A stretch of 45,813 bases of DNA from an uncultured delta proteobacterium (GCA_963815115.1 CAWFFN010000002.1:1-45813); one strand, 5' to 3'. Counted from the stretch's first letter, positions 1 through 45,813 are shown. Notes: generated by a model from the sequence alone, not told the origin. Translations and numbers: made by a program.

Positions 1-1364
1 GAGGCCGCCGAGTTCGGGACGAAGCCGCGGCCGCCGAAGAGCGCGATGCTCTGCAGCATGTTCGGGAACGCGCCGGTCCGCTGCGCCTGGGTGCCGTCGG
101 TGGCGCCGTCGGCGAAGATCGTGCGCGGGGCATCTCCCGCCGTCGTGTTCACGAACGTTCCGCGGGCGAAGTTGAAGCCCGTGTCGGCGATCGGCGCGAG
201 AACCACCTGGCCGACCACGGCGTTGGTCGCGGTCGACACGACGTCGACGACGGCCTCGCGCGAATCGTCGAAGATGCCTTCGCCGACCACCGGCTGGCCG
301 TTGGCTCCCGTCGGGAAGGCCGCATTGGGTCCGTCGGTCCCTCCCAGGTTGGCGGTGCTCGGTGGCACGAACCCCGTCCGCGGACGGGCGAAGAAGTTCG
401 GCACGTACAGCGTCTCGTCCAGGTCGTCCGCGTCGCCGTCGTTGGTGATGGCCAGCGCGCGCGGGCTGCGGCCGACCGGGATGGTCGCGGTGACGGTGTT
501 GGTGCTCGTATCGATCACCTGCACGGCGTTGTCGTTGGCGTTGGCGACGTAGACGAACCGGCCGTTCGGGGAGGAGACGATGGCCTGGGGCTCGGTCCCC
601 ACGTCGACCGTCGCGACGATCGCGAAGCTCTCCGTGTCGATGACCGACACCGTGCCGTCCACGGTGTTGGCGACATACGCCCACGGCTTGCTCACCAGGG
701 TCGCAACCGAGCGCGGCTCCTTGCCCACCGGGACCTCTTGCAGCTTGGTGAGGAGGCCGTCGTCGCCGATCTGGAAGAACGACGCGGTGTCGGTATCGGT
801 ATTGACCGCCACGACCTTGCGGCCGTCCGGGGTGATCTCGATGGGGCTGGACTTGTCGGCGCGGGTCGGCAGGCACTGACAGGCGTCGTTGCAGGCCTCT
901 CCGGCCTGGCAGCCCGTTGCGCTGCCGTCACACGCCTCGCCATTTCCGGTATCGACGACTCCATCGCCGCACACCGAGGTCGCGGCGCTGAAGTCCGCCG
1001 GCGCCTTCCCCTTGGTCCTGAGCGTTCCCGTCAGGACGGAGCAGTCCTGGGCGATGAGCGCCTTGACCCTGACCTTGGCGTTGACGCCGGTGCACTGGCC
1101 CTTCGGGAAGACGACCACGACCGCCGTCCCCTTCTTTTGCCGGCGCAACCTCGCGTGACGCGCCTGACAGAGCGTCCCGATCGCCACGTTGCGGTTCTCC
1201 AGGACGACGACCTCGCCGCCCGGTCCGAGCAGCGGTGCGCCCGAGACCGCGAAGCGTCCGGCGGTGCAGAGGGGCGGCCTGGGTGCCGCGTTCGCGCCCG
1301 GGACCTCGGCTGCCATGAATGTTGCGGCCAGTGCGAACAGTAGGAGCTTCGAGCCGGTCGACAT
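1..1364 (-). CDS. Secreted YVTN/YncE-type beta-propeller protein with Cys-rich repeat (3' part runs off window)
   Basis: Not in the ORF track because it has no stop in the window. Translated by hand from ATG 1364 (GGAG RBS): signal peptide MSTGSKLLLFALAATFMAAEVPGANA, then CGDGVVDTGNGEACD (Myxococcus-type Cys-rich repeat), then blades AYVANTVDGTVSVIDT, FVYVANANDNAVQVIDT and VGRSPRALAIT. Confidence 0.85.
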   Translation of the reverse strand, partial: MSTGSKLLLFALAATFMAAEVPGANAAPRPPLCTAGRFAVSGAPLLGPGGEVVVLENRNVAIGTLCQARHARLRRQKKGTAVVVVFPKGQCTGVNAKVRVKALIAQDCSVLTGTLRTKGKAPADFSAATSVCGDGVVDTGNGEACDGSATGCQAGEACNDACQCLPTRADKSSPIEITPDGRKVVAVNTDTDTASFFQIGDDGLLTKLQEVPVGKEPRSVATLVSKPWAYVANTVDGTVSVIDTESFAIVATVDVGTEPQAIVSSPNGRFVYVANANDNAVQVIDTSTNTVTATIPVGRSPRALAITNDGDADDLDETLYVPNFFARPRTGFVPPSTANLGGTDGPNAAFPTGANGQPVVGEGIFDDSREAVVDVVSTATNAVVGQVVLAPIADTGFNFARGTFVNTTAGDAPRTIFADGATDGTQAQRTGAFPNMLQSIALFGGRGFVPNSAA

Positions 1365-1376
1365 AACGGTCTCCTG

Positions 1377-1458
1377 GCGCCTTTCGAGGCGCACACGCTG
1401 CGACCGGCGCCCCCTGCACCGGTCGAATGGGCAAGAGCCTACGACCTTCGGTCGAGGC
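1377..1458 (-). promoter_or_regulatory. Three consecutive hairpins in the leader of the beta-propeller gene
   Basis: GCGCCT-TTCG-AGGCGC (1377-1392), CGACCGG...CCGGTCG (1401-1425) and GCCT(A)CGACC-TTC-GGTCGAGGC (1437-1458). Confidence 0.35.
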
Positions 1459-1645
1459 GGAACTCGGGCCAGTCTCTCACATGGACGGCGTTCCGATAGC
1501 CCTGGAGTCAATGTTCCCCCGGACCGCCCTCGCGCAGCGCGTCGGATGCGGTGAGGGGGGGAAAGTGGGCCTCGGCTCGTCTCAACAGCCACCCTACGCC
1601 CGAGACCGCGGACCGGATGCATTGCAGGCAGGGGCGGCTGCCCGC

Positions 1646-2791
1646 CTATCGCTCTCTCCCGAGGAGTCTCGGGCCAAGGAAGGCGAGCCACGCGGCCGTC
1701 CCCACGAGCCAGGCCGCGGCCGCCGCGCCGAGATGGGGGAAGTAGGTCGCAGTCCAGTCGGCGGTGACGCGCCCCAGCATGGCGAGGATGAGGCCGGTCG
1801 CCATGACGATGATCGCCGCGGGTGATCCTTCGCGCTCCCGATCGAGGTTCAGGTGGCTCAGCGCCACGTGTGTCGCGACCCCGAATGCCAGGACGCCGAA
1901 GCCGCCGATGAAGAGAAGATGGAGCAGGGGGACCCGATAGTCGGGCCAGATGCCCGACAGCGCGAGCCCGGCCGGCGTGAGCCACACCCCGAGCCACACG
2001 AGCCGGCGATGCAGGCCTGGCCGGGCCGGGGGCCGCCACGCGCCACCGCCCAGCGCCAGCCCGATGGCGACCACCGTCGCCCGCAGGAGCGGTCCGACAC
2101 GTTCCCGGCCCGCCTGCTCGAGCAGGAAGCTCACCAGGATCAGGACGCCTGCGACGCCGTAGGCCCCGGCCTTGACGCGTTCGCGCGGCGACGACCCGAG
2201 GTCGGGAGGCGGCGGCGCCCCGGCCATGAGCGGCAGGACGAGTCCGCCGATCCCGACGACGAGGCAGAGAAACACGCCTTGCTCGACGAACAGCTTGCCC
2301 AGCCCGAGGGTCCACGCGGGCGCGCGGAGCGCCGACCACGCGAGGAGGAGCGCGGCGCCCGCGAGGCCGTGCAGCATCGCGAAGGGGATGAGGACGAACG
2401 CAGCCGGCGGCCGGCGACCGCTCGTGCGTCCGACGAAGCGCCGGACGGCGAACCGCAGCAGGAGGAGCAGCAGCGCAAGGTAGCCGATCTCGGCCACCGC
2501 CCATCGCTCGGCCAGGGCGGCCACGGTGGTCGTCACGAGCGCCACGGCGGCGATCCACAGCTCCGCGGCCGTCGCAGAGCTCGTCTGCGTGCGCCGCGGC
2601 AGCGCCGTCATGAGAAACCCGACCGCGAACGCCATCAGGAAGCCCTGGGTCTGCACCAGGCCGTGCAGCATGCAGGAGTAGGTGGCGGTGACCCCGATCG
2701 AGTAGAGGAGCCAGTGGCCGATGCCGACCCAGCCGAGAACCACGCCGAGCAGGAAGAAAGGACGGAACGGCTCGCTTCGCCATGGCAGCAT
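1646..2791 (-). CDS. nnrS: NnrS family membrane protein
   Basis: N-terminal 'EPFRPFFLLG', 'HGLVQTQGFLMAFAVGFLMTALPR' and 'LHLLFIGGFG...VATHVALSH'; polytopic hydrophobic, 381 aa. Confidence 0.85.
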   Translation of the reverse strand: MLPWRSEPFRPFFLLGVVLGWVGIGHWLLYSIGVTATYSCMLHGLVQTQGFLMAFAVGFLMTALPRRTQTSSATAAELWIAAVALVTTTVAALAERWAVAEIGYLALLLLLLRFAVRRFVGRTSGRRPPAAFVLIPFAMLHGLAGAALLLAWSALRAPAWTLGLGKLFVEQGVFLCLVVGIGGLVLPLMAGAPPPPDLGSSPRERVKAGAYGVAGVLILVSFLLEQAGRERVGPLLRATVVAIGLALGGGAWRPPARPGLHRRLVWLGVWLTPAGLALSGIWPDYRVPLLHLLFIGGFGVLAFGVATHVALSHLNLDREREGSPAAIIVMATGLILAMLGRVTADWTATYFPHLGAAAAAWLVGTAAWLAFLGPRLLGRER

Positions 2792-2859
2792 GGCCCGAGC
2801 ACCCAGTTCTCGGACATCGCGTCGCGGACATCAACGCCGCGCGGTCGGGCCTGCCGGGG

Positions 2860-3968
2860 TCAGCCGTTCTGCGTGACGCCGAGGTCGGCGGGCATTTGCG
2901 GGCTCCCTTCCCCTCGAGCGAGCGGGACGCCGTTGCGGGCCAGGAGGTCGCGCAGGGCGATGATCACGGGGTCGACGTCGTGATCGTCGGCCCGCTGAAG
3001 GTCGTAGGCCCGCTGCTCGGCTCGACCGCGGTGCGGTCCTCGGCGAACACGGACTCGGGAACCGCCGGATGACGGCCAGGGACATGAATCAACCCCGGGA
3101 TGGGCGGCTTCTGGATGATCAGCAGGCCCACGCTGATGTGGGTGCGCTGCTCCCGGTCGTAGGGCACGTAGGCGGCCCATAGATTGAACGCGGGGTCGTC
3201 CGTCCGCCGGGTAGAATGCTGAGGTCTGATACGGGTACTGGGTCCGGATCGTCATCAGATCGCCGGCCCTCCGGCCCCGGACGGCCGCCCTCTCTTCCGG
3301 CGTCCGGCCATCAGGAAGCTCGCCCCGCGATCTCCCTTGCCGGCGGTCCTCTTGAACCGGTATCGGGACTCCACCCAACCTTCCCCGTCCGGTGGTCGAG
3401 CAGCGTCGGCTTGATCGTCCCCATGATGCCCCGGTGAAAGAACTGATGGTTCATGTCCATCAGGTTCTCGTGCATGAACGAGTAGTGGCAGTCGACCTTG
3501 CGCCAGAAGTGCATCGTGCGGGCGTTCCGCGAATGGAAGACCGGCGATCGGGGCTTCCACCTCGCGCGCCTTCTCGCGGTCGCCCAGGAACACGAAGACG
3601 TGGCCGTAGTCTTCCTGGCAGGCGTAGCTTCTCACCCCGGCGGGCCGGCCGGCGTCCTCGGGGAGGTAGGGTACCGCCGCCAGCCGGCCGTGCGTTCGGT
3701 AGGTCCAGGCGTGGTAGGCGCACCTCAGGATCTCGCCACAGACGATCCCCTTGTGCAGCGGGAATCGGCGATGCGCGCAGCGATCATCGAGCGCGAAAAC
3801 CTCCCCGCCCTCGGTGCGCGCCAGAACGATCGGCTCGCCGGCGAAGGCCGCGAGGTGCGTCTTGCCGCGTTTCAGGTCCTTCGATCTCGCGAGCGGATAC
3901 CAGAAGTCCGGGTGAATACCGATCCGGCGGAGGTCCGGTTCGTTGCCCTGTCGGTTCTCGGGCTGCAT
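2860..3968 (-). pseudogene. Rieske [2Fe-2S] non-heme iron oxygenase alpha subunit with about five frameshifts (pseudogene or sequencing indels)
   Basis: ATG 3968; Rieske motifs CAHR...CAYHAW are in one frame, the mononuclear Fe motif ENLMDMNHQFFH in a second, and C-terminal pieces (DLMTIRTQYPYQ, FAEDR, EQRAYD) alternate among frames until the stop at 2860. Confidence 0.8.
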
Positions 3969-4122
3969 CCCTAGCCCCCCCTTCGCCATACCCCGCGGAC
4001 CTCGACAGCGAGCGCGCCAGCTCTGTATGCGCTCGTCTCGCCGAGCGTCAAGGCATCGTCGGCGTCGCCTCTCTTGACTCGCCGATTCATCCGCGTCCGA
4101 ACTGGGTCGGGGGGCATCCGCG

Positions 4123-4700
4123 ATGGGTGGCGAACGGTCGATACTGGGCAGCCTGGTCAAGGGAACGCAGCGCGTCGGGTGGGGGCTGGTGATTCTCGGG
4201 CTGGTGGCCGCGCTGGCGCCGATCGCGACCGGCGCCACGCTGGTGGTGGTGATCGGACTCGTGCTGCTCGCGGCTGCAGCGCTGATCGGGTTGTGGGGCT
4301 TGCGTACCCGGGAGACGGGCAGGGGCGACACGGGACTCGTCATCGCGGCACTGGCCGCCATCGCCGGACTCGTGCTGGTGGTCCAGCCCACGGCGGGTCT
4401 CTCGCTCGTCCGTGTCTTGCTGGTCGGCTACTTCCTTCTGAGCGGAGCAGCGGAGATCGCCACGGCGTGGGAGCTGCGCTCATGGGAGGACGACTGGAGC
4501 TCGATGCTGGCGTCCGGCGCCGTTTCCATCCTCGCGGGCGGCGCACTCTGGGCCGACTGGCCGATCTCCGGCGCGCGCGCGATCGGGCTCTTCGTGGGCG
4601 TGAAGCTGGCGTCGGTCAGCTGGGCCGTGGCGCGACTGGCTCGCCGCCTCGATTCCGTGGGCGATCGTGACGGCGGGGATCCGCGACCGCTTCCGTTGAT
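4123..4700 (+). CDS. HdeD/DUF308 family membrane protein (3' end uncertain)
   Basis: About 185 aa with six hydrophobic helices and 'WPISGARAIGLFVGVKL'. The ORF then reads on as implausible sequence antisense to the patatin gene, so the true stop seems lost near 4670-4700. Confidence 0.7.
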
Positions 4701-7525
4701 CCCTTGCCTCACCGATCCTTGCGGATGCCGTCCATCCGTGGACGTCGGCTGGCGCCGCTGCCGGAAGCGATCCCAGGCTTCGCGGATGCGGGCCTTCTTG
4801 TCGCCCTCGAAGTGGAGCGCGGCGACCTTGGCGACGATGTCGCGCCCGCGCCCAGCATCTCGAAGAGATTCGCCGCCGTGGGGCGGAGATCGAGCGTGTA
4901 GTCCGCGGCGAGCGACCCCTGGTCCTCGCCCGCCTTCCACCCGAGCACGAAGACGCCGCGCACCGTGTCCTCGAGCCGTTCCGACGATCTGCGCGGCAGC
5001 CGGTGACGTGACCCAGCAAGTCGAGGCGGACGGGCGCGGACGCGGGTGGCGGCGGGACGACGTTGGCTGCGATCACGAAATGCGCTCCCACCTCGCGGAC
5101 CACCCGCGACGGCACGTTCGCGATGAACGCGCCGTCCGCGATGCGATCGGAGCCCCGGAGCAGGGTCGGGAAGATCGGCGGCAGACTTCCCGACATGCGC
5201 ACACCCCACCCGACGGTGGCATGCGACAGGGCCAAGGGCTCGTGCGTGCCGAGGTTGGTGCCGACGGGGTAGAACGGAATCTCCGTCGTCCTCAGGCAAG
5301 GCGGATCACTCGAGAGGACACCGGCAGCGCGCAACTCGCCGTGTACGAAGGTCTCGATCACCGCGGACGAGAAGGGAGCGACGAACAGGGTCCGATTCAA
5401 TCTTCCGGTGGCGAGCGCCCGGATCGTCGGGCCGATACCAGGGCCCGAAGCCGAGTTCGCGTTCACGAGCAGGTCCACGGCCCGCATGCCGCCGACCGCG
5501 TACAGGCCGCCCACCACGGCACCGAACGACGTGCCCGCGATGTAGTCGATGGGGACGCCCTGCTCCTCCAGGTTCCGCAGGAGTGCCACGTGGGAGAAGC
5601 CCCACGCGCCGCCACCGCCGAGGGCCAGGCCCACCGTGTGCCGGTTGACGACCCGCGCCAGCCTGGCGAAGGCGCGCCCTAGCGGGGGGCGTGGTCCGTC
5701 CGGGCGCAGGAGCGCACCGAGGTCGCCCCGGTCGAACGTCTCGGCGCCGGCCGGGTCGTCGGGAACGCGGACCACCCGCCGCGGTCCCTGGACGGACTCG
5801 TGCCACAGCTCCTTGCCCGGGTCGAACCCGAGATACCATTCGATCGCCCGGCGGACGGGGTCGGGTGCGCCTTCGATCGCGCCGCCGAAGAGCCAGGCGA
5901 GCGGTACCCGCTTCGCGCGCTCCTCCTCGAGAGTCAGGTACGCGGGCGTCATGCGGTACACCCACGTCACGTGTTCGGGCTCTGCCGGCGGATATCCGGC
6001 GTCCGCGTCCTCGCAGAGGTAGAACACCTCACCGCAGCGACCATGGAGTCGCTCGAGCACCTGACTCGCGAGACCGTGGGCATCGCGCTCGCTTCCGGCC
6101 ACGACGATGTGGCTCACACCCTGCTCCGCCTCCAAGGCGTCGATGAGATCCTCCACCCGGTCCGCATCGGTGGCCTCCGGCCACACGACCTTCAACCCCG
6201 GTGGCCAGCCGGCCCTCGCGGGTGGCTCCAGAACGTGGCAGGTGAGCTCGGGTCGACGCCCGTGCGCGCGCCGTTTGCGCGGGCCCTCCTGGACGCACAC
6301 CTGCTCCGTCGTGATCGTGCAGCCACACGCGTCCCAGCGCGCGGCGAAATTCTTCGGTCCCTCCAGATCGATCACCTTGACGGTGCGTCCCCCCGAGCGC
6401 GCGAGCTCGGGCGGTGCCGTAGGCCAGGGCCGTCGCGCCGAGCCCGGGCCGAGCGGCATGGAAGCTGACGATCGTCGGCATCGGGTCCGCAATGCCGGCC
6501 GGATCGTCGGAGAGCATGCGCTTCACGCGGGACCACACGGCCGCGCGGTCGTCGAGAACCCAGCGCAGCGCGTACCAGTCGAGCTGCAGCACCTGCGCGT
6601 CGGGTGTGAGCCGGACCTCGGTTCGGCGAGGAGGCTCGACGACCTTCACGTCCTCCTGGGATGGATTTCGCAGCTCGGCGTCCATCACCAGCCCCTCGTG
6701 GCCGAAGAGGTCTCCGGGGCGCAGCGTGGCGACGTACTCGTTGCGTCCGGTGGTGCTCCCGGGGACCCGCAACGTGGCTTCGCCACGGAGCAGCAGCGCC
6801 GCCCGGGTGCTGGGCCTGCCTGCGGCAAGGTAGGAACCGACCTCGCTCCCCGGCGAAACGATGGCACCGAGCTGCAGGAGATATTCGCGGTCGGCCGGAT
6901 TCAGCAGGCGCAACAACGGATTCTTTCCCACGCACCGCATAATCTCGCTGCGCCGGGCGAAACGGATCGCGACGTGGTGCTCGACGAAACGCCGAAAGTC
7001 GGGATGGCTCTTCATGAGCGCGAGCGCGACGTCGAGTGCGATGCGCTGCGTACGCACGTTGCTCAACGCCTGGGCTTCGAAGCGGCCGCTGGGCCAGCCC
7101 ACCCGGCGATCGGCCTCACGAAGCAGGTTCGGCAGACCGATCCATTGCCCGGGCCGATACTGCGCGAGCACACGCCGGCGCTCCTCCCCGCCGCTCCGGA
7201 ACGTGGCCACGAGCCTGGCCCGACCTGCGACGAGGAGATGGATCGCTGCGTCGTTGCCCTCGCCCAGCTCGGGGAACACCGTGCCCGGCTCGAGATGCAG
7301 GTCGGGGTTCACCGGCGTCAGCGCGTCCAGGAGTGCCGCGACCGTCGTCTCGCCGAGGAGCGGATGAAGTTCCAGGGCCGCCGCCGTGATTTGCCGGTCG
7401 TCCTGGTAGAAGTCGTCGGGGTGGAGTGCGGCGTCGTACTGGCGCGTCGCGCCGGGAGACACGCTCACGCGCTGGAGGTACTCGGGGAGCTCGAAGGCCC
7501 ACGGATCGATCGGCGCCGGATTCAT
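4700..7525 (-). pseudogene. Two cNMP-binding domains + degenerate ParA/MinD-like segment + patatin-like phospholipase, split by frameshifts
   Basis: The 7525-6410 frame has cNMP-like motifs (HLLVAGRARL...PGQWIGL; LLLRGEATL...LRPGDLFGHEGL). After a shift near 6410 come GLALGGGGAWG, GTSFG (nucleophile Ser) and DGAFIANVP. Further shifts lie near 4990 and 4850; the 3' end is approximate. Confidence 0.75.
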
Positions 7526-7639
7526 CCTGGGGTGCTCGTCGCGGCCCGACTATACACGGCGGTACGCGACGTCGGGAAGGCGAGACGCCCTCGCTTCGGG
7601 TTGACCACGCAGTCTACCCGGCGGTAGAGCAAGAGCGCT

Positions 7640-8632
7640 GTGGCTGCTCCCAGAAAGACCGCGCTCTCGGTGCGCATCGCTGGGACCGGCAGCGTGATGC
7701 CCGGGCGGCCCGTGACGACTGCCGAGCTGGTCGCGCAGGTGGCGGGCCCGTGGGACGCGACCCGCGTGACGGAACGGACCGGCATCGCCGCCCGCCACTT
7801 CGTCGCGCCCGGCACCACCGCCGCCGTGCTCGGGGCGGCAGCTCTGCGCAGAGCCCTCGCGAGCGCTCGCATGCCGCCGGAGGCGGTCAGGCGCATCATC
7901 TTCGTCGACTCGCTCGGTGGCGACGCGCTCATTCCCGCGACGGCCAACGACGTCATGGCGGCGCTCGAGATCCGGGGCGCCTGCGACTGCTTCGATCTGA
8001 ACAACGCCTGCCTGGGATTCCTCTCGGCGTTCGACGTCGCGGCGCGCGGCGTGGCCACGGGACAGGAGGTCGTCGCCATCGTCGTCGCCGAGCTCGGGTC
8101 ACGCTTCATCACGCCCGACGATCCGCGCCCGTTCTTCGTCTTCGGGGATGGAGCCGCGGCCGTCGTCCTGACCGCGGGCGAGAACGGCGAGGGCATTCTC
8201 GGCTCCGTGCTGCGAAATCGGCCGGGCAATGCCGGCGGGGTGGTGCTCGCGCACCCCGGGCACACGGGAGCACGCGAGACGATTCGCTTCACGAAGCCGA
8301 ACGCCCGGATGCTCGATCTCGCCCTCGACCTCCTGCGTGACAGCACGGACGCGGTGCTCGCCGAAGCGGGGCTGCGCCTCGACGACGTCGAGTGGATCCT
8401 GCCGCATCAGCCGAACGGCGTCATGCTGGACGCGTTCGTCCGCGTCCTAGGCGTCGATGCGGGGCGGGTCGTGCCGGTCGTCCGCGAAACCGGCAGCGTG
8501 GGCGCCGCGTCGATCCCGATCAGCCTCGATCGCCTGATGTCCTCGGGCCGCGTCCGCTCCGGCGATCGTATCCTCATGATCGGCGTGGGCGCCGGCCTCT
8601 CCTCCGGGGCGACGCTCCTTCGAGCGGGGTGA
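7640..8632 (+). CDS. 3-oxoacyl-ACP synthase III (FabH)-like enzyme with atypical Cys-His-Ser triad
   Basis: RTGIAARH, DLNNACLGF (Cys), FGDGAAAVVL, PHQPN (His) and TGSVGAASIP where FabH has GNTSAAS. Confidence 0.9.
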   Translation: MAAPRKTALSVRIAGTGSVMPGRPVTTAELVAQVAGPWDATRVTERTGIAARHFVAPGTTAAVLGAAALRRALASARMPPEAVRRIIFVDSLGGDALIPATANDVMAALEIRGACDCFDLNNACLGFLSAFDVAARGVATGQEVVAIVVAELGSRFITPDDPRPFFVFGDGAAAVVLTAGENGEGILGSVLRNRPGNAGGVVLAHPGHTGARETIRFTKPNARMLDLALDLLRDSTDAVLAEAGLRLDDVEWILPHQPNGVMLDAFVRVLGVDAGRVVPVVRETGSVGAASIPISLDRLMSSGRVRSGDRILMIGVGAGLSSGATLLRAG

Positions 8633-9417
8633 TGGCGCCGAGTCGCCTTCCGCTCCGCCTCTGGCTCGGCTACTGGCGAGTGCTCCAGCGCTACCACCGC
8701 TACACCGTGAACGGCCTCGAGCACCTCGACGGCTCGCGCGCCGCGCTGATCGTCGGATACCACGGCCGCCCGTTCGCCTACGACATGTGCATGCTCACGG
8801 TCGCAATCTACGATCGCCTGGGCTACCTCCCCCACGGCGTCGTGCACCGGGGCATGAAGCACATTCCGATCCTGCGATGGCTGGTCGATGGGCTGGGCTT
8901 CGTCACCGGCGACGACGACGACGTCCGCCGAGCCGTGGCGCACGGCGAGCACATCGTCGTGACCCCCGGCGGCGCGCGCGAGGGCTGCCGCGGCTTGCGG
9001 AGCCGCTATCGCGTCGACTGGGGGGGCGGGGTCGGCTATCTGCGGCTCGCGCTCCGCCACGGGCTGTCCATCGTGCCGGTGGCGGCGGCGGGAGCCGACG
9101 GCGCCTACATCGGGCTGAACGATGCCGATCGGCTCGGGCGGCGGCTCGGTCTTCCCCGCGACTGGACGTGGATTCCCTGGCTCGGCCTCGGTCCGCTCGG
9201 CCCCTACCCCCTGTCGCCACCGTTCCCCGTCCGCATGCGGCAGCTCGTCGGCGAGCCCATCGATCCCCGGAGCGACGGACGGATATCGCTCGACGACCGC
9301 GCGGGTCTCCTTCGCCTGCACGCCCGCGTCCAGCGAGCCGTGCAGGAGCTGCTGGACCGCGCGCGGGGGACACGGCAGATCGGCATGCCCGAGGCGTCGA
9401 GACACGATGCCGCGTGA
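8632..9417 (+). CDS. Lysophospholipid/diacylglycerol acyltransferase (PlsC/DGAT2-like)
   Basis: ATG 8632 overlaps the upstream TGA; motifs GLEHL, YHGRPFAYD, TPGGARE and GYLRLALRHGLSIVPVA. Confidence 0.85.
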   Translation: MAPSRLPLRLWLGYWRVLQRYHRYTVNGLEHLDGSRAALIVGYHGRPFAYDMCMLTVAIYDRLGYLPHGVVHRGMKHIPILRWLVDGLGFVTGDDDDVRRAVAHGEHIVVTPGGAREGCRGLRSRYRVDWGGGVGYLRLALRHGLSIVPVAAAGADGAYIGLNDADRLGRRLGLPRDWTWIPWLGLGPLGPYPLSPPFPVRMRQLVGEPIDPRSDGRISLDDRAGLLRLHARVQRAVQELLDRARGTRQIGMPEASRHDAA

Positions 9418-10237
9418 AGCCGTCGGCGAGGGGCAGCGATGGGCGGTGATCCTCGGCGCCTCGACCGGAACGGGCGCGGCCATCGCCCGAGCGGTGGCGC
9501 GCGACCCCGGCCTGCACGTCTTCGGTGTCCATCGGGGGCACTTCCCGGACGAGGCCCGGGTGCTCGAGGACGAGATACGCGCCGTCGGCCGTCGAGTGTC
9601 GTTGCTGGTCGCCGATGCGGGTGATGCGGACGGCGCGCTCGCCGGTGCCGCGCACGTCCGCGAGGTGGCCGGGCCGCGCAGCGTGGGACTCATGGTGCAC
9701 GCCCTCAGCGGCGCCTCGCTCGGGCATTTTCTCGCCGTCGATGGCGCGGGACTGCATCCGAAGCAGTTCGAGAAGACGTTCAACTACCTGGCGCATTCCT
9801 TCGTGTACTGGGCGCGGGCGCTGCACGATCTCGACCTTCTCGCTCCGGGCGCCCAGATACTCGGCCTGACCAACCTCCTGCACGACTCTCTCCTCCACAA
9901 CTGCGGCCTCATCGCCGCGGCGAAAGCCGCCCTCCAGATGTACGTGCGCCACCTCGCGCTCGAGCTCGGTCCGCACGGCCATCGCGTCAACCTCCTCAAG
10001 TTCGGCTCCGTCGTGACGCCGGCGCTGGCACGGATGCTCGGGCCGGCAGGCGTCGAACGGCTCGAGTCGTCCGTGCGCGAGCTGATTCCTGCCGGTCGAT
10101 CGTGCACGTTCGAGGACGTCGGGCGCATCGTCGCGTTCCTCGCCCGCGACGAGGGGGAATGGTTCAACGGCGCGACGATCGACTACACCGGTGGGATGAC
10201 GCTCCGGCTCCTGGACGTCATCCTGCGGCCCGAGTGA
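9407..10237 (+). CDS. SDR oxidoreductase, enoyl-ACP reductase FabL/FabI-like, with C-x6-K in place of Y-x6-K
   Basis: ATG 9407 overlaps the previous gene; ILGASTGTG, NCGLIAAAKAAL, LALELGPHGHRVN, VVTPAL and NGATIDYTGG. Confidence 0.85.
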   Translation: MPREAVGEGQRWAVILGASTGTGAAIARAVARDPGLHVFGVHRGHFPDEARVLEDEIRAVGRRVSLLVADAGDADGALAGAAHVREVAGPRSVGLMVHALSGASLGHFLAVDGAGLHPKQFEKTFNYLAHSFVYWARALHDLDLLAPGAQILGLTNLLHDSLLHNCGLIAAAKAALQMYVRHLALELGPHGHRVNLLKFGSVVTPALARMLGPAGVERLESSVRELIPAGRSCTFEDVGRIVAFLARDEGEWFNGATIDYTGGMTLRLLDVILRPE

Positions 10238-10247
10238 GGTGCACGCC

Positions 10248-10721
10248 ATGGGCAAGATCGACGATGCGCTCAAGCAGCCGCAGCTCGATACGCTGCGGAA
10301 GGAGTATTCGAACCCGGACGCCGTCCAGATCCTGAGCAGGGGGATCCCGGCCCTCGACGACCGGACCGCGACGTACATCGACGCGATCCGGAGCGCGTTC
10401 TACGACGGCACCGCCATGCGGCCCAAGGACCGCGAGCGCTGCCTCATCGCGATCCTCTCGTCGCGCGACGCCGGCCTCAACCTCGCGATCCACGTCTACC
10501 TCGGGTTGATGCGGGGCCTCTCGCCCGGAGAGATCGCGGACATCATCTTCCTCGGCGGCATCTACACGGGAGTGGATCGCATGAGCGACGGCCTCGCTGC
10601 GGAGATGAAGACGCTCACGGTGCTCGCGCAGGTCGCGACTCCGCCGGGGAATTGCAAGGTGGCGGACGTCATGAAGGCGCTGCACGATGCCTTCACCGCG
10701 CCGCTCCCACCGAGTCCGTGA
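10248..10721 (+). CDS. Carboxymuconolactone decarboxylase/AhpD-like protein (no CxxC)
   Basis: MRPKDRERCLIAIL...LAIHVYLGLMRGLSPGEIADII...IYTGV; GAGGT RBS before ATG 10248. Confidence 0.75.
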   Translation: MGKIDDALKQPQLDTLRKEYSNPDAVQILSRGIPALDDRTATYIDAIRSAFYDGTAMRPKDRERCLIAILSSRDAGLNLAIHVYLGLMRGLSPGEIADIIFLGGIYTGVDRMSDGLAAEMKTLTVLAQVATPPGNCKVADVMKALHDAFTAPLPPSP

Positions 10722-10736
10722 ACGGCCATGCCCCGC

Positions 10737-11594
10737 TCACGCGCCGGCCCGCGGCATGCAGAACGTGAGGCAGTAGTAGTAGCGACTCACCTGCTCCGAG
10801 ACCACGGCGCTGGCTCCGGGAGGCAGGAGGGCGAGCGGGCTGCCCGGCGCGGCCGTGTAGAATGTGAGCGCACGGAACACCAGGCGATGGAACGCCGAAC
10901 GACGACTCCCGGGGTCGAGCTGCTCGTCGACGACCACGATGGGCGTATCGGGCCGGGCCACACGAGCCATCTCCGCCAGCCCCCGGCGCGGATCACCGTA
11001 TCCGCCGATCCCGCCGACGTGGAAGACGCGGTCGAAGGAGGCGTCCGCGAACGGGAGCGCGTGCGCGTCGGCGGCGAGCAGACGCATCCGGCGGCCCGGA
11101 TGGCGAGCGAGCCGTCGGCGGCAGCGAGCGAGCATCCCGTCGCTCAGGTCGAGCCCCCAGAGCTCCACGTCGAGCTCGCGCGGCAGATCGCGGTCGAGGA
11201 GGGACAGGTTCGCGCCTGCCCCGACGCCGACCTCGAGGATGCGGAGCTGGCGGCCGTCGGCGGAGGGCCGGAGATCGCCGAGGGCGAGACGCGTCATGTA
11301 GCCGTCGCGGGCGGCGCGCTCGGACATTCCCTGCAGCGGAGGAAAGAGCGCACGGGTTACCGGGTCGTGCAGGGGGGCGAACCAGTCGTAGAGCACCCGC
11401 ATGAAGCGATCGGCGCGCTGGACGCGGTCCTCGTCGACCAGCCGCGGCAGACCGGCACACACTGGCCAACCGCGCCGGCAGCGCCCGCAACGCAAGGCGC
11501 CGGTGTCGAGCTCGTCTCCCGCGAGCTGTCCTTCGAATTCGAGTGGCCCGCGGCATGCGGGGCATGCGAGGGTGCCGACGTCCGCAGGCGTCAT
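10737..11594 (-). CDS. Class I SAM-dependent methyltransferase with N-terminal Trm112-like Zn module
   Basis: LACPACRGPL...LRCGRC...GLPRL; ILEVGVGAG, GLDLSDGML, ALPFADASFDRV. Confidence 0.85.
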   Translation of the reverse strand: MTPADVGTLACPACRGPLEFEGQLAGDELDTGALRCGRCRRGWPVCAGLPRLVDEDRVQRADRFMRVLYDWFAPLHDPVTRALFPPLQGMSERAARDGYMTRLALGDLRPSADGRQLRILEVGVGAGANLSLLDRDLPRELDVELWGLDLSDGMLARCRRRLARHPGRRMRLLAADAHALPFADASFDRVFHVGGIGGYGDPRRGLAEMARVARPDTPIVVVDEQLDPGSRRSAFHRLVFRALTFYTAAPGSPLALLPPGASAVVSEQVSRYYYCLTFCMPRAGA

Positions 11595-11697
11595 CGACCT
11601 GGCCGCTCACATATCGACGTCGACCCCGCTGCGCAAAGACTCCCGCTCGCGCGGTCGAAGCTGGTGACGCCCGTCGCGCCGCGGAGGAGAGCGACGC

Positions 11698-14600
11698 ATG
11701 CGCTGCGCGGCATGTAGCCACGAGAACCTCCCCGGCGCCCGCTTCTGCAGCGGGTGCGGCGCCGGTCTGGAGCGAATCTGTGCGGGCTGCGGCCATGCAA
11801 GCGGCGCCGGCGCGCAGTTCTGCAGCGCCTGTGGCCGGAGCATGGCCTCCGGGGTGGCAGCGGTGGAGAACCGGGCGCCGGCGACGGATACGCTGGTCGG
11901 GGAGCGACGGCAGCTGACGGTGCTCTTCTGCGACGTCGTCGGATCGACGGATCTCGCGGCACGTCTCGACCCGGAGGAATGGCACTCGATCAGTGCGCGC
12001 TATCACCGCTGCGGCGCCGAGGCCGTCGAGCGCTTCGGAGGCCACGTCGCCAAGTTCCTCGGAGACGGTTTCCTCACGTACTTCGGCTACCCGCTCGCCT
12101 ACGACGACGGCCCGGAGCGCGGCACACGGGCTGGCATCGCCATCCTCGATGCACTCGTCCCGCTGAACGAGCGTCTCGAGAAGGAGCACGGAGCCCGGCT
12201 GGCAGTCCGGGTCGGTATCCACACCGGCGACGTGGTGATCGGCGAGGGCGGCGGGAAGGACACCGAGGTGTTCGGCGAAGCGGTGCACCTGGCAGCGCGT
12301 GTACAGCAGCTCGCCGGGTCGAACGAGATCCTCATCAGCGAAACGACGTGCCGCCTCGTGTCCGGGCTCTTCGTGATGGAGGAGCGCGGCGCCCATGCGC
12401 TCCGCGGCATCCCGAAGCCCGTCGCCCTCTACCGGGTGCTGCAGCCGACCGGCGCGCGAGGTCGCTTGCAGACTTCCGGCTTGCGCGGGCTGACGCCGTT
12501 CGTGGGACGCGAGGCGGAACGTTCGCTGCTGCTCAGCCGCTGGGAACGGGCGCAGGAGGGCGAGGGCCAGGTCGTGCTGGTCAGCGGCGATCCAGGGATC
12601 GGAAAGTCGCGCCTTCTGCAGGTGTTCCGGGACGACATCGCCGGGCATGCCCAGACGTGGGTCGAGTGCGCCGCCTCCTCCTGTCACACGAGCACTCCGT
12701 TCTTCTGCGTGATCGACATGATCCAGCAAGGTCTCGCGAGGCAGTGCGGCGAGTCGCTGGAGCAGCGGCTCATCCTCCTCGAGCGGGCGCTGACCACGAC
12801 CGGTCTCGATCCCGCAGAGGGCGTGCCGCTGCTGGCTGGCCTGATCGGACTGTCACTGCCCCCCGGGCGGTATCCGCCGCTCGCGGGCTCGCCGGCGCAG
12901 CAGCGCGAGCGCCTGATGGCGACGCTCGCCCGCTGGCTCCTCGCGGCGGCCGCGATCCAGCCGGCGGTGCTGGTCGTCGAGGACCTGATGTGGGCCGACC
13001 CCTCGACGATCGAGCTGCTCGAGCTCCTCGGGCAGCAGGCGGCGACGGCGCCGGTGCTGTTGCTGTACACGGCCCGCCCGGAGTTTCGATGCACGTGGCC
13101 AGCGCGTTCGAACCTCACGGTCGTGACCCTGAACCGGCTCGGGCAGCACCACGTGCGACAGATGATCGCGAGCCGCAGTGACTCGACCGCCCTGCCGGAC
13201 CTCGTCGACACGCTGGTCGCACGGAGCGACGGCGTGCCGCTGTTCGCAGAGGAGCTGACGAGTCTGGTGACGGACGCGGGACGCCTGCCGCAAAGCGAGG
13301 TGCCGGCGACGCTCCAGGATCTCCTGACGGCGCGGCTCGATCGCCTCGGGCCGGCACGGCGCATCGCGCAGATCGGGGCGGCGATCGGCCGCGAGTTTTC
13401 GTACCGTCTGCTGGAGGTGATCGCCGGATCGACGGTGCCGGATCTCCACCAGGCCCTGGCCCGTCTGACGGACGCCGAGCTGCTGTACGCGCGGGGGTTC
13501 CCTCCCGATGCAGCCTACGTCTTCAAGCACGCGCTCATTCGCGACGCGGCGTACGGCACGCTCCTGAAGAGCCGCCGCCGCGAGCTGCACGTCGCCATCG
13601 CGCGAGCCCTCGCCGACGGCTTTCCGGACACCGTGGAAGCGATGCCGGAGCTGCTCGCTCACCACTTCACCGAAGCGGGCGAGCTCGAGACGGCATGGCG
13701 AGAGTGGCAGCGAGCCGGCGAGCTGGCCGTCGCACGCTCGGCGCTGCTCGAAGCCGCCGGTCACTTCAGGACGGGACTGGAGCTGCTCGCTACCCTCCCC
13801 GACGCGACCGGACGGGTGCAGCAGGCGTTGAACCTGCAGGTTCTTCTGGGCCAGGCGCTGGCGGCGACCAAGGGCTATGGGGCACGCGACGTCACGGACG
13901 CGTTCGCCCGCGCGCGCGAGCTCGCCCGGAAGGCGGGCGGGACGCCGGAGCTCCTGTCGGTGCTGTTCGGTCTCTGGGCCTCGATCGCCGGACAGGGAGA
14001 GCTCGGTGTTGCCCGCACCCTCGCGGACGAGCTGCTGGTGGTGGCGGAGCGTGCCGGGATGCGTACCGAGATGGTCTGGGGTCACCTGGCCCACGGCATC
14101 AACCACTACTCGCTCGGCGATCACCCGGCGGCACGGGAGCACCTGGCGCGCGTCGTCGCCCTGTACCGGGAGGTCGAGCGACCGGCCAGCCCGTCGGATC
14201 CGGGCGTCATGGCGCTCAGCTACGCGACGGTCAACTCGTGGACGCTCGGGCTCGTCGACGAATCGCGCGAGCGAAGCCGCGAGTCGCTCGAGCTGGCGCA
14301 GCACCTGCAGAATCCGCTCGCGGTCGCGTGGGCGCGCTTCTTCACGGGTGCGCTCCACGTGTTCTTGAGGGAGCCACGGCGCGCGCTCGAGCACGTCGAC
14401 CCGCTCATCAGTCTCTCCACCGAGCACGGGTTCGCGCTCTTCGTGGGTCTGGCCACGATCGTCCGCGGTGCCGCCCTCTCCGAGGACGGCCGGCACGACG
14501 AGGGCGTCGGAGAGCTCCGGAAGGGGCTCGCCGTGTATCGCACCACCGGCCAGCGGGTCTCGCACCGTCTGTACCTCTGCTGGTTGGCGCAGGCGTACGC

Positions 14601-14970
14601 CGCCGCCGGTGCGCTCGAGGAGGCCGCCGCGACGGTCGACGAGGCCCTCGGCATGCCCACCGACGAGCGCCTGTTCGAGCCCGAGCTGCACCGGCTGCGC
14701 GCCGAGCTGCTGGCACGGCAGAGCGCAGAGCCGGCCCGCGTGGAGGCGAGCTTTCGCGAGGCGATCGAGCTCGCGCATCGGCAGGCGGCTCGTTCCCTCG
14801 AGCTGCGCGCGGCCACGAGCCATGCCCGGTGGTTGCGGATCGCCGGGCGCGGGGCCGAGGGGCGGCGGCACCTCGAGGATGCGTGTGAGTGGTTCTCCGC
14901 CGCCACCGACACGCGGGATCTGGCCGACGCGAGAACGGTGCTGCGAGAGCTCACAGGTCACGGCCCGTGA
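11698..14970 (+). CDS. Double zinc ribbon - class III nucleotidyl cyclase - AAA/STAND ATPase - TPR-like protein
   Basis: Four CxxC pairs; ERRQLTVLFCDVVGST, KFLGDG, VRVGIHTG; TPFVGRE, GDPGIGKS, LVVEDLMWAD, YVFKHALIRDAAY; helical C-terminus ending ARSLELRAA. Confidence 0.93.
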   Translation: MRCAACSHENLPGARFCSGCGAGLERICAGCGHASGAGAQFCSACGRSMASGVAAVENRAPATDTLVGERRQLTVLFCDVVGSTDLAARLDPEEWHSISARYHRCGAEAVERFGGHVAKFLGDGFLTYFGYPLAYDDGPERGTRAGIAILDALVPLNERLEKEHGARLAVRVGIHTGDVVIGEGGGKDTEVFGEAVHLAARVQQLAGSNEILISETTCRLVSGLFVMEERGAHALRGIPKPVALYRVLQPTGARGRLQTSGLRGLTPFVGREAERSLLLSRWERAQEGEGQVVLVSGDPGIGKSRLLQVFRDDIAGHAQTWVECAASSCHTSTPFFCVIDMIQQGLARQCGESLEQRLILLERALTTTGLDPAEGVPLLAGLIGLSLPPGRYPPLAGSPAQQRERLMATLARWLLAAAAIQPAVLVVEDLMWADPSTIELLELLGQQAATAPVLLLYTARPEFRCTWPARSNLTVVTLNRLGQHHVRQMIASRSDSTALPDLVDTLVARSDGVPLFAEELTSLVTDAGRLPQSEVPATLQDLLTARLDRLGPARRIAQIGAAIGREFSYRLLEVIAGSTVPDLHQALARLTDAELLYARGFPPDAAYVFKHALIRDAAYGTLLKSRRRELHVAIARALADGFPDTVEAMPELLAHHFTEAGELETAWREWQRAGELAVARSALLEAAGHFRTGLELLATLPDATGRVQQALNLQVLLGQALAATKGYGARDVTDAFARARELARKAGGTPELLSVLFGLWASIAGQGELGVARTLADELLVVAERAGMRTEMVWGHLAHGINHYSLGDHPAAREHLARVVALYREVERPASPSDPGVMALSYATVNSWTLGLVDESRERSRESLELAQHLQNPLAVAWARFFTGALHVFLREPRRALEHVDPLISLSTEHGFALFVGLATIVRGAALSEDGRHDEGVGELRKGLAVYRTTGQRVSHRLYLCWLAQAYAAAGALEEAAATVDEALGMPTDERLFEPELHRLRAELLARQSAEPARVEASFREAIELAHRQAARSLELRAATSHARWLRIAGRGAEGRRHLEDACEWFSAATDTRDLADARTVLRELTGHGP

Positions 14971-14989
14971 CGGGCGATCGCCGGGATAC

Positions 14990-15032
14990 ATCACCTCGAC
15001 AGTATGAGGTGATAGTTATAGCATCGCCTCAT
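14990..15032 (+). promoter_or_regulatory. Probable autoregulatory operator with three half-sites
   Basis: ATCACCTC-N8-GAGGTGAT (14990-15013) is a perfect inverted repeat. ATGAGGTGAT-N9-ATCGCCTCAT (15004-15032) matches 9/10 and overlaps a TATAGC -10-like hexamer and the start codon. Confidence 0.6.
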
Positions 15033-16029
15033 GGCCGAACGTGTCGAGCGCGTGCGCCGGCTGCTCGGACGCCTGGGCGAGGTCTCGAACCACGATGTCG
15101 CGCGCGCGCTGCGGGTGTCGGCCGCCACCACGCACCGGCTGCTGCGGGCGCTCGTGGAGGGAGGTGTCCTCGAGCGGCACGGGCGGGGCCCTGCAGCGCG
15201 TTACCGCCTGCGCAGCGTCAGACGTCGGTTCCGCCTGGTGGGTTTGGAGGAGGACCGCGCGTGGGAGCAGGTCGCGACGGACATTGCCCGCATCCGACCG
15301 CTCGCAGCCGACGACTCGCAGAGCCTCCGCTATGCCGCCAGCGAAATACTCAACAATGCCATCGAGCATTCACGAGGGACCGCGGTGCGGGTCGGCGTGT
15401 CGTTCGAGGCGGCAGGCATGACCGTCACTACGATCGAGGATGACGGGGTCGGGGTGTTCCGTCGTCTGTGCGACGATTTCGACTTCCGTTCCCCTCACGA
15501 TGCCATCGTGCAGCTCGAGAAGGGCAAGCTCACGAGCGACCCGGAGCACCATAGCGGCGAGGGCATCTTCTTCTCCTCGAAAGTTGTTTCGCGCTTTCGC
15601 CTGGAGAGCCAGGGTGTGGCGTGGATCGTCGACAATCTCACGCCCGACACGGCCATCGGGCCGAGCGACGTTCGGCGTGGAACCCGGGTCACGCTGACGG
15701 TTGCGGAGGGCCGTGTACCTCGCCTGCAGGAGGTGTTCCGCACCTACACCACCCCCGAGTCGCTGGGATTCGTGCGGACCCGAACCACCGTGAAGCTGAG
15801 CGCACTGGGGACCGGCCTGATCTCCCGGTCGGAGGCGCGCCGAGTGCTCCAGCGCGTGACGGAGTTCACGCACGTCACGCTCGATTTCTCGGGTGTCGAG
15901 GTGGTGGGGCAGGGCTTCTGCGACGAGGTCTTCCGGGTCTTCGCGCGCCGCCACCCGGAGATCGCCTTCGAACCCGTGGGCATGAACGACGCGGTGGCAT
16001 TCATGGTGGCCCGGGCGCGCGCGAGGTGA
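15031..16029 (+). CDS. wHTH + HATPase-like + STAS-like (DUF4325) protein
   Basis: VARALRVSAATTHRLLRALV (HTH); SEILNNAIEHS, IEDDGVG, HSGEGIFFSSK; LISRSEARR, LDFSGVEVVGQGFCDEVFRVF. Confidence 0.85.
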   Translation: MAERVERVRRLLGRLGEVSNHDVARALRVSAATTHRLLRALVEGGVLERHGRGPAARYRLRSVRRRFRLVGLEEDRAWEQVATDIARIRPLAADDSQSLRYAASEILNNAIEHSRGTAVRVGVSFEAAGMTVTTIEDDGVGVFRRLCDDFDFRSPHDAIVQLEKGKLTSDPEHHSGEGIFFSSKVVSRFRLESQGVAWIVDNLTPDTAIGPSDVRRGTRVTLTVAEGRVPRLQEVFRTYTTPESLGFVRTRTTVKLSALGTGLISRSEARRVLQRVTEFTHVTLDFSGVEVVGQGFCDEVFRVFARRHPEIAFEPVGMNDAVAFMVARARAR

Positions 16030-16100
16030 CGCCGGATTGGCGACACAGGGCTGGAGCGGCGTCGTTGATGGGAGCGGCAGCCCGGTCGAGGGCGCGTGCG

Positions 16101-16790
16101 TCACCACCTCGCCATCAGCGGGCTCAACGTATCGGCCTGTCCTGGCGTCCAGCGCGTGCCGAGGAGCCGCCAGTTCATGCGCGGGAAGTAGTCGTAGCGG
16201 CGGCCCAGCTCGGCGATGAAGAGCGTCATCCGCTCGACGAAGCGCGCGTTGGCCAGACGCCCCGCGTCCAGGTATCGGAACGGCGAGCCCTCGACCAGCT
16301 CGAAGAAGCGGTGCTTCGCCGGGGCGTCGTCGGCGACGACGTAGACATCGCTCGGCTGGCCATCGAACTCCGGCGCATCGAACACTTCCCACCAGACGTT
16401 CTTCCAGGCACCCACCACCCGCATGCGCGGAAAGCGGTGCTGGAGCTGCTCCGCCCCGCTCGTGTCCCACGGCAGGATGAAGTCGTCGTAGGTGTCGTTG
16501 AACGGGTTCGTGATGTCGATGACGATCTTCCCGTTCAGATCGTCACGGAACGGCTCGAGCGTCTCGAGCATGCCGTCGCGCAGGAACATGGCTGGGAGGA
16601 CCACCTCGGCCGCGACGGCGCCCGCATAATCGACCCCCTCGATCCGCCGGGCATCGAGCGCTTGGGCGATGCGACGTGCCCGTGCCGGATCTCGCGAACC
16701 CAGCCGTACGCGGTGACCGCGCTCTGCAAAGAGCCGTGCAAGCCGCACCCCCATTCGACCCGTCCCTAGAACTCCGATCGTCGTGTCCAT
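16101..16790 (-). CDS. NADPH-dependent F420 reductase-like / NADP oxidoreductase
   Basis: ATG 16790 after AAGGAGGAGG; IGVLGTGRMG, LGSRDP, GKIVIDITNPF, SGAEQLQ, VVGAWKNV. Confidence 0.85.
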   Translation of the reverse strand: MDTTIGVLGTGRMGVRLARLFAERGHRVRLGSRDPARARRIAQALDARRIEGVDYAGAVAAEVVLPAMFLRDGMLETLEPFRDDLNGKIVIDITNPFNDTYDDFILPWDTSGAEQLQHRFPRMRVVGAWKNVWWEVFDAPEFDGQPSDVYVVADDAPAKHRFFELVEGSPFRYLDAGRLANARFVERMTLFIAELGRRYDYFPRMNWRLLGTRWTPGQADTLSPLMARW

Positions 16791-16959
16791 GTCCGTCCTC
16801 CTCCTTATGGTTCGAGACGTCCGACCAGTTCTTTCCTTCTCTTGGTCATCGTGCCGGATGCCCTTCGCTTCGCCGTCCCCGCAGAAGGCAACGTTCCGCT
16901 GCACGTCCGGGCTGTCGCGGACATCGGCCACGTCCACCGCGGTGATGAAACCAACGTGA

Positions 16960-17775
16960 CTAGCGGACGCAGCGGAAGCCGATGGCGTCGGACGAGCCGG
17001 ACGGCACGTTGTCGCCAGCGACCGCGAGCGGTCCGGCACCCGCCCCGTCGAACCAGCCGCCGCCGCGCAGCAGCGCCCCGGGTTCACCTGTGGTGTCCGC
17101 ACCAGCCAGGCACTGGATGTCGCCCGTCGGGCTGACGCCAGCGCTCCAGCTGCCGCACACCCTCGACCTCGGCACCCACTCGGCCACCCACTCGAACAGG
17201 TTGCCGACCATGTCGAAGGCACCAAGCGACGAGACGCAGCTGCTGCGAGATCCCGTGAGCTCCACCGACATCGTGCTGGATGTGTTGCAATCCGTCGTGC
17301 CGTTGTCCGGCCCCGGGTCGGGCGTCCCCGCCACCGCCGCTTGCCACTCCGCACTGGACGGCAGCCGCTTGCCTGCGTAGGTGCACGCCGCCTGCGCCTG
17401 GAACCACGTGAGGAACGCCGACGGTGTCACGCCCGGCAGGCTCACCGCGTAGATGTCGTTGGTGCAGTTCTGCCCGCCGGCGGCGCACGGCGCGTAGTCG
17501 TCGAACGCGGTGCCGAGCAGCGTCGCACCGCCGGCCGTCAACAGCGCGGCCGTTGCCTTGCCCTGCTGAATCTTCGCCACCAACCCCTTGTTGGTCGTCG
17601 TCGGGTTCGGCACGCGCCACACGCTCGCCTCGTACTTGTCCATGCACCCCGCGCCCGACACCACCGCGTCCACCGGGCACTTCGTGAGTGGTCCCCCTGG
17701 CGGGCTGGCGGCCCCGGCCGCGCCCGCCAGCAGCAGCGCTGCCGCCACCGTAATTCCGTTCGAGATGTGTCGCAT
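16960..17775 (-). CDS. Secreted FGE/SUMF1-type C-type-lectin-fold (Mtd-like) protein, copy 1
   Basis: Signal peptide; CMDKYEAS, TWFQAQAAC, GKRLPSSAEW, GAFDMVGNLFEWV, LLRGG...IGFRCVR. Lacks the FGE catalytic CxxxxC. Confidence 0.85.
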   Translation of the reverse strand: MRHISNGITVAAALLLAGAAGAASPPGGPLTKCPVDAVVSGAGCMDKYEASVWRVPNPTTTNKGLVAKIQQGKATAALLTAGGATLLGTAFDDYAPCAAGGQNCTNDIYAVSLPGVTPSAFLTWFQAQAACTYAGKRLPSSAEWQAAVAGTPDPGPDNGTTDCNTSSTMSVELTGSRSSCVSSLGAFDMVGNLFEWVAEWVPRSRVCGSWSAGVSPTGDIQCLAGADTTGEPGALLRGGGWFDGAGAGPLAVAGDNVPSGSSDAIGFRCVR

Positions 17776-17971
17776 GACTCTCTCCTTTTGTTTTGCTCGT
17801 CGTGCCGGATGCCCTCCGCCTCGCCGTCGCCGCAGAGGCGATGTTCCGGCGGCACGTCCGGGTTGGGGTGTTCCGCGACCGTTCGCGAATGTTTCGCGAA
17901 AGGGCGGGCTTTACGTCAGCCGTCAGCTGCGGGCATGGGCCGCGTCCACCGCGGTGATGAGACCAACGTGA

Positions 17972-18781
17972 CTAGCGGACGCAGCGGAAGCCGATGAAGA
18001 CGCGCGAGCTGGACGGCACGCCGGAGCCAACCACTGCGAGCGGGCCAGCCGACGAACCGTTGCGGAAGTCGCCGCCCCGCAGCAGCGCACCGGGACCGCC
18101 TGCCGTCGAACTCGCCCCAAAGAGGCACATCAAGTCGTCGCTCAAGCCTCCCCAGTTCGAGCAGTCCGTCGAGAGCGGCACCCAGTCCGCCACCCACTCG
18201 TCCAGGTTGCCCACCATGTCGAAGGCCCCACGCGCCGATACGCAGGCGCTGCGCGATCCGGTGCTGGCCACGATGTCGGTCGCGCTGTTGCAGTCCGTCA
18301 TCCGATTGTCCGGCCCGGGGTCCGGCGTCCCGTTCGCCGCCACCTGCCACTCCGCGCTCGTCGGCAGCCGCTTGCCGGCATTGGCGCACGCTTCCTCCGC
18401 CTGGAACCACGTGATGTGGGCCGACGGCGTCACGCCCGGCAGGCTCACCGCGTAGATGTCGTCGATGCAGTTCTGTCCGCTGGCGGAGCATGGCGCGTAG
18501 TCGTCACCCGCGGTGCCGAGCTGCGTCGCACCGCTTGCCGTCAAGACCGCGGCCGTCGCCTTGCCCTTCTGAATTCTCATCACCAACCCCGCGTTGGTCG
18601 TCGTCGGGTTCGGCACCCGCCACACGCTCGCTTCGTACCTGTCCATGCACCCGGCGCCCGACACCACCGCGTCCACCGGGCACTTCGTGAGTGGGCCGCT
18701 CGGTGGGCCGACGGCCCCGGCCGCGCCCGCCAGCAGCACCAACGCTGCCGCTACCGCAATTTCTGTCGCCATGTGTCTCAT
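17972..18781 (-). CDS. Secreted FGE/SUMF1-type C-type-lectin-fold (Mtd-like) protein, copy 2
   Basis: ATG 18781 after GGAGG; same motifs as copy 1 (CMDRYEAS, GKRLPTSAEW, DMVGNLDEWV, IGFRCVR). Confidence 0.85.
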   Translation of the reverse strand: MRHMATEIAVAAALVLLAGAAGAVGPPSGPLTKCPVDAVVSGAGCMDRYEASVWRVPNPTTTNAGLVMRIQKGKATAAVLTASGATQLGTAGDDYAPCSASGQNCIDDIYAVSLPGVTPSAHITWFQAEEACANAGKRLPTSAEWQVAANGTPDPGPDNRMTDCNSATDIVASTGSRSACVSARGAFDMVGNLDEWVADWVPLSTDCSNWGGLSDDLMCLFGASSTAGGPGALLRGGDFRNGSSAGPLAVVGSGVPSSSRVFIGFRCVR

Positions 18782-18961
18782 TGGTTCTGACCTCCTGCTT
18801 CGCTCGCTGTTTCGGGCGGTTGAGGGCCGCCACTTCTCGGGGACTCCGACGGACATCGAGCGCCCCGCTCCGACAGCACCTCGTGCGCTCGCCCCGACAG
18901 GGATTGGTTTCCGACCGTCCTGCACGTGCCCCGTCATACGAACGGTCTGGTTCTGAGTCTA

Positions 18962-18998
18962 ATGCATGCTATGAACTTCCATCATGCGCCAGCGGAAT
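18962..18998. promoter_or_regulatory. Paired LysR-type T-N11-A boxes
   Basis: ATGCATGCTATGAAC (18962-18976) and ATGCGCCAGCGGAAT (18984-18998) are 22 bp apart at the start of the divergent LysR gene. Confidence 0.5.
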
Positions 18999-19910
18999 AT
19001 CAGCGCCCCTGACTTGAACCTGCTGCGGGCGCTCGACGTGCTGCTCGAGGAGCGCAGCACGACGCGAGCCGCCGATCGCTTGGGCTTGACGCAGTCGGCG
19101 GTCAGCCGTCTCCTCGGACGTCTCCGCACGACCCTCGGCGATCCCCTCTTCGTGCGCACGAGCCGGGGGCTGACGCCGACCGAGCGCGCCCTCGCGCTCA
19201 CCGGGCCCCTGCGGCAGACGATGATGGAGCTAGAGCGGTTCCTGTTGGAGCGCCCCGGGTTCGATCCGCGCCATGCGCGCCGCCGCTTTCGGATCGCCGC
19301 CATCGACTACGCGCAGGTCGTCCTGCTGGCCCCCGTCCTCGCCGGGGCCGCTGCGGCCGCCCCGGCGCTCGACTTCGAGGTGCGTCAGCCCTCGGCGCAG
19401 AGCCGGCGCGACCTCGAGTCCGGTGCGCTCGATCTCCTGCTGATGCCGCAGGAGGCCTCCGGTCCCGGCATCGTGTGGACCGCCCTCCATGACGACGGCT
19501 ACGCCTGCGTGGTGTGGAAGAAGCACACCTGTCGGCGTCTGACGCCCGCACGCTTCGCAGGCCTGGAGCATGTCCTGGTGGCGCCGGGCGAACGTGCCGG
19601 CGGCATCGTGGACACGATCCTGGCGGACCGGCAGCTCGCCCGCCGGGTGGCGGTCCAGGTGCCGACCTTCCTCATCGTCCCCTACCTGCTCATCGGCACG
19701 GAGCGCATCGCGACCGTTCCGACGCGCATTGCCCGCGAGCTCGTGCGCGCGCATCCGCTCAGGATCCTCACGCCACCAGCCGACATCCCCCGCTTCACGA
19801 TGTGCCAGGCCTGGCATGAGCTCCATCGTCACGACCCCGCCCACCGCTGGCTCAGGGACGCAATCCTCCGGGCGGCGAAGGCGGCGCCTCGGCCGCGTCC
19901 GAGTCCGTAA
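18984..19910 (+). CDS. LysR family transcriptional regulator (NodD/LeuO-like)
   Basis: DLNLLRALDVLLEERSTTRAADRLGLTQSAVSRLLGRLR...DPLFVR; C-terminal WHELHRHDPAHRWLR. Confidence 0.95.
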   Translation: MRQRNISAPDLNLLRALDVLLEERSTTRAADRLGLTQSAVSRLLGRLRTTLGDPLFVRTSRGLTPTERALALTGPLRQTMMELERFLLERPGFDPRHARRRFRIAAIDYAQVVLLAPVLAGAAAAAPALDFEVRQPSAQSRRDLESGALDLLLMPQEASGPGIVWTALHDDGYACVVWKKHTCRRLTPARFAGLEHVLVAPGERAGGIVDTILADRQLARRVAVQVPTFLIVPYLLIGTERIATVPTRIARELVRAHPLRILTPPADIPRFTMCQAWHELHRHDPAHRWLRDAILRAAKAAPRPRPSP

Positions 19911-19979
19911 CCTCTGACCCGTCCTCGCGGCTTGACAGACCGGGAGCGCACTGGTTCAAGGCCAGCGCGGTCAGCCCCG

Positions 19980-21920
19980 ATGGACGAGAGCTCTCCCTGG
20001 CGGAGTCTTCTCGGACTCGCCGCGCCTTACCGCGGTCGACTGGTTCTCGTCGCCGCCCTGGCACTGCTCGGGACCGCCGCCGAGCTCGCCCAGCCACTGA
20101 TCTATCGGACGGCGGTGAACGACGTCGCCGGCGTGTTCGTCGAGCGGGCCGCACGCAGGGCCGCGGGCGGCGTGTCGACGGTCGGCCCGGGACGCGAGGA
20201 CGTCCATCGCGCCCCGCGCGGCAAGCCCCCCGCGGCGTACCACGCGCGCCACCGCCACCCCAAGCCCCATCGCCGAGGCCACGTCGCGCCGCGGACCCCG
20301 ACGCAGATGTTCCGGACGCTGCTCTGGGCCGTGGCGCTGCTCTTCCTCACCACCGTCACCTCTCACCTGCTCGCCATCACCGCCGACAACGTGACGGCGA
20401 CCGTCGCGAGCCGCATCGAGGAAGACCTCATCAACGCGACCTTCGGGCACGTGCTCCGTCTCCCGATCGGCTTCTTCGGCCGGCGCGCGAGCGGCGCGCT
20501 CGCCAAGCGCATCGACCAGTCGGACCAGGTGGCGCCCATCGTCACCGCGTTTGCGCAGGAGATCGCGCCCGAGGCGCTTCGCATCGTCGGCGTGGTCGGC
20601 ATCATGCTGACCCAGAGCGTGCCGCTGACGGCGATCGCCGTGGCGACTCTGCCCGCCTATCTCCTCGTCGCGCGGCGATCGGTGCGCGTCCTCGAGACGA
20701 CGCTGCCGCAGTTCTACGGTCTCTGGGAGGAGGTGTCGGCGCGCATCCAGGACGCGGTCGGGGCGGTGAAGACCGTCAAGCTCAGTGGTGCCGAGCGGCG
20801 CGAGGCGGAGCGGCTCGGGGCCGCGACCCGCGACGCCTACGCGAACTACCTGCGGCGGAACCGCCTCGAGAACCGCTACTTGTTCTGGCAGGCGACGCTC
20901 GCCGCCCTCGGCAAGGCGGCGGTGCTCGGCTACGGCGGGTGGCGCGTACTGTCCCATCAGCTCACCCCCGGCGACGTCGTCATGTTCGTCGCCTACCTGG
21001 ACATCCTCTACGATCCCATCGACTCGCTCGCGAGCCTCGCGAACACGCTCCAGCAGCACGGGGCGTCGCTCCAGCGCGCGCTGCGTCTGCTGCGAACCGG
21101 CGGCGTCGAGACCGGCGACGTGTCGCTGGCACCCGGGCCGGGCCGCGTCGAGCTGCGCGACGTGCACTTCGGCTATGCGCGCGACCGGGAGGTGCTGCGC
21201 GGCGTCAGCTTCACCCTCGAGCCGGGCACGGTGACCGCGCTCGTCGGCCCGTCGGGCGCGGGCAAGACGACGCTGGTGGACCTGCTCCTCAAGCTCTGGG
21301 AGCCGAGCGGCGGAGAGATACTGGTCGACGGACAGCGGCTCCGCGAGTGCGACCCCTCGAGCGTGCGGCGCACCATCAGCGTCGTCGCAGCGGACGCGGC
21401 GGTCTTCCGCGGCTCGCTGGCCGACAACATCCGCTACCAGCGGTCGGACGCGACCGAAGCGGAGGTCAGGGAGGCGGCGCTCGCAGCCGGCCTCGGTCGC
21501 ACGCTCGAGCGGCTGCCGGATGGCCTCGCGACGGAGGTGGGCGAGCGCGGCGTCGGACTCTCGGTGGGCGAGCGCCAGCGGCTGCAGCTCGCACGCGCAT
21601 TGTGTGCGCGGCCCCGCATCCTGGTGCTCGACGAGGCGACGGCGAACCTCGATTACGCCACCGAGGCGGAGGTGCGGTCGGCGCTCGCCGCCACGCGCGT
21701 CGGACGCACGTCGCTGGTCGTGGCGCACCGCTACTCGATGGTGCGGGACGCCGACCGCGTCCTCGTGCTGAGCGACGGCCGCATCGTGGAGGCGGGCATG
21801 CCGGCGGCGCTCATCGCCGCCGGCGGCTGGTTCGCGCGCTTCGCCGCGAGCAGCACCCCGGACGGAGACAAGGACCCCGCCGGGAGCGGGGCGAAGGCCG
21901 AGCGGGGGGTGCCGGCCTAG
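19980..21920 (+). CDS. ABC exporter, fused TMD-NBD
   Basis: TM region, then GPSGAGKT, LSVGERQRL, ILVLDEATANLD and VAHR. Confidence 0.92.
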   Translation: MDESSPWRSLLGLAAPYRGRLVLVAALALLGTAAELAQPLIYRTAVNDVAGVFVERAARRAAGGVSTVGPGREDVHRAPRGKPPAAYHARHRHPKPHRRGHVAPRTPTQMFRTLLWAVALLFLTTVTSHLLAITADNVTATVASRIEEDLINATFGHVLRLPIGFFGRRASGALAKRIDQSDQVAPIVTAFAQEIAPEALRIVGVVGIMLTQSVPLTAIAVATLPAYLLVARRSVRVLETTLPQFYGLWEEVSARIQDAVGAVKTVKLSGAERREAERLGAATRDAYANYLRRNRLENRYLFWQATLAALGKAAVLGYGGWRVLSHQLTPGDVVMFVAYLDILYDPIDSLASLANTLQQHGASLQRALRLLRTGGVETGDVSLAPGPGRVELRDVHFGYARDREVLRGVSFTLEPGTVTALVGPSGAGKTTLVDLLLKLWEPSGGEILVDGQRLRECDPSSVRRTISVVAADAAVFRGSLADNIRYQRSDATEAEVREAALAAGLGRTLERLPDGLATEVGERGVGLSVGERQRLQLARALCARPRILVLDEATANLDYATEAEVRSALAATRVGRTSLVVAHRYSMVRDADRVLVLSDGRIVEAGMPAALIAAGGWFARFAASSTPDGDKDPAGSGAKAERGVPA

Positions 21921-22025
21921 AGCGGAGCGGCTCCTCGCCGCAGGGACGGAAAGCGGGCCTTTGCACCCGGGGGCCCCGTCTGATTGGATGCGCCCCCACC
22001 CGTGCGGAAGCGTTGTCGATTCACC

Positions 22026-22634
22026 ATGGCGATTGCCGGCGCCATGGCCCTTGCCGTGCCTCGTGCCGAGGCCGTCTCGCTGAGCGTGAGCGCACCGGTG
22101 CAGGGCACCGCCGGGTGGATGCGGGCTGCCGGACGCTACGACAGCGGGGAGGCGGAGCCGACGTTCCAGGTGGTGGAACGCTGCGGGCCCGGGTCGAGCG
22201 ACGTGCACGTCCTCCACAGCATCCACGTCGCCGCCGGAGGGGGCGCGCTCTGGTTCGACATGCCGGACCCCCCGGACCGTGCCGGATCGGCCGATGTCGC
22301 ATGCGAGGCGCTCCAGCTGTCGCTCGACATGATCGTCGACACGAAGGTCGTGGCGACGAGCGCGATCCCGCGACGTCAAGATGGAGCGACGGGCACGCCC
22401 ACCGCCGGGCCTGCGCCCTCTGCCGTCCCGCTCCCCGAGCCGAAGAGCCGGTTCCACCTGAACGGCCAGAAGTATGCCAGCCCCATCGGCGGTGGGCGCA
22501 CGGAGGCGGGCGTGGGAATGTCGCTCGGCTCTCACATGAGCGTCCAGCTCAACTACGCTCGCACCGCGCAGGCGCCGATGATGGGATACGCCAACGACAA
22601 CGGCGTCCTCGCTCGCCTGCGCTTCGGGTTCTGA
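22026..22634 (+). CDS. Hypothetical exported protein with C-terminal amphipathic beta strands ending in Phe
   Basis: Signal-like MAIAGAMALAVPRAEA (start could be 21984), Pro-rich linker, C-terminus GVLARLRFGF. Confidence 0.55.
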   Translation: MAIAGAMALAVPRAEAVSLSVSAPVQGTAGWMRAAGRYDSGEAEPTFQVVERCGPGSSDVHVLHSIHVAAGGGALWFDMPDPPDRAGSADVACEALQLSLDMIVDTKVVATSAIPRRQDGATGTPTAGPAPSAVPLPEPKSRFHLNGQKYASPIGGGRTEAGVGMSLGSHMSVQLNYARTAQAPMMGYANDNGVLARLRFGF

Positions 22635-22683
22635 AGAAGGGGCGACCCTTGCACCGCCGCGGCGGTCCGGCGTACTTGGCCAC

Positions 22684-23649
22684 ATGCCGGCACTGCCCCA
22701 GCGGACTCGCGTCTATCGGTGCCATCACCTCGACTCGACGCGCTGGGATGACGTCGTTCCCCGTCCCGACGACATCGTCATCACGACCTCGCTGAAGGCG
22801 GGGACGACGTGGACCCAGCGGATCGTGAGCCTGCTCGTCTTCCAGACGGTCGAGCTCCCGAAGACGCTGCACTGGGTGTCGCCCTGGCCGGACGCGCGCT
22901 TCGTCATTCCGAGGGCCGAGATGGCACAGGTCGTCGAGGCCGTGTCTCATCGGCGCTTCCTGAAGAGCCACCTCGCCCTGGACGGCCTGCCGTACCGGGC
23001 GAGCACGAGGTACATCTACGTCGGGCGCGATACGCGCGACGTCTTCATGTCGACCTGGAACCACGTCCGGGCCTACACCCCGTTTGCACGAGAGCTCCTG
23101 AACTCCGGGGAGAACGCGCCGTCAGCACCCTTCCTCGAGCCGCCCGATGACATCCGGGAGTTCTGGCGTCTCTGGATCACCCGCGGGACGTACCCATGGG
23201 AGAGCGACGGATTCCCCTACTGGTCGCACCACCATCACGCGCGCTCCTACTGGGACTTCCGGCACCTCCCGAACCTGCTCTTCGTCCACTACAACGACCT
23301 GAAGGCGGACCTGGAGGGCGAGATGCGGCGCATCGCGCGCTTTCTCGACATCGAGGTCCCCGAGCCGAAGTGGCCGATGCTCGCCGAGGCCGCGACGTTC
23401 ACGGCGATGAAGCGCGACGCCGGTCTGCTGGGAGACGAGATGGGCATCATCTTCGAGGGGGGCGCAGAGCGCTTCCTGTACAAGGGAACGAACGATCGCT
23501 GGCGCGACGTCCTGACGAGCGATGACCTGGCGCTCTACGAAGCCGCCGCGGCGCGCACGCTGACGCCCGAGTTGAAGCGATGGCTCGAGCGCGGCGCCGC
23601 GTCCGGTGTCGACCCGAAGGTGATGGAGTCGCTTGCGGGGCCAGCCTGA
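22684..23649 (+). CDS. PAPS-dependent sulfotransferase
   Basis: RPDDIVITTSLKAGTTW (5'-PSB), FLKSHL, IYVGRDTRDVFMS (3'-PB), FLYKGTNDRW. Confidence 0.93.
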   Translation: MPALPQRTRVYRCHHLDSTRWDDVVPRPDDIVITTSLKAGTTWTQRIVSLLVFQTVELPKTLHWVSPWPDARFVIPRAEMAQVVEAVSHRRFLKSHLALDGLPYRASTRYIYVGRDTRDVFMSTWNHVRAYTPFARELLNSGENAPSAPFLEPPDDIREFWRLWITRGTYPWESDGFPYWSHHHHARSYWDFRHLPNLLFVHYNDLKADLEGEMRRIARFLDIEVPEPKWPMLAEAATFTAMKRDAGLLGDEMGIIFEGGAERFLYKGTNDRWRDVLTSDDLALYEAAAARTLTPELKRWLERGAASGVDPKVMESLAGPA

Positions 23650-23712
23650 GCCGCGCTACGCGCCACGACGACAAGGACTCTGGATCCCTCATTCGGGGAA
23701 AGGTCGGGCAAG

Positions 23713-24078
23713 GTGACGGTCCACGCGATACAGCACGTGCAGCTCGCAATGCCTGCCGGTCGCGAGGGCGACGCGCGCGCGTTTTACGGCGAAGTGCTCG
23801 GCCTGCGCGAGGTCCCGAAGCCTCCGGACCTCGCGAAACGCGGCGGCGCGTGGTTCGAACGTGGAGACGTGCGTGTGCACCTCGGGGTCGAGAAGGACTT
23901 CCGCCCCGCGCGCAAGGCACACATCGGCTTCCTCGTGGACGACATCGCGATCATCATCGCCGAGTGCCGGCGCCGCGGGCTCGAGATCGTCGACGACGAG
24001 CCCCTCGACGGGTTCGAGCGAATCTACGTCTACGACCCGTTCGGCAACCGGCTCGAGTTGATGCAGCCGACGAGCTGA
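23713..24078 (+). CDS. VOC/glyoxalase family protein
   Basis: HVQLAMP...ARAFYGEVLGL, VHLGVE, KAHIGFLV, DPFGNRLEL. Confidence 0.9.
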   Translation: MTVHAIQHVQLAMPAGREGDARAFYGEVLGLREVPKPPDLAKRGGAWFERGDVRVHLGVEKDFRPARKAHIGFLVDDIAIIIAECRRRGLEIVDDEPLDGFERIYVYDPFGNRLELMQPTS

Positions 24079-24277
24079 GGGCTGTGGCGAGGAGAGCCCG
24101 GGGATCGACTTCGGCATCGACGCCGACTGCCCGGTGACCGACCAGCGTGGGATCGCTCGTGTGGACGTCCCCGGGGTCGGCACTCACCTCTGCGACAGCG
24201 GCGGTTTCGAGTTCGTCCCGGCACCCTAGCGCGGGACCGTGTTGAACCCGCGTCCCGACCGACGCATAGACGTCTTC

Positions 24278-24721
24278 ATGGTGAAGCACTTCGACCACGT
24301 CACGATCGTCGTGAAGGATCTCGACCACGCCAGTCGATTCTTCGCGCTGCTCGGTTTCGAGCAGGACCAATCGGTGGTGATCTCTGGCCCCCGGTTCTCG
24401 CGCTACATGCTGATCGATGGCATCGAGGCCGAGCACTGCACGCTGGCCCTGCCAAATTCGACGCCGCGGCTGGAGGTGCAGCTCCTGCGCTTCCGCCACC
24501 CGGACCCGATGGCAAACGCCGACATCACCACCCTCCGACAGCTCGGCTTCAACCACGTCTGCTTCGCCGTGGACGATATCGAGGCGGAGGTGAGCCGGCT
24601 ACGGGCCAACGGGATACTCACTCGGAACGACGTGATGGACTTCCACGATCGCAAGCTGGTCTTCCTCGCAGGACCCGAGGGCATCACGGTCGAGCTGGCA
24701 CAGTGGCATTCCGGGCACTGA
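24278..24721 (+). CDS. VOC family protein
   Basis: FDHVTIVVKDL, GFNHVCFAVDDIE, GPEGITVELAQ. Confidence 0.9.
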   Translation: MVKHFDHVTIVVKDLDHASRFFALLGFEQDQSVVISGPRFSRYMLIDGIEAEHCTLALPNSTPRLEVQLLRFRHPDPMANADITTLRQLGFNHVCFAVDDIEAEVSRLRANGILTRNDVMDFHDRKLVFLAGPEGITVELAQWHSGH

Positions 24722-24746
24722 TTTCCGGGCTCACGAGGAGCTCGCC

Positions 24747-27134
24747 CTACTCGGCCATCACGCCGCGGCCGCGGACTTCCTCGAACTCGCGCTTCTCCTC
24801 GGACGTGAGCGACTCGTCGCCGATGCGAACGGCAACCTTGCCGATCCTGCCGGTGAAGCGGAACGGCACACGATAGTCCTCGCTGACGGGCGTGCCGGTG
24901 TCCTCGCCGCAGTCGAGGGTCTCGTCGAGCGACATCCGGAAGGCCAGCGTGCGCGCCAGCTTGACGTCGCCGGCCGGCTTGCCGTCGACCAGCAAGGTGG
25001 CCGTGCCCCCCTTGCCGAGGCCGGGGCCGTCATACTCGAAGTCCATCTCGACGTTGTGCTTGCCGGGTGTGAGCGCGTCCTTGCCGGTGGCGCAGTACCG
25101 CTCCACGGCGGCGAGGTTGTAGCAGAACACGGGCTTGCCCCCGAGGACGTAGAACCCCCAGCCGCCGAAGCGTCCCCCCTGGGTGAGCAGCATGCCTTCC
25201 GCTCCGCCTTCGGGGACCTCGACGCCGGCGGCGATGTGGAACGACTTGTTCTTGACGTCGGGCGCAGCGCCTTCGGGGATGCGCACCGCGCCGGGGTAGT
25301 AGGTGAACACGTTGCGACCGCGCGTGAGGCTCGGGCGATTCGCCGTGTCGAGCCGCTCGACCTTGGAGTTGTCGAGCGGTAGCACGTTGTGCCGCGCCGC
25401 TTCCGCCAGGAAGAGGTCCTGCAGTTGGCGGAGCCTCGCGGGCTCCTTCGCGGCGAGGTCGTCGGCTTCGCTGAAGTCCTCGGCGACGTCGTAGAGCTCC
25501 CACTTGTAGTCGAGGACGCCGACGTCGCCGGCGAGGGAGGCCCACGGTGGCGTGGGCGGCGTGGTCGCGGCGACCCAGCCGTCGTTGTAGATGGCGCGGT
25601 TGCCGAGCATCTCGAAGTACTGCGTGCGATGCCGCGACGGCGCCTTCGCGTCGGCAAACGTGTAGGCCATGCTCACGCCCTCGATCGGCGCCTGCGGGAC
25701 GCCGTTCAGCACCGACGGCGACTCGACGCCGACGGCTTCGAGGATCGTCGGATAGAGATCGATCACGTGATGGAACTGCGTGCGGATACCACCCTTGTCC
25801 TTGATCCGGGCGGGCCACGAGATCACCATGCCGTTGCGCGTGCCGCCGAAATGCGATGCGACCTGCTTGGTCCACTGGAACGGCGTGTCCATCGCGTGCG
25901 CCCAGCCGATCGGATAGTGGTTGAAGGTGTTCGGGCCGCCGAGCTCGTCCATGCGGCGCAGCACCTCGGCGAAGTCCTCCCGGATGTTGTTGAAGAACGT
26001 CATCTCGTTCAGCAGGCCGTTCTCCCCACCCTCGGCGCTCGCGCCGTTGTCGCCCTGGATGTAGATCACGAGCGTGTTGTCGAGCTCGCCCAGCTCGTCG
26101 ATCGCGTCGAGCAGGCGGCCCATCTGGTCGTCGGCGTGCGACAACGCGGCGGCGTAGACCTCCATCATGTGGGCGGCGACCTTCTTGTGGTCGGCGTCGA
26201 GCGAATCCCACGCGGGAATACCGGCAGAGCGCTCGGTGAGCTTCGTCCTGGCCGGCACGACGCCGAGCTGCTTCTGTCGCGCGAGGGTCTCCTCGCGGAC
26301 CGTGTCCCATCCCTGGTCGAACTTGCCCTTGAACTTGGCGATCCACTCCTTCGGCGCGTGGTGCGGCGCGTGCGCCGTGCCGGTCGCGTAGTAGACGAGC
26401 CACGGCTTCTGCGGCGCGACCGAGTGCAGCATCCGGATGCGGTCGATGGCGTGGTCCGCCATGTCGTCGTCGAAGAAGTAGTCCTTGACGTCGTGCGGCG
26501 GCTCGATCGGCTTGATGTTCTCGACGAGCGCCGGACTCCATTGGTTGGTGTCGCCTCCGATGAATCCGTAGAAGTATTCGAAGCCGAGCCCCGTCGGCCA
26601 CAGGCCGAACGGGCCGGCCTGGCTCCCGTGCCAGTCGGGCACGTTGTGGTTCTTGCCGTACCAGGCCGTGTTGTAGCCGTTCTGCTTCAGCACCTCGGCG
26701 AAGGTGCCGTCGCTCTTCGGCATCAGCGTGTTGTAACCGGGGAAGCCCGTACCGGCCTCCATGATCACGCCGGTGGCGACCGAGTGGTGATTGCGTCCGG
26801 AGAGCAGCGCCGCGCGGGTCGGCGAGCACAGCGCCGTCGTGTGGAACTCCGTGTAGCGCAGACCCGCCTTCGCCAGGCGATCCATCGTCGGCGTCGGAAT
26901 CGGTCCGCCGAAGGTGCTCGACGCCCCGAAGCCGACATCGTCGGTGAGGATCACCAGGATGTTGGGGGCGCCCTTCGGCGCTTCGACCTCCTTCGGGAAG
27001 TCCTTCACGGAGTCCTGCGTCGTGATGCCAATGCGGCCCGCGAAGGGTTGCTCGGGTCGCGGCAGCACGTCCTGTGCGTGCGCCGCGAAGGCAAGCGTTG
27101 CCGACAGACCGAACGCGATGAGTGCTGGTCGCAT
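24747..27134 (-). CDS. Secreted arylsulfatase (Cys-type)
   Basis: ATG 27134 plus signal peptide; PNILVILTDDVGFG, ALCSPTRAALLSGR (CxPxR), YGKNH, GDNGASAEG. Confidence 0.95.
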   Translation of the reverse strand: MRPALIAFGLSATLAFAAHAQDVLPRPEQPFAGRIGITTQDSVKDFPKEVEAPKGAPNILVILTDDVGFGASSTFGGPIPTPTMDRLAKAGLRYTEFHTTALCSPTRAALLSGRNHHSVATGVIMEAGTGFPGYNTLMPKSDGTFAEVLKQNGYNTAWYGKNHNVPDWHGSQAGPFGLWPTGLGFEYFYGFIGGDTNQWSPALVENIKPIEPPHDVKDYFFDDDMADHAIDRIRMLHSVAPQKPWLVYYATGTAHAPHHAPKEWIAKFKGKFDQGWDTVREETLARQKQLGVVPARTKLTERSAGIPAWDSLDADHKKVAAHMMEVYAAALSHADDQMGRLLDAIDELGELDNTLVIYIQGDNGASAEGGENGLLNEMTFFNNIREDFAEVLRRMDELGGPNTFNHYPIGWAHAMDTPFQWTKQVASHFGGTRNGMVISWPARIKDKGGIRTQFHHVIDLYPTILEAVGVESPSVLNGVPQAPIEGVSMAYTFADAKAPSRHRTQYFEMLGNRAIYNDGWVAATTPPTPPWASLAGDVGVLDYKWELYDVAEDFSEADDLAAKEPARLRQLQDLFLAEAARHNVLPLDNSKVERLDTANRPSLTRGRNVFTYYPGAVRIPEGAAPDVKNKSFHIAAGVEVPEGGAEGMLLTQGGRFGGWGFYVLGGKPVFCYNLAAVERYCATGKDALTPGKHNVEMDFEYDGPGLGKGGTATLLVDGKPAGDVKLARTLAFRMSLDETLDCGEDTGTPVSEDYRVPFRFTGRIGKVAVRIGDESLTSEEKREFEEVRGRGVMAE

Positions 27135-27430
27135 GTGTCCTTTCGTCACCCGAGCGGGGGCGTCCGGGTGTTGCTGGCAGCGGATGAGCGTAGCTGGCGG
27201 AATAGCGGGGATCCAGTGCCACGTCGATGTCCGTGTGGGAGGCGCCGTGACTCGCGGCGCCGGCACTTCGTGGCGGTGCGGGAGCCGTCGCGCGTCGCGC
27301 GAACGTGGGCCGGTAGGCAGACGAGCTGGGCCACCGCATCGATCCCGAGGCCCGTACTGGGACGCCAAGGCGCCGCATGGTACTCCGATGCGACCTGGAG
27401 CCGGCCAGTGCCGGGCGTGTCGCCCCTGTG

Positions 27431-27601
27431 TCACGGGCGCCACGGCCTCCGATCGACGCACGTCGCGCGTCTGCTCGACGGCACTCCTCGTTCGCCAGCA
27501 CGGCGGAAGCGCGGCCGCCGCATGAGCACCTCCTCGACCTCATCGGTCGAAACGGAGTGCTTGCGGGCAAGTTCCTCGGCGATGCTCGTGCCGCTCGCCA
27601 T
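27431..27601 (-). pseudogene. Remnant resembling the N-terminal half of a BrnT-type toxin
   Basis: IAEELARKHSVSTDEVEEVLMRRPRFRRA resembles the KH-x-V...E-V-EE-V motif of BrnT/DUF497 proteins; no C-terminal half or antitoxin is visible. Confidence 0.4.
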
Positions 27602-27657
27602 GGGCGACCACCCCGACCAGTGCCGCCCAGAACGAGGAGGGACGGTCGTCATCCAGC

Positions 27658-27846
27658 ATGCATATTTGGCTACCATTGTGCCGCATCGCCGCGCCGCTTA
27701 CCCTCACCTGCGGCGGCTGCTGTCTCCCCCTCGGAGCCGCAAGGAGGCAGTCGAGGTTCGAACGCGAAGTCGAACAAGGGCTCGACCTCTTCTTCTGGGT
27801 TTTGCTCGTTGCGCTGCTCGCCGCGATCGTGGAGCGCTACCGATGA
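27658..27846 (+). CDS. Possible small single-pass membrane protein
   Basis: C-terminal LDLFFWVLLVALLAAIVERYR is a clean TM helix; the start is uncertain. Confidence 0.25.
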   Translation: MHIWLPLCRIAAPLTLTCGGCCLPLGAARRQSRFEREVEQGLDLFFWVLLVALLAAIVERYR

Positions 27847-27973
27847 CGTCGAGTTGCCTCAGCCGCGATGGACGGGGCTCATCGGATGATCCAGCTCGCC
27901 AATTCCCTCGTTGGGGTGCTCTCGCCTTCGAGCGCCGCGGCGTGAGCGCAGAGGCATGGAGGAGGAGCCAGCC

Positions 27974-30568
27974 ATGACAGCGAGCCCTCGAGATGCGACG
28001 GCGACCCAGGCAGTCCAGGACCGGCATCCCCAGCGAGCCCAGGAGGGCGCTGTCCCGTCAAGGCAGTCCCCCGCCGAGGCGCTGCAGTCGCTGGGAGTCG
28101 ATCCGGCCAAGGGCCTGTCCTCCGCCGAGGCCAGGAGTCGCCTCGCACACTATGGGCCGAATGCGCTGGAGGAGAAGGAGACGAGCCAGCTGGCGGTCTT
28201 CCTCGGCTTCTTCTGGGGGCCGATCCCGTGGATGATCGAGGCCGCAGCCCTCATGGCCGCGATCGTCCGGGACTGGGGTGACTTCACCATCATCCTCGCC
28301 CTGCTATTCTTCAACGCCGGCCTCGGCTTCTGGGAGGAACACTCGGCGTCGAACGCGCTCGCGGCGCTGAAGGGCTCGCTCGCGCTCAAGGCCAAGGCGC
28401 TGCGCGACGGGGTCTGGAGCGAGATCGCCGCGCGCGATCTGGTGCCCGGCGACATCGTGCGCATCCGGCTCGGCGACGTGGTGCCAGCGGATGCGCTCCT
28501 CGTGCGGGGCGACTACCTGAGCATCGATCAGGCGGCACTCACCGGGGAGTCCCTGCCGGTCACGAAGAAGGAGGGGAGCGCGGCGTACTCGGGCTCGATC
28601 GTGAAGAAGGGCGAGATGATCGGCGTCATCACCGCGACGGGCGGCAACACGTTCTTCGGCCGCACGGCGAAGCTGGTACAGTCGGCGGGGGCCACGTCGC
28701 ACTTCCAGGCGGCGGTGATGAAGGTCGGCGACTTCCTCATCGTGAGCGCCGCAGCGCTGGCGGTCATCTTGGTGGGCGTGCAGCTTGCCCGCGGCGCCGA
28801 CCTGCTCCGGCTCGCCACGTTCGTGCTGATCCTCCTGGTCGCCTCCGTGCCGGTGGCGATGCCGGCGGTGCTGTCGGTGACCATGGCGCTCGGGGCCAAG
28901 CGCCTCGCCGACCAGAAGGCCATCGTGTCGCGCCTGGAGTCGATCGAGGAGATGGCCGGCATGGGGATCCTCTGCTCCGACAAGACAGGCACGCTCACGC
29001 AGAACAAGCTGACCCTGGGTGAGGTGCAGACCTGGGGCGGGGCGGACGCCCACGGGGTGATCCTGGCCGGCGCACTCGCCTCCAAGGCCGAGGACCAGGA
29101 CCCGATCGACCTCGCGGTGCTCGCGGGGCTCGAGGACAAGTCGACGCTCAGGGCTTACACGCAGACCGCGTACGTGCCCTTCGATCCGGTCACGAAGCGG
29201 ACCGAGGCAACGGTGCGGGATGCGCAGGGACGCGAGTTCCACGTCTCCAAGGGCGCGCCGCGGGTCATGTTCGACCTCGCCACGCTCGCCGGCGGCGAGC
29301 GCGAGAAGGCGCAGCAGGTCGTCGACAACCTGGCGGCGAAGGGCCTGCGGACGCTCGGCGTCGCCCGAGCCGACCAGCCGGGCGTGTGGAGCCTCCTCGG
29401 GATCCTGCCGATCTACGATCCGCCACGTCCCGACTCGAAGGAGACGATCGCACGGGCCGAAGGCTACGGCATCCAAATCAAGATGGTAACCGGCGACGAC
29501 GCGGCCATTGCCGCCGAGATCGCCGGAGATCTCGGCCTCGGCCGCAACATCCAGCCGGCGAGCGAGTTCTTCCAGGGCGACGCGGCGAAGGGCCAGATCG
29601 CCTCCGACGTGGCCGAGCGGATCGAGCGGGCCGACGGCTTCGCGGGCGTGTTCCCCGAGCACAAATACGCGATCGTGAAGGCGCTCCAGGAGCGCGGCCA
29701 CATCGTCGGCATGACCGGCGACGGCGTCAACGACGCGCCGGCGTTGAAGCAGGCTGACATCGGCGTGGCCGTATCGGGCGCGACGGATGCGGCGCGCGCC
29801 GCGGCTGCGCTCATCCTCACGGCACCGGGCCTCGCGACGATCATTCTCGGCATCGAGGAGGCGCGGCGCATCTTCGAGCGCATGATGAGCTACACGCTCT
29901 ACCGTATCGCCATGACCATGGACATCATGGTCTTCATCGTGCTCGCGACCATCTTCTACGGCTTCTTCCCGCTCACGGCGATCATGATCATCGCCCTCGC
30001 GCTGCTCGACGACCTTCCGATCATGACCATCGCGTTCGACAACGCCACGGTGGCGCCGCAGCCCGTGCGCTGGCAGATGGACCGGGTGCTGACGGTGTCG
30101 GTCGTGCTCGGCGCGCTGGCGGTCATCCAGAGCTTCGGGCTGCTCTACGTCGGCAAGACCGTGCTCGGCCTCGACCAGCCGCATTTGCAGACGATGATGT
30201 TCCTGCAGCTCGTGGTGGGTGGCCACCTGATGCTGTTCCTCACCCGATCGAGCGGGGCGTTCTGGCGTCCACCATTCCCGAACGCGCGGCTCTTCTGGGC
30301 CATCGTCGCGACGCAGGTGTTCGCGGCGTTGATGGCGGCCTACGGCTGGCTCGTGCCGGCACTGCCCTGGACGCTCGTCGGCCTGGTGTGGGGCTACAAC
30401 CTTGCGTGGATGGTGGTCGAGGACGTCGCCAAGCTTGGACTCTATCGGGAGCTGAAAGCGCGCCGCATGGGGACGACACTCCTGCAGACACGGATGCGGA
30501 CATCGTTGACGACGTTCGGCGGCCTGCACCGGCCTGCCGGGCCCCGGTCCGCCGTGGCCCGCTCCTGA
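27974..30568 (+). CDS. Plasma-membrane-type proton-efflux P-type ATPase (P3A)
   Basis: GGAGGAG RBS; FWGPIPWMIEAAA, LTGESLPV, VPVAMPAVLSVT, CSDKTGTLT, KGAP, GDGVNDAPALK, YRIA, LLDDLPIMTIAFD. Confidence 0.95.
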   Translation: MTASPRDATATQAVQDRHPQRAQEGAVPSRQSPAEALQSLGVDPAKGLSSAEARSRLAHYGPNALEEKETSQLAVFLGFFWGPIPWMIEAAALMAAIVRDWGDFTIILALLFFNAGLGFWEEHSASNALAALKGSLALKAKALRDGVWSEIAARDLVPGDIVRIRLGDVVPADALLVRGDYLSIDQAALTGESLPVTKKEGSAAYSGSIVKKGEMIGVITATGGNTFFGRTAKLVQSAGATSHFQAAVMKVGDFLIVSAAALAVILVGVQLARGADLLRLATFVLILLVASVPVAMPAVLSVTMALGAKRLADQKAIVSRLESIEEMAGMGILCSDKTGTLTQNKLTLGEVQTWGGADAHGVILAGALASKAEDQDPIDLAVLAGLEDKSTLRAYTQTAYVPFDPVTKRTEATVRDAQGREFHVSKGAPRVMFDLATLAGGEREKAQQVVDNLAAKGLRTLGVARADQPGVWSLLGILPIYDPPRPDSKETIARAEGYGIQIKMVTGDDAAIAAEIAGDLGLGRNIQPASEFFQGDAAKGQIASDVAERIERADGFAGVFPEHKYAIVKALQERGHIVGMTGDGVNDAPALKQADIGVAVSGATDAARAAAALILTAPGLATIILGIEEARRIFERMMSYTLYRIAMTMDIMVFIVLATIFYGFFPLTAIMIIALALLDDLPIMTIAFDNATVAPQPVRWQMDRVLTVSVVLGALAVIQSFGLLYVGKTVLGLDQPHLQTMMFLQLVVGGHLMLFLTRSSGAFWRPPFPNARLFWAIVATQVFAALMAAYGWLVPALPWTLVGLVWGYNLAWMVVEDVAKLGLYRELKARRMGTTLLQTRMRTSLTTFGGLHRPAGPRSAVARS

Positions 30569-30584
30569 TCGGGGCGCCACGGCC

Positions 30585-31478
30585 ATGAACTACCGCAAGC
30601 AGTTCGTCGTCAGGCCCGGGGCGAAGGTTCGGCTCTCGAAGATCGACCCCGCGTACACCGGCAAGCATAGCTCGCACGAGCAGGCACTGCCGAAGATCCA
30701 GAAGTACCTCGAGCGCCTGAGCAAGCTGCAGTACCTGCTCTATGCGGACGGCAACCAGTCGCTGCTCGTCGTGCTGCAGGCCCTCGACGCCGGCGGCAAG
30801 GATGGTGTCGTGCGTCACGTGTTCAACGCCATGAACCCGCAGGGCACCGCCGTCTTCGGCTTCAAGCAGCCGAGCAAGGTCGAGCTCGCTCACGACTTCC
30901 TCTGGCGCGCCCACGAGCGCACGCCGGAGAGGGGCGAGGTGGTCATCTTCAACCGCTCGCACTACGAGGACGTGCTCGTGGTGCGGGTTCACAAGCTCGT
31001 GCCGAAGGCGGTGTGGTCGAAGCGCTACGAGCTGATCAACGATTTCGAGAAGATGCTCTCCGAGAATGGAACGCGCATCGCGAAGTTCTATCTCCACATC
31101 AGCCCCGAGGAGCAGCTCGCCCGTTTCCACGAGCGGCTCCAGGACCCGGGCCGGCACTGGAAGATCAGCGAGACCGACTACTCCGAGCGCGAGCTCTGGC
31201 CTGCCTACGTCGACGCGTTCGAGGAGGCCATCGAGCAGACGAGCACGAAGCACGCGCCATGGTACGTCATCCCATCCGACCACAAATGGTTCCGCGATCT
31301 CGCCATTTCGCAGGTCATCGCGGACACGTTGGAGGAGATGGGCCTGAAACTCCCCCCGACGCAGGTGGACATCGCCGAGATCCGTCGCAAGTACCACGCC
31401 GCCGCGGAGGAGCAGGCCCGGCGGGACGGCCGGGGAGCCGGGGGGGCGCGTCAGGCGAAGGCGGGCGCCAGGAAGTAG
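30585..31478 (+). CDS. ppk2: Polyphosphate kinase 2 (class III-like)
   Basis: LQALDAGGKDG, FKQPS, HDFLWR, IFNRSHYEDVLVVRVH, APWYVIPSDHKW. Confidence 0.93.
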   Translation: MNYRKQFVVRPGAKVRLSKIDPAYTGKHSSHEQALPKIQKYLERLSKLQYLLYADGNQSLLVVLQALDAGGKDGVVRHVFNAMNPQGTAVFGFKQPSKVELAHDFLWRAHERTPERGEVVIFNRSHYEDVLVVRVHKLVPKAVWSKRYELINDFEKMLSENGTRIAKFYLHISPEEQLARFHERLQDPGRHWKISETDYSERELWPAYVDAFEEAIEQTSTKHAPWYVIPSDHKWFRDLAISQVIADTLEEMGLKLPPTQVDIAEIRRKYHAAAEEQARRDGRGAGGARQAKAGARK

Positions 31479-31622
31479 ACGGGGCCGTGCCGCGCGGAGC
31501 GGCCGGGGCAGTCACGCGCCGGCACGTGCGCGGCTCGAGGAAACGCTGGGGCAGGACGTTCACCGGGCGAAGAGCACCGACGAGCGCGCCGCACAGTCGC
31601 TGCTCGCGTCGCTTTCCTGACT

Positions 31623-31652
31623 GGCTCAGTCGACGAATGCGCCCTCGCCGAG
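31623..31652 (-). repeat. Degenerate copy of the CHRD gene 3' end (33264-33294)
   Basis: GGCTCAGTCGACGAATGCGCC-CTCGCCGAG vs GGCTCAGTCGACGAACGCGCCGCTCGGCGAG, 28/31 identical. Confidence 0.6.
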
Positions 31653-31733
31653 TCGACGATACGAGTCGTACGGGGTGGTCGCCGTCCGCCCTCGGGTGCG
31701 CTCGATCCCCCGGGGCGCCGCCCGGCTCGTACG

Positions 31734-33053
31734 CTAGAGGTAGCCGATCTGGTGGGCCTGCCGCTCGAGGTCGTCGCGGAACTTCGGGTGGGCGATGGCG
31801 ATGAGCCGTCTGGTGCGCTCGGCGATGCAGCTGCCGCGCAGCTCGGCTACGCCGTACTCGGTGGCGACGCAGTCGACGACGTTCTTCATCGTCGTCACCG
31901 CGGCGCCGGGGTGGAGTTGCGCGACGATGCGCGAGGCCGACTCGTCCGACGTGGCTGAATGCAGGACGATGAAGGACTTGCCGTTCGATGCGAACATCGC
32001 GCCGCGGGCGAAGTCGGGCTGTCCCCCGGACGACGAGTAGTAGCTGCTCCCGAGGGACTCGGAGGCGCACTGCCCGAGAAAGTCGACCTCCATCGTCGCG
32101 TTGACCGCGACCATGTCGTCCTCGCGCGCGATGTTGCGCGGGTCGTTGGTGTAGTCGACCGGCCACAGCTCGAGGCCCGGGTTCTCGTCCACGAACGCAT
32201 GCAGCCGCTGGCTGCCGAGGACGCTCGTGCAGACCATCTTCCCGGGGTGCGTGCGCTTGCGTACGCCGGTGACGGCGCCGCTCTCGACCAGATCGACGAA
32301 CCCCTCGCCGAACAGTTCGGTGTGGACGCCGAGGTCCTTGTGATCCTTCAGCAGGCCGAGCACGGCGTCGGGGATGGCACCGACGCCGATCTGCAGGGTG
32401 GCGCCGTCCGGGATGCGCTCGGCAACCAACGCGGCGACGGGGCCATCGGTCGGCCGCAGCTCGTGCCGCGGCAGCTCGATGAGCGGGTAGTCCGCTTCGC
32501 ACCAGCCGACCAGCTGACTCACGTGCAGCTGATTGGCACCGAATGTGCGCGGCATCTGGCGATTCACCTCGACGAAGAAGGGCACCTGCCCGATCATCGC
32601 AGCAGAGTAGTCGGCCTCGACGCCCAGAGAGAAGTAGCCGTGGCGGTCCGGCGGTGCGACGGCGACCAGCACGAGCGACGGCTGCAGCGAGCGCAGCATC
32701 AGCCGCGGCACCTCGCTGAAGCTGTTCGGAACGAGGTCGCAGCTGCCCCGATGAAAGGCCGCGCGGTCGCTGACCGAGAGGAACCACGACACGTGGCGCA
32801 GCCCGGGGTAGGCGCCATCGATGTACCTCCGGGGGCGAATGGGAAACATCTGATGCAGGCGCAGGTCGCGGAAGCGTTCCGCGTTTGCCTCGATGGCGTC
32901 GAGGATCGTCATCGGGGCCGCGTTGGCTACCCCGACGATCACGTTCGCGCCGTCACGCAGATGTCCGAGTACCGCCTCGGCGGGGCACCGTTTCGCCGCC
33001 AGGCTGGCGGCGATCGCCATCGGGTGCGGCATGGACACCGGAGTGTAGCACAA
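31734..33053 (-). CDS. Acetyl-CoA hydrolase/transferase (4-hydroxybutyrate CoA-transferase-like)
   Basis: PPDRHGYFSLG, IPDGATLQIGVGAIP, LGVHTE, GGQPDFARGA, TEYGVAELRG, IAHPKFR; start may be about 20-30 bp further in. Confidence 0.93.
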   Translation of the reverse strand: MCYTPVSMPHPMAIAASLAAKRCPAEAVLGHLRDGANVIVGVANAAPMTILDAIEANAERFRDLRLHQMFPIRPRRYIDGAYPGLRHVSWFLSVSDRAAFHRGSCDLVPNSFSEVPRLMLRSLQPSLVLVAVAPPDRHGYFSLGVEADYSAAMIGQVPFFVEVNRQMPRTFGANQLHVSQLVGWCEADYPLIELPRHELRPTDGPVAALVAERIPDGATLQIGVGAIPDAVLGLLKDHKDLGVHTELFGEGFVDLVESGAVTGVRKRTHPGKMVCTSVLGSQRLHAFVDENPGLELWPVDYTNDPRNIAREDDMVAVNATMEVDFLGQCASESLGSSYYSSSGGQPDFARGAMFASNGKSFIVLHSATSDESASRIVAQLHPGAAVTTMKNVVDCVATEYGVAELRGSCIAERTRRLIAIAHPKFRDDLERQAHQIGYL

Positions 33054-33266
33054 GGCCCTCCCAGCCGCCGTGGCACGTGTCGGGGGAGCCGGCCGCGCCC
33101 GGCCGGCCCGGCACGCATCTCGGAATGTCCCCCTGCGCCGACGCCAGCGCGCGCGTGCGCCGCACCTGCGTCGTTCGGGACTTGCCCTCGTCCTTCAGGA
33201 ACGCGGGCGGCAGGTTGCTCGTGGAGAGACCTGCCGCCCGCTCTCTCGCACGGGTCATCGCCGGGC

Positions 33267-33920
33267 TCAGTCGACGAACGCGCCGCTCGGCGAGCCGCCC
33301 ATCGTGGTCGTGGTGGTGACGGTCGTCGGCGTGGTGGTGGTGGTCTCCGGCGTGGTGGTCGACGTGGTCGCGATCGGCGGCACGTTCTTGTACTTGATCT
33401 TCAGCGGCAGCACCTGGCCGCGGATCTCGCCGCTGGTGCTTGCCGGCGGGGGACCCATGGTGTGGATGTTGATGTACCAGAGCCCGTTCTTGAGATCCTT
33501 CTGCTGCTGCTTGTCACTGACGACGACGCATCCCTGCTTCGGGCTGCCGACGGGCGACGGTCCCGGCGGCACGCCGTTGGTGATGTTGATCAGCACGGGG
33601 GAGGCCACGCCCGGGCCGGCCACATCACCCTTCATGGCCGGGCCATGGAAGTGTGCCAGGAACTCGGTCCCGGCGAGCGGCGTGTAGCTGATCGCGTAGC
33701 ACAGGTTGGACGTGTCCTTGTTGAAGGTGAGGAACGCCACGCCGGTCGAGGGGCTTTGCGTGGGCGGCGTCTCCTGCGCGCCGTTGAGCTGCGCGATGAA
33801 CACCGGATCAAAGGTATCGGCGGCTGCCGGACTGGCGCAGAGCCCGGCGGCCAGGAACGAGAACGCCAGGACCGTTGTCGATGTCATCACCGGGAACACA
33901 TCACGGAACCGTCCAGACAT
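33267..33920 (-). CDS. Secreted CHRD-domain protein with Thr-rich linker and SPSGAFVD C-terminus
   Basis: ATG 33920 after GGAGG; LNGAQETPP...TGVA, AHFHGPA, GLWYINIHT, GEIRGQV. Confidence 0.9.
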   Translation of the reverse strand: MSGRFRDVFPVMTSTTVLAFSFLAAGLCASPAAADTFDPVFIAQLNGAQETPPTQSPSTGVAFLTFNKDTSNLCYAISYTPLAGTEFLAHFHGPAMKGDVAGPGVASPVLINITNGVPPGPSPVGSPKQGCVVVSDKQQQKDLKNGLWYINIHTMGPPPASTSGEIRGQVLPLKIKYKNVPPIATTSTTTPETTTTTPTTVTTTTTMGGSPSGAFVD

Positions 33921-34144
33921 CGGGCACCTCCCCGTTCGGAATTTTGGAACAGGTTGAGCACGAGGTCCGGTTCGACGCGAGACCAAATCCTTCGCACCGC
34001 CATGAAAAGTTCTTAGCGCTGCAGCGGCGGGCGTCCGCAATACGTCGGCACCTCCATCCATCTTCATGCGGCGCTGGATCGTACGGGGCTGGCTGGTCGG
34101 GCCCGGATGAAGCGGACGCGCGTGGTCCGCCTCGGCGGCTGCGT

Positions 34145-34738
34145 TCAGCCCGCGTCCTTCGCGCGCGCCCGGGCGAGAGCCGGACGCGCACTCGCTCGCG
34201 CGAGGTACGCGTCGACGACGTCGCCTGCCGGCAGCAGCGAGCGGCTGAACTGTCCCATGCTGGCGATCAGGATGTCGGCGCCCGAGAACCGCTCGCCCAG
34301 CACCCAGGGACCGGCGCTCAGGGCCGACAGGACGCGCGCATTCATCTCCGCACGGCCACGGAACGTGCGGATCACGGCCGGATTGTCCGCGATGCCGGCA
34401 AACTCGAGCGTCGCGACCGGCTCCATGACGCCGGCGTAGTACGCCAGCCACGACAGGTAAGGGCCGCGCATCGGATCGCCCACCGCCGGTCCGATGCCGG
34501 CGCCGGGAAACTTGTCCGTGAGATAGAGGACGATCGCCGCCGACTCGGTGACGAGCGTGCCGTCGTCCACGAGCGCGGGAACCTTCTTGTCAGGGTGCGG
34601 GTTGGTGGGGTCGGGCGCTCCCGAGCCATCCGGGCGCGGAATGCTCGTCAGCGCGATCGTGTAGGTCGCACCGACTTCCTCGAGCAGCCAGAGAATGCGC
34701 GAGGAGCGAGACTGTGGAGCGTGGTGGATGGTCAGCAT
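34145..34738 (-). CDS. Glutathione S-transferase family protein
   Basis: SRSSRILWLLEE, HPDKKVPALVD, TESAAIVLYL, GERFSGADI. Confidence 0.92.
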   Translation of the reverse strand: MLTIHHAPQSRSSRILWLLEEVGATYTIALTSIPRPDGSGAPDPTNPHPDKKVPALVDDGTLVTESAAIVLYLTDKFPGAGIGPAVGDPMRGPYLSWLAYYAGVMEPVATLEFAGIADNPAVIRTFRGRAEMNARVLSALSAGPWVLGERFSGADILIASMGQFSRSLLPAGDVVDAYLARASARPALARARAKDAG

Positions 34739-35000
34739 TGGCCGGGATTAGACCCCGCGTCGAGCTCACACAACGCCTGCGAAGATCGCCGTTCGAACGA
34801 TGCCAGGCTACTCCGGAGCCGAGCAGCGACGCGACACGAAGCGCCAAATCGGGGCCTTGACCGGATCTGGGCAGGGCGGACCCTGAGGGGGGCCGGCGCG
34901 GAAGGCCGCCGGCCTCGGAGGAGATGCCATGCATTGCCGCGCACCACGCCCTGCCCCACGACCACCACCACGACCATGCCGTGACGGAGCGGGCAGCTAG

Positions 35001-36651
35001 CCCGGATAATTCACGCCGGCCAGCGTGAGAAAGCCACCGCCCCTCTCCAAGTGTGCTAGAAACGCGCTTGTCGAGAGCAGCGTCGTGCACGCGGCGGGGA
35101 GGTGGCGGTGGCTACAGAGTGTCATACGCAATTCGGCTTCACTTTCCAACGGAAGGTGACGGCCGCGTTCGACGGCGGCGAGATCACGAGCGACGCGGGG
35201 CTGCTGCTCGTTCGGGAGTTCGACGAACGGCTCGGCCTGACCGCAGCGCTCCGCGCGGCCGTCGCCGATCGTCGTGATCGCCGCTACGTGACCCACGACG
35301 TGCTGACCCTGCTGCGGCAGCGGGTGTACCAGATCGCCGCCGGCTACGAGGATGCCAACGACGCCAGGTACCTGCGGCACGACCCGACCCTGCAGACCGT
35401 TGCCCAGCGCCTCGGCACCCCGCTCGCGTCGCAGCCGACCCTCTCGCGGCTCGAGAACGCGGTCGAGTGGGGCACCGTCCGGCGATTGGGCCGGGTGCTG
35501 CGCCAGTGGTTTACCCGCCACGCCGTCGCGCGCCGCGTGCCGCCGGCCGAACTCATCCTCGACATCGACTCGACCGACGATCCGACCCACGGGCAGCAGC
35601 AGCTCAGCTTCTTCAACGGACACTACGACCAGCACATGTACCATCCGCTGCTCGTCTTCGCCGACGGCTATCTCCTGGGCGCGCGGTTGCGCCCGGGCGA
35701 CGTCGGCGGCGCGACCCACCTGCGCCCGCTGCTCGCGCCGATCGTGACGCACCTGCGCGCCGCGCTGCCGGCCACCGCGCTTGCCCTGCGGGCGGATGGC
35801 GGCTTCTGCAACCCGGATCTGCTCGCCTACGCCGAGCACGCTGGGCTCACCTACGCCATTGGGATGCCGCCGAACCCCAAGCTGGTCGCGGCCGTCGCAC
35901 TCCACCGCGTCCACGCCCAAGTGGTCTACCTGCGCACCGGGCAGCCCGTGCGGTGGTTTACCAGCGTGCGCTACCAGACCCGGAGCTGGCGCCGGCCGCG
36001 CCGCGTGCTCGCGCTGATCGAGCACACCGCACAGGGGCCGAACGTCCGCTTCGTCGTCACCAACCGCCGCGGGCGGGCCGCCGACCTCTTCCACTGGTAC
36101 CACCAGCGCGGGCAGGCGGAAAATTTCATCAAGGAGCTCAAGCGCGATCTCGCCGCCGATCGGCTCTCCTGCCATGCCTTCCGCGCCAACGCCGTGCGCC
36201 TCCTGCTCCATGCGCTCGCCTACGACCTGCTGCACCTCTTCCGGCTCCGTGTGCTGGCCGGCACCTCGCTCGCCACTGCGACGCTCGGCACCGTACGGCT
36301 GCGACTCCTCAAGCTCGGCGCCCGCGTCGTCCGCTCGGTGCGACGGTGGTGGTTTCATCTCGCCACCGGTTGGCCCGGGCAGCCACTCTTCCTGGCCATT
36401 CACCAGCATCTCCGCAGGCTGCGCGCCTCGCCCTGAGCGCGCCGCTCCAGGCCCCCCCATGCGTCCTCCGTATCGCGGTCGCCGTCACCGCATCCCCGAC
36501 CTGTGCCCACAATGGCGGCCACGGGCCTCGCGCTGCACGCCGCGACGTGCCTCGCACCCGGCGGCCCCTATCCCGTAGCCGGATGGGTCGCGAGCGCCGC
36601 GCCGCGCTCGTCGTCAGCCGTCCACCGCTGGCACTTCATGAATGATCCGGG
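35001..36651 (+). mobile_element. IS1380-family insertion sequence (1651 bp)
   Basis: IRL CCCGGATAATTCACG vs reverse-complemented IRR CCCGGATCATTCATG (13/15); flanked by CTAG at 34997-35000 and 36652-36655. Confidence 0.92.
35102..36436 (+). CDS. IS1380-family DDE transposase
   Basis: FDGGEITSDAG, GYEDAND, ASQPTLSRLEN, LDIDST, LRADGGF, RGQAENFIKE. Confidence 0.95.
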   Translation: MAVATECHTQFGFTFQRKVTAAFDGGEITSDAGLLLVREFDERLGLTAALRAAVADRRDRRYVTHDVLTLLRQRVYQIAAGYEDANDARYLRHDPTLQTVAQRLGTPLASQPTLSRLENAVEWGTVRRLGRVLRQWFTRHAVARRVPPAELILDIDSTDDPTHGQQQLSFFNGHYDQHMYHPLLVFADGYLLGARLRPGDVGGATHLRPLLAPIVTHLRAALPATALALRADGGFCNPDLLAYAEHAGLTYAIGMPPNPKLVAAVALHRVHAQVVYLRTGQPVRWFTSVRYQTRSWRRPRRVLALIEHTAQGPNVRFVVTNRRGRAADLFHWYHQRGQAENFIKELKRDLAADRLSCHAFRANAVRLLLHALAYDLLHLFRLRVLAGTSLATATLGTVRLRLLKLGARVVRSVRRWWFHLATGWPGQPLFLAIHQHLRRLRASP

Positions 36652-36701
36652 CTAGGAGCCTGACCCAAGACTCCGCCGCATTATGTTGCTAGAAGGGCGA
36701 C

Positions 36702-37946
36702 ATGGCGGAGGCGGGACGGTGGAAGCCGTATGTGCAGCGGCAGGGGCAGCTGCTGCCGACGTTCGTTGAAGACACGCTCGACCCGAGCGATCCGGTCTTT
36801 TTCATCGACGACGCCGTCGAGAGTCTCGACCTGACGCCGTTCGAGCAGCGCTACGCCGAGACGGGCGAGCATGCCTACGCGCCGCGGCTGTTGCTCAAGC
36901 TGTGGCTGTACGCGGCGACGCAGGGCGTATTCAGCGGCCGGGAGATCGCGCGGCGGCTCCGGCGCGACCTAGCTTTCCGGTACCTGGCGGGGGACGGGCC
37001 GGTGCCAGATTTCCGGACGATCAATCGCTTCCGGGTGCGGCATCGGGAGGACTTCGCCTGGGTGCTGCGGGCGACCGTCCGGCTGGCGCGCGGGGCCGGG
37101 CTGGTGAAGCTCGGGCTCGTGACGGTGGACGGCACGAAGTTGCGGGCGAACACGTCGCGGCACAAAGCGATGAGCCACGCGCGGCTCCAGCAGGAGGAGG
37201 CGCGGCTCGAGGCCGAGCTCGCCGCGTTGGTGACCAAGCTGGATGACGTGCAGGCCGCGGAGGACCGCGAACACGGCGAGGACGACGACGGCAGTGGGGG
37301 GTTACCCGCCGAGCTGCGGACGCGGGAGCAGCGGCTGGCCAAGCTGCGGGCGGTGCGGGCGCAGTTGGAGGCCGAGAAGGGTGCGACGTTGAAGCCGCGG
37401 CACCAGAAGAGCTTTGCCGACCCCGACGCGCAGATGATGCGCGCGGGGGACGGGGCCTTGGTCTACGCCTACAACGCCCAGGCAGCCGTGAGTGCGGACG
37501 GGCTGATCGTGGCGACCGGGGTGACGACGGCGGTGCGGGACATTGGGCAGTTGGTCCCCATGATCGAGGCGGTGACCGCGACGACCGGAGAGTCGCCTGG
37601 CTGCACGGTGGCCGACAATGGGTATCTCACGGAGGCGAATCTCGCGACCCTCGCGGAGCGGGGCGTGCGGTGTCTCGTGGCGGTGGGCCGCGAGGGCAAG
37701 GCCGTGCGGTGGCCGCAGGGACCGCACACCCAGCGCATGCATCGCCTGCTCCATCTGCCGTGGGCGCAGCGCTGGTATGCCTGGCGAAAGACGCAGGCGG
37801 AGCGTCCTTACGCGGAGATCAAGCACGCGATGGGCTTTCGCCGGGTCGCGCTGCGGGGCGTGGCGAAGGTCGGCGGCGAGTGGGACCTCGTGTGCGCGGC
37901 CTTCAACCTGCGGCGGCTGCGGGCGCTGGGCCTCGTCCCGGCGTAG
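36702..37946 (+). CDS. IS1182-family DDE transposase
   Basis: YAPRLLLKLWLY, SGREI, PDFRTINRFR, VDGTKLRAN, YNAQAAV, VADNGY, RKTQAERPYAEIK. Confidence 0.95.
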   Translation: MAEAGRWKPYVQRQGQLLPTFVEDTLDPSDPVFFIDDAVESLDLTPFEQRYAETGEHAYAPRLLLKLWLYAATQGVFSGREIARRLRRDLAFRYLAGDGPVPDFRTINRFRVRHREDFAWVLRATVRLARGAGLVKLGLVTVDGTKLRANTSRHKAMSHARLQQEEARLEAELAALVTKLDDVQAAEDREHGEDDDGSGGLPAELRTREQRLAKLRAVRAQLEAEKGATLKPRHQKSFADPDAQMMRAGDGALVYAYNAQAAVSADGLIVATGVTTAVRDIGQLVPMIEAVTATTGESPGCTVADNGYLTEANLATLAERGVRCLVAVGREGKAVRWPQGPHTQRMHRLLHLPWAQRWYAWRKTQAERPYAEIKHAMGFRRVALRGVAKVGGEWDLVCAAFNLRRLRALGLVPA

Positions 37947-37971
37947 ACTCTGCCGCACACGCGGCGTGCGT

Positions 37972-38106
37972 CGGGGGCGTGGGGTCGCCGTCGGAGCGAA
38001 TCCGCAGCCCCTTGCGCGCGCTCGCGGCCCATCGATGCGGCGCTGCACACTCGTCGGCGCGCATGGGGCGAGGACGCTGAGCGGAGACGGTGACCCCACG
38101 CCCCCG
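37972..38106 (+). other. Long imperfect hairpin filling the IS1182 3' non-coding end
   Basis: 37972-37992 pairs with 38086-38106 (20/21 Watson-Crick plus one G.U); inner 38007-38019 pairs with 38057-38069 (12/13). Confidence 0.8.
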
Positions 38107-38214
38107 CACCGGCGTCTCGGGTCACGCTCCTAGACGACGTCGACCCCGGACCTCACGGTGCTGACGCTGGCAGGGGTCGTTGCCGCCGGTAACCTGCTCG
38201 TGATGGGGCGGTGA

Positions 38215-38460
38215 TCACCGGTCGGTGACGGCCGCGAGCTCGCGGTATTCCTCGTCGGTCAATCGCAAGGAAGCAGCCTGCACGTTCTCCTCGAGATGGG
38301 CGATCGAGGAAGTCCCTGGGATGGGCAGCATCACGGGGGACCGCTCGAGCAGCCAGGCGAGCGCGACCTGCTTCGGCGTGCTTCGGTGATTGTGCGCGAT
38401 CCTCTCGAGCAGCATCCCGCCTACCTTGCCCGACCCAGCGGGAACCACGGGAGAAGCGCT
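38215..38460 (-). pseudogene. C-terminal remnant of an aldo/keto reductase
   Basis: LLPWFPLG, then a frameshift, then [11 protein letters not shown]...[16 protein letters not shown]; no N-terminal part. Confidence 0.8.
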
Positions 38461-38627
38461 GCCGCCGACAGGTCGGCGCGTGCCCAGATGTCGGCGGTGC
38501 GTCAGGCGGCGCGACGAGAGAGGGGGGCGCACGTGCAAGGCCGCATCGTCGGCTCACCGCGCGATGCCGCCTTGCCTGCGATCGTCGCGGGTGTAGCGTG
38601 AAGCGAGCGCCACGGGAGCGACTCGCC

Positions 38628-39848
38628 ATGCAGGCCACGACACCGACGACCGAGGTGGCCCCGCCAACCTTCGATGCTCTCCTCGCCTGGCTCCGGCAGC
38701 AGCGCGAGGCCGGGTCGGTCCATCACGACGAGCAGCACGGCATCTGGCAGGTGTTCGGATATGCCGACGTGGAGCGCGTGCTCTCCGATCCCGCCGCCTT
38801 CTCGTCCGACTTCAGCGAGCTCATGCCGGCGCAGCGGGACTTCGCGCTCTTCAGCCGCGGCAACTTCGTGCGCATGGATCCGCCGAAGCACCGCAAGCTG
38901 CGCGGCCTGGTCAGCCAGGCCTTCACGCCCCGCATGGTGAGCGGCCTCGCGCCCCGGATCGCCGAGCTCACCACGGAGCTGCTCGACGGCCTCGGCGGAG
39001 CCGGGCGCTTCGATCTCGTCGACGGGCTGGCGTATCCGCTGCCCGTGATCGTGATCGCCGAGCTGCTCGGCATCCCGGTGGACGATCGCCCGATCTTCCG
39101 GCGGTGGGCCGAGCTTCTCTTCTCGCAGAACCAGCAGACCTCGGAGATCAGGCTCGACGACGCAGCCCTGCGTGCGCTCTTCGACGCCGTCGCGCCGACC
39201 ATGCATGAGATGAACACCTACCTGCTCGAGCACATCGGGCAGCGCCGTGCGCATCCCGACGACGATCTGATCAGCGAGCTCGTGGCGGCCGAGGTGGACG
39301 GGGAGCGCCTCGACGACGAGGAGATCGTCGGGTTCGTGGGTCTGCTCCTGATCGCCGGGCACGTCACCACCACGGCGCTCCTCGGCAATGCCGTCATCAC
39401 GCTCGACGAGCATCCCGACGCGGCCGCGGAGCTGCGCGCCGATCCGAGCCGGCTCCCCGCAGCCATCGAGGAGGTGCTGCGCTACCGATCACCCTTCCCT
39501 CGCCTGGCCCGGCGGGCCGCCCGGGACGTCGAGCTCGACGGACGGACGATCGCCGCGCACGAGGTCGTCATCCTGTGGGTCGCCTCGGCGAATCGCGACC
39601 CCGCGGAGTTCTCCGATCCGGACCGGTTCGACATCCATCGATCGCCGAACCCGCACCTGGCCTTCGGCCACGGCATCCATTTCTGCCTGGGAGCGCCGCT
39701 CGCTCGGCTGGAAGCGAGGATCGCGCTCGGCATCCTGTTCGAGCGGTATCGGAGCATCGCGCTGGCACGCGACGCGCCGGCGGAGTTTCACAACCCGTGG
39801 ACGATGGTCAGCGCGAAACGGCTCCCCGTGGACGTGCGGGCCACGTGA
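38628..39848 (+). CDS. Cytochrome P450, EryK/CYP113-like
   Basis: MDPPKHRKLR, LLIAGHVTTT, EEVLRY (ExxR), SANRD, HLAFGHGIHFCLG (heme Cys). Confidence 0.95.
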   Translation: MQATTPTTEVAPPTFDALLAWLRQQREAGSVHHDEQHGIWQVFGYADVERVLSDPAAFSSDFSELMPAQRDFALFSRGNFVRMDPPKHRKLRGLVSQAFTPRMVSGLAPRIAELTTELLDGLGGAGRFDLVDGLAYPLPVIVIAELLGIPVDDRPIFRRWAELLFSQNQQTSEIRLDDAALRALFDAVAPTMHEMNTYLLEHIGQRRAHPDDDLISELVAAEVDGERLDDEEIVGFVGLLLIAGHVTTTALLGNAVITLDEHPDAAAELRADPSRLPAAIEEVLRYRSPFPRLARRAARDVELDGRTIAAHEVVILWVASANRDPAEFSDPDRFDIHRSPNPHLAFGHGIHFCLGAPLARLEARIALGILFERYRSIALARDAPAEFHNPWTMVSAKRLPVDVRAT

Positions 39849-39860
39849 TGGCGCGCGAGG

Positions 39861-41207
39861 TCACTCAGGCGTGCGAGCTGGCGGCGATCTGCGGCGCCGG
39901 CCGCCGCTCGAGCTGACGCCCCATGGGCTGGCCGGCTCGTCCGACGGATCCGGCGGCTCCTGCCCCGGACGCAGCTCCGGAGGCACGTGCTCGAGGTTCA
40001 CGCGAACGCGCGTCCACGTCGTGAAGCGGCCGCGCATGGCGTCGACGAGCACGTCGCGCGGGACGAGGTGTGACGCCGCCTCGGGATGGCGCGCCTTCCA
40101 CCGCTCCAGCCCGGCGAGCGCGTCCTCCTTCTTCCGCGCGCGTCCGATCTCGATGAGCGGCTTCGTGCTCCGCCGGCGACCCGACGCCGCCGAGCCGTCG
40201 CCTGGCCTCGCACGTGACGGCTGGACCCGCCGCGGCTCACCCTCCTGCTTGCGATAGTGCGGCGGCCAGGGCGCGTCACCCAGACCGCTCGCCTCCTGCG
40301 CGCGGGAGAGCTCCAGCAACGGGTCGAGCGAGCACGGATGCGCATCGATGTCGGCGTGCCGATCACCCAGCCGGGCGAAGCGCGACGGCATCGTGCGCAG
40401 CGTGAAGTCCTCGGGACGGCACGACGCGAGCTCCTCCCAGGTGAGCGGCGCCGAGACGCGCGCGTCGGGCTTCGGGCGGATCGAGTACGCGCTCGCGACC
40501 GTGCGATCCTTGGCGTTCTGGTTGTAGTCGACGAAGACGCCGTGGCGCTCCTCCTTCCACCACTTGCTGGTCGCCAGACGGGGGGCACGGCGCTCGACCT
40601 CGCGTGCGAGGGCGAGCGCCGCGCGGCGGACCTCGTCGAACGTCCAGCGACGCTCGAGGCGGACGTTCACGTGCACGCCGCGCGAGCCCGAGGTCTTCGG
40701 CCACCCGACGAGGTGGAGATCGCCCAGGACCTCGCGCACCACCGCGGCCACCTCGACGATCTGGGGCCATTCGACCCCGGGCACCGGGTCGAGGTCGACG
40801 CGCAGCTCGTCCGGGTGCTCGAGGTCGTCGGTGCGCACGGGATGAGGATGCAGCTCGAGACACGCGAGGTTCGCCATCCAGGCGAGCGTCGCCCCGTCGC
40901 GCGGCACCACCTCGTCGGCGGTGCGACCCGACGGGAAGGCGATGGTGCAGACCTCGACCCAGGGCGGCCGGCTCGTCGGCGCCCGCTTCTGGTAGAAGAA
41001 CTCCCCGTCGATGCCGTTCGCGTAGCGCACCAGTACGTTCGGCCGGCCGCCAGCGCCGCGCAACGCCCCGTCGGCGACCGCCAGGTAGTACTGCACGACG
41101 TCGAGCTTCGTGACGCCGGCCCCGGGAAAGAGCACCTTCGACGGGTTCGAGATCGCGACGTCGTGACCGGCGATCGAGAGGATGACGTGTTCGCGCGACG
41201 TCGGCAC
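39861..41207 (-). CDS. Stand-alone LigD-type polymerase/primase (Prim-Pol) with C-terminal extension
   Basis: ISNPSKVLFP, TKLDVVQYY, FFYQKR, DELRVDLDP, KTSGSRGVH, VFVDYNQN, YSIRP, VSAPLTWEE. Confidence 0.9.
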   Translation of the reverse strand: MPTSREHVILSIAGHDVAISNPSKVLFPGAGVTKLDVVQYYLAVADGALRGAGGRPNVLVRYANGIDGEFFYQKRAPTSRPPWVEVCTIAFPSGRTADEVVPRDGATLAWMANLACLELHPHPVRTDDLEHPDELRVDLDPVPGVEWPQIVEVAAVVREVLGDLHLVGWPKTSGSRGVHVNVRLERRWTFDEVRRAALALAREVERRAPRLATSKWWKEERHGVFVDYNQNAKDRTVASAYSIRPKPDARVSAPLTWEELASCRPEDFTLRTMPSRFARLGDRHADIDAHPCSLDPLLELSRAQEASGLGDAPWPPHYRKQEGEPRRVQPSRARPGDGSAASGRRRSTKPLIEIGRARKKEDALAGLERWKARHPEAASHLVPRDVLVDAMRGRFTTWTRVRVNLEHVPPELRPGQEPPDPSDEPASPWGVSSSGGRRRRSPPARTPE

Positions 41208-41750
41208 CGGTCCGGATCATATCGCATGGCCGCCAAGGGCGGCCCACCTCCGATGCGGTCGTGTCGCGGTCGCACGCCACACCGCGCGGCGACACCCACG
41301 CATTTTTCCACCTTTGTGTACTTGTCAGTCCCGGGCGGCGCGGGTACTTGATCAGGGGCTTGCCAACAAGGGCATCGCAAACGCTTCTCCGGTAATCCCT
41401 CCCAATGAGTATCCGTCGCTGGATCGCGCCGGGGCCTCGCTCAGCCCTACTCCGACCCGGCAAGAACCGCGACGGGATCCGGGGTCGCATGCGCGGCGCC
41501 ACGTAGCGGGCAACGGGCACGGGGGAGCAGCCGCCGGGCACGGCAGACGACTTGTCTCGTCGCTGCTTCCCCGTGCCCCTCCGCTTCGACCGAAGCGGTC
41601 GCCGGCCTGCCGGCGGAGACCCGGTTGAGTGGCGGCAGGCGTCGGATGGGATCCGCTCGGACCCAGACGCCGCGCCGCCGGCAACGAGGATGCTTGACAC
41701 GCGCCGCGGCTCCGTGATCGCCACGACGCGACGAGGATCACGGTCCGCGG

Positions 41751-43031
41751 ATGCGCAGATTCGCCGAGCCCACCAGGAAGATCGGTAGTTCGGAGGACGA
41801 GCACCCCCCGGCCCCTTCACCGGCCCTGCGCAAGCTGGTGCACCGCGCGTACCGTGGCCGGGAGCGCGTGATACGCGACATCGTCGCGCGCTGCCGGCAG
41901 ATTCCCTGCTATCGCGTCCTCTCCGGCCCGGCACTCGAGGCGCTGGACCGGACCGTCGATCATCTCGCCGCGGGCTTCTACCGGCGGAGCATCATCGAAG
42001 GACGGGTGCCGACGCCGCAGGAGATGGAGCTGCCGATCCGCACCGCCCGGCGGCGGGCGGCGGACGGTGTGCCTCTGGACGAGGTCGTGAAGGCCTACCA
42101 GGTCGGGCTCCGGCTGCTCTGGGCGCACCTGATCGCCACGGCGGCCGCGGATCCGGCCGTGCGCCTGGAGCTCCTCGAGCGCGTTCCGGTGACCCTCACC
42201 GCCCACAGCGCGGTCGTCACGGCGGTCATCGAGGCGTATGTCGAGGAGCGGGGACGCCTCCACGGAGCGCACACGCAGGCCTTCGAAGGGTTCCTACGCC
42301 TGCTCGTCGCCCCGGAGACACCGCTCGCAGTCATCGAGCGTCGGGCGACGGCACTCCGCCTGCGGCTCGACCTGTGCCGGAGCGTCGTCCTGTTCCGTCC
42401 GCTCGCGTCCGAGGACGACCACGCCGCCGAGGCCAACGTCGAGGGGCTGGGCGGCGTGCTGGCGTCCGCCATGCACCGCGATGGCACCCTGATCGGTCTG
42501 GGTCGCTTCGAGAAGGACGTCCTGGCACTGCTCGCACTCGAGCCCGACTCGCAGGCGCTCGCGGACCTGCTCGCCAGGATGCCCGCGCACGACTGGCACA
42601 TCGGCATCGGGGCCGCCGGCGAGGGACCGTCGAGCCTGCGCCGTGCCGTCTTCGAGGCGCAGCGCGCCGTCGCCGTCGGCAGGCTCGTCCGTCCATCGGA
42701 GCGGGTCCATCGCTACGCCGACCTCGCGCTCCTCGACGTCGTCAACGTCGGCTCGTCGACCGCCGAGGAATACGCCACCCGGATCCTGGGAGCACTCGCG
42801 CGCCCCGGTACGGGCGCCACGTACCGCAGGACGCTGGACGCGTTCCTACGTCACGGCATGCGGCGGAAGGTCGCGGCCGCGGCGCTCGGCATCCATCCGC
42901 ACACGCTGTCCTATCGGCTGAACCGGCTCCGCGAGCACTTCGGCATCGACCTCGACGACTACGACGTCCGCCTGCGCGTGGAGCTCGCGCTCCTCATCCT
43001 CGGCGCCACCGATGTAACCCCGACGTCCTGA
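41751..43031 (+). CDS. PucR/CdaR family transcriptional regulator
   Basis: RRAADGVPLDEVVKAYQVG; C-terminal HTH AAAALGIHPHTLSYRLNRL; start uncertain. Confidence 0.88.
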   Translation: MRRFAEPTRKIGSSEDEHPPAPSPALRKLVHRAYRGRERVIRDIVARCRQIPCYRVLSGPALEALDRTVDHLAAGFYRRSIIEGRVPTPQEMELPIRTARRRAADGVPLDEVVKAYQVGLRLLWAHLIATAAADPAVRLELLERVPVTLTAHSAVVTAVIEAYVEERGRLHGAHTQAFEGFLRLLVAPETPLAVIERRATALRLRLDLCRSVVLFRPLASEDDHAAEANVEGLGGVLASAMHRDGTLIGLGRFEKDVLALLALEPDSQALADLLARMPAHDWHIGIGAAGEGPSSLRRAVFEAQRAVAVGRLVRPSERVHRYADLALLDVVNVGSSTAEEYATRILGALARPGTGATYRRTLDAFLRHGMRRKVAAAALGIHPHTLSYRLNRLREHFGIDLDDYDVRLRVELALLILGATDVTPTS

Positions 43032-43102
43032 GCCGCCCGCCAGACGATGACGGGAACGTCGGCGCCGAGACGGGCGCTCCCGTCCCGGCGCCGCCCGCCC
43101 TC

Positions 43103-44761
43103 TCAGGGCACGGCGGAGTGCACGGCCTGCTGCTTCACGTCGTGTGCGTCGGGACCGAGCCAGAAGCCGTCCCGTACCAGACGCTTGCTCGCGTCGGCGA
43201 CATGGGAGACGTAGTCGCCGTGGTTCCGATAGAGCGACTGCAGCGTGTCCTCGCCGAACGGGACGCTGTAGCCGTACAGGATGCAGAAGCCCGAGAACGT
43301 CGTGACGTGCGCCACGGTGTCGGTCGGGACGTACGTCGCGGTCGGCACGTCGAGGAACGGCGTGCGCACGCCGCCCAGCGCATTGCCGAACGCGTCGCGC
43401 GCGACCGTCGGCGGGGTCGTGCTCGTGACCGTGATCGGGTCGGCGTGAGGCGGCGGGGTCTGTTTCCGACCGATCCAGTCGGTCAGGTCGGCAAAGGCGG
43501 CATTCTCCACGTTGCTGAACGGGAACGGGTTCGGGTCGATCACGCCCGGGACCCCGACCGTCGGTCCAGGGACGAATTGCTGGTGCGTGCACCCGGTCGG
43601 CGGGAGGTCCGCGGCAGTGATCCCGAGCAGCTCGGCGAGGTTCAGACTGAGCGTCAGCACATCGCCCTGGTGTGCAGGCGGCTGGTCCTTAGAGACGTGA
43701 CTCGAGCCCGGGACCTCCCACAGGCGGTAGCGGTCGTCCGCCGCGTCGCTGTCGGGGCGGCGATAGGCCAGGCCGTTGGGAACCAGGACGCCGATGGCGA
43801 TCTCGGTCTCCGTGTTGATGTGAATGACCGGGACGTCACGCGGCTGCATCTGTATCCGCGGATCGCCGGCGGGCAGCGCGCCCGCCGGCGTCAGGCCGAA
43901 GTTCACGTTGCTCGGCCCGCGCGTGCCGCCGGGGACGTAGCCGTCGTAGATCGGCCCGCCGCCGGGCATGCGCTCGAGCGAATGGAAGGTCTCGGCTTGC
44001 GTGAAGGTGAACGCGCCGTCCTGGGAGAAGCCGGCCTCGAAGACGCGCTCGACGTCGAGGTCGTGCGTCGGGCTTCCCGGTCCGTTGTCCTTGAACAGCG
44101 CCCCGATCTGCGCCGCGATGTCGAAGGTGATGCCGTCGTAGACCGCATTGTTCCCGTTCGGCGTGAACGGCATGTAGGGCCAGTCGAGCGGAGCGTAGCG
44201 CGTCGCGTTGAAGGTCTTGAGCGTGTTGACCGTCACCGACTTGGACGTCCATCCGACGAAGACGTCGCCGTTACGCACGAAGTAGTTGCTGGAACGGTCC
44301 CAGATGCCCGCGATGTCGAAGTTGGCGCTCGGGTTCAGCGGCTCGATGACCACCGTGCCGCTGAACTTGTTCCGCTTGACGGGACGGATCACGAGCATCC
44401 GGGTCGTGTAGGGAATTGTGCACCCGAGCGTGGCGACCGCCGGGCAGGGCGAGACGAGCTGGATGCCCGTCGGCGTGTACTCGTAGATGGTCCCCGTCCC
44501 CGAGAAGAAGTACTCCTGCTCGACGTAGCCGTCCGGAACGGGCGGCTCGACCGAGAAGCCGAGCGCGATGAACGGGAAGTCGGTGGGAGTCGATGCGATC
44601 GGTCCGGTCACCGTCGGGATCGACACGGTGAACGGTGTCACGTCGCCGGCCGCGCCGGATCGAGGCGTGCCGACCAGCCCGACGCACAGTGCCATCACAA
44701 CCAGGGGGAGCCAGCGACTCCGGTGAGTTCTCCATGTTCCGCCGCCACGGATCACGTTCAT
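43103..44761 (-). CDS. Secreted alpha/beta-hydrolase-domain protein
   Basis: ATG 44761 after GGAGG; YVEQEYFFSG, FSGTVVIEPLN, GFSQDG (nucleophile elbow), LWEVPGSSH, RDAFGNALGGVR. Confidence 0.8.
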   Translation of the reverse strand: MNVIRGGGTWRTHRSRWLPLVVMALCVGLVGTPRSGAAGDVTPFTVSIPTVTGPIASTPTDFPFIALGFSVEPPVPDGYVEQEYFFSGTGTIYEYTPTGIQLVSPCPAVATLGCTIPYTTRMLVIRPVKRNKFSGTVVIEPLNPSANFDIAGIWDRSSNYFVRNGDVFVGWTSKSVTVNTLKTFNATRYAPLDWPYMPFTPNGNNAVYDGITFDIAAQIGALFKDNGPGSPTHDLDVERVFEAGFSQDGAFTFTQAETFHSLERMPGGGPIYDGYVPGGTRGPSNVNFGLTPAGALPAGDPRIQMQPRDVPVIHINTETEIAIGVLVPNGLAYRRPDSDAADDRYRLWEVPGSSHVSKDQPPAHQGDVLTLSLNLAELLGITAADLPPTGCTHQQFVPGPTVGVPGVIDPNPFPFSNVENAAFADLTDWIGRKQTPPPHADPITVTSTTPPTVARDAFGNALGGVRTPFLDVPTATYVPTDTVAHVTTFSGFCILYGYSVPFGEDTLQSLYRNHGDYVSHVADASKRLVRDGFWLGPDAHDVKQQAVHSAVP

Positions 44762-45297
44762 AGCGCCTCCGTCGTTCGATCGTGGGCGGCGCGAGCCCAC
44801 TCGTGACGATCAGCCGGGAGCGATGCGTCCCCCCGATGTCACAGGCACGGCATCGGCCGCGTTCGTAGTTCGATGGCTGACGACTAGCATCGGCGTCCGG
44901 GGCGTCAATGTGCTTCCTCGACCAGAAGTCGCGACCGTTCTTGTCCCGGGAGGACAAGCCCCTCCGGCCGTGACGAGCTCCCCGAAGCGGCCACGAGCAG
45001 TCGCGGGCGATCCACGAGGCCCGCCGGCTCCAACCGACGCTCACCCACGAAGTGCTTCCAGATCGATGTCGTCGGACGGAGAGACGTCCGCTTTCAGTAG
45101 GCGCGCCATCTGATCGAGTGCATGGGCGTTGTCAGGCTCTCGTTCGGACGCGACGCAGTCGGAGCTGCGGTATCGGCCATCGAGCCTAGGCCGCGTCGTC
45201 GGCGGCGACTCCCTCTTCGAGAAGTCAAGCACAGGCAGAAGATCGAGCAAGATTGATTCAGCGTTCCGAGGTGACGCGGCAACGCGAGCGATGCGGG

Positions 45298-45645
45298 CTA
45301 GGTTCGGGAGACGTCCGAGGTCCAGGAAAGCAATTGGTCGGCGGTCATGCAGTTCACGATCCGTTGGTCCGGAATGCCAGCCCGCCGGGCCGCAGCGATG
45401 CCGAAATCGAGAAAGGCGAGTTGGCCGCACGCATGGGCGTCGGACCCGATCGAGATTCTCACGCCGACCTCGCAGGCGAGATTGAGCAGCTCTGCGTCGA
45501 GGTCCTGCCGGTCGGGGTAGCCGTCTATCTCGACCGCCCTGTCGTGGTCGCGGGCGCATTCGAGGACCCGTCGCCAGTCAGCCTGCAGGCCAGGGCGAAA
45601 GTTGAAGATGCGGCCTCGCGGATGGGCAAGGATGTGAACCCGCAT
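45298..45645 (-). pseudogene. C-terminal remnant of a PHP domain (PolX/YcdX-like)
   Basis: HILAHPRGR, AVEIDGYPDRQDL, ISIGSDAH; the upstream sequence does not continue the domain. Confidence 0.75.
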
Positions 45646-45813
45646 TTCCCAGATGACCGCGCCGGCTGATGACGCTGCTGCCCGAATCGACTATGAACGG
45701 CAAGGGTTTGGCGGTCACGAAGGGGGCGGCCGATGGATGAGGCGACGGGTGAAAGCGAGAGGGAGGGTCTCCGGCTCGATTCGACCGTCGCCTGAAGCTC
45801 GAATTCCACGGCG

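Follow-up and report, generated by a model that had tools for sequence, protein, structure and literature searches.

What pathway is encoded by a ketoacyl synthase, an acyltransferase and a reductase that lie together in an environmental genome, when two of the three enzymes appear to have lost a canonical catalytic residue? The question arose from a 45,813-nucleotide stretch of DNA from an uncultured delta proteobacterium, hereafter called the window. The original prediction was that four coupled genes form a lipid operon with two catalytically altered enzymes. We reasoned that the residues conserved in relatives of these enzymes, and the genes that travel with them, would indicate whether the alterations are real and what the cluster might do.

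Organization and conservation of the cluster

Four genes on the plus strand encode a KAS III-like protein (7640-8632), an acyltransferase (8632-9417), a FabI/FabL-like SDR (9407-10237) and a small CMD/AhpD-like protein (10239-10721). They are as tightly coupled as had been proposed, each overlapping or abutting the next: the acyltransferase ATG at 8632 shares one base with the KAS stop codon (TGATG), the SDR gene, beginning with an ATG at 9407, shares 11 bases with the acyltransferase gene, and either a GTG at 10239 or an ATG at 10248 is the start of the CMD gene. On the minus strand, and divergent from the operon as claimed, lies a fusion gene whose product has a cNMP-binding N-terminal part (6412-7525) followed by a patatin-like phospholipase part (4480-6408). 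At the other end, a gene for a SAM-dependent methyltransferase converges on the operon (10737-11594, minus strand; Methyltransf_25/11 and Trm112p in Pfam, the latter as an N-terminal Trm112-like zinc ribbon), and beyond it a STAND-type signalling protein is encoded on the plus strand (11698-14970), with a zinc ribbon, a class III nucleotidyl cyclase, AAA_16 and TPR. The four genes had also been said to come with no ACP or FabD, and a Pfam scan agrees: none of the 30 window proteins scanned has a PP-binding or Acyl_transf_1 domain.

If the four genes act together, they should be found together elsewhere. Two genome scans gave 52 unique family loci, many of which end at contig ends, and the lipid genes occur side by side in dozens of genomes, so that the predicted synteny stands. 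The predicted membership needs revision. The most constant partners of the KAS gene are the acyltransferase and the patatin (44 of 52 loci each) and the SDR (42), followed by the methyltransferase (28), the STAND protein (22, a count that holds at the threshold used) and, least conserved of all, the CMD protein (19). The conserved unit comprises the KAS, the SDR, an acyltransferase of PlsC/DGAT2-like type and a patatin that has a long N-terminal extension. Frequent companions of this core are a methyltransferase, a CMD protein and a kinase- or cyclase-AAA-TPR protein; the CMD protein is a facultative member, and because all three are absent from many loci, they may be neighbours rather than members of the pathway. 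We found no description of the cluster in the literature searched.

A KAS III-like enzyme with serine in place of the catalytic asparagine

The KAS III-like protein, a thiolase-fold enzyme, has the two Pfam domains of FabH, ACP_syn_III and ACP_syn_III_C (59.6 and 90.5 bits), and FabH is its best PDB sequence match (E = 1.6e-42). HMMER alignments to the FabH structures 4ryb and 4dfe show that Cys124 and His256 of the FabH triad are retained, and that Ser286 (AGC, 8495-8497) pairs with the asparagine of the FabH G-N-T-S-A-A-S motif, which confirms the predicted serine at the position of the catalytic asparagine. The cysteine, the histidine of H-Q-x-N and a glycine-rich C-terminal loop are shared with FabH. 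There is no fab-gene context, and the H-Q-A-N-R-R of FabH reads H-Q-P-N-G-V here, with an invariant Gly260 and one variable residue following H-Q-x-N across the family. The basic residues thus lost are, we presume, those that dock ACP, and their loss is in keeping with the lack of an ACP gene. H-Q-P-N-G and C-D-x-F-D-L-N-N-A-C are signatures of the family. The protein falls below every FabH cut-off in NCBIfam (TIGR00747 / PRK09352; 179.2 bits against 292.1 for fabH, and 196.7 against 249).

Serine at position 286 is the family norm, as is the G-S-x-G-A-A-S motif around it. It occurs in 120 of 120 metagenomic homologues among the matches listed (51-95% identity) and in 90 of 96 genome loci, where the others have Asn (3), Cys (1), Thr (1) or Ala (1); the 90 serine codons are AGC (82), AGT (5), TCC (2) and TCG (1). 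The three Asn forms retain full KAS-AT-SDR-CMD-MT synteny and nest within the Ser clade, in a tree that carries no support values and whose outgroup set contained two partial family HSPs. Asn, Ser, Thr and Cys are all capable hydrogen-bond donors. Since the Asn forms keep the synteny and nest among the Ser forms, Ser286 may fill the same hydrogen-bonding role as Asn. The single Ala286 member, whose locus has no SDR within a 3-kb flank, is a poor fit to an obligatory donor at this position. Non-decarboxylative chemistry by the Ser-type KAS is a possibility.

The original prediction drew a parallel with CerJ and ChlB-type enzymes, which would make the KAS an acyltransferase that passes an acyl group from acyl-CoA through Cys124 to an O- or N-nucleophile, so that the cluster would add two acyl groups to a lipid. 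As described in PMC9573744, ChlB3 (triad Cys113-His296-Asp301) and CerJ are acyltransferases of KAS III fold with an altered third residue, and CerJ, ChlB3/ChlB6 and DpsC share with the cluster KAS the fold and a third residue other than Asn, and use thioesters other than those of ACP. The range of residues at position 286 (S, N, C, T, A) would be expected if only Cys and His mattered, and the surrounding genes include none for an ACP or a malonyl transferase. However, the third residue is Ser and the Cys-His-Asp triad defined in PMC9573744 is absent from the cluster KAS; the known enzymes have Asp (or a Ser nucleophile) in another geometry and belong to polyketide clusters, whereas no PKS or sugar context appears among the window genes. 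Kinship with them did not hold up, as the KAS is much nearer FabH: the molecule names of the 54 listed PDB matches with E <= 1e-10 comprise 3-oxoacyl/beta-ketoacyl synthase III, ketosynthase, CorB, a PQS enzyme and 3-oxopimeloyl-ACP synthase, and CerJ, DpsC and ChlB3 are absent from them. An adjacent reductase would also be hard to explain after plain acyl transfer, and we regard this reading as doubtful. The names of the matches, the reductase and the hydrogen-bonding residues at position 286 argue instead for an enzyme of the condensing type.

An SDR family without the active-site tyrosine

The SDR matches adh_short_C2 in Pfam (101 bits), and its best PDB sequence match is E. coli FabI (7e-14); it scores 80.2 bits against FabL (cut-off 328) and 56 bits against FabI (cut-off 337). 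Its predicted structure (pLDDT 88.3) has the Rossmann fold of SDRs, with a TM of about 0.8 to SDR structures. When HMMER aligns it with FabI chains of E. coli, Cys166 (TGC, 9902-9904) pairs with the second tyrosine of the Y...Y-x6-K region, FabI Tyr156, while Asn156 pairs with the first and Lys173 with the FabI lysine. The cysteine is therefore where it had been predicted to be. C-x6-K is nonetheless no motif, because only 17 of 83 SDR homologues have Cys at position 166, the others having Thr (35), Leu (14), Gly (8), Phe (8) or Ala (1); none of the 83 has Tyr. On these alignments, the true feature of the SDR is a family-wide lack of the tyrosine and not a catalytic cysteine. Across 32 sequences, the family keeps without exception G17, G21 and G23 of the glycine-rich dinucleotide motif, together with H42, R43, N156 and K173.

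The cluster SDR thus shares with FabI, FabL and InhA the adh_short_C2 family and the lysine of Y-x6-K, but all 83 relatives lack both FabI tyrosines: Asn invariably replaces the first, and the residue in place of the second varies. SDR-family 2,4-dienoyl-CoA reductases dispense with the customary Tyr-Ser pair in reducing C=C bonds. Two of them resemble the cluster SDR, DECR1 in sequence (1w6u, E = 3.3e-12) and pDCR in fold (4fc6), but no more closely than many other SDRs do. In InhA, according to PMC6222099, Tyr158 accounts for about 98% of kcat, with Y158F retaining 1.8% and Y158S 0.16%. By analogy, an SDR without the tyrosine that dominates InhA kcat may run other chemistry or be non-catalytic.

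The substitutions are not errors and are unlikely to mark housekeeping enzymes

Could both substitutions be sequencing errors or private mutations? A single transition separates each codon from its canonical counterpart, and indel errors are evident in the assembly to which the contig belongs. A second copy of the cluster on another contig (C12), 98.75% identical, has the same two codons, AGC and TGC. Its acyltransferase and methyltransferase genes are frameshifted, and these frameshifts, like the one in the patatin gene of our contig, may be assembly errors or decay. Soil and peat contigs differ from the window at 9904 (C>T, still Cys), and no change at 8495-8497 or 9902-9903 is among the 40 differences listed, with 304 more beyond these. 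Close and distant homologues alike never combine Asn with Tyr. The conservation of Ser and the absence of Tyr in homologues, together with the codons of the C12 copy, rule out error or private mutation, a reading to which we give practically no weight.

A second possibility is that this organism relies on the Ser-type KAS III as its housekeeping FabH and on the SDR as its enoyl reductase. The genome of the window, judged 100% complete from marker genes, contains no sequence that attains the fabH cut-off, and the cluster KAS is its best match to that model (178.8 against 292.1 bits); the closest relative (G001) shows the same on both counts. The fabD and plsX genes lie on other contigs, with no KAS III match beside either. 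Against this, a canonical FabH above the NCBIfam cut-off co-occurs with the cluster in three of five other genomes tested, which points to an accessory role. The KAS gene has none of fabD, fabG and acpP as a neighbour, the enzyme lacks the basic residues after H-Q-A-N, a Tyr-bearing FabL-like paralogue is encoded on another contig (C9), and the constant linkage is with patatin and acyltransferase. A housekeeping function is therefore extremely unlikely.

The acyltransferase and the patatin

The acyltransferase belongs to the LPLAT superfamily, between PlsC-like and DGAT2/MGAT-like enzymes. It matches Pfam PF01553 (28.4 bits against a cut-off of 23) and, below the gathering threshold of 22, DAGAT PF03982 (15.8 bits, E = 0.0067); no NCBIfam family matched it. 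Its nearest Atlas clusters carry both domains, PF03982 in 47-66% of their members. Invariant residues in the alignment include Y43-H44...D51 and P112-G113...E117. Like PlsC-type LPLATs, it has the Pfam Acyltransferase domain, and its predicted structure (pLDDT 89.7) finds PlsC 5KYM, PatA, LpxM and GPAT as best PDB folds; unlike them, it has H-x6-D in place of H-x4-D, and even the top match, to 5KYM, is weak (E = 1.1e-5, TM 0.52-0.56). Its P-G-G-x-x-E and G-Y-L-R-L-A-L-R-H-G-L-x-I-V-P stretches resemble DGAT2 motifs. A glycerolipid-type acceptor is a guess.

The patatin part (59.7 bits in Pfam) has the serine and aspartate motifs G-T-S-F-G and D-G-A in its translation, and the cNMP_binding part scores 33.1 bits. 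In our contig a frameshift severs the two, but two extra bases at about 6411 in the C12 copy restore a single cNMP-patatin reading frame of 938 amino acids, and the two parts share one frame in another locus (L001) as well. Compared with the C12 copy, the patatin also leaves the reading frame at its C-terminal end, below about 5000, with indels at 4670-5002. Every patatin ORF tested has the long N-terminal extension, and cNMP_binding is detectable in 10 of 23, as well as in one locus from a separate scan (L075). Neuropathy target esterase has one or more cNMP-binding domains together with a patatin domain. The cluster protein shares with this enzyme, PNPLA6, the order of the domains in one chain; it differs in being bacterial and soluble-looking, and the extension has no cNMP_binding match in 13 of the 23 ORFs.

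The pairing of a DGAT2/MGAT-like acyltransferase with a patatin could also be taken for the synthesis and lipolysis arms of triacylglycerol or wax storage, comparable to eukaryotic DGAT2 and PNPLA, with the KAS and SDR supplying chains. The DAGAT match, weak as it is, the frequency of PF03982 in the nearest Atlas clusters and the rank of the patatin as most constant neighbour lend this some appeal, and myxobacteria form lipid bodies. Yet it would leave a dedicated Ser-type KAS III and a Tyr-less SDR without a reason; the acyltransferase folds match PlsC, PatA and GPAT types, and no storage-lipid or lipid-droplet gene was identified in scans of the window genes and of ORFs next to the cluster. 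We consider storage improbable.

The cNMP-binding domain and the nearby cyclase raise yet another reading, in which the cluster serves in conflict or defence: its STAND sensor would switch on the cyclase, the resulting cyclic nucleotide would open a membrane-destroying cNMP-patatin, and the lipid genes would be accessory or self-protective. In its favour are the STAND architecture, the match of the cyclase domain to the Pycsar cyclase models of PADLOC (E = 4.7e-17 at best) and a weak match of the patatin to a phospholipase effector model (E = 4.4e-4). Resemblance among class III cyclases is generic, however, and generic cyclase, phospholipase and methyltransferase matches were all that PADLOC returned, with none to the KAS, acyltransferase, SDR, CMD or cNMP protein. 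A Ser/Thr kinase domain replaces the cyclase in the STAND counterpart of most other loci (among eight large AAA_16 neighbours scanned, five have a kinase and two a cyclase ahead of AAA_16, the eighth being cut by the locus end), and the biosynthetic genes are the constant part of the loci. A primary role in defence is very unlikely.

A proposed acyl-lipid pathway

Our best reading is an accessory, ACP-independent, signal-controlled pathway of acyl-lipid synthesis or remodelling, with ACP-independence suggested by the absence of ACP and FabD genes from the window and the replacement of the basic residues of FabH. That the cluster encodes a specialised acyl-lipid pathway of some kind is likely, and it probably makes or remodels a lipid not yet described. 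We infer the chemical steps of all its members as follows. The KAS III-like enzyme would take an acyl group from acyl-CoA onto Cys124, without ACP, and run a Claisen-type condensation, with the extender decarboxylated or not; Ser286, like the rare Asn, Cys or Thr, would donate a hydrogen bond to the thioester or enolate oxygen. An NADPH-type SDR would reduce the keto or enoyl product, and the acyltransferase would join this modified chain by an ester bond to an acceptor, either a lyso-glycerolipid or a diacylglycerol-like molecule. The patatin would provide the acceptor or remove the old chain, in an exchange resembling the Lands cycle, and the STAND kinase or cyclase, with cyclic nucleotide acting on the patatin, would switch the module. 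The whole sequence of steps, as proposed, falls somewhat short of an even chance.

A more specific version is less probable, though we would not call it far-fetched: a widespread, ACP-free bacterial pathway to a membrane lipid not described before, gated by STAND kinases or cyclases and the cyclic nucleotide-patatin, in which a Cys-His-Ser enzyme condenses CoA thioesters without decarboxylation in the manner of thiolase or OleA, the Tyr-less SDR reduces the product by a mechanism other than that of FabI, and a DGAT2-like enzyme installs it on a glycerolipid. From the constant pairing with an extended, often cNMP-binding patatin and with large kinase or cyclase sensors, we suspect signal-dependent changes in membrane composition.

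Should the proposed pathway prove true, an unstudied lipid pathway would be spread across many soil Myxococcota and occur in Binatia, cultivable genera included. It would also offer two natural experiments, a KAS III lineage whose invariant Asn has been replaced and a FabI-like reductase lineage that persists without its tyrosine, even though a Tyr-to-Phe change leaves InhA with less than 2% of its activity. A third scan, with two family signatures, matched 263 stretches, 231 of which encode a relative. The carriers are Myxococcota (Corallococcus, Myxococcus, Sorangium and others), Binatia and other MAGs, many of them soil bacteria, and the genetically tractable myxobacteria among them open the pathway to study.

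Where present, the methyltransferase and the CMD protein would tailor the product. The CMD protein of the window scores 26.8 bits in Pfam against a cut-off of 23, and R65-E66-R67, H85 and Y87 are among the residues that 90% or more of the sequences retain.

Layout and family assignment of the lipid operon

Four plus-strand open reading frames make up the lipid operon and run without gaps through DNA of about 70% G+C. A KAS III/FabH-like gene (KAS; 7640-8632) is followed by an acyltransferase gene (8632-9417) whose start overlaps the KAS stop by one base, a FabI/FabL-like reductase gene (SDR; 9407-10237) overlapping the acyltransferase gene by 11 bases, and a CMD/AhpD-like gene (CMD; 10239 or 10248 to 10721). 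Searches against Pfam and NCBIfam back the names of the four proteins at the superfamily level only: the KAS scored 179 bits against the NCBIfam fabH cut-off of 292, the SDR scored 80 bits where the FabL model requires 328, and the acyltransferase matched no NCBIfam family. The original prediction had remarked on the absence of an acyl carrier protein (ACP) or FabD near the operon, and this was borne out by a Pfam scan of 30 window proteins, none of which was an ACP or malonyl transferase.

Two active-site departures span the lineage

In HMMER alignments to solved FabH chains, Cys124 and His256 of the KAS are in register with the FabH triad, and Ser286 (AGC, 8495-8497) aligns with the triad Asn. 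The spatial place of Ser286 is taken from this alignment to solved FabH structures; our predicted models are of the acyltransferase and SDR. Aligned by HMMER to E. coli FabI, Cys166 of the SDR (TGC, 9902-9904) falls at Tyr156, Asn156 lies opposite Tyr146, and Lys173 lies opposite Lys163. Because the alignments put Ser286 at the FabH Asn and Cys166 at the FabI Tyr156, the original observation, codon positions included, was correct.

Sequencing error or a private mutation would leave close homologues with Asn and Tyr, and the conservation seen among KAS and SDR homologues excludes either as the source of both changes. Ser was present in all 120 best of 441 database KAS homologues (51-95% identity), and in 90 of 96 distinct family sequences drawn from DNA loci of species-representative genomes, the others having Asn (three), Cys, Thr or Ala (one each). 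The 90 Ser forms use AGC (82), AGT (5), TCC (2) and TCG (1). The next KAS relatives, mostly from Streptomyces and at 31-37% identity, have Asn. At SDR position 166, 83 distinct relatives carry Thr (35), Cys (17), Leu (14), Gly (8), Phe (8) or Ala (1) and never Tyr, while Asn156 and Lys173 are kept in all 83. A second copy of the region on contig C12 of the same assembly, 98.75% identical over 15.8 kb, has the same two codons. Four sequencing runs on soil and peat gave contigs that aligned to the window but came from relatives (90-99% identity). Among the 40 listed of their 344 differences is 9904 C>T, which retains Cys; with so few listed, the contigs add little and weigh neither for nor against the bases at 8495-8497. 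Sequencing runs shared at most 0.25 of the words sampled, and no RNA run was among those listed.

By these alignments, the conserved features are Ser for Asn in the KAS and the lack of Tyr in the SDR, two active-site departures that span the whole lineage. The proposed C-x6-K motif is not conserved, as Cys occurs in just 17 of the 83 SDR relatives, and a catalytic Cys finds no support, since position 166 varies and the common trait is the missing Tyr.

Three family members with Asn286 (L157, L167 and L176) lie in a complete order of KAS, acyltransferase, SDR, CMD and methyltransferase genes, and are nested within the Ser-bearing clade in a FastTree tree that has no support values and an imperfect outgroup set. 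If this placement is right, a single transition turned Ser back into Asn and left the pathway running, and Ser286 may then do the job of Asn by donating a hydrogen bond to the oxygen of the thioester or enolate. Cys or Thr could donate likewise; the lone Ala286 form could not, and no SDR was seen within the 3-kb flank of its locus. Gene context of the 31-37% Asn-bearing relatives (Streptomyces and others) was unrelated and secondary-metabolite-like, with a second KAS III-like gene, a hydrolase, a Zn-dehydrogenase, an aminotransferase, a SnoaL-like protein and an amine oxidase as neighbors, and gave no clue to function.

A conserved gene neighborhood

Partner genes were counted at 52 unique family loci, many of which end at contig breaks. 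The acyltransferase and a patatin each occur at 44, the SDR at 42, a methyltransferase at 28, a large AAA_16-TPR protein at 22 and the CMD at 19. The conserved unit extends past the four predicted genes: the acyltransferase and SDR recur, the CMD is present at a minority of loci, and the patatin belongs to the set too. Patatin, KAS, acyltransferase and SDR usually follow in that order on one strand, convergent with the large protein (where present), methyltransferase and sometimes CMD on the other. Among eight large proteins examined, five have a Ser/Thr kinase domain and two a class III cyclase, and the eighth ends at the locus edge; that of the window reads zinc ribbon-cyclase-AAA_16-TPR. 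All-against-all clustering of open reading frames was confounded by shadow frames at 70% G+C and served only to spot this large neighbor. Every patatin frame tested has a long N-terminal extension, and a cNMP_binding domain was detectable in 10 of 23, as well as in L075 in a separate scan.

Immediately upstream of the cNMP-patatin gene at L075 (Corallococcus coralloides, 56-6066), and sharing its strand, are genes for an outer-membrane factor, a membrane-fusion protein and an RND pump, which hints that the product may be exported in that lineage. Two diverged cluster copies occur in the metagenome-assembled genome MFD04944.bin.1.34 (L061, also numbered L005, and L074, also numbered L001, whose KAS proteins are 59% and 85% identical to that of the window) and in Corallococcus exercitus SDU142 (L050 and L062); among such genomes is a copy without a detectable SDR. 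Straight after the cyclase-AAA-TPR gene, the window encodes a protein combining an IclR-type HTH, a histidine-kinase-like ATPase and a STAS-like DUF4325 (15031-16026, plus strand).

The cluster is accessory

The KAS could instead be the housekeeping FabH. It is the best fabH match in its own genome, where no sequence reaches the NCBIfam fabH cut-off despite a completeness rating of 100%. However, a canonical FabH scoring well above the cut-off accompanies the Ser-type gene in three of five other carriers tested (G002; G003, Corallococcus sicarius; G005, Minicystis rosea), and the window's genome has a Tyr-bearing FabL-like paralogue at 35% identity. On these grounds, gene content indicates that the cluster is accessory rather than housekeeping. 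The fabD and plsX genes sit away from it. The next-best fabH match is an adjacent KAS III-like pair on another contig (C7 910496-912413), the first with Cys-His-Asn.

Folds and motifs of the acyltransferase and SDR

The acyltransferase model is confident (pLDDT 89.7), and its closest solved folds are PlsC (5KYM, TM ~0.52-0.56), PatA, LpxM and GPATs. Invariant residues are H44...D51, an H-x6-D rather than H-x4-D spacing, and P-G-G-x-x-E. A Pfam DAGAT match fell below threshold, and the nearest ESM Atlas clusters are of both PF01553 and PF03982. The SDR model (pLDDT 88.3) has an ordinary SDR fold, matching FabI and peroxisomal dienoyl-CoA reductase among many equals. The dinucleotide motif is retained, as is an invariant His-Arg pair behind strand 2, and both speak for a functional NADP(H) site. 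In the available text of PMC6222099, the only paper that our search on Tyr-less reductases gave, InhA retained 1.8% of kcat with Tyr changed to Phe and 0.16% with Tyr changed to Ser. Given such nearly inactive mutants, the Tyr-less SDR lineage must use another device or other chemistry.

A candidate route from acyl chain to glycerolipid

The constant set comprises a phospholipase, a thiolase-fold enzyme of the condensing type, a reductase and an acyltransferase for glycerolipids. None of its members is a carrier protein, a ligase, a dehydratase or a transporter. The composition of the set points to acyl-chain modification and installation on a glycerolipid. Storage-lipid turnover and a defence module are rival readings; against the latter, the core enzymes had no PADLOC match. 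Most likely, a chain would be taken from the CoA pool and modified, the product would be put onto a glycerolipid, and the patatin would supply the acceptor or strip the old chain.

For the KAS, we favor condensation over plain acyl transfer because all 54 PDB sequence matches (E <= 1e-10) bear KAS III, ketosynthase, CorB, PQS-enzyme or 3-oxopimeloyl-ACP synthase names, a reductase is adjacent, and position 286 nearly always holds a hydrogen-bond donor. Basic residues that follow H-Q-A-N in FabH, which we take to be for ACP docking, are lost in the aligned KAS; this loss and the missing ACP gene suggest CoA thioester substrates. Non-decarboxylative chemistry, as originally proposed, is unsupported as a proven activity. 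A CerJ-like acyltransferase role would have precedent in altered-triad KAS III enzymes, but those, according to the available text of PMC9573744, use Cys-His-Asp, unlike the KAS here.

In its working the cluster most resembles a set of FabH, reductase and PlsC, yet the KAS departs from FabH in triad, cut-off score and gene context, the SDR from FabI/FabL in Tyr and cut-off score, and the acyltransferase from PlsC in lacking H-x4-D. Neither a Cys-His-Ser ketosynthase nor the gene set is described in the literature that we searched, outside which lie subscription journals and ~1.7 million other PMC articles. The cluster is real and conserved, and apparently undescribed.

Distribution and assembly context

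A scan for the signatures C-D-x-F-D-L-N-N-A and H-Q-P-N-G matched 263 stretches, 231 of which encode a relative. Named among the 80 matches listed are Corallococcus, Myxococcus, Pyxidicoccus, Hyalangium, Archangium, Citreicoccus, Sorangium, Minicystis, Byssovorax and Enhygromyxa; the remainder are metagenome-assembled genomes labelled Nannocystaceae, Binatia, Xenobia, gammaproteobacterial and others. At E <= 1e-60, 31 of 151 sampled genomes from the order of Corallococcus match and none of 400 others sampled from the window's own phylum, so the cluster is rare in the latter.

The window, a whole 45.8-kb contig, matches C12 892435-908230 (the contig end) over positions 1-15778 at 98.75% identity, and its last 7-11 kb match contig C4 (98-99.7% identity) at either end. 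The cNMP-binding and patatin frames differ in the window; two extra bases at ~6411 join them in the C12 copy into a single 938-residue protein, and the two parts share one frame in the 85%-identical relative L001. Further indels at 4670-5002 upset the C-terminal end of the window patatin. Since the C12 copy is itself broken in other genes, with frame breaks in the acyltransferase and methyltransferase, assembly error is as likely as decay for the patatin breaks. The two copies differ in their frameshifts, which suggests variants between strains or duplicates made in assembly and not a genuine duplication.

On the minus strand, the window carries a tandem pair of FGE-sulfatase-domain genes (16917-18781; ~80% DNA identity across 870 bases), near which lie a sulfotransferase (22684-23646), a sulfatase (24747-27458), a LysR regulator and an ABC exporter; these may form a sulfation-related group. 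Two plus-strand DDE transposase genes (35102-37943) have near-identical copies elsewhere in the genome, at three sites on contig C5 (99.8-100% identity), and such copies probably explain the assembly break here.
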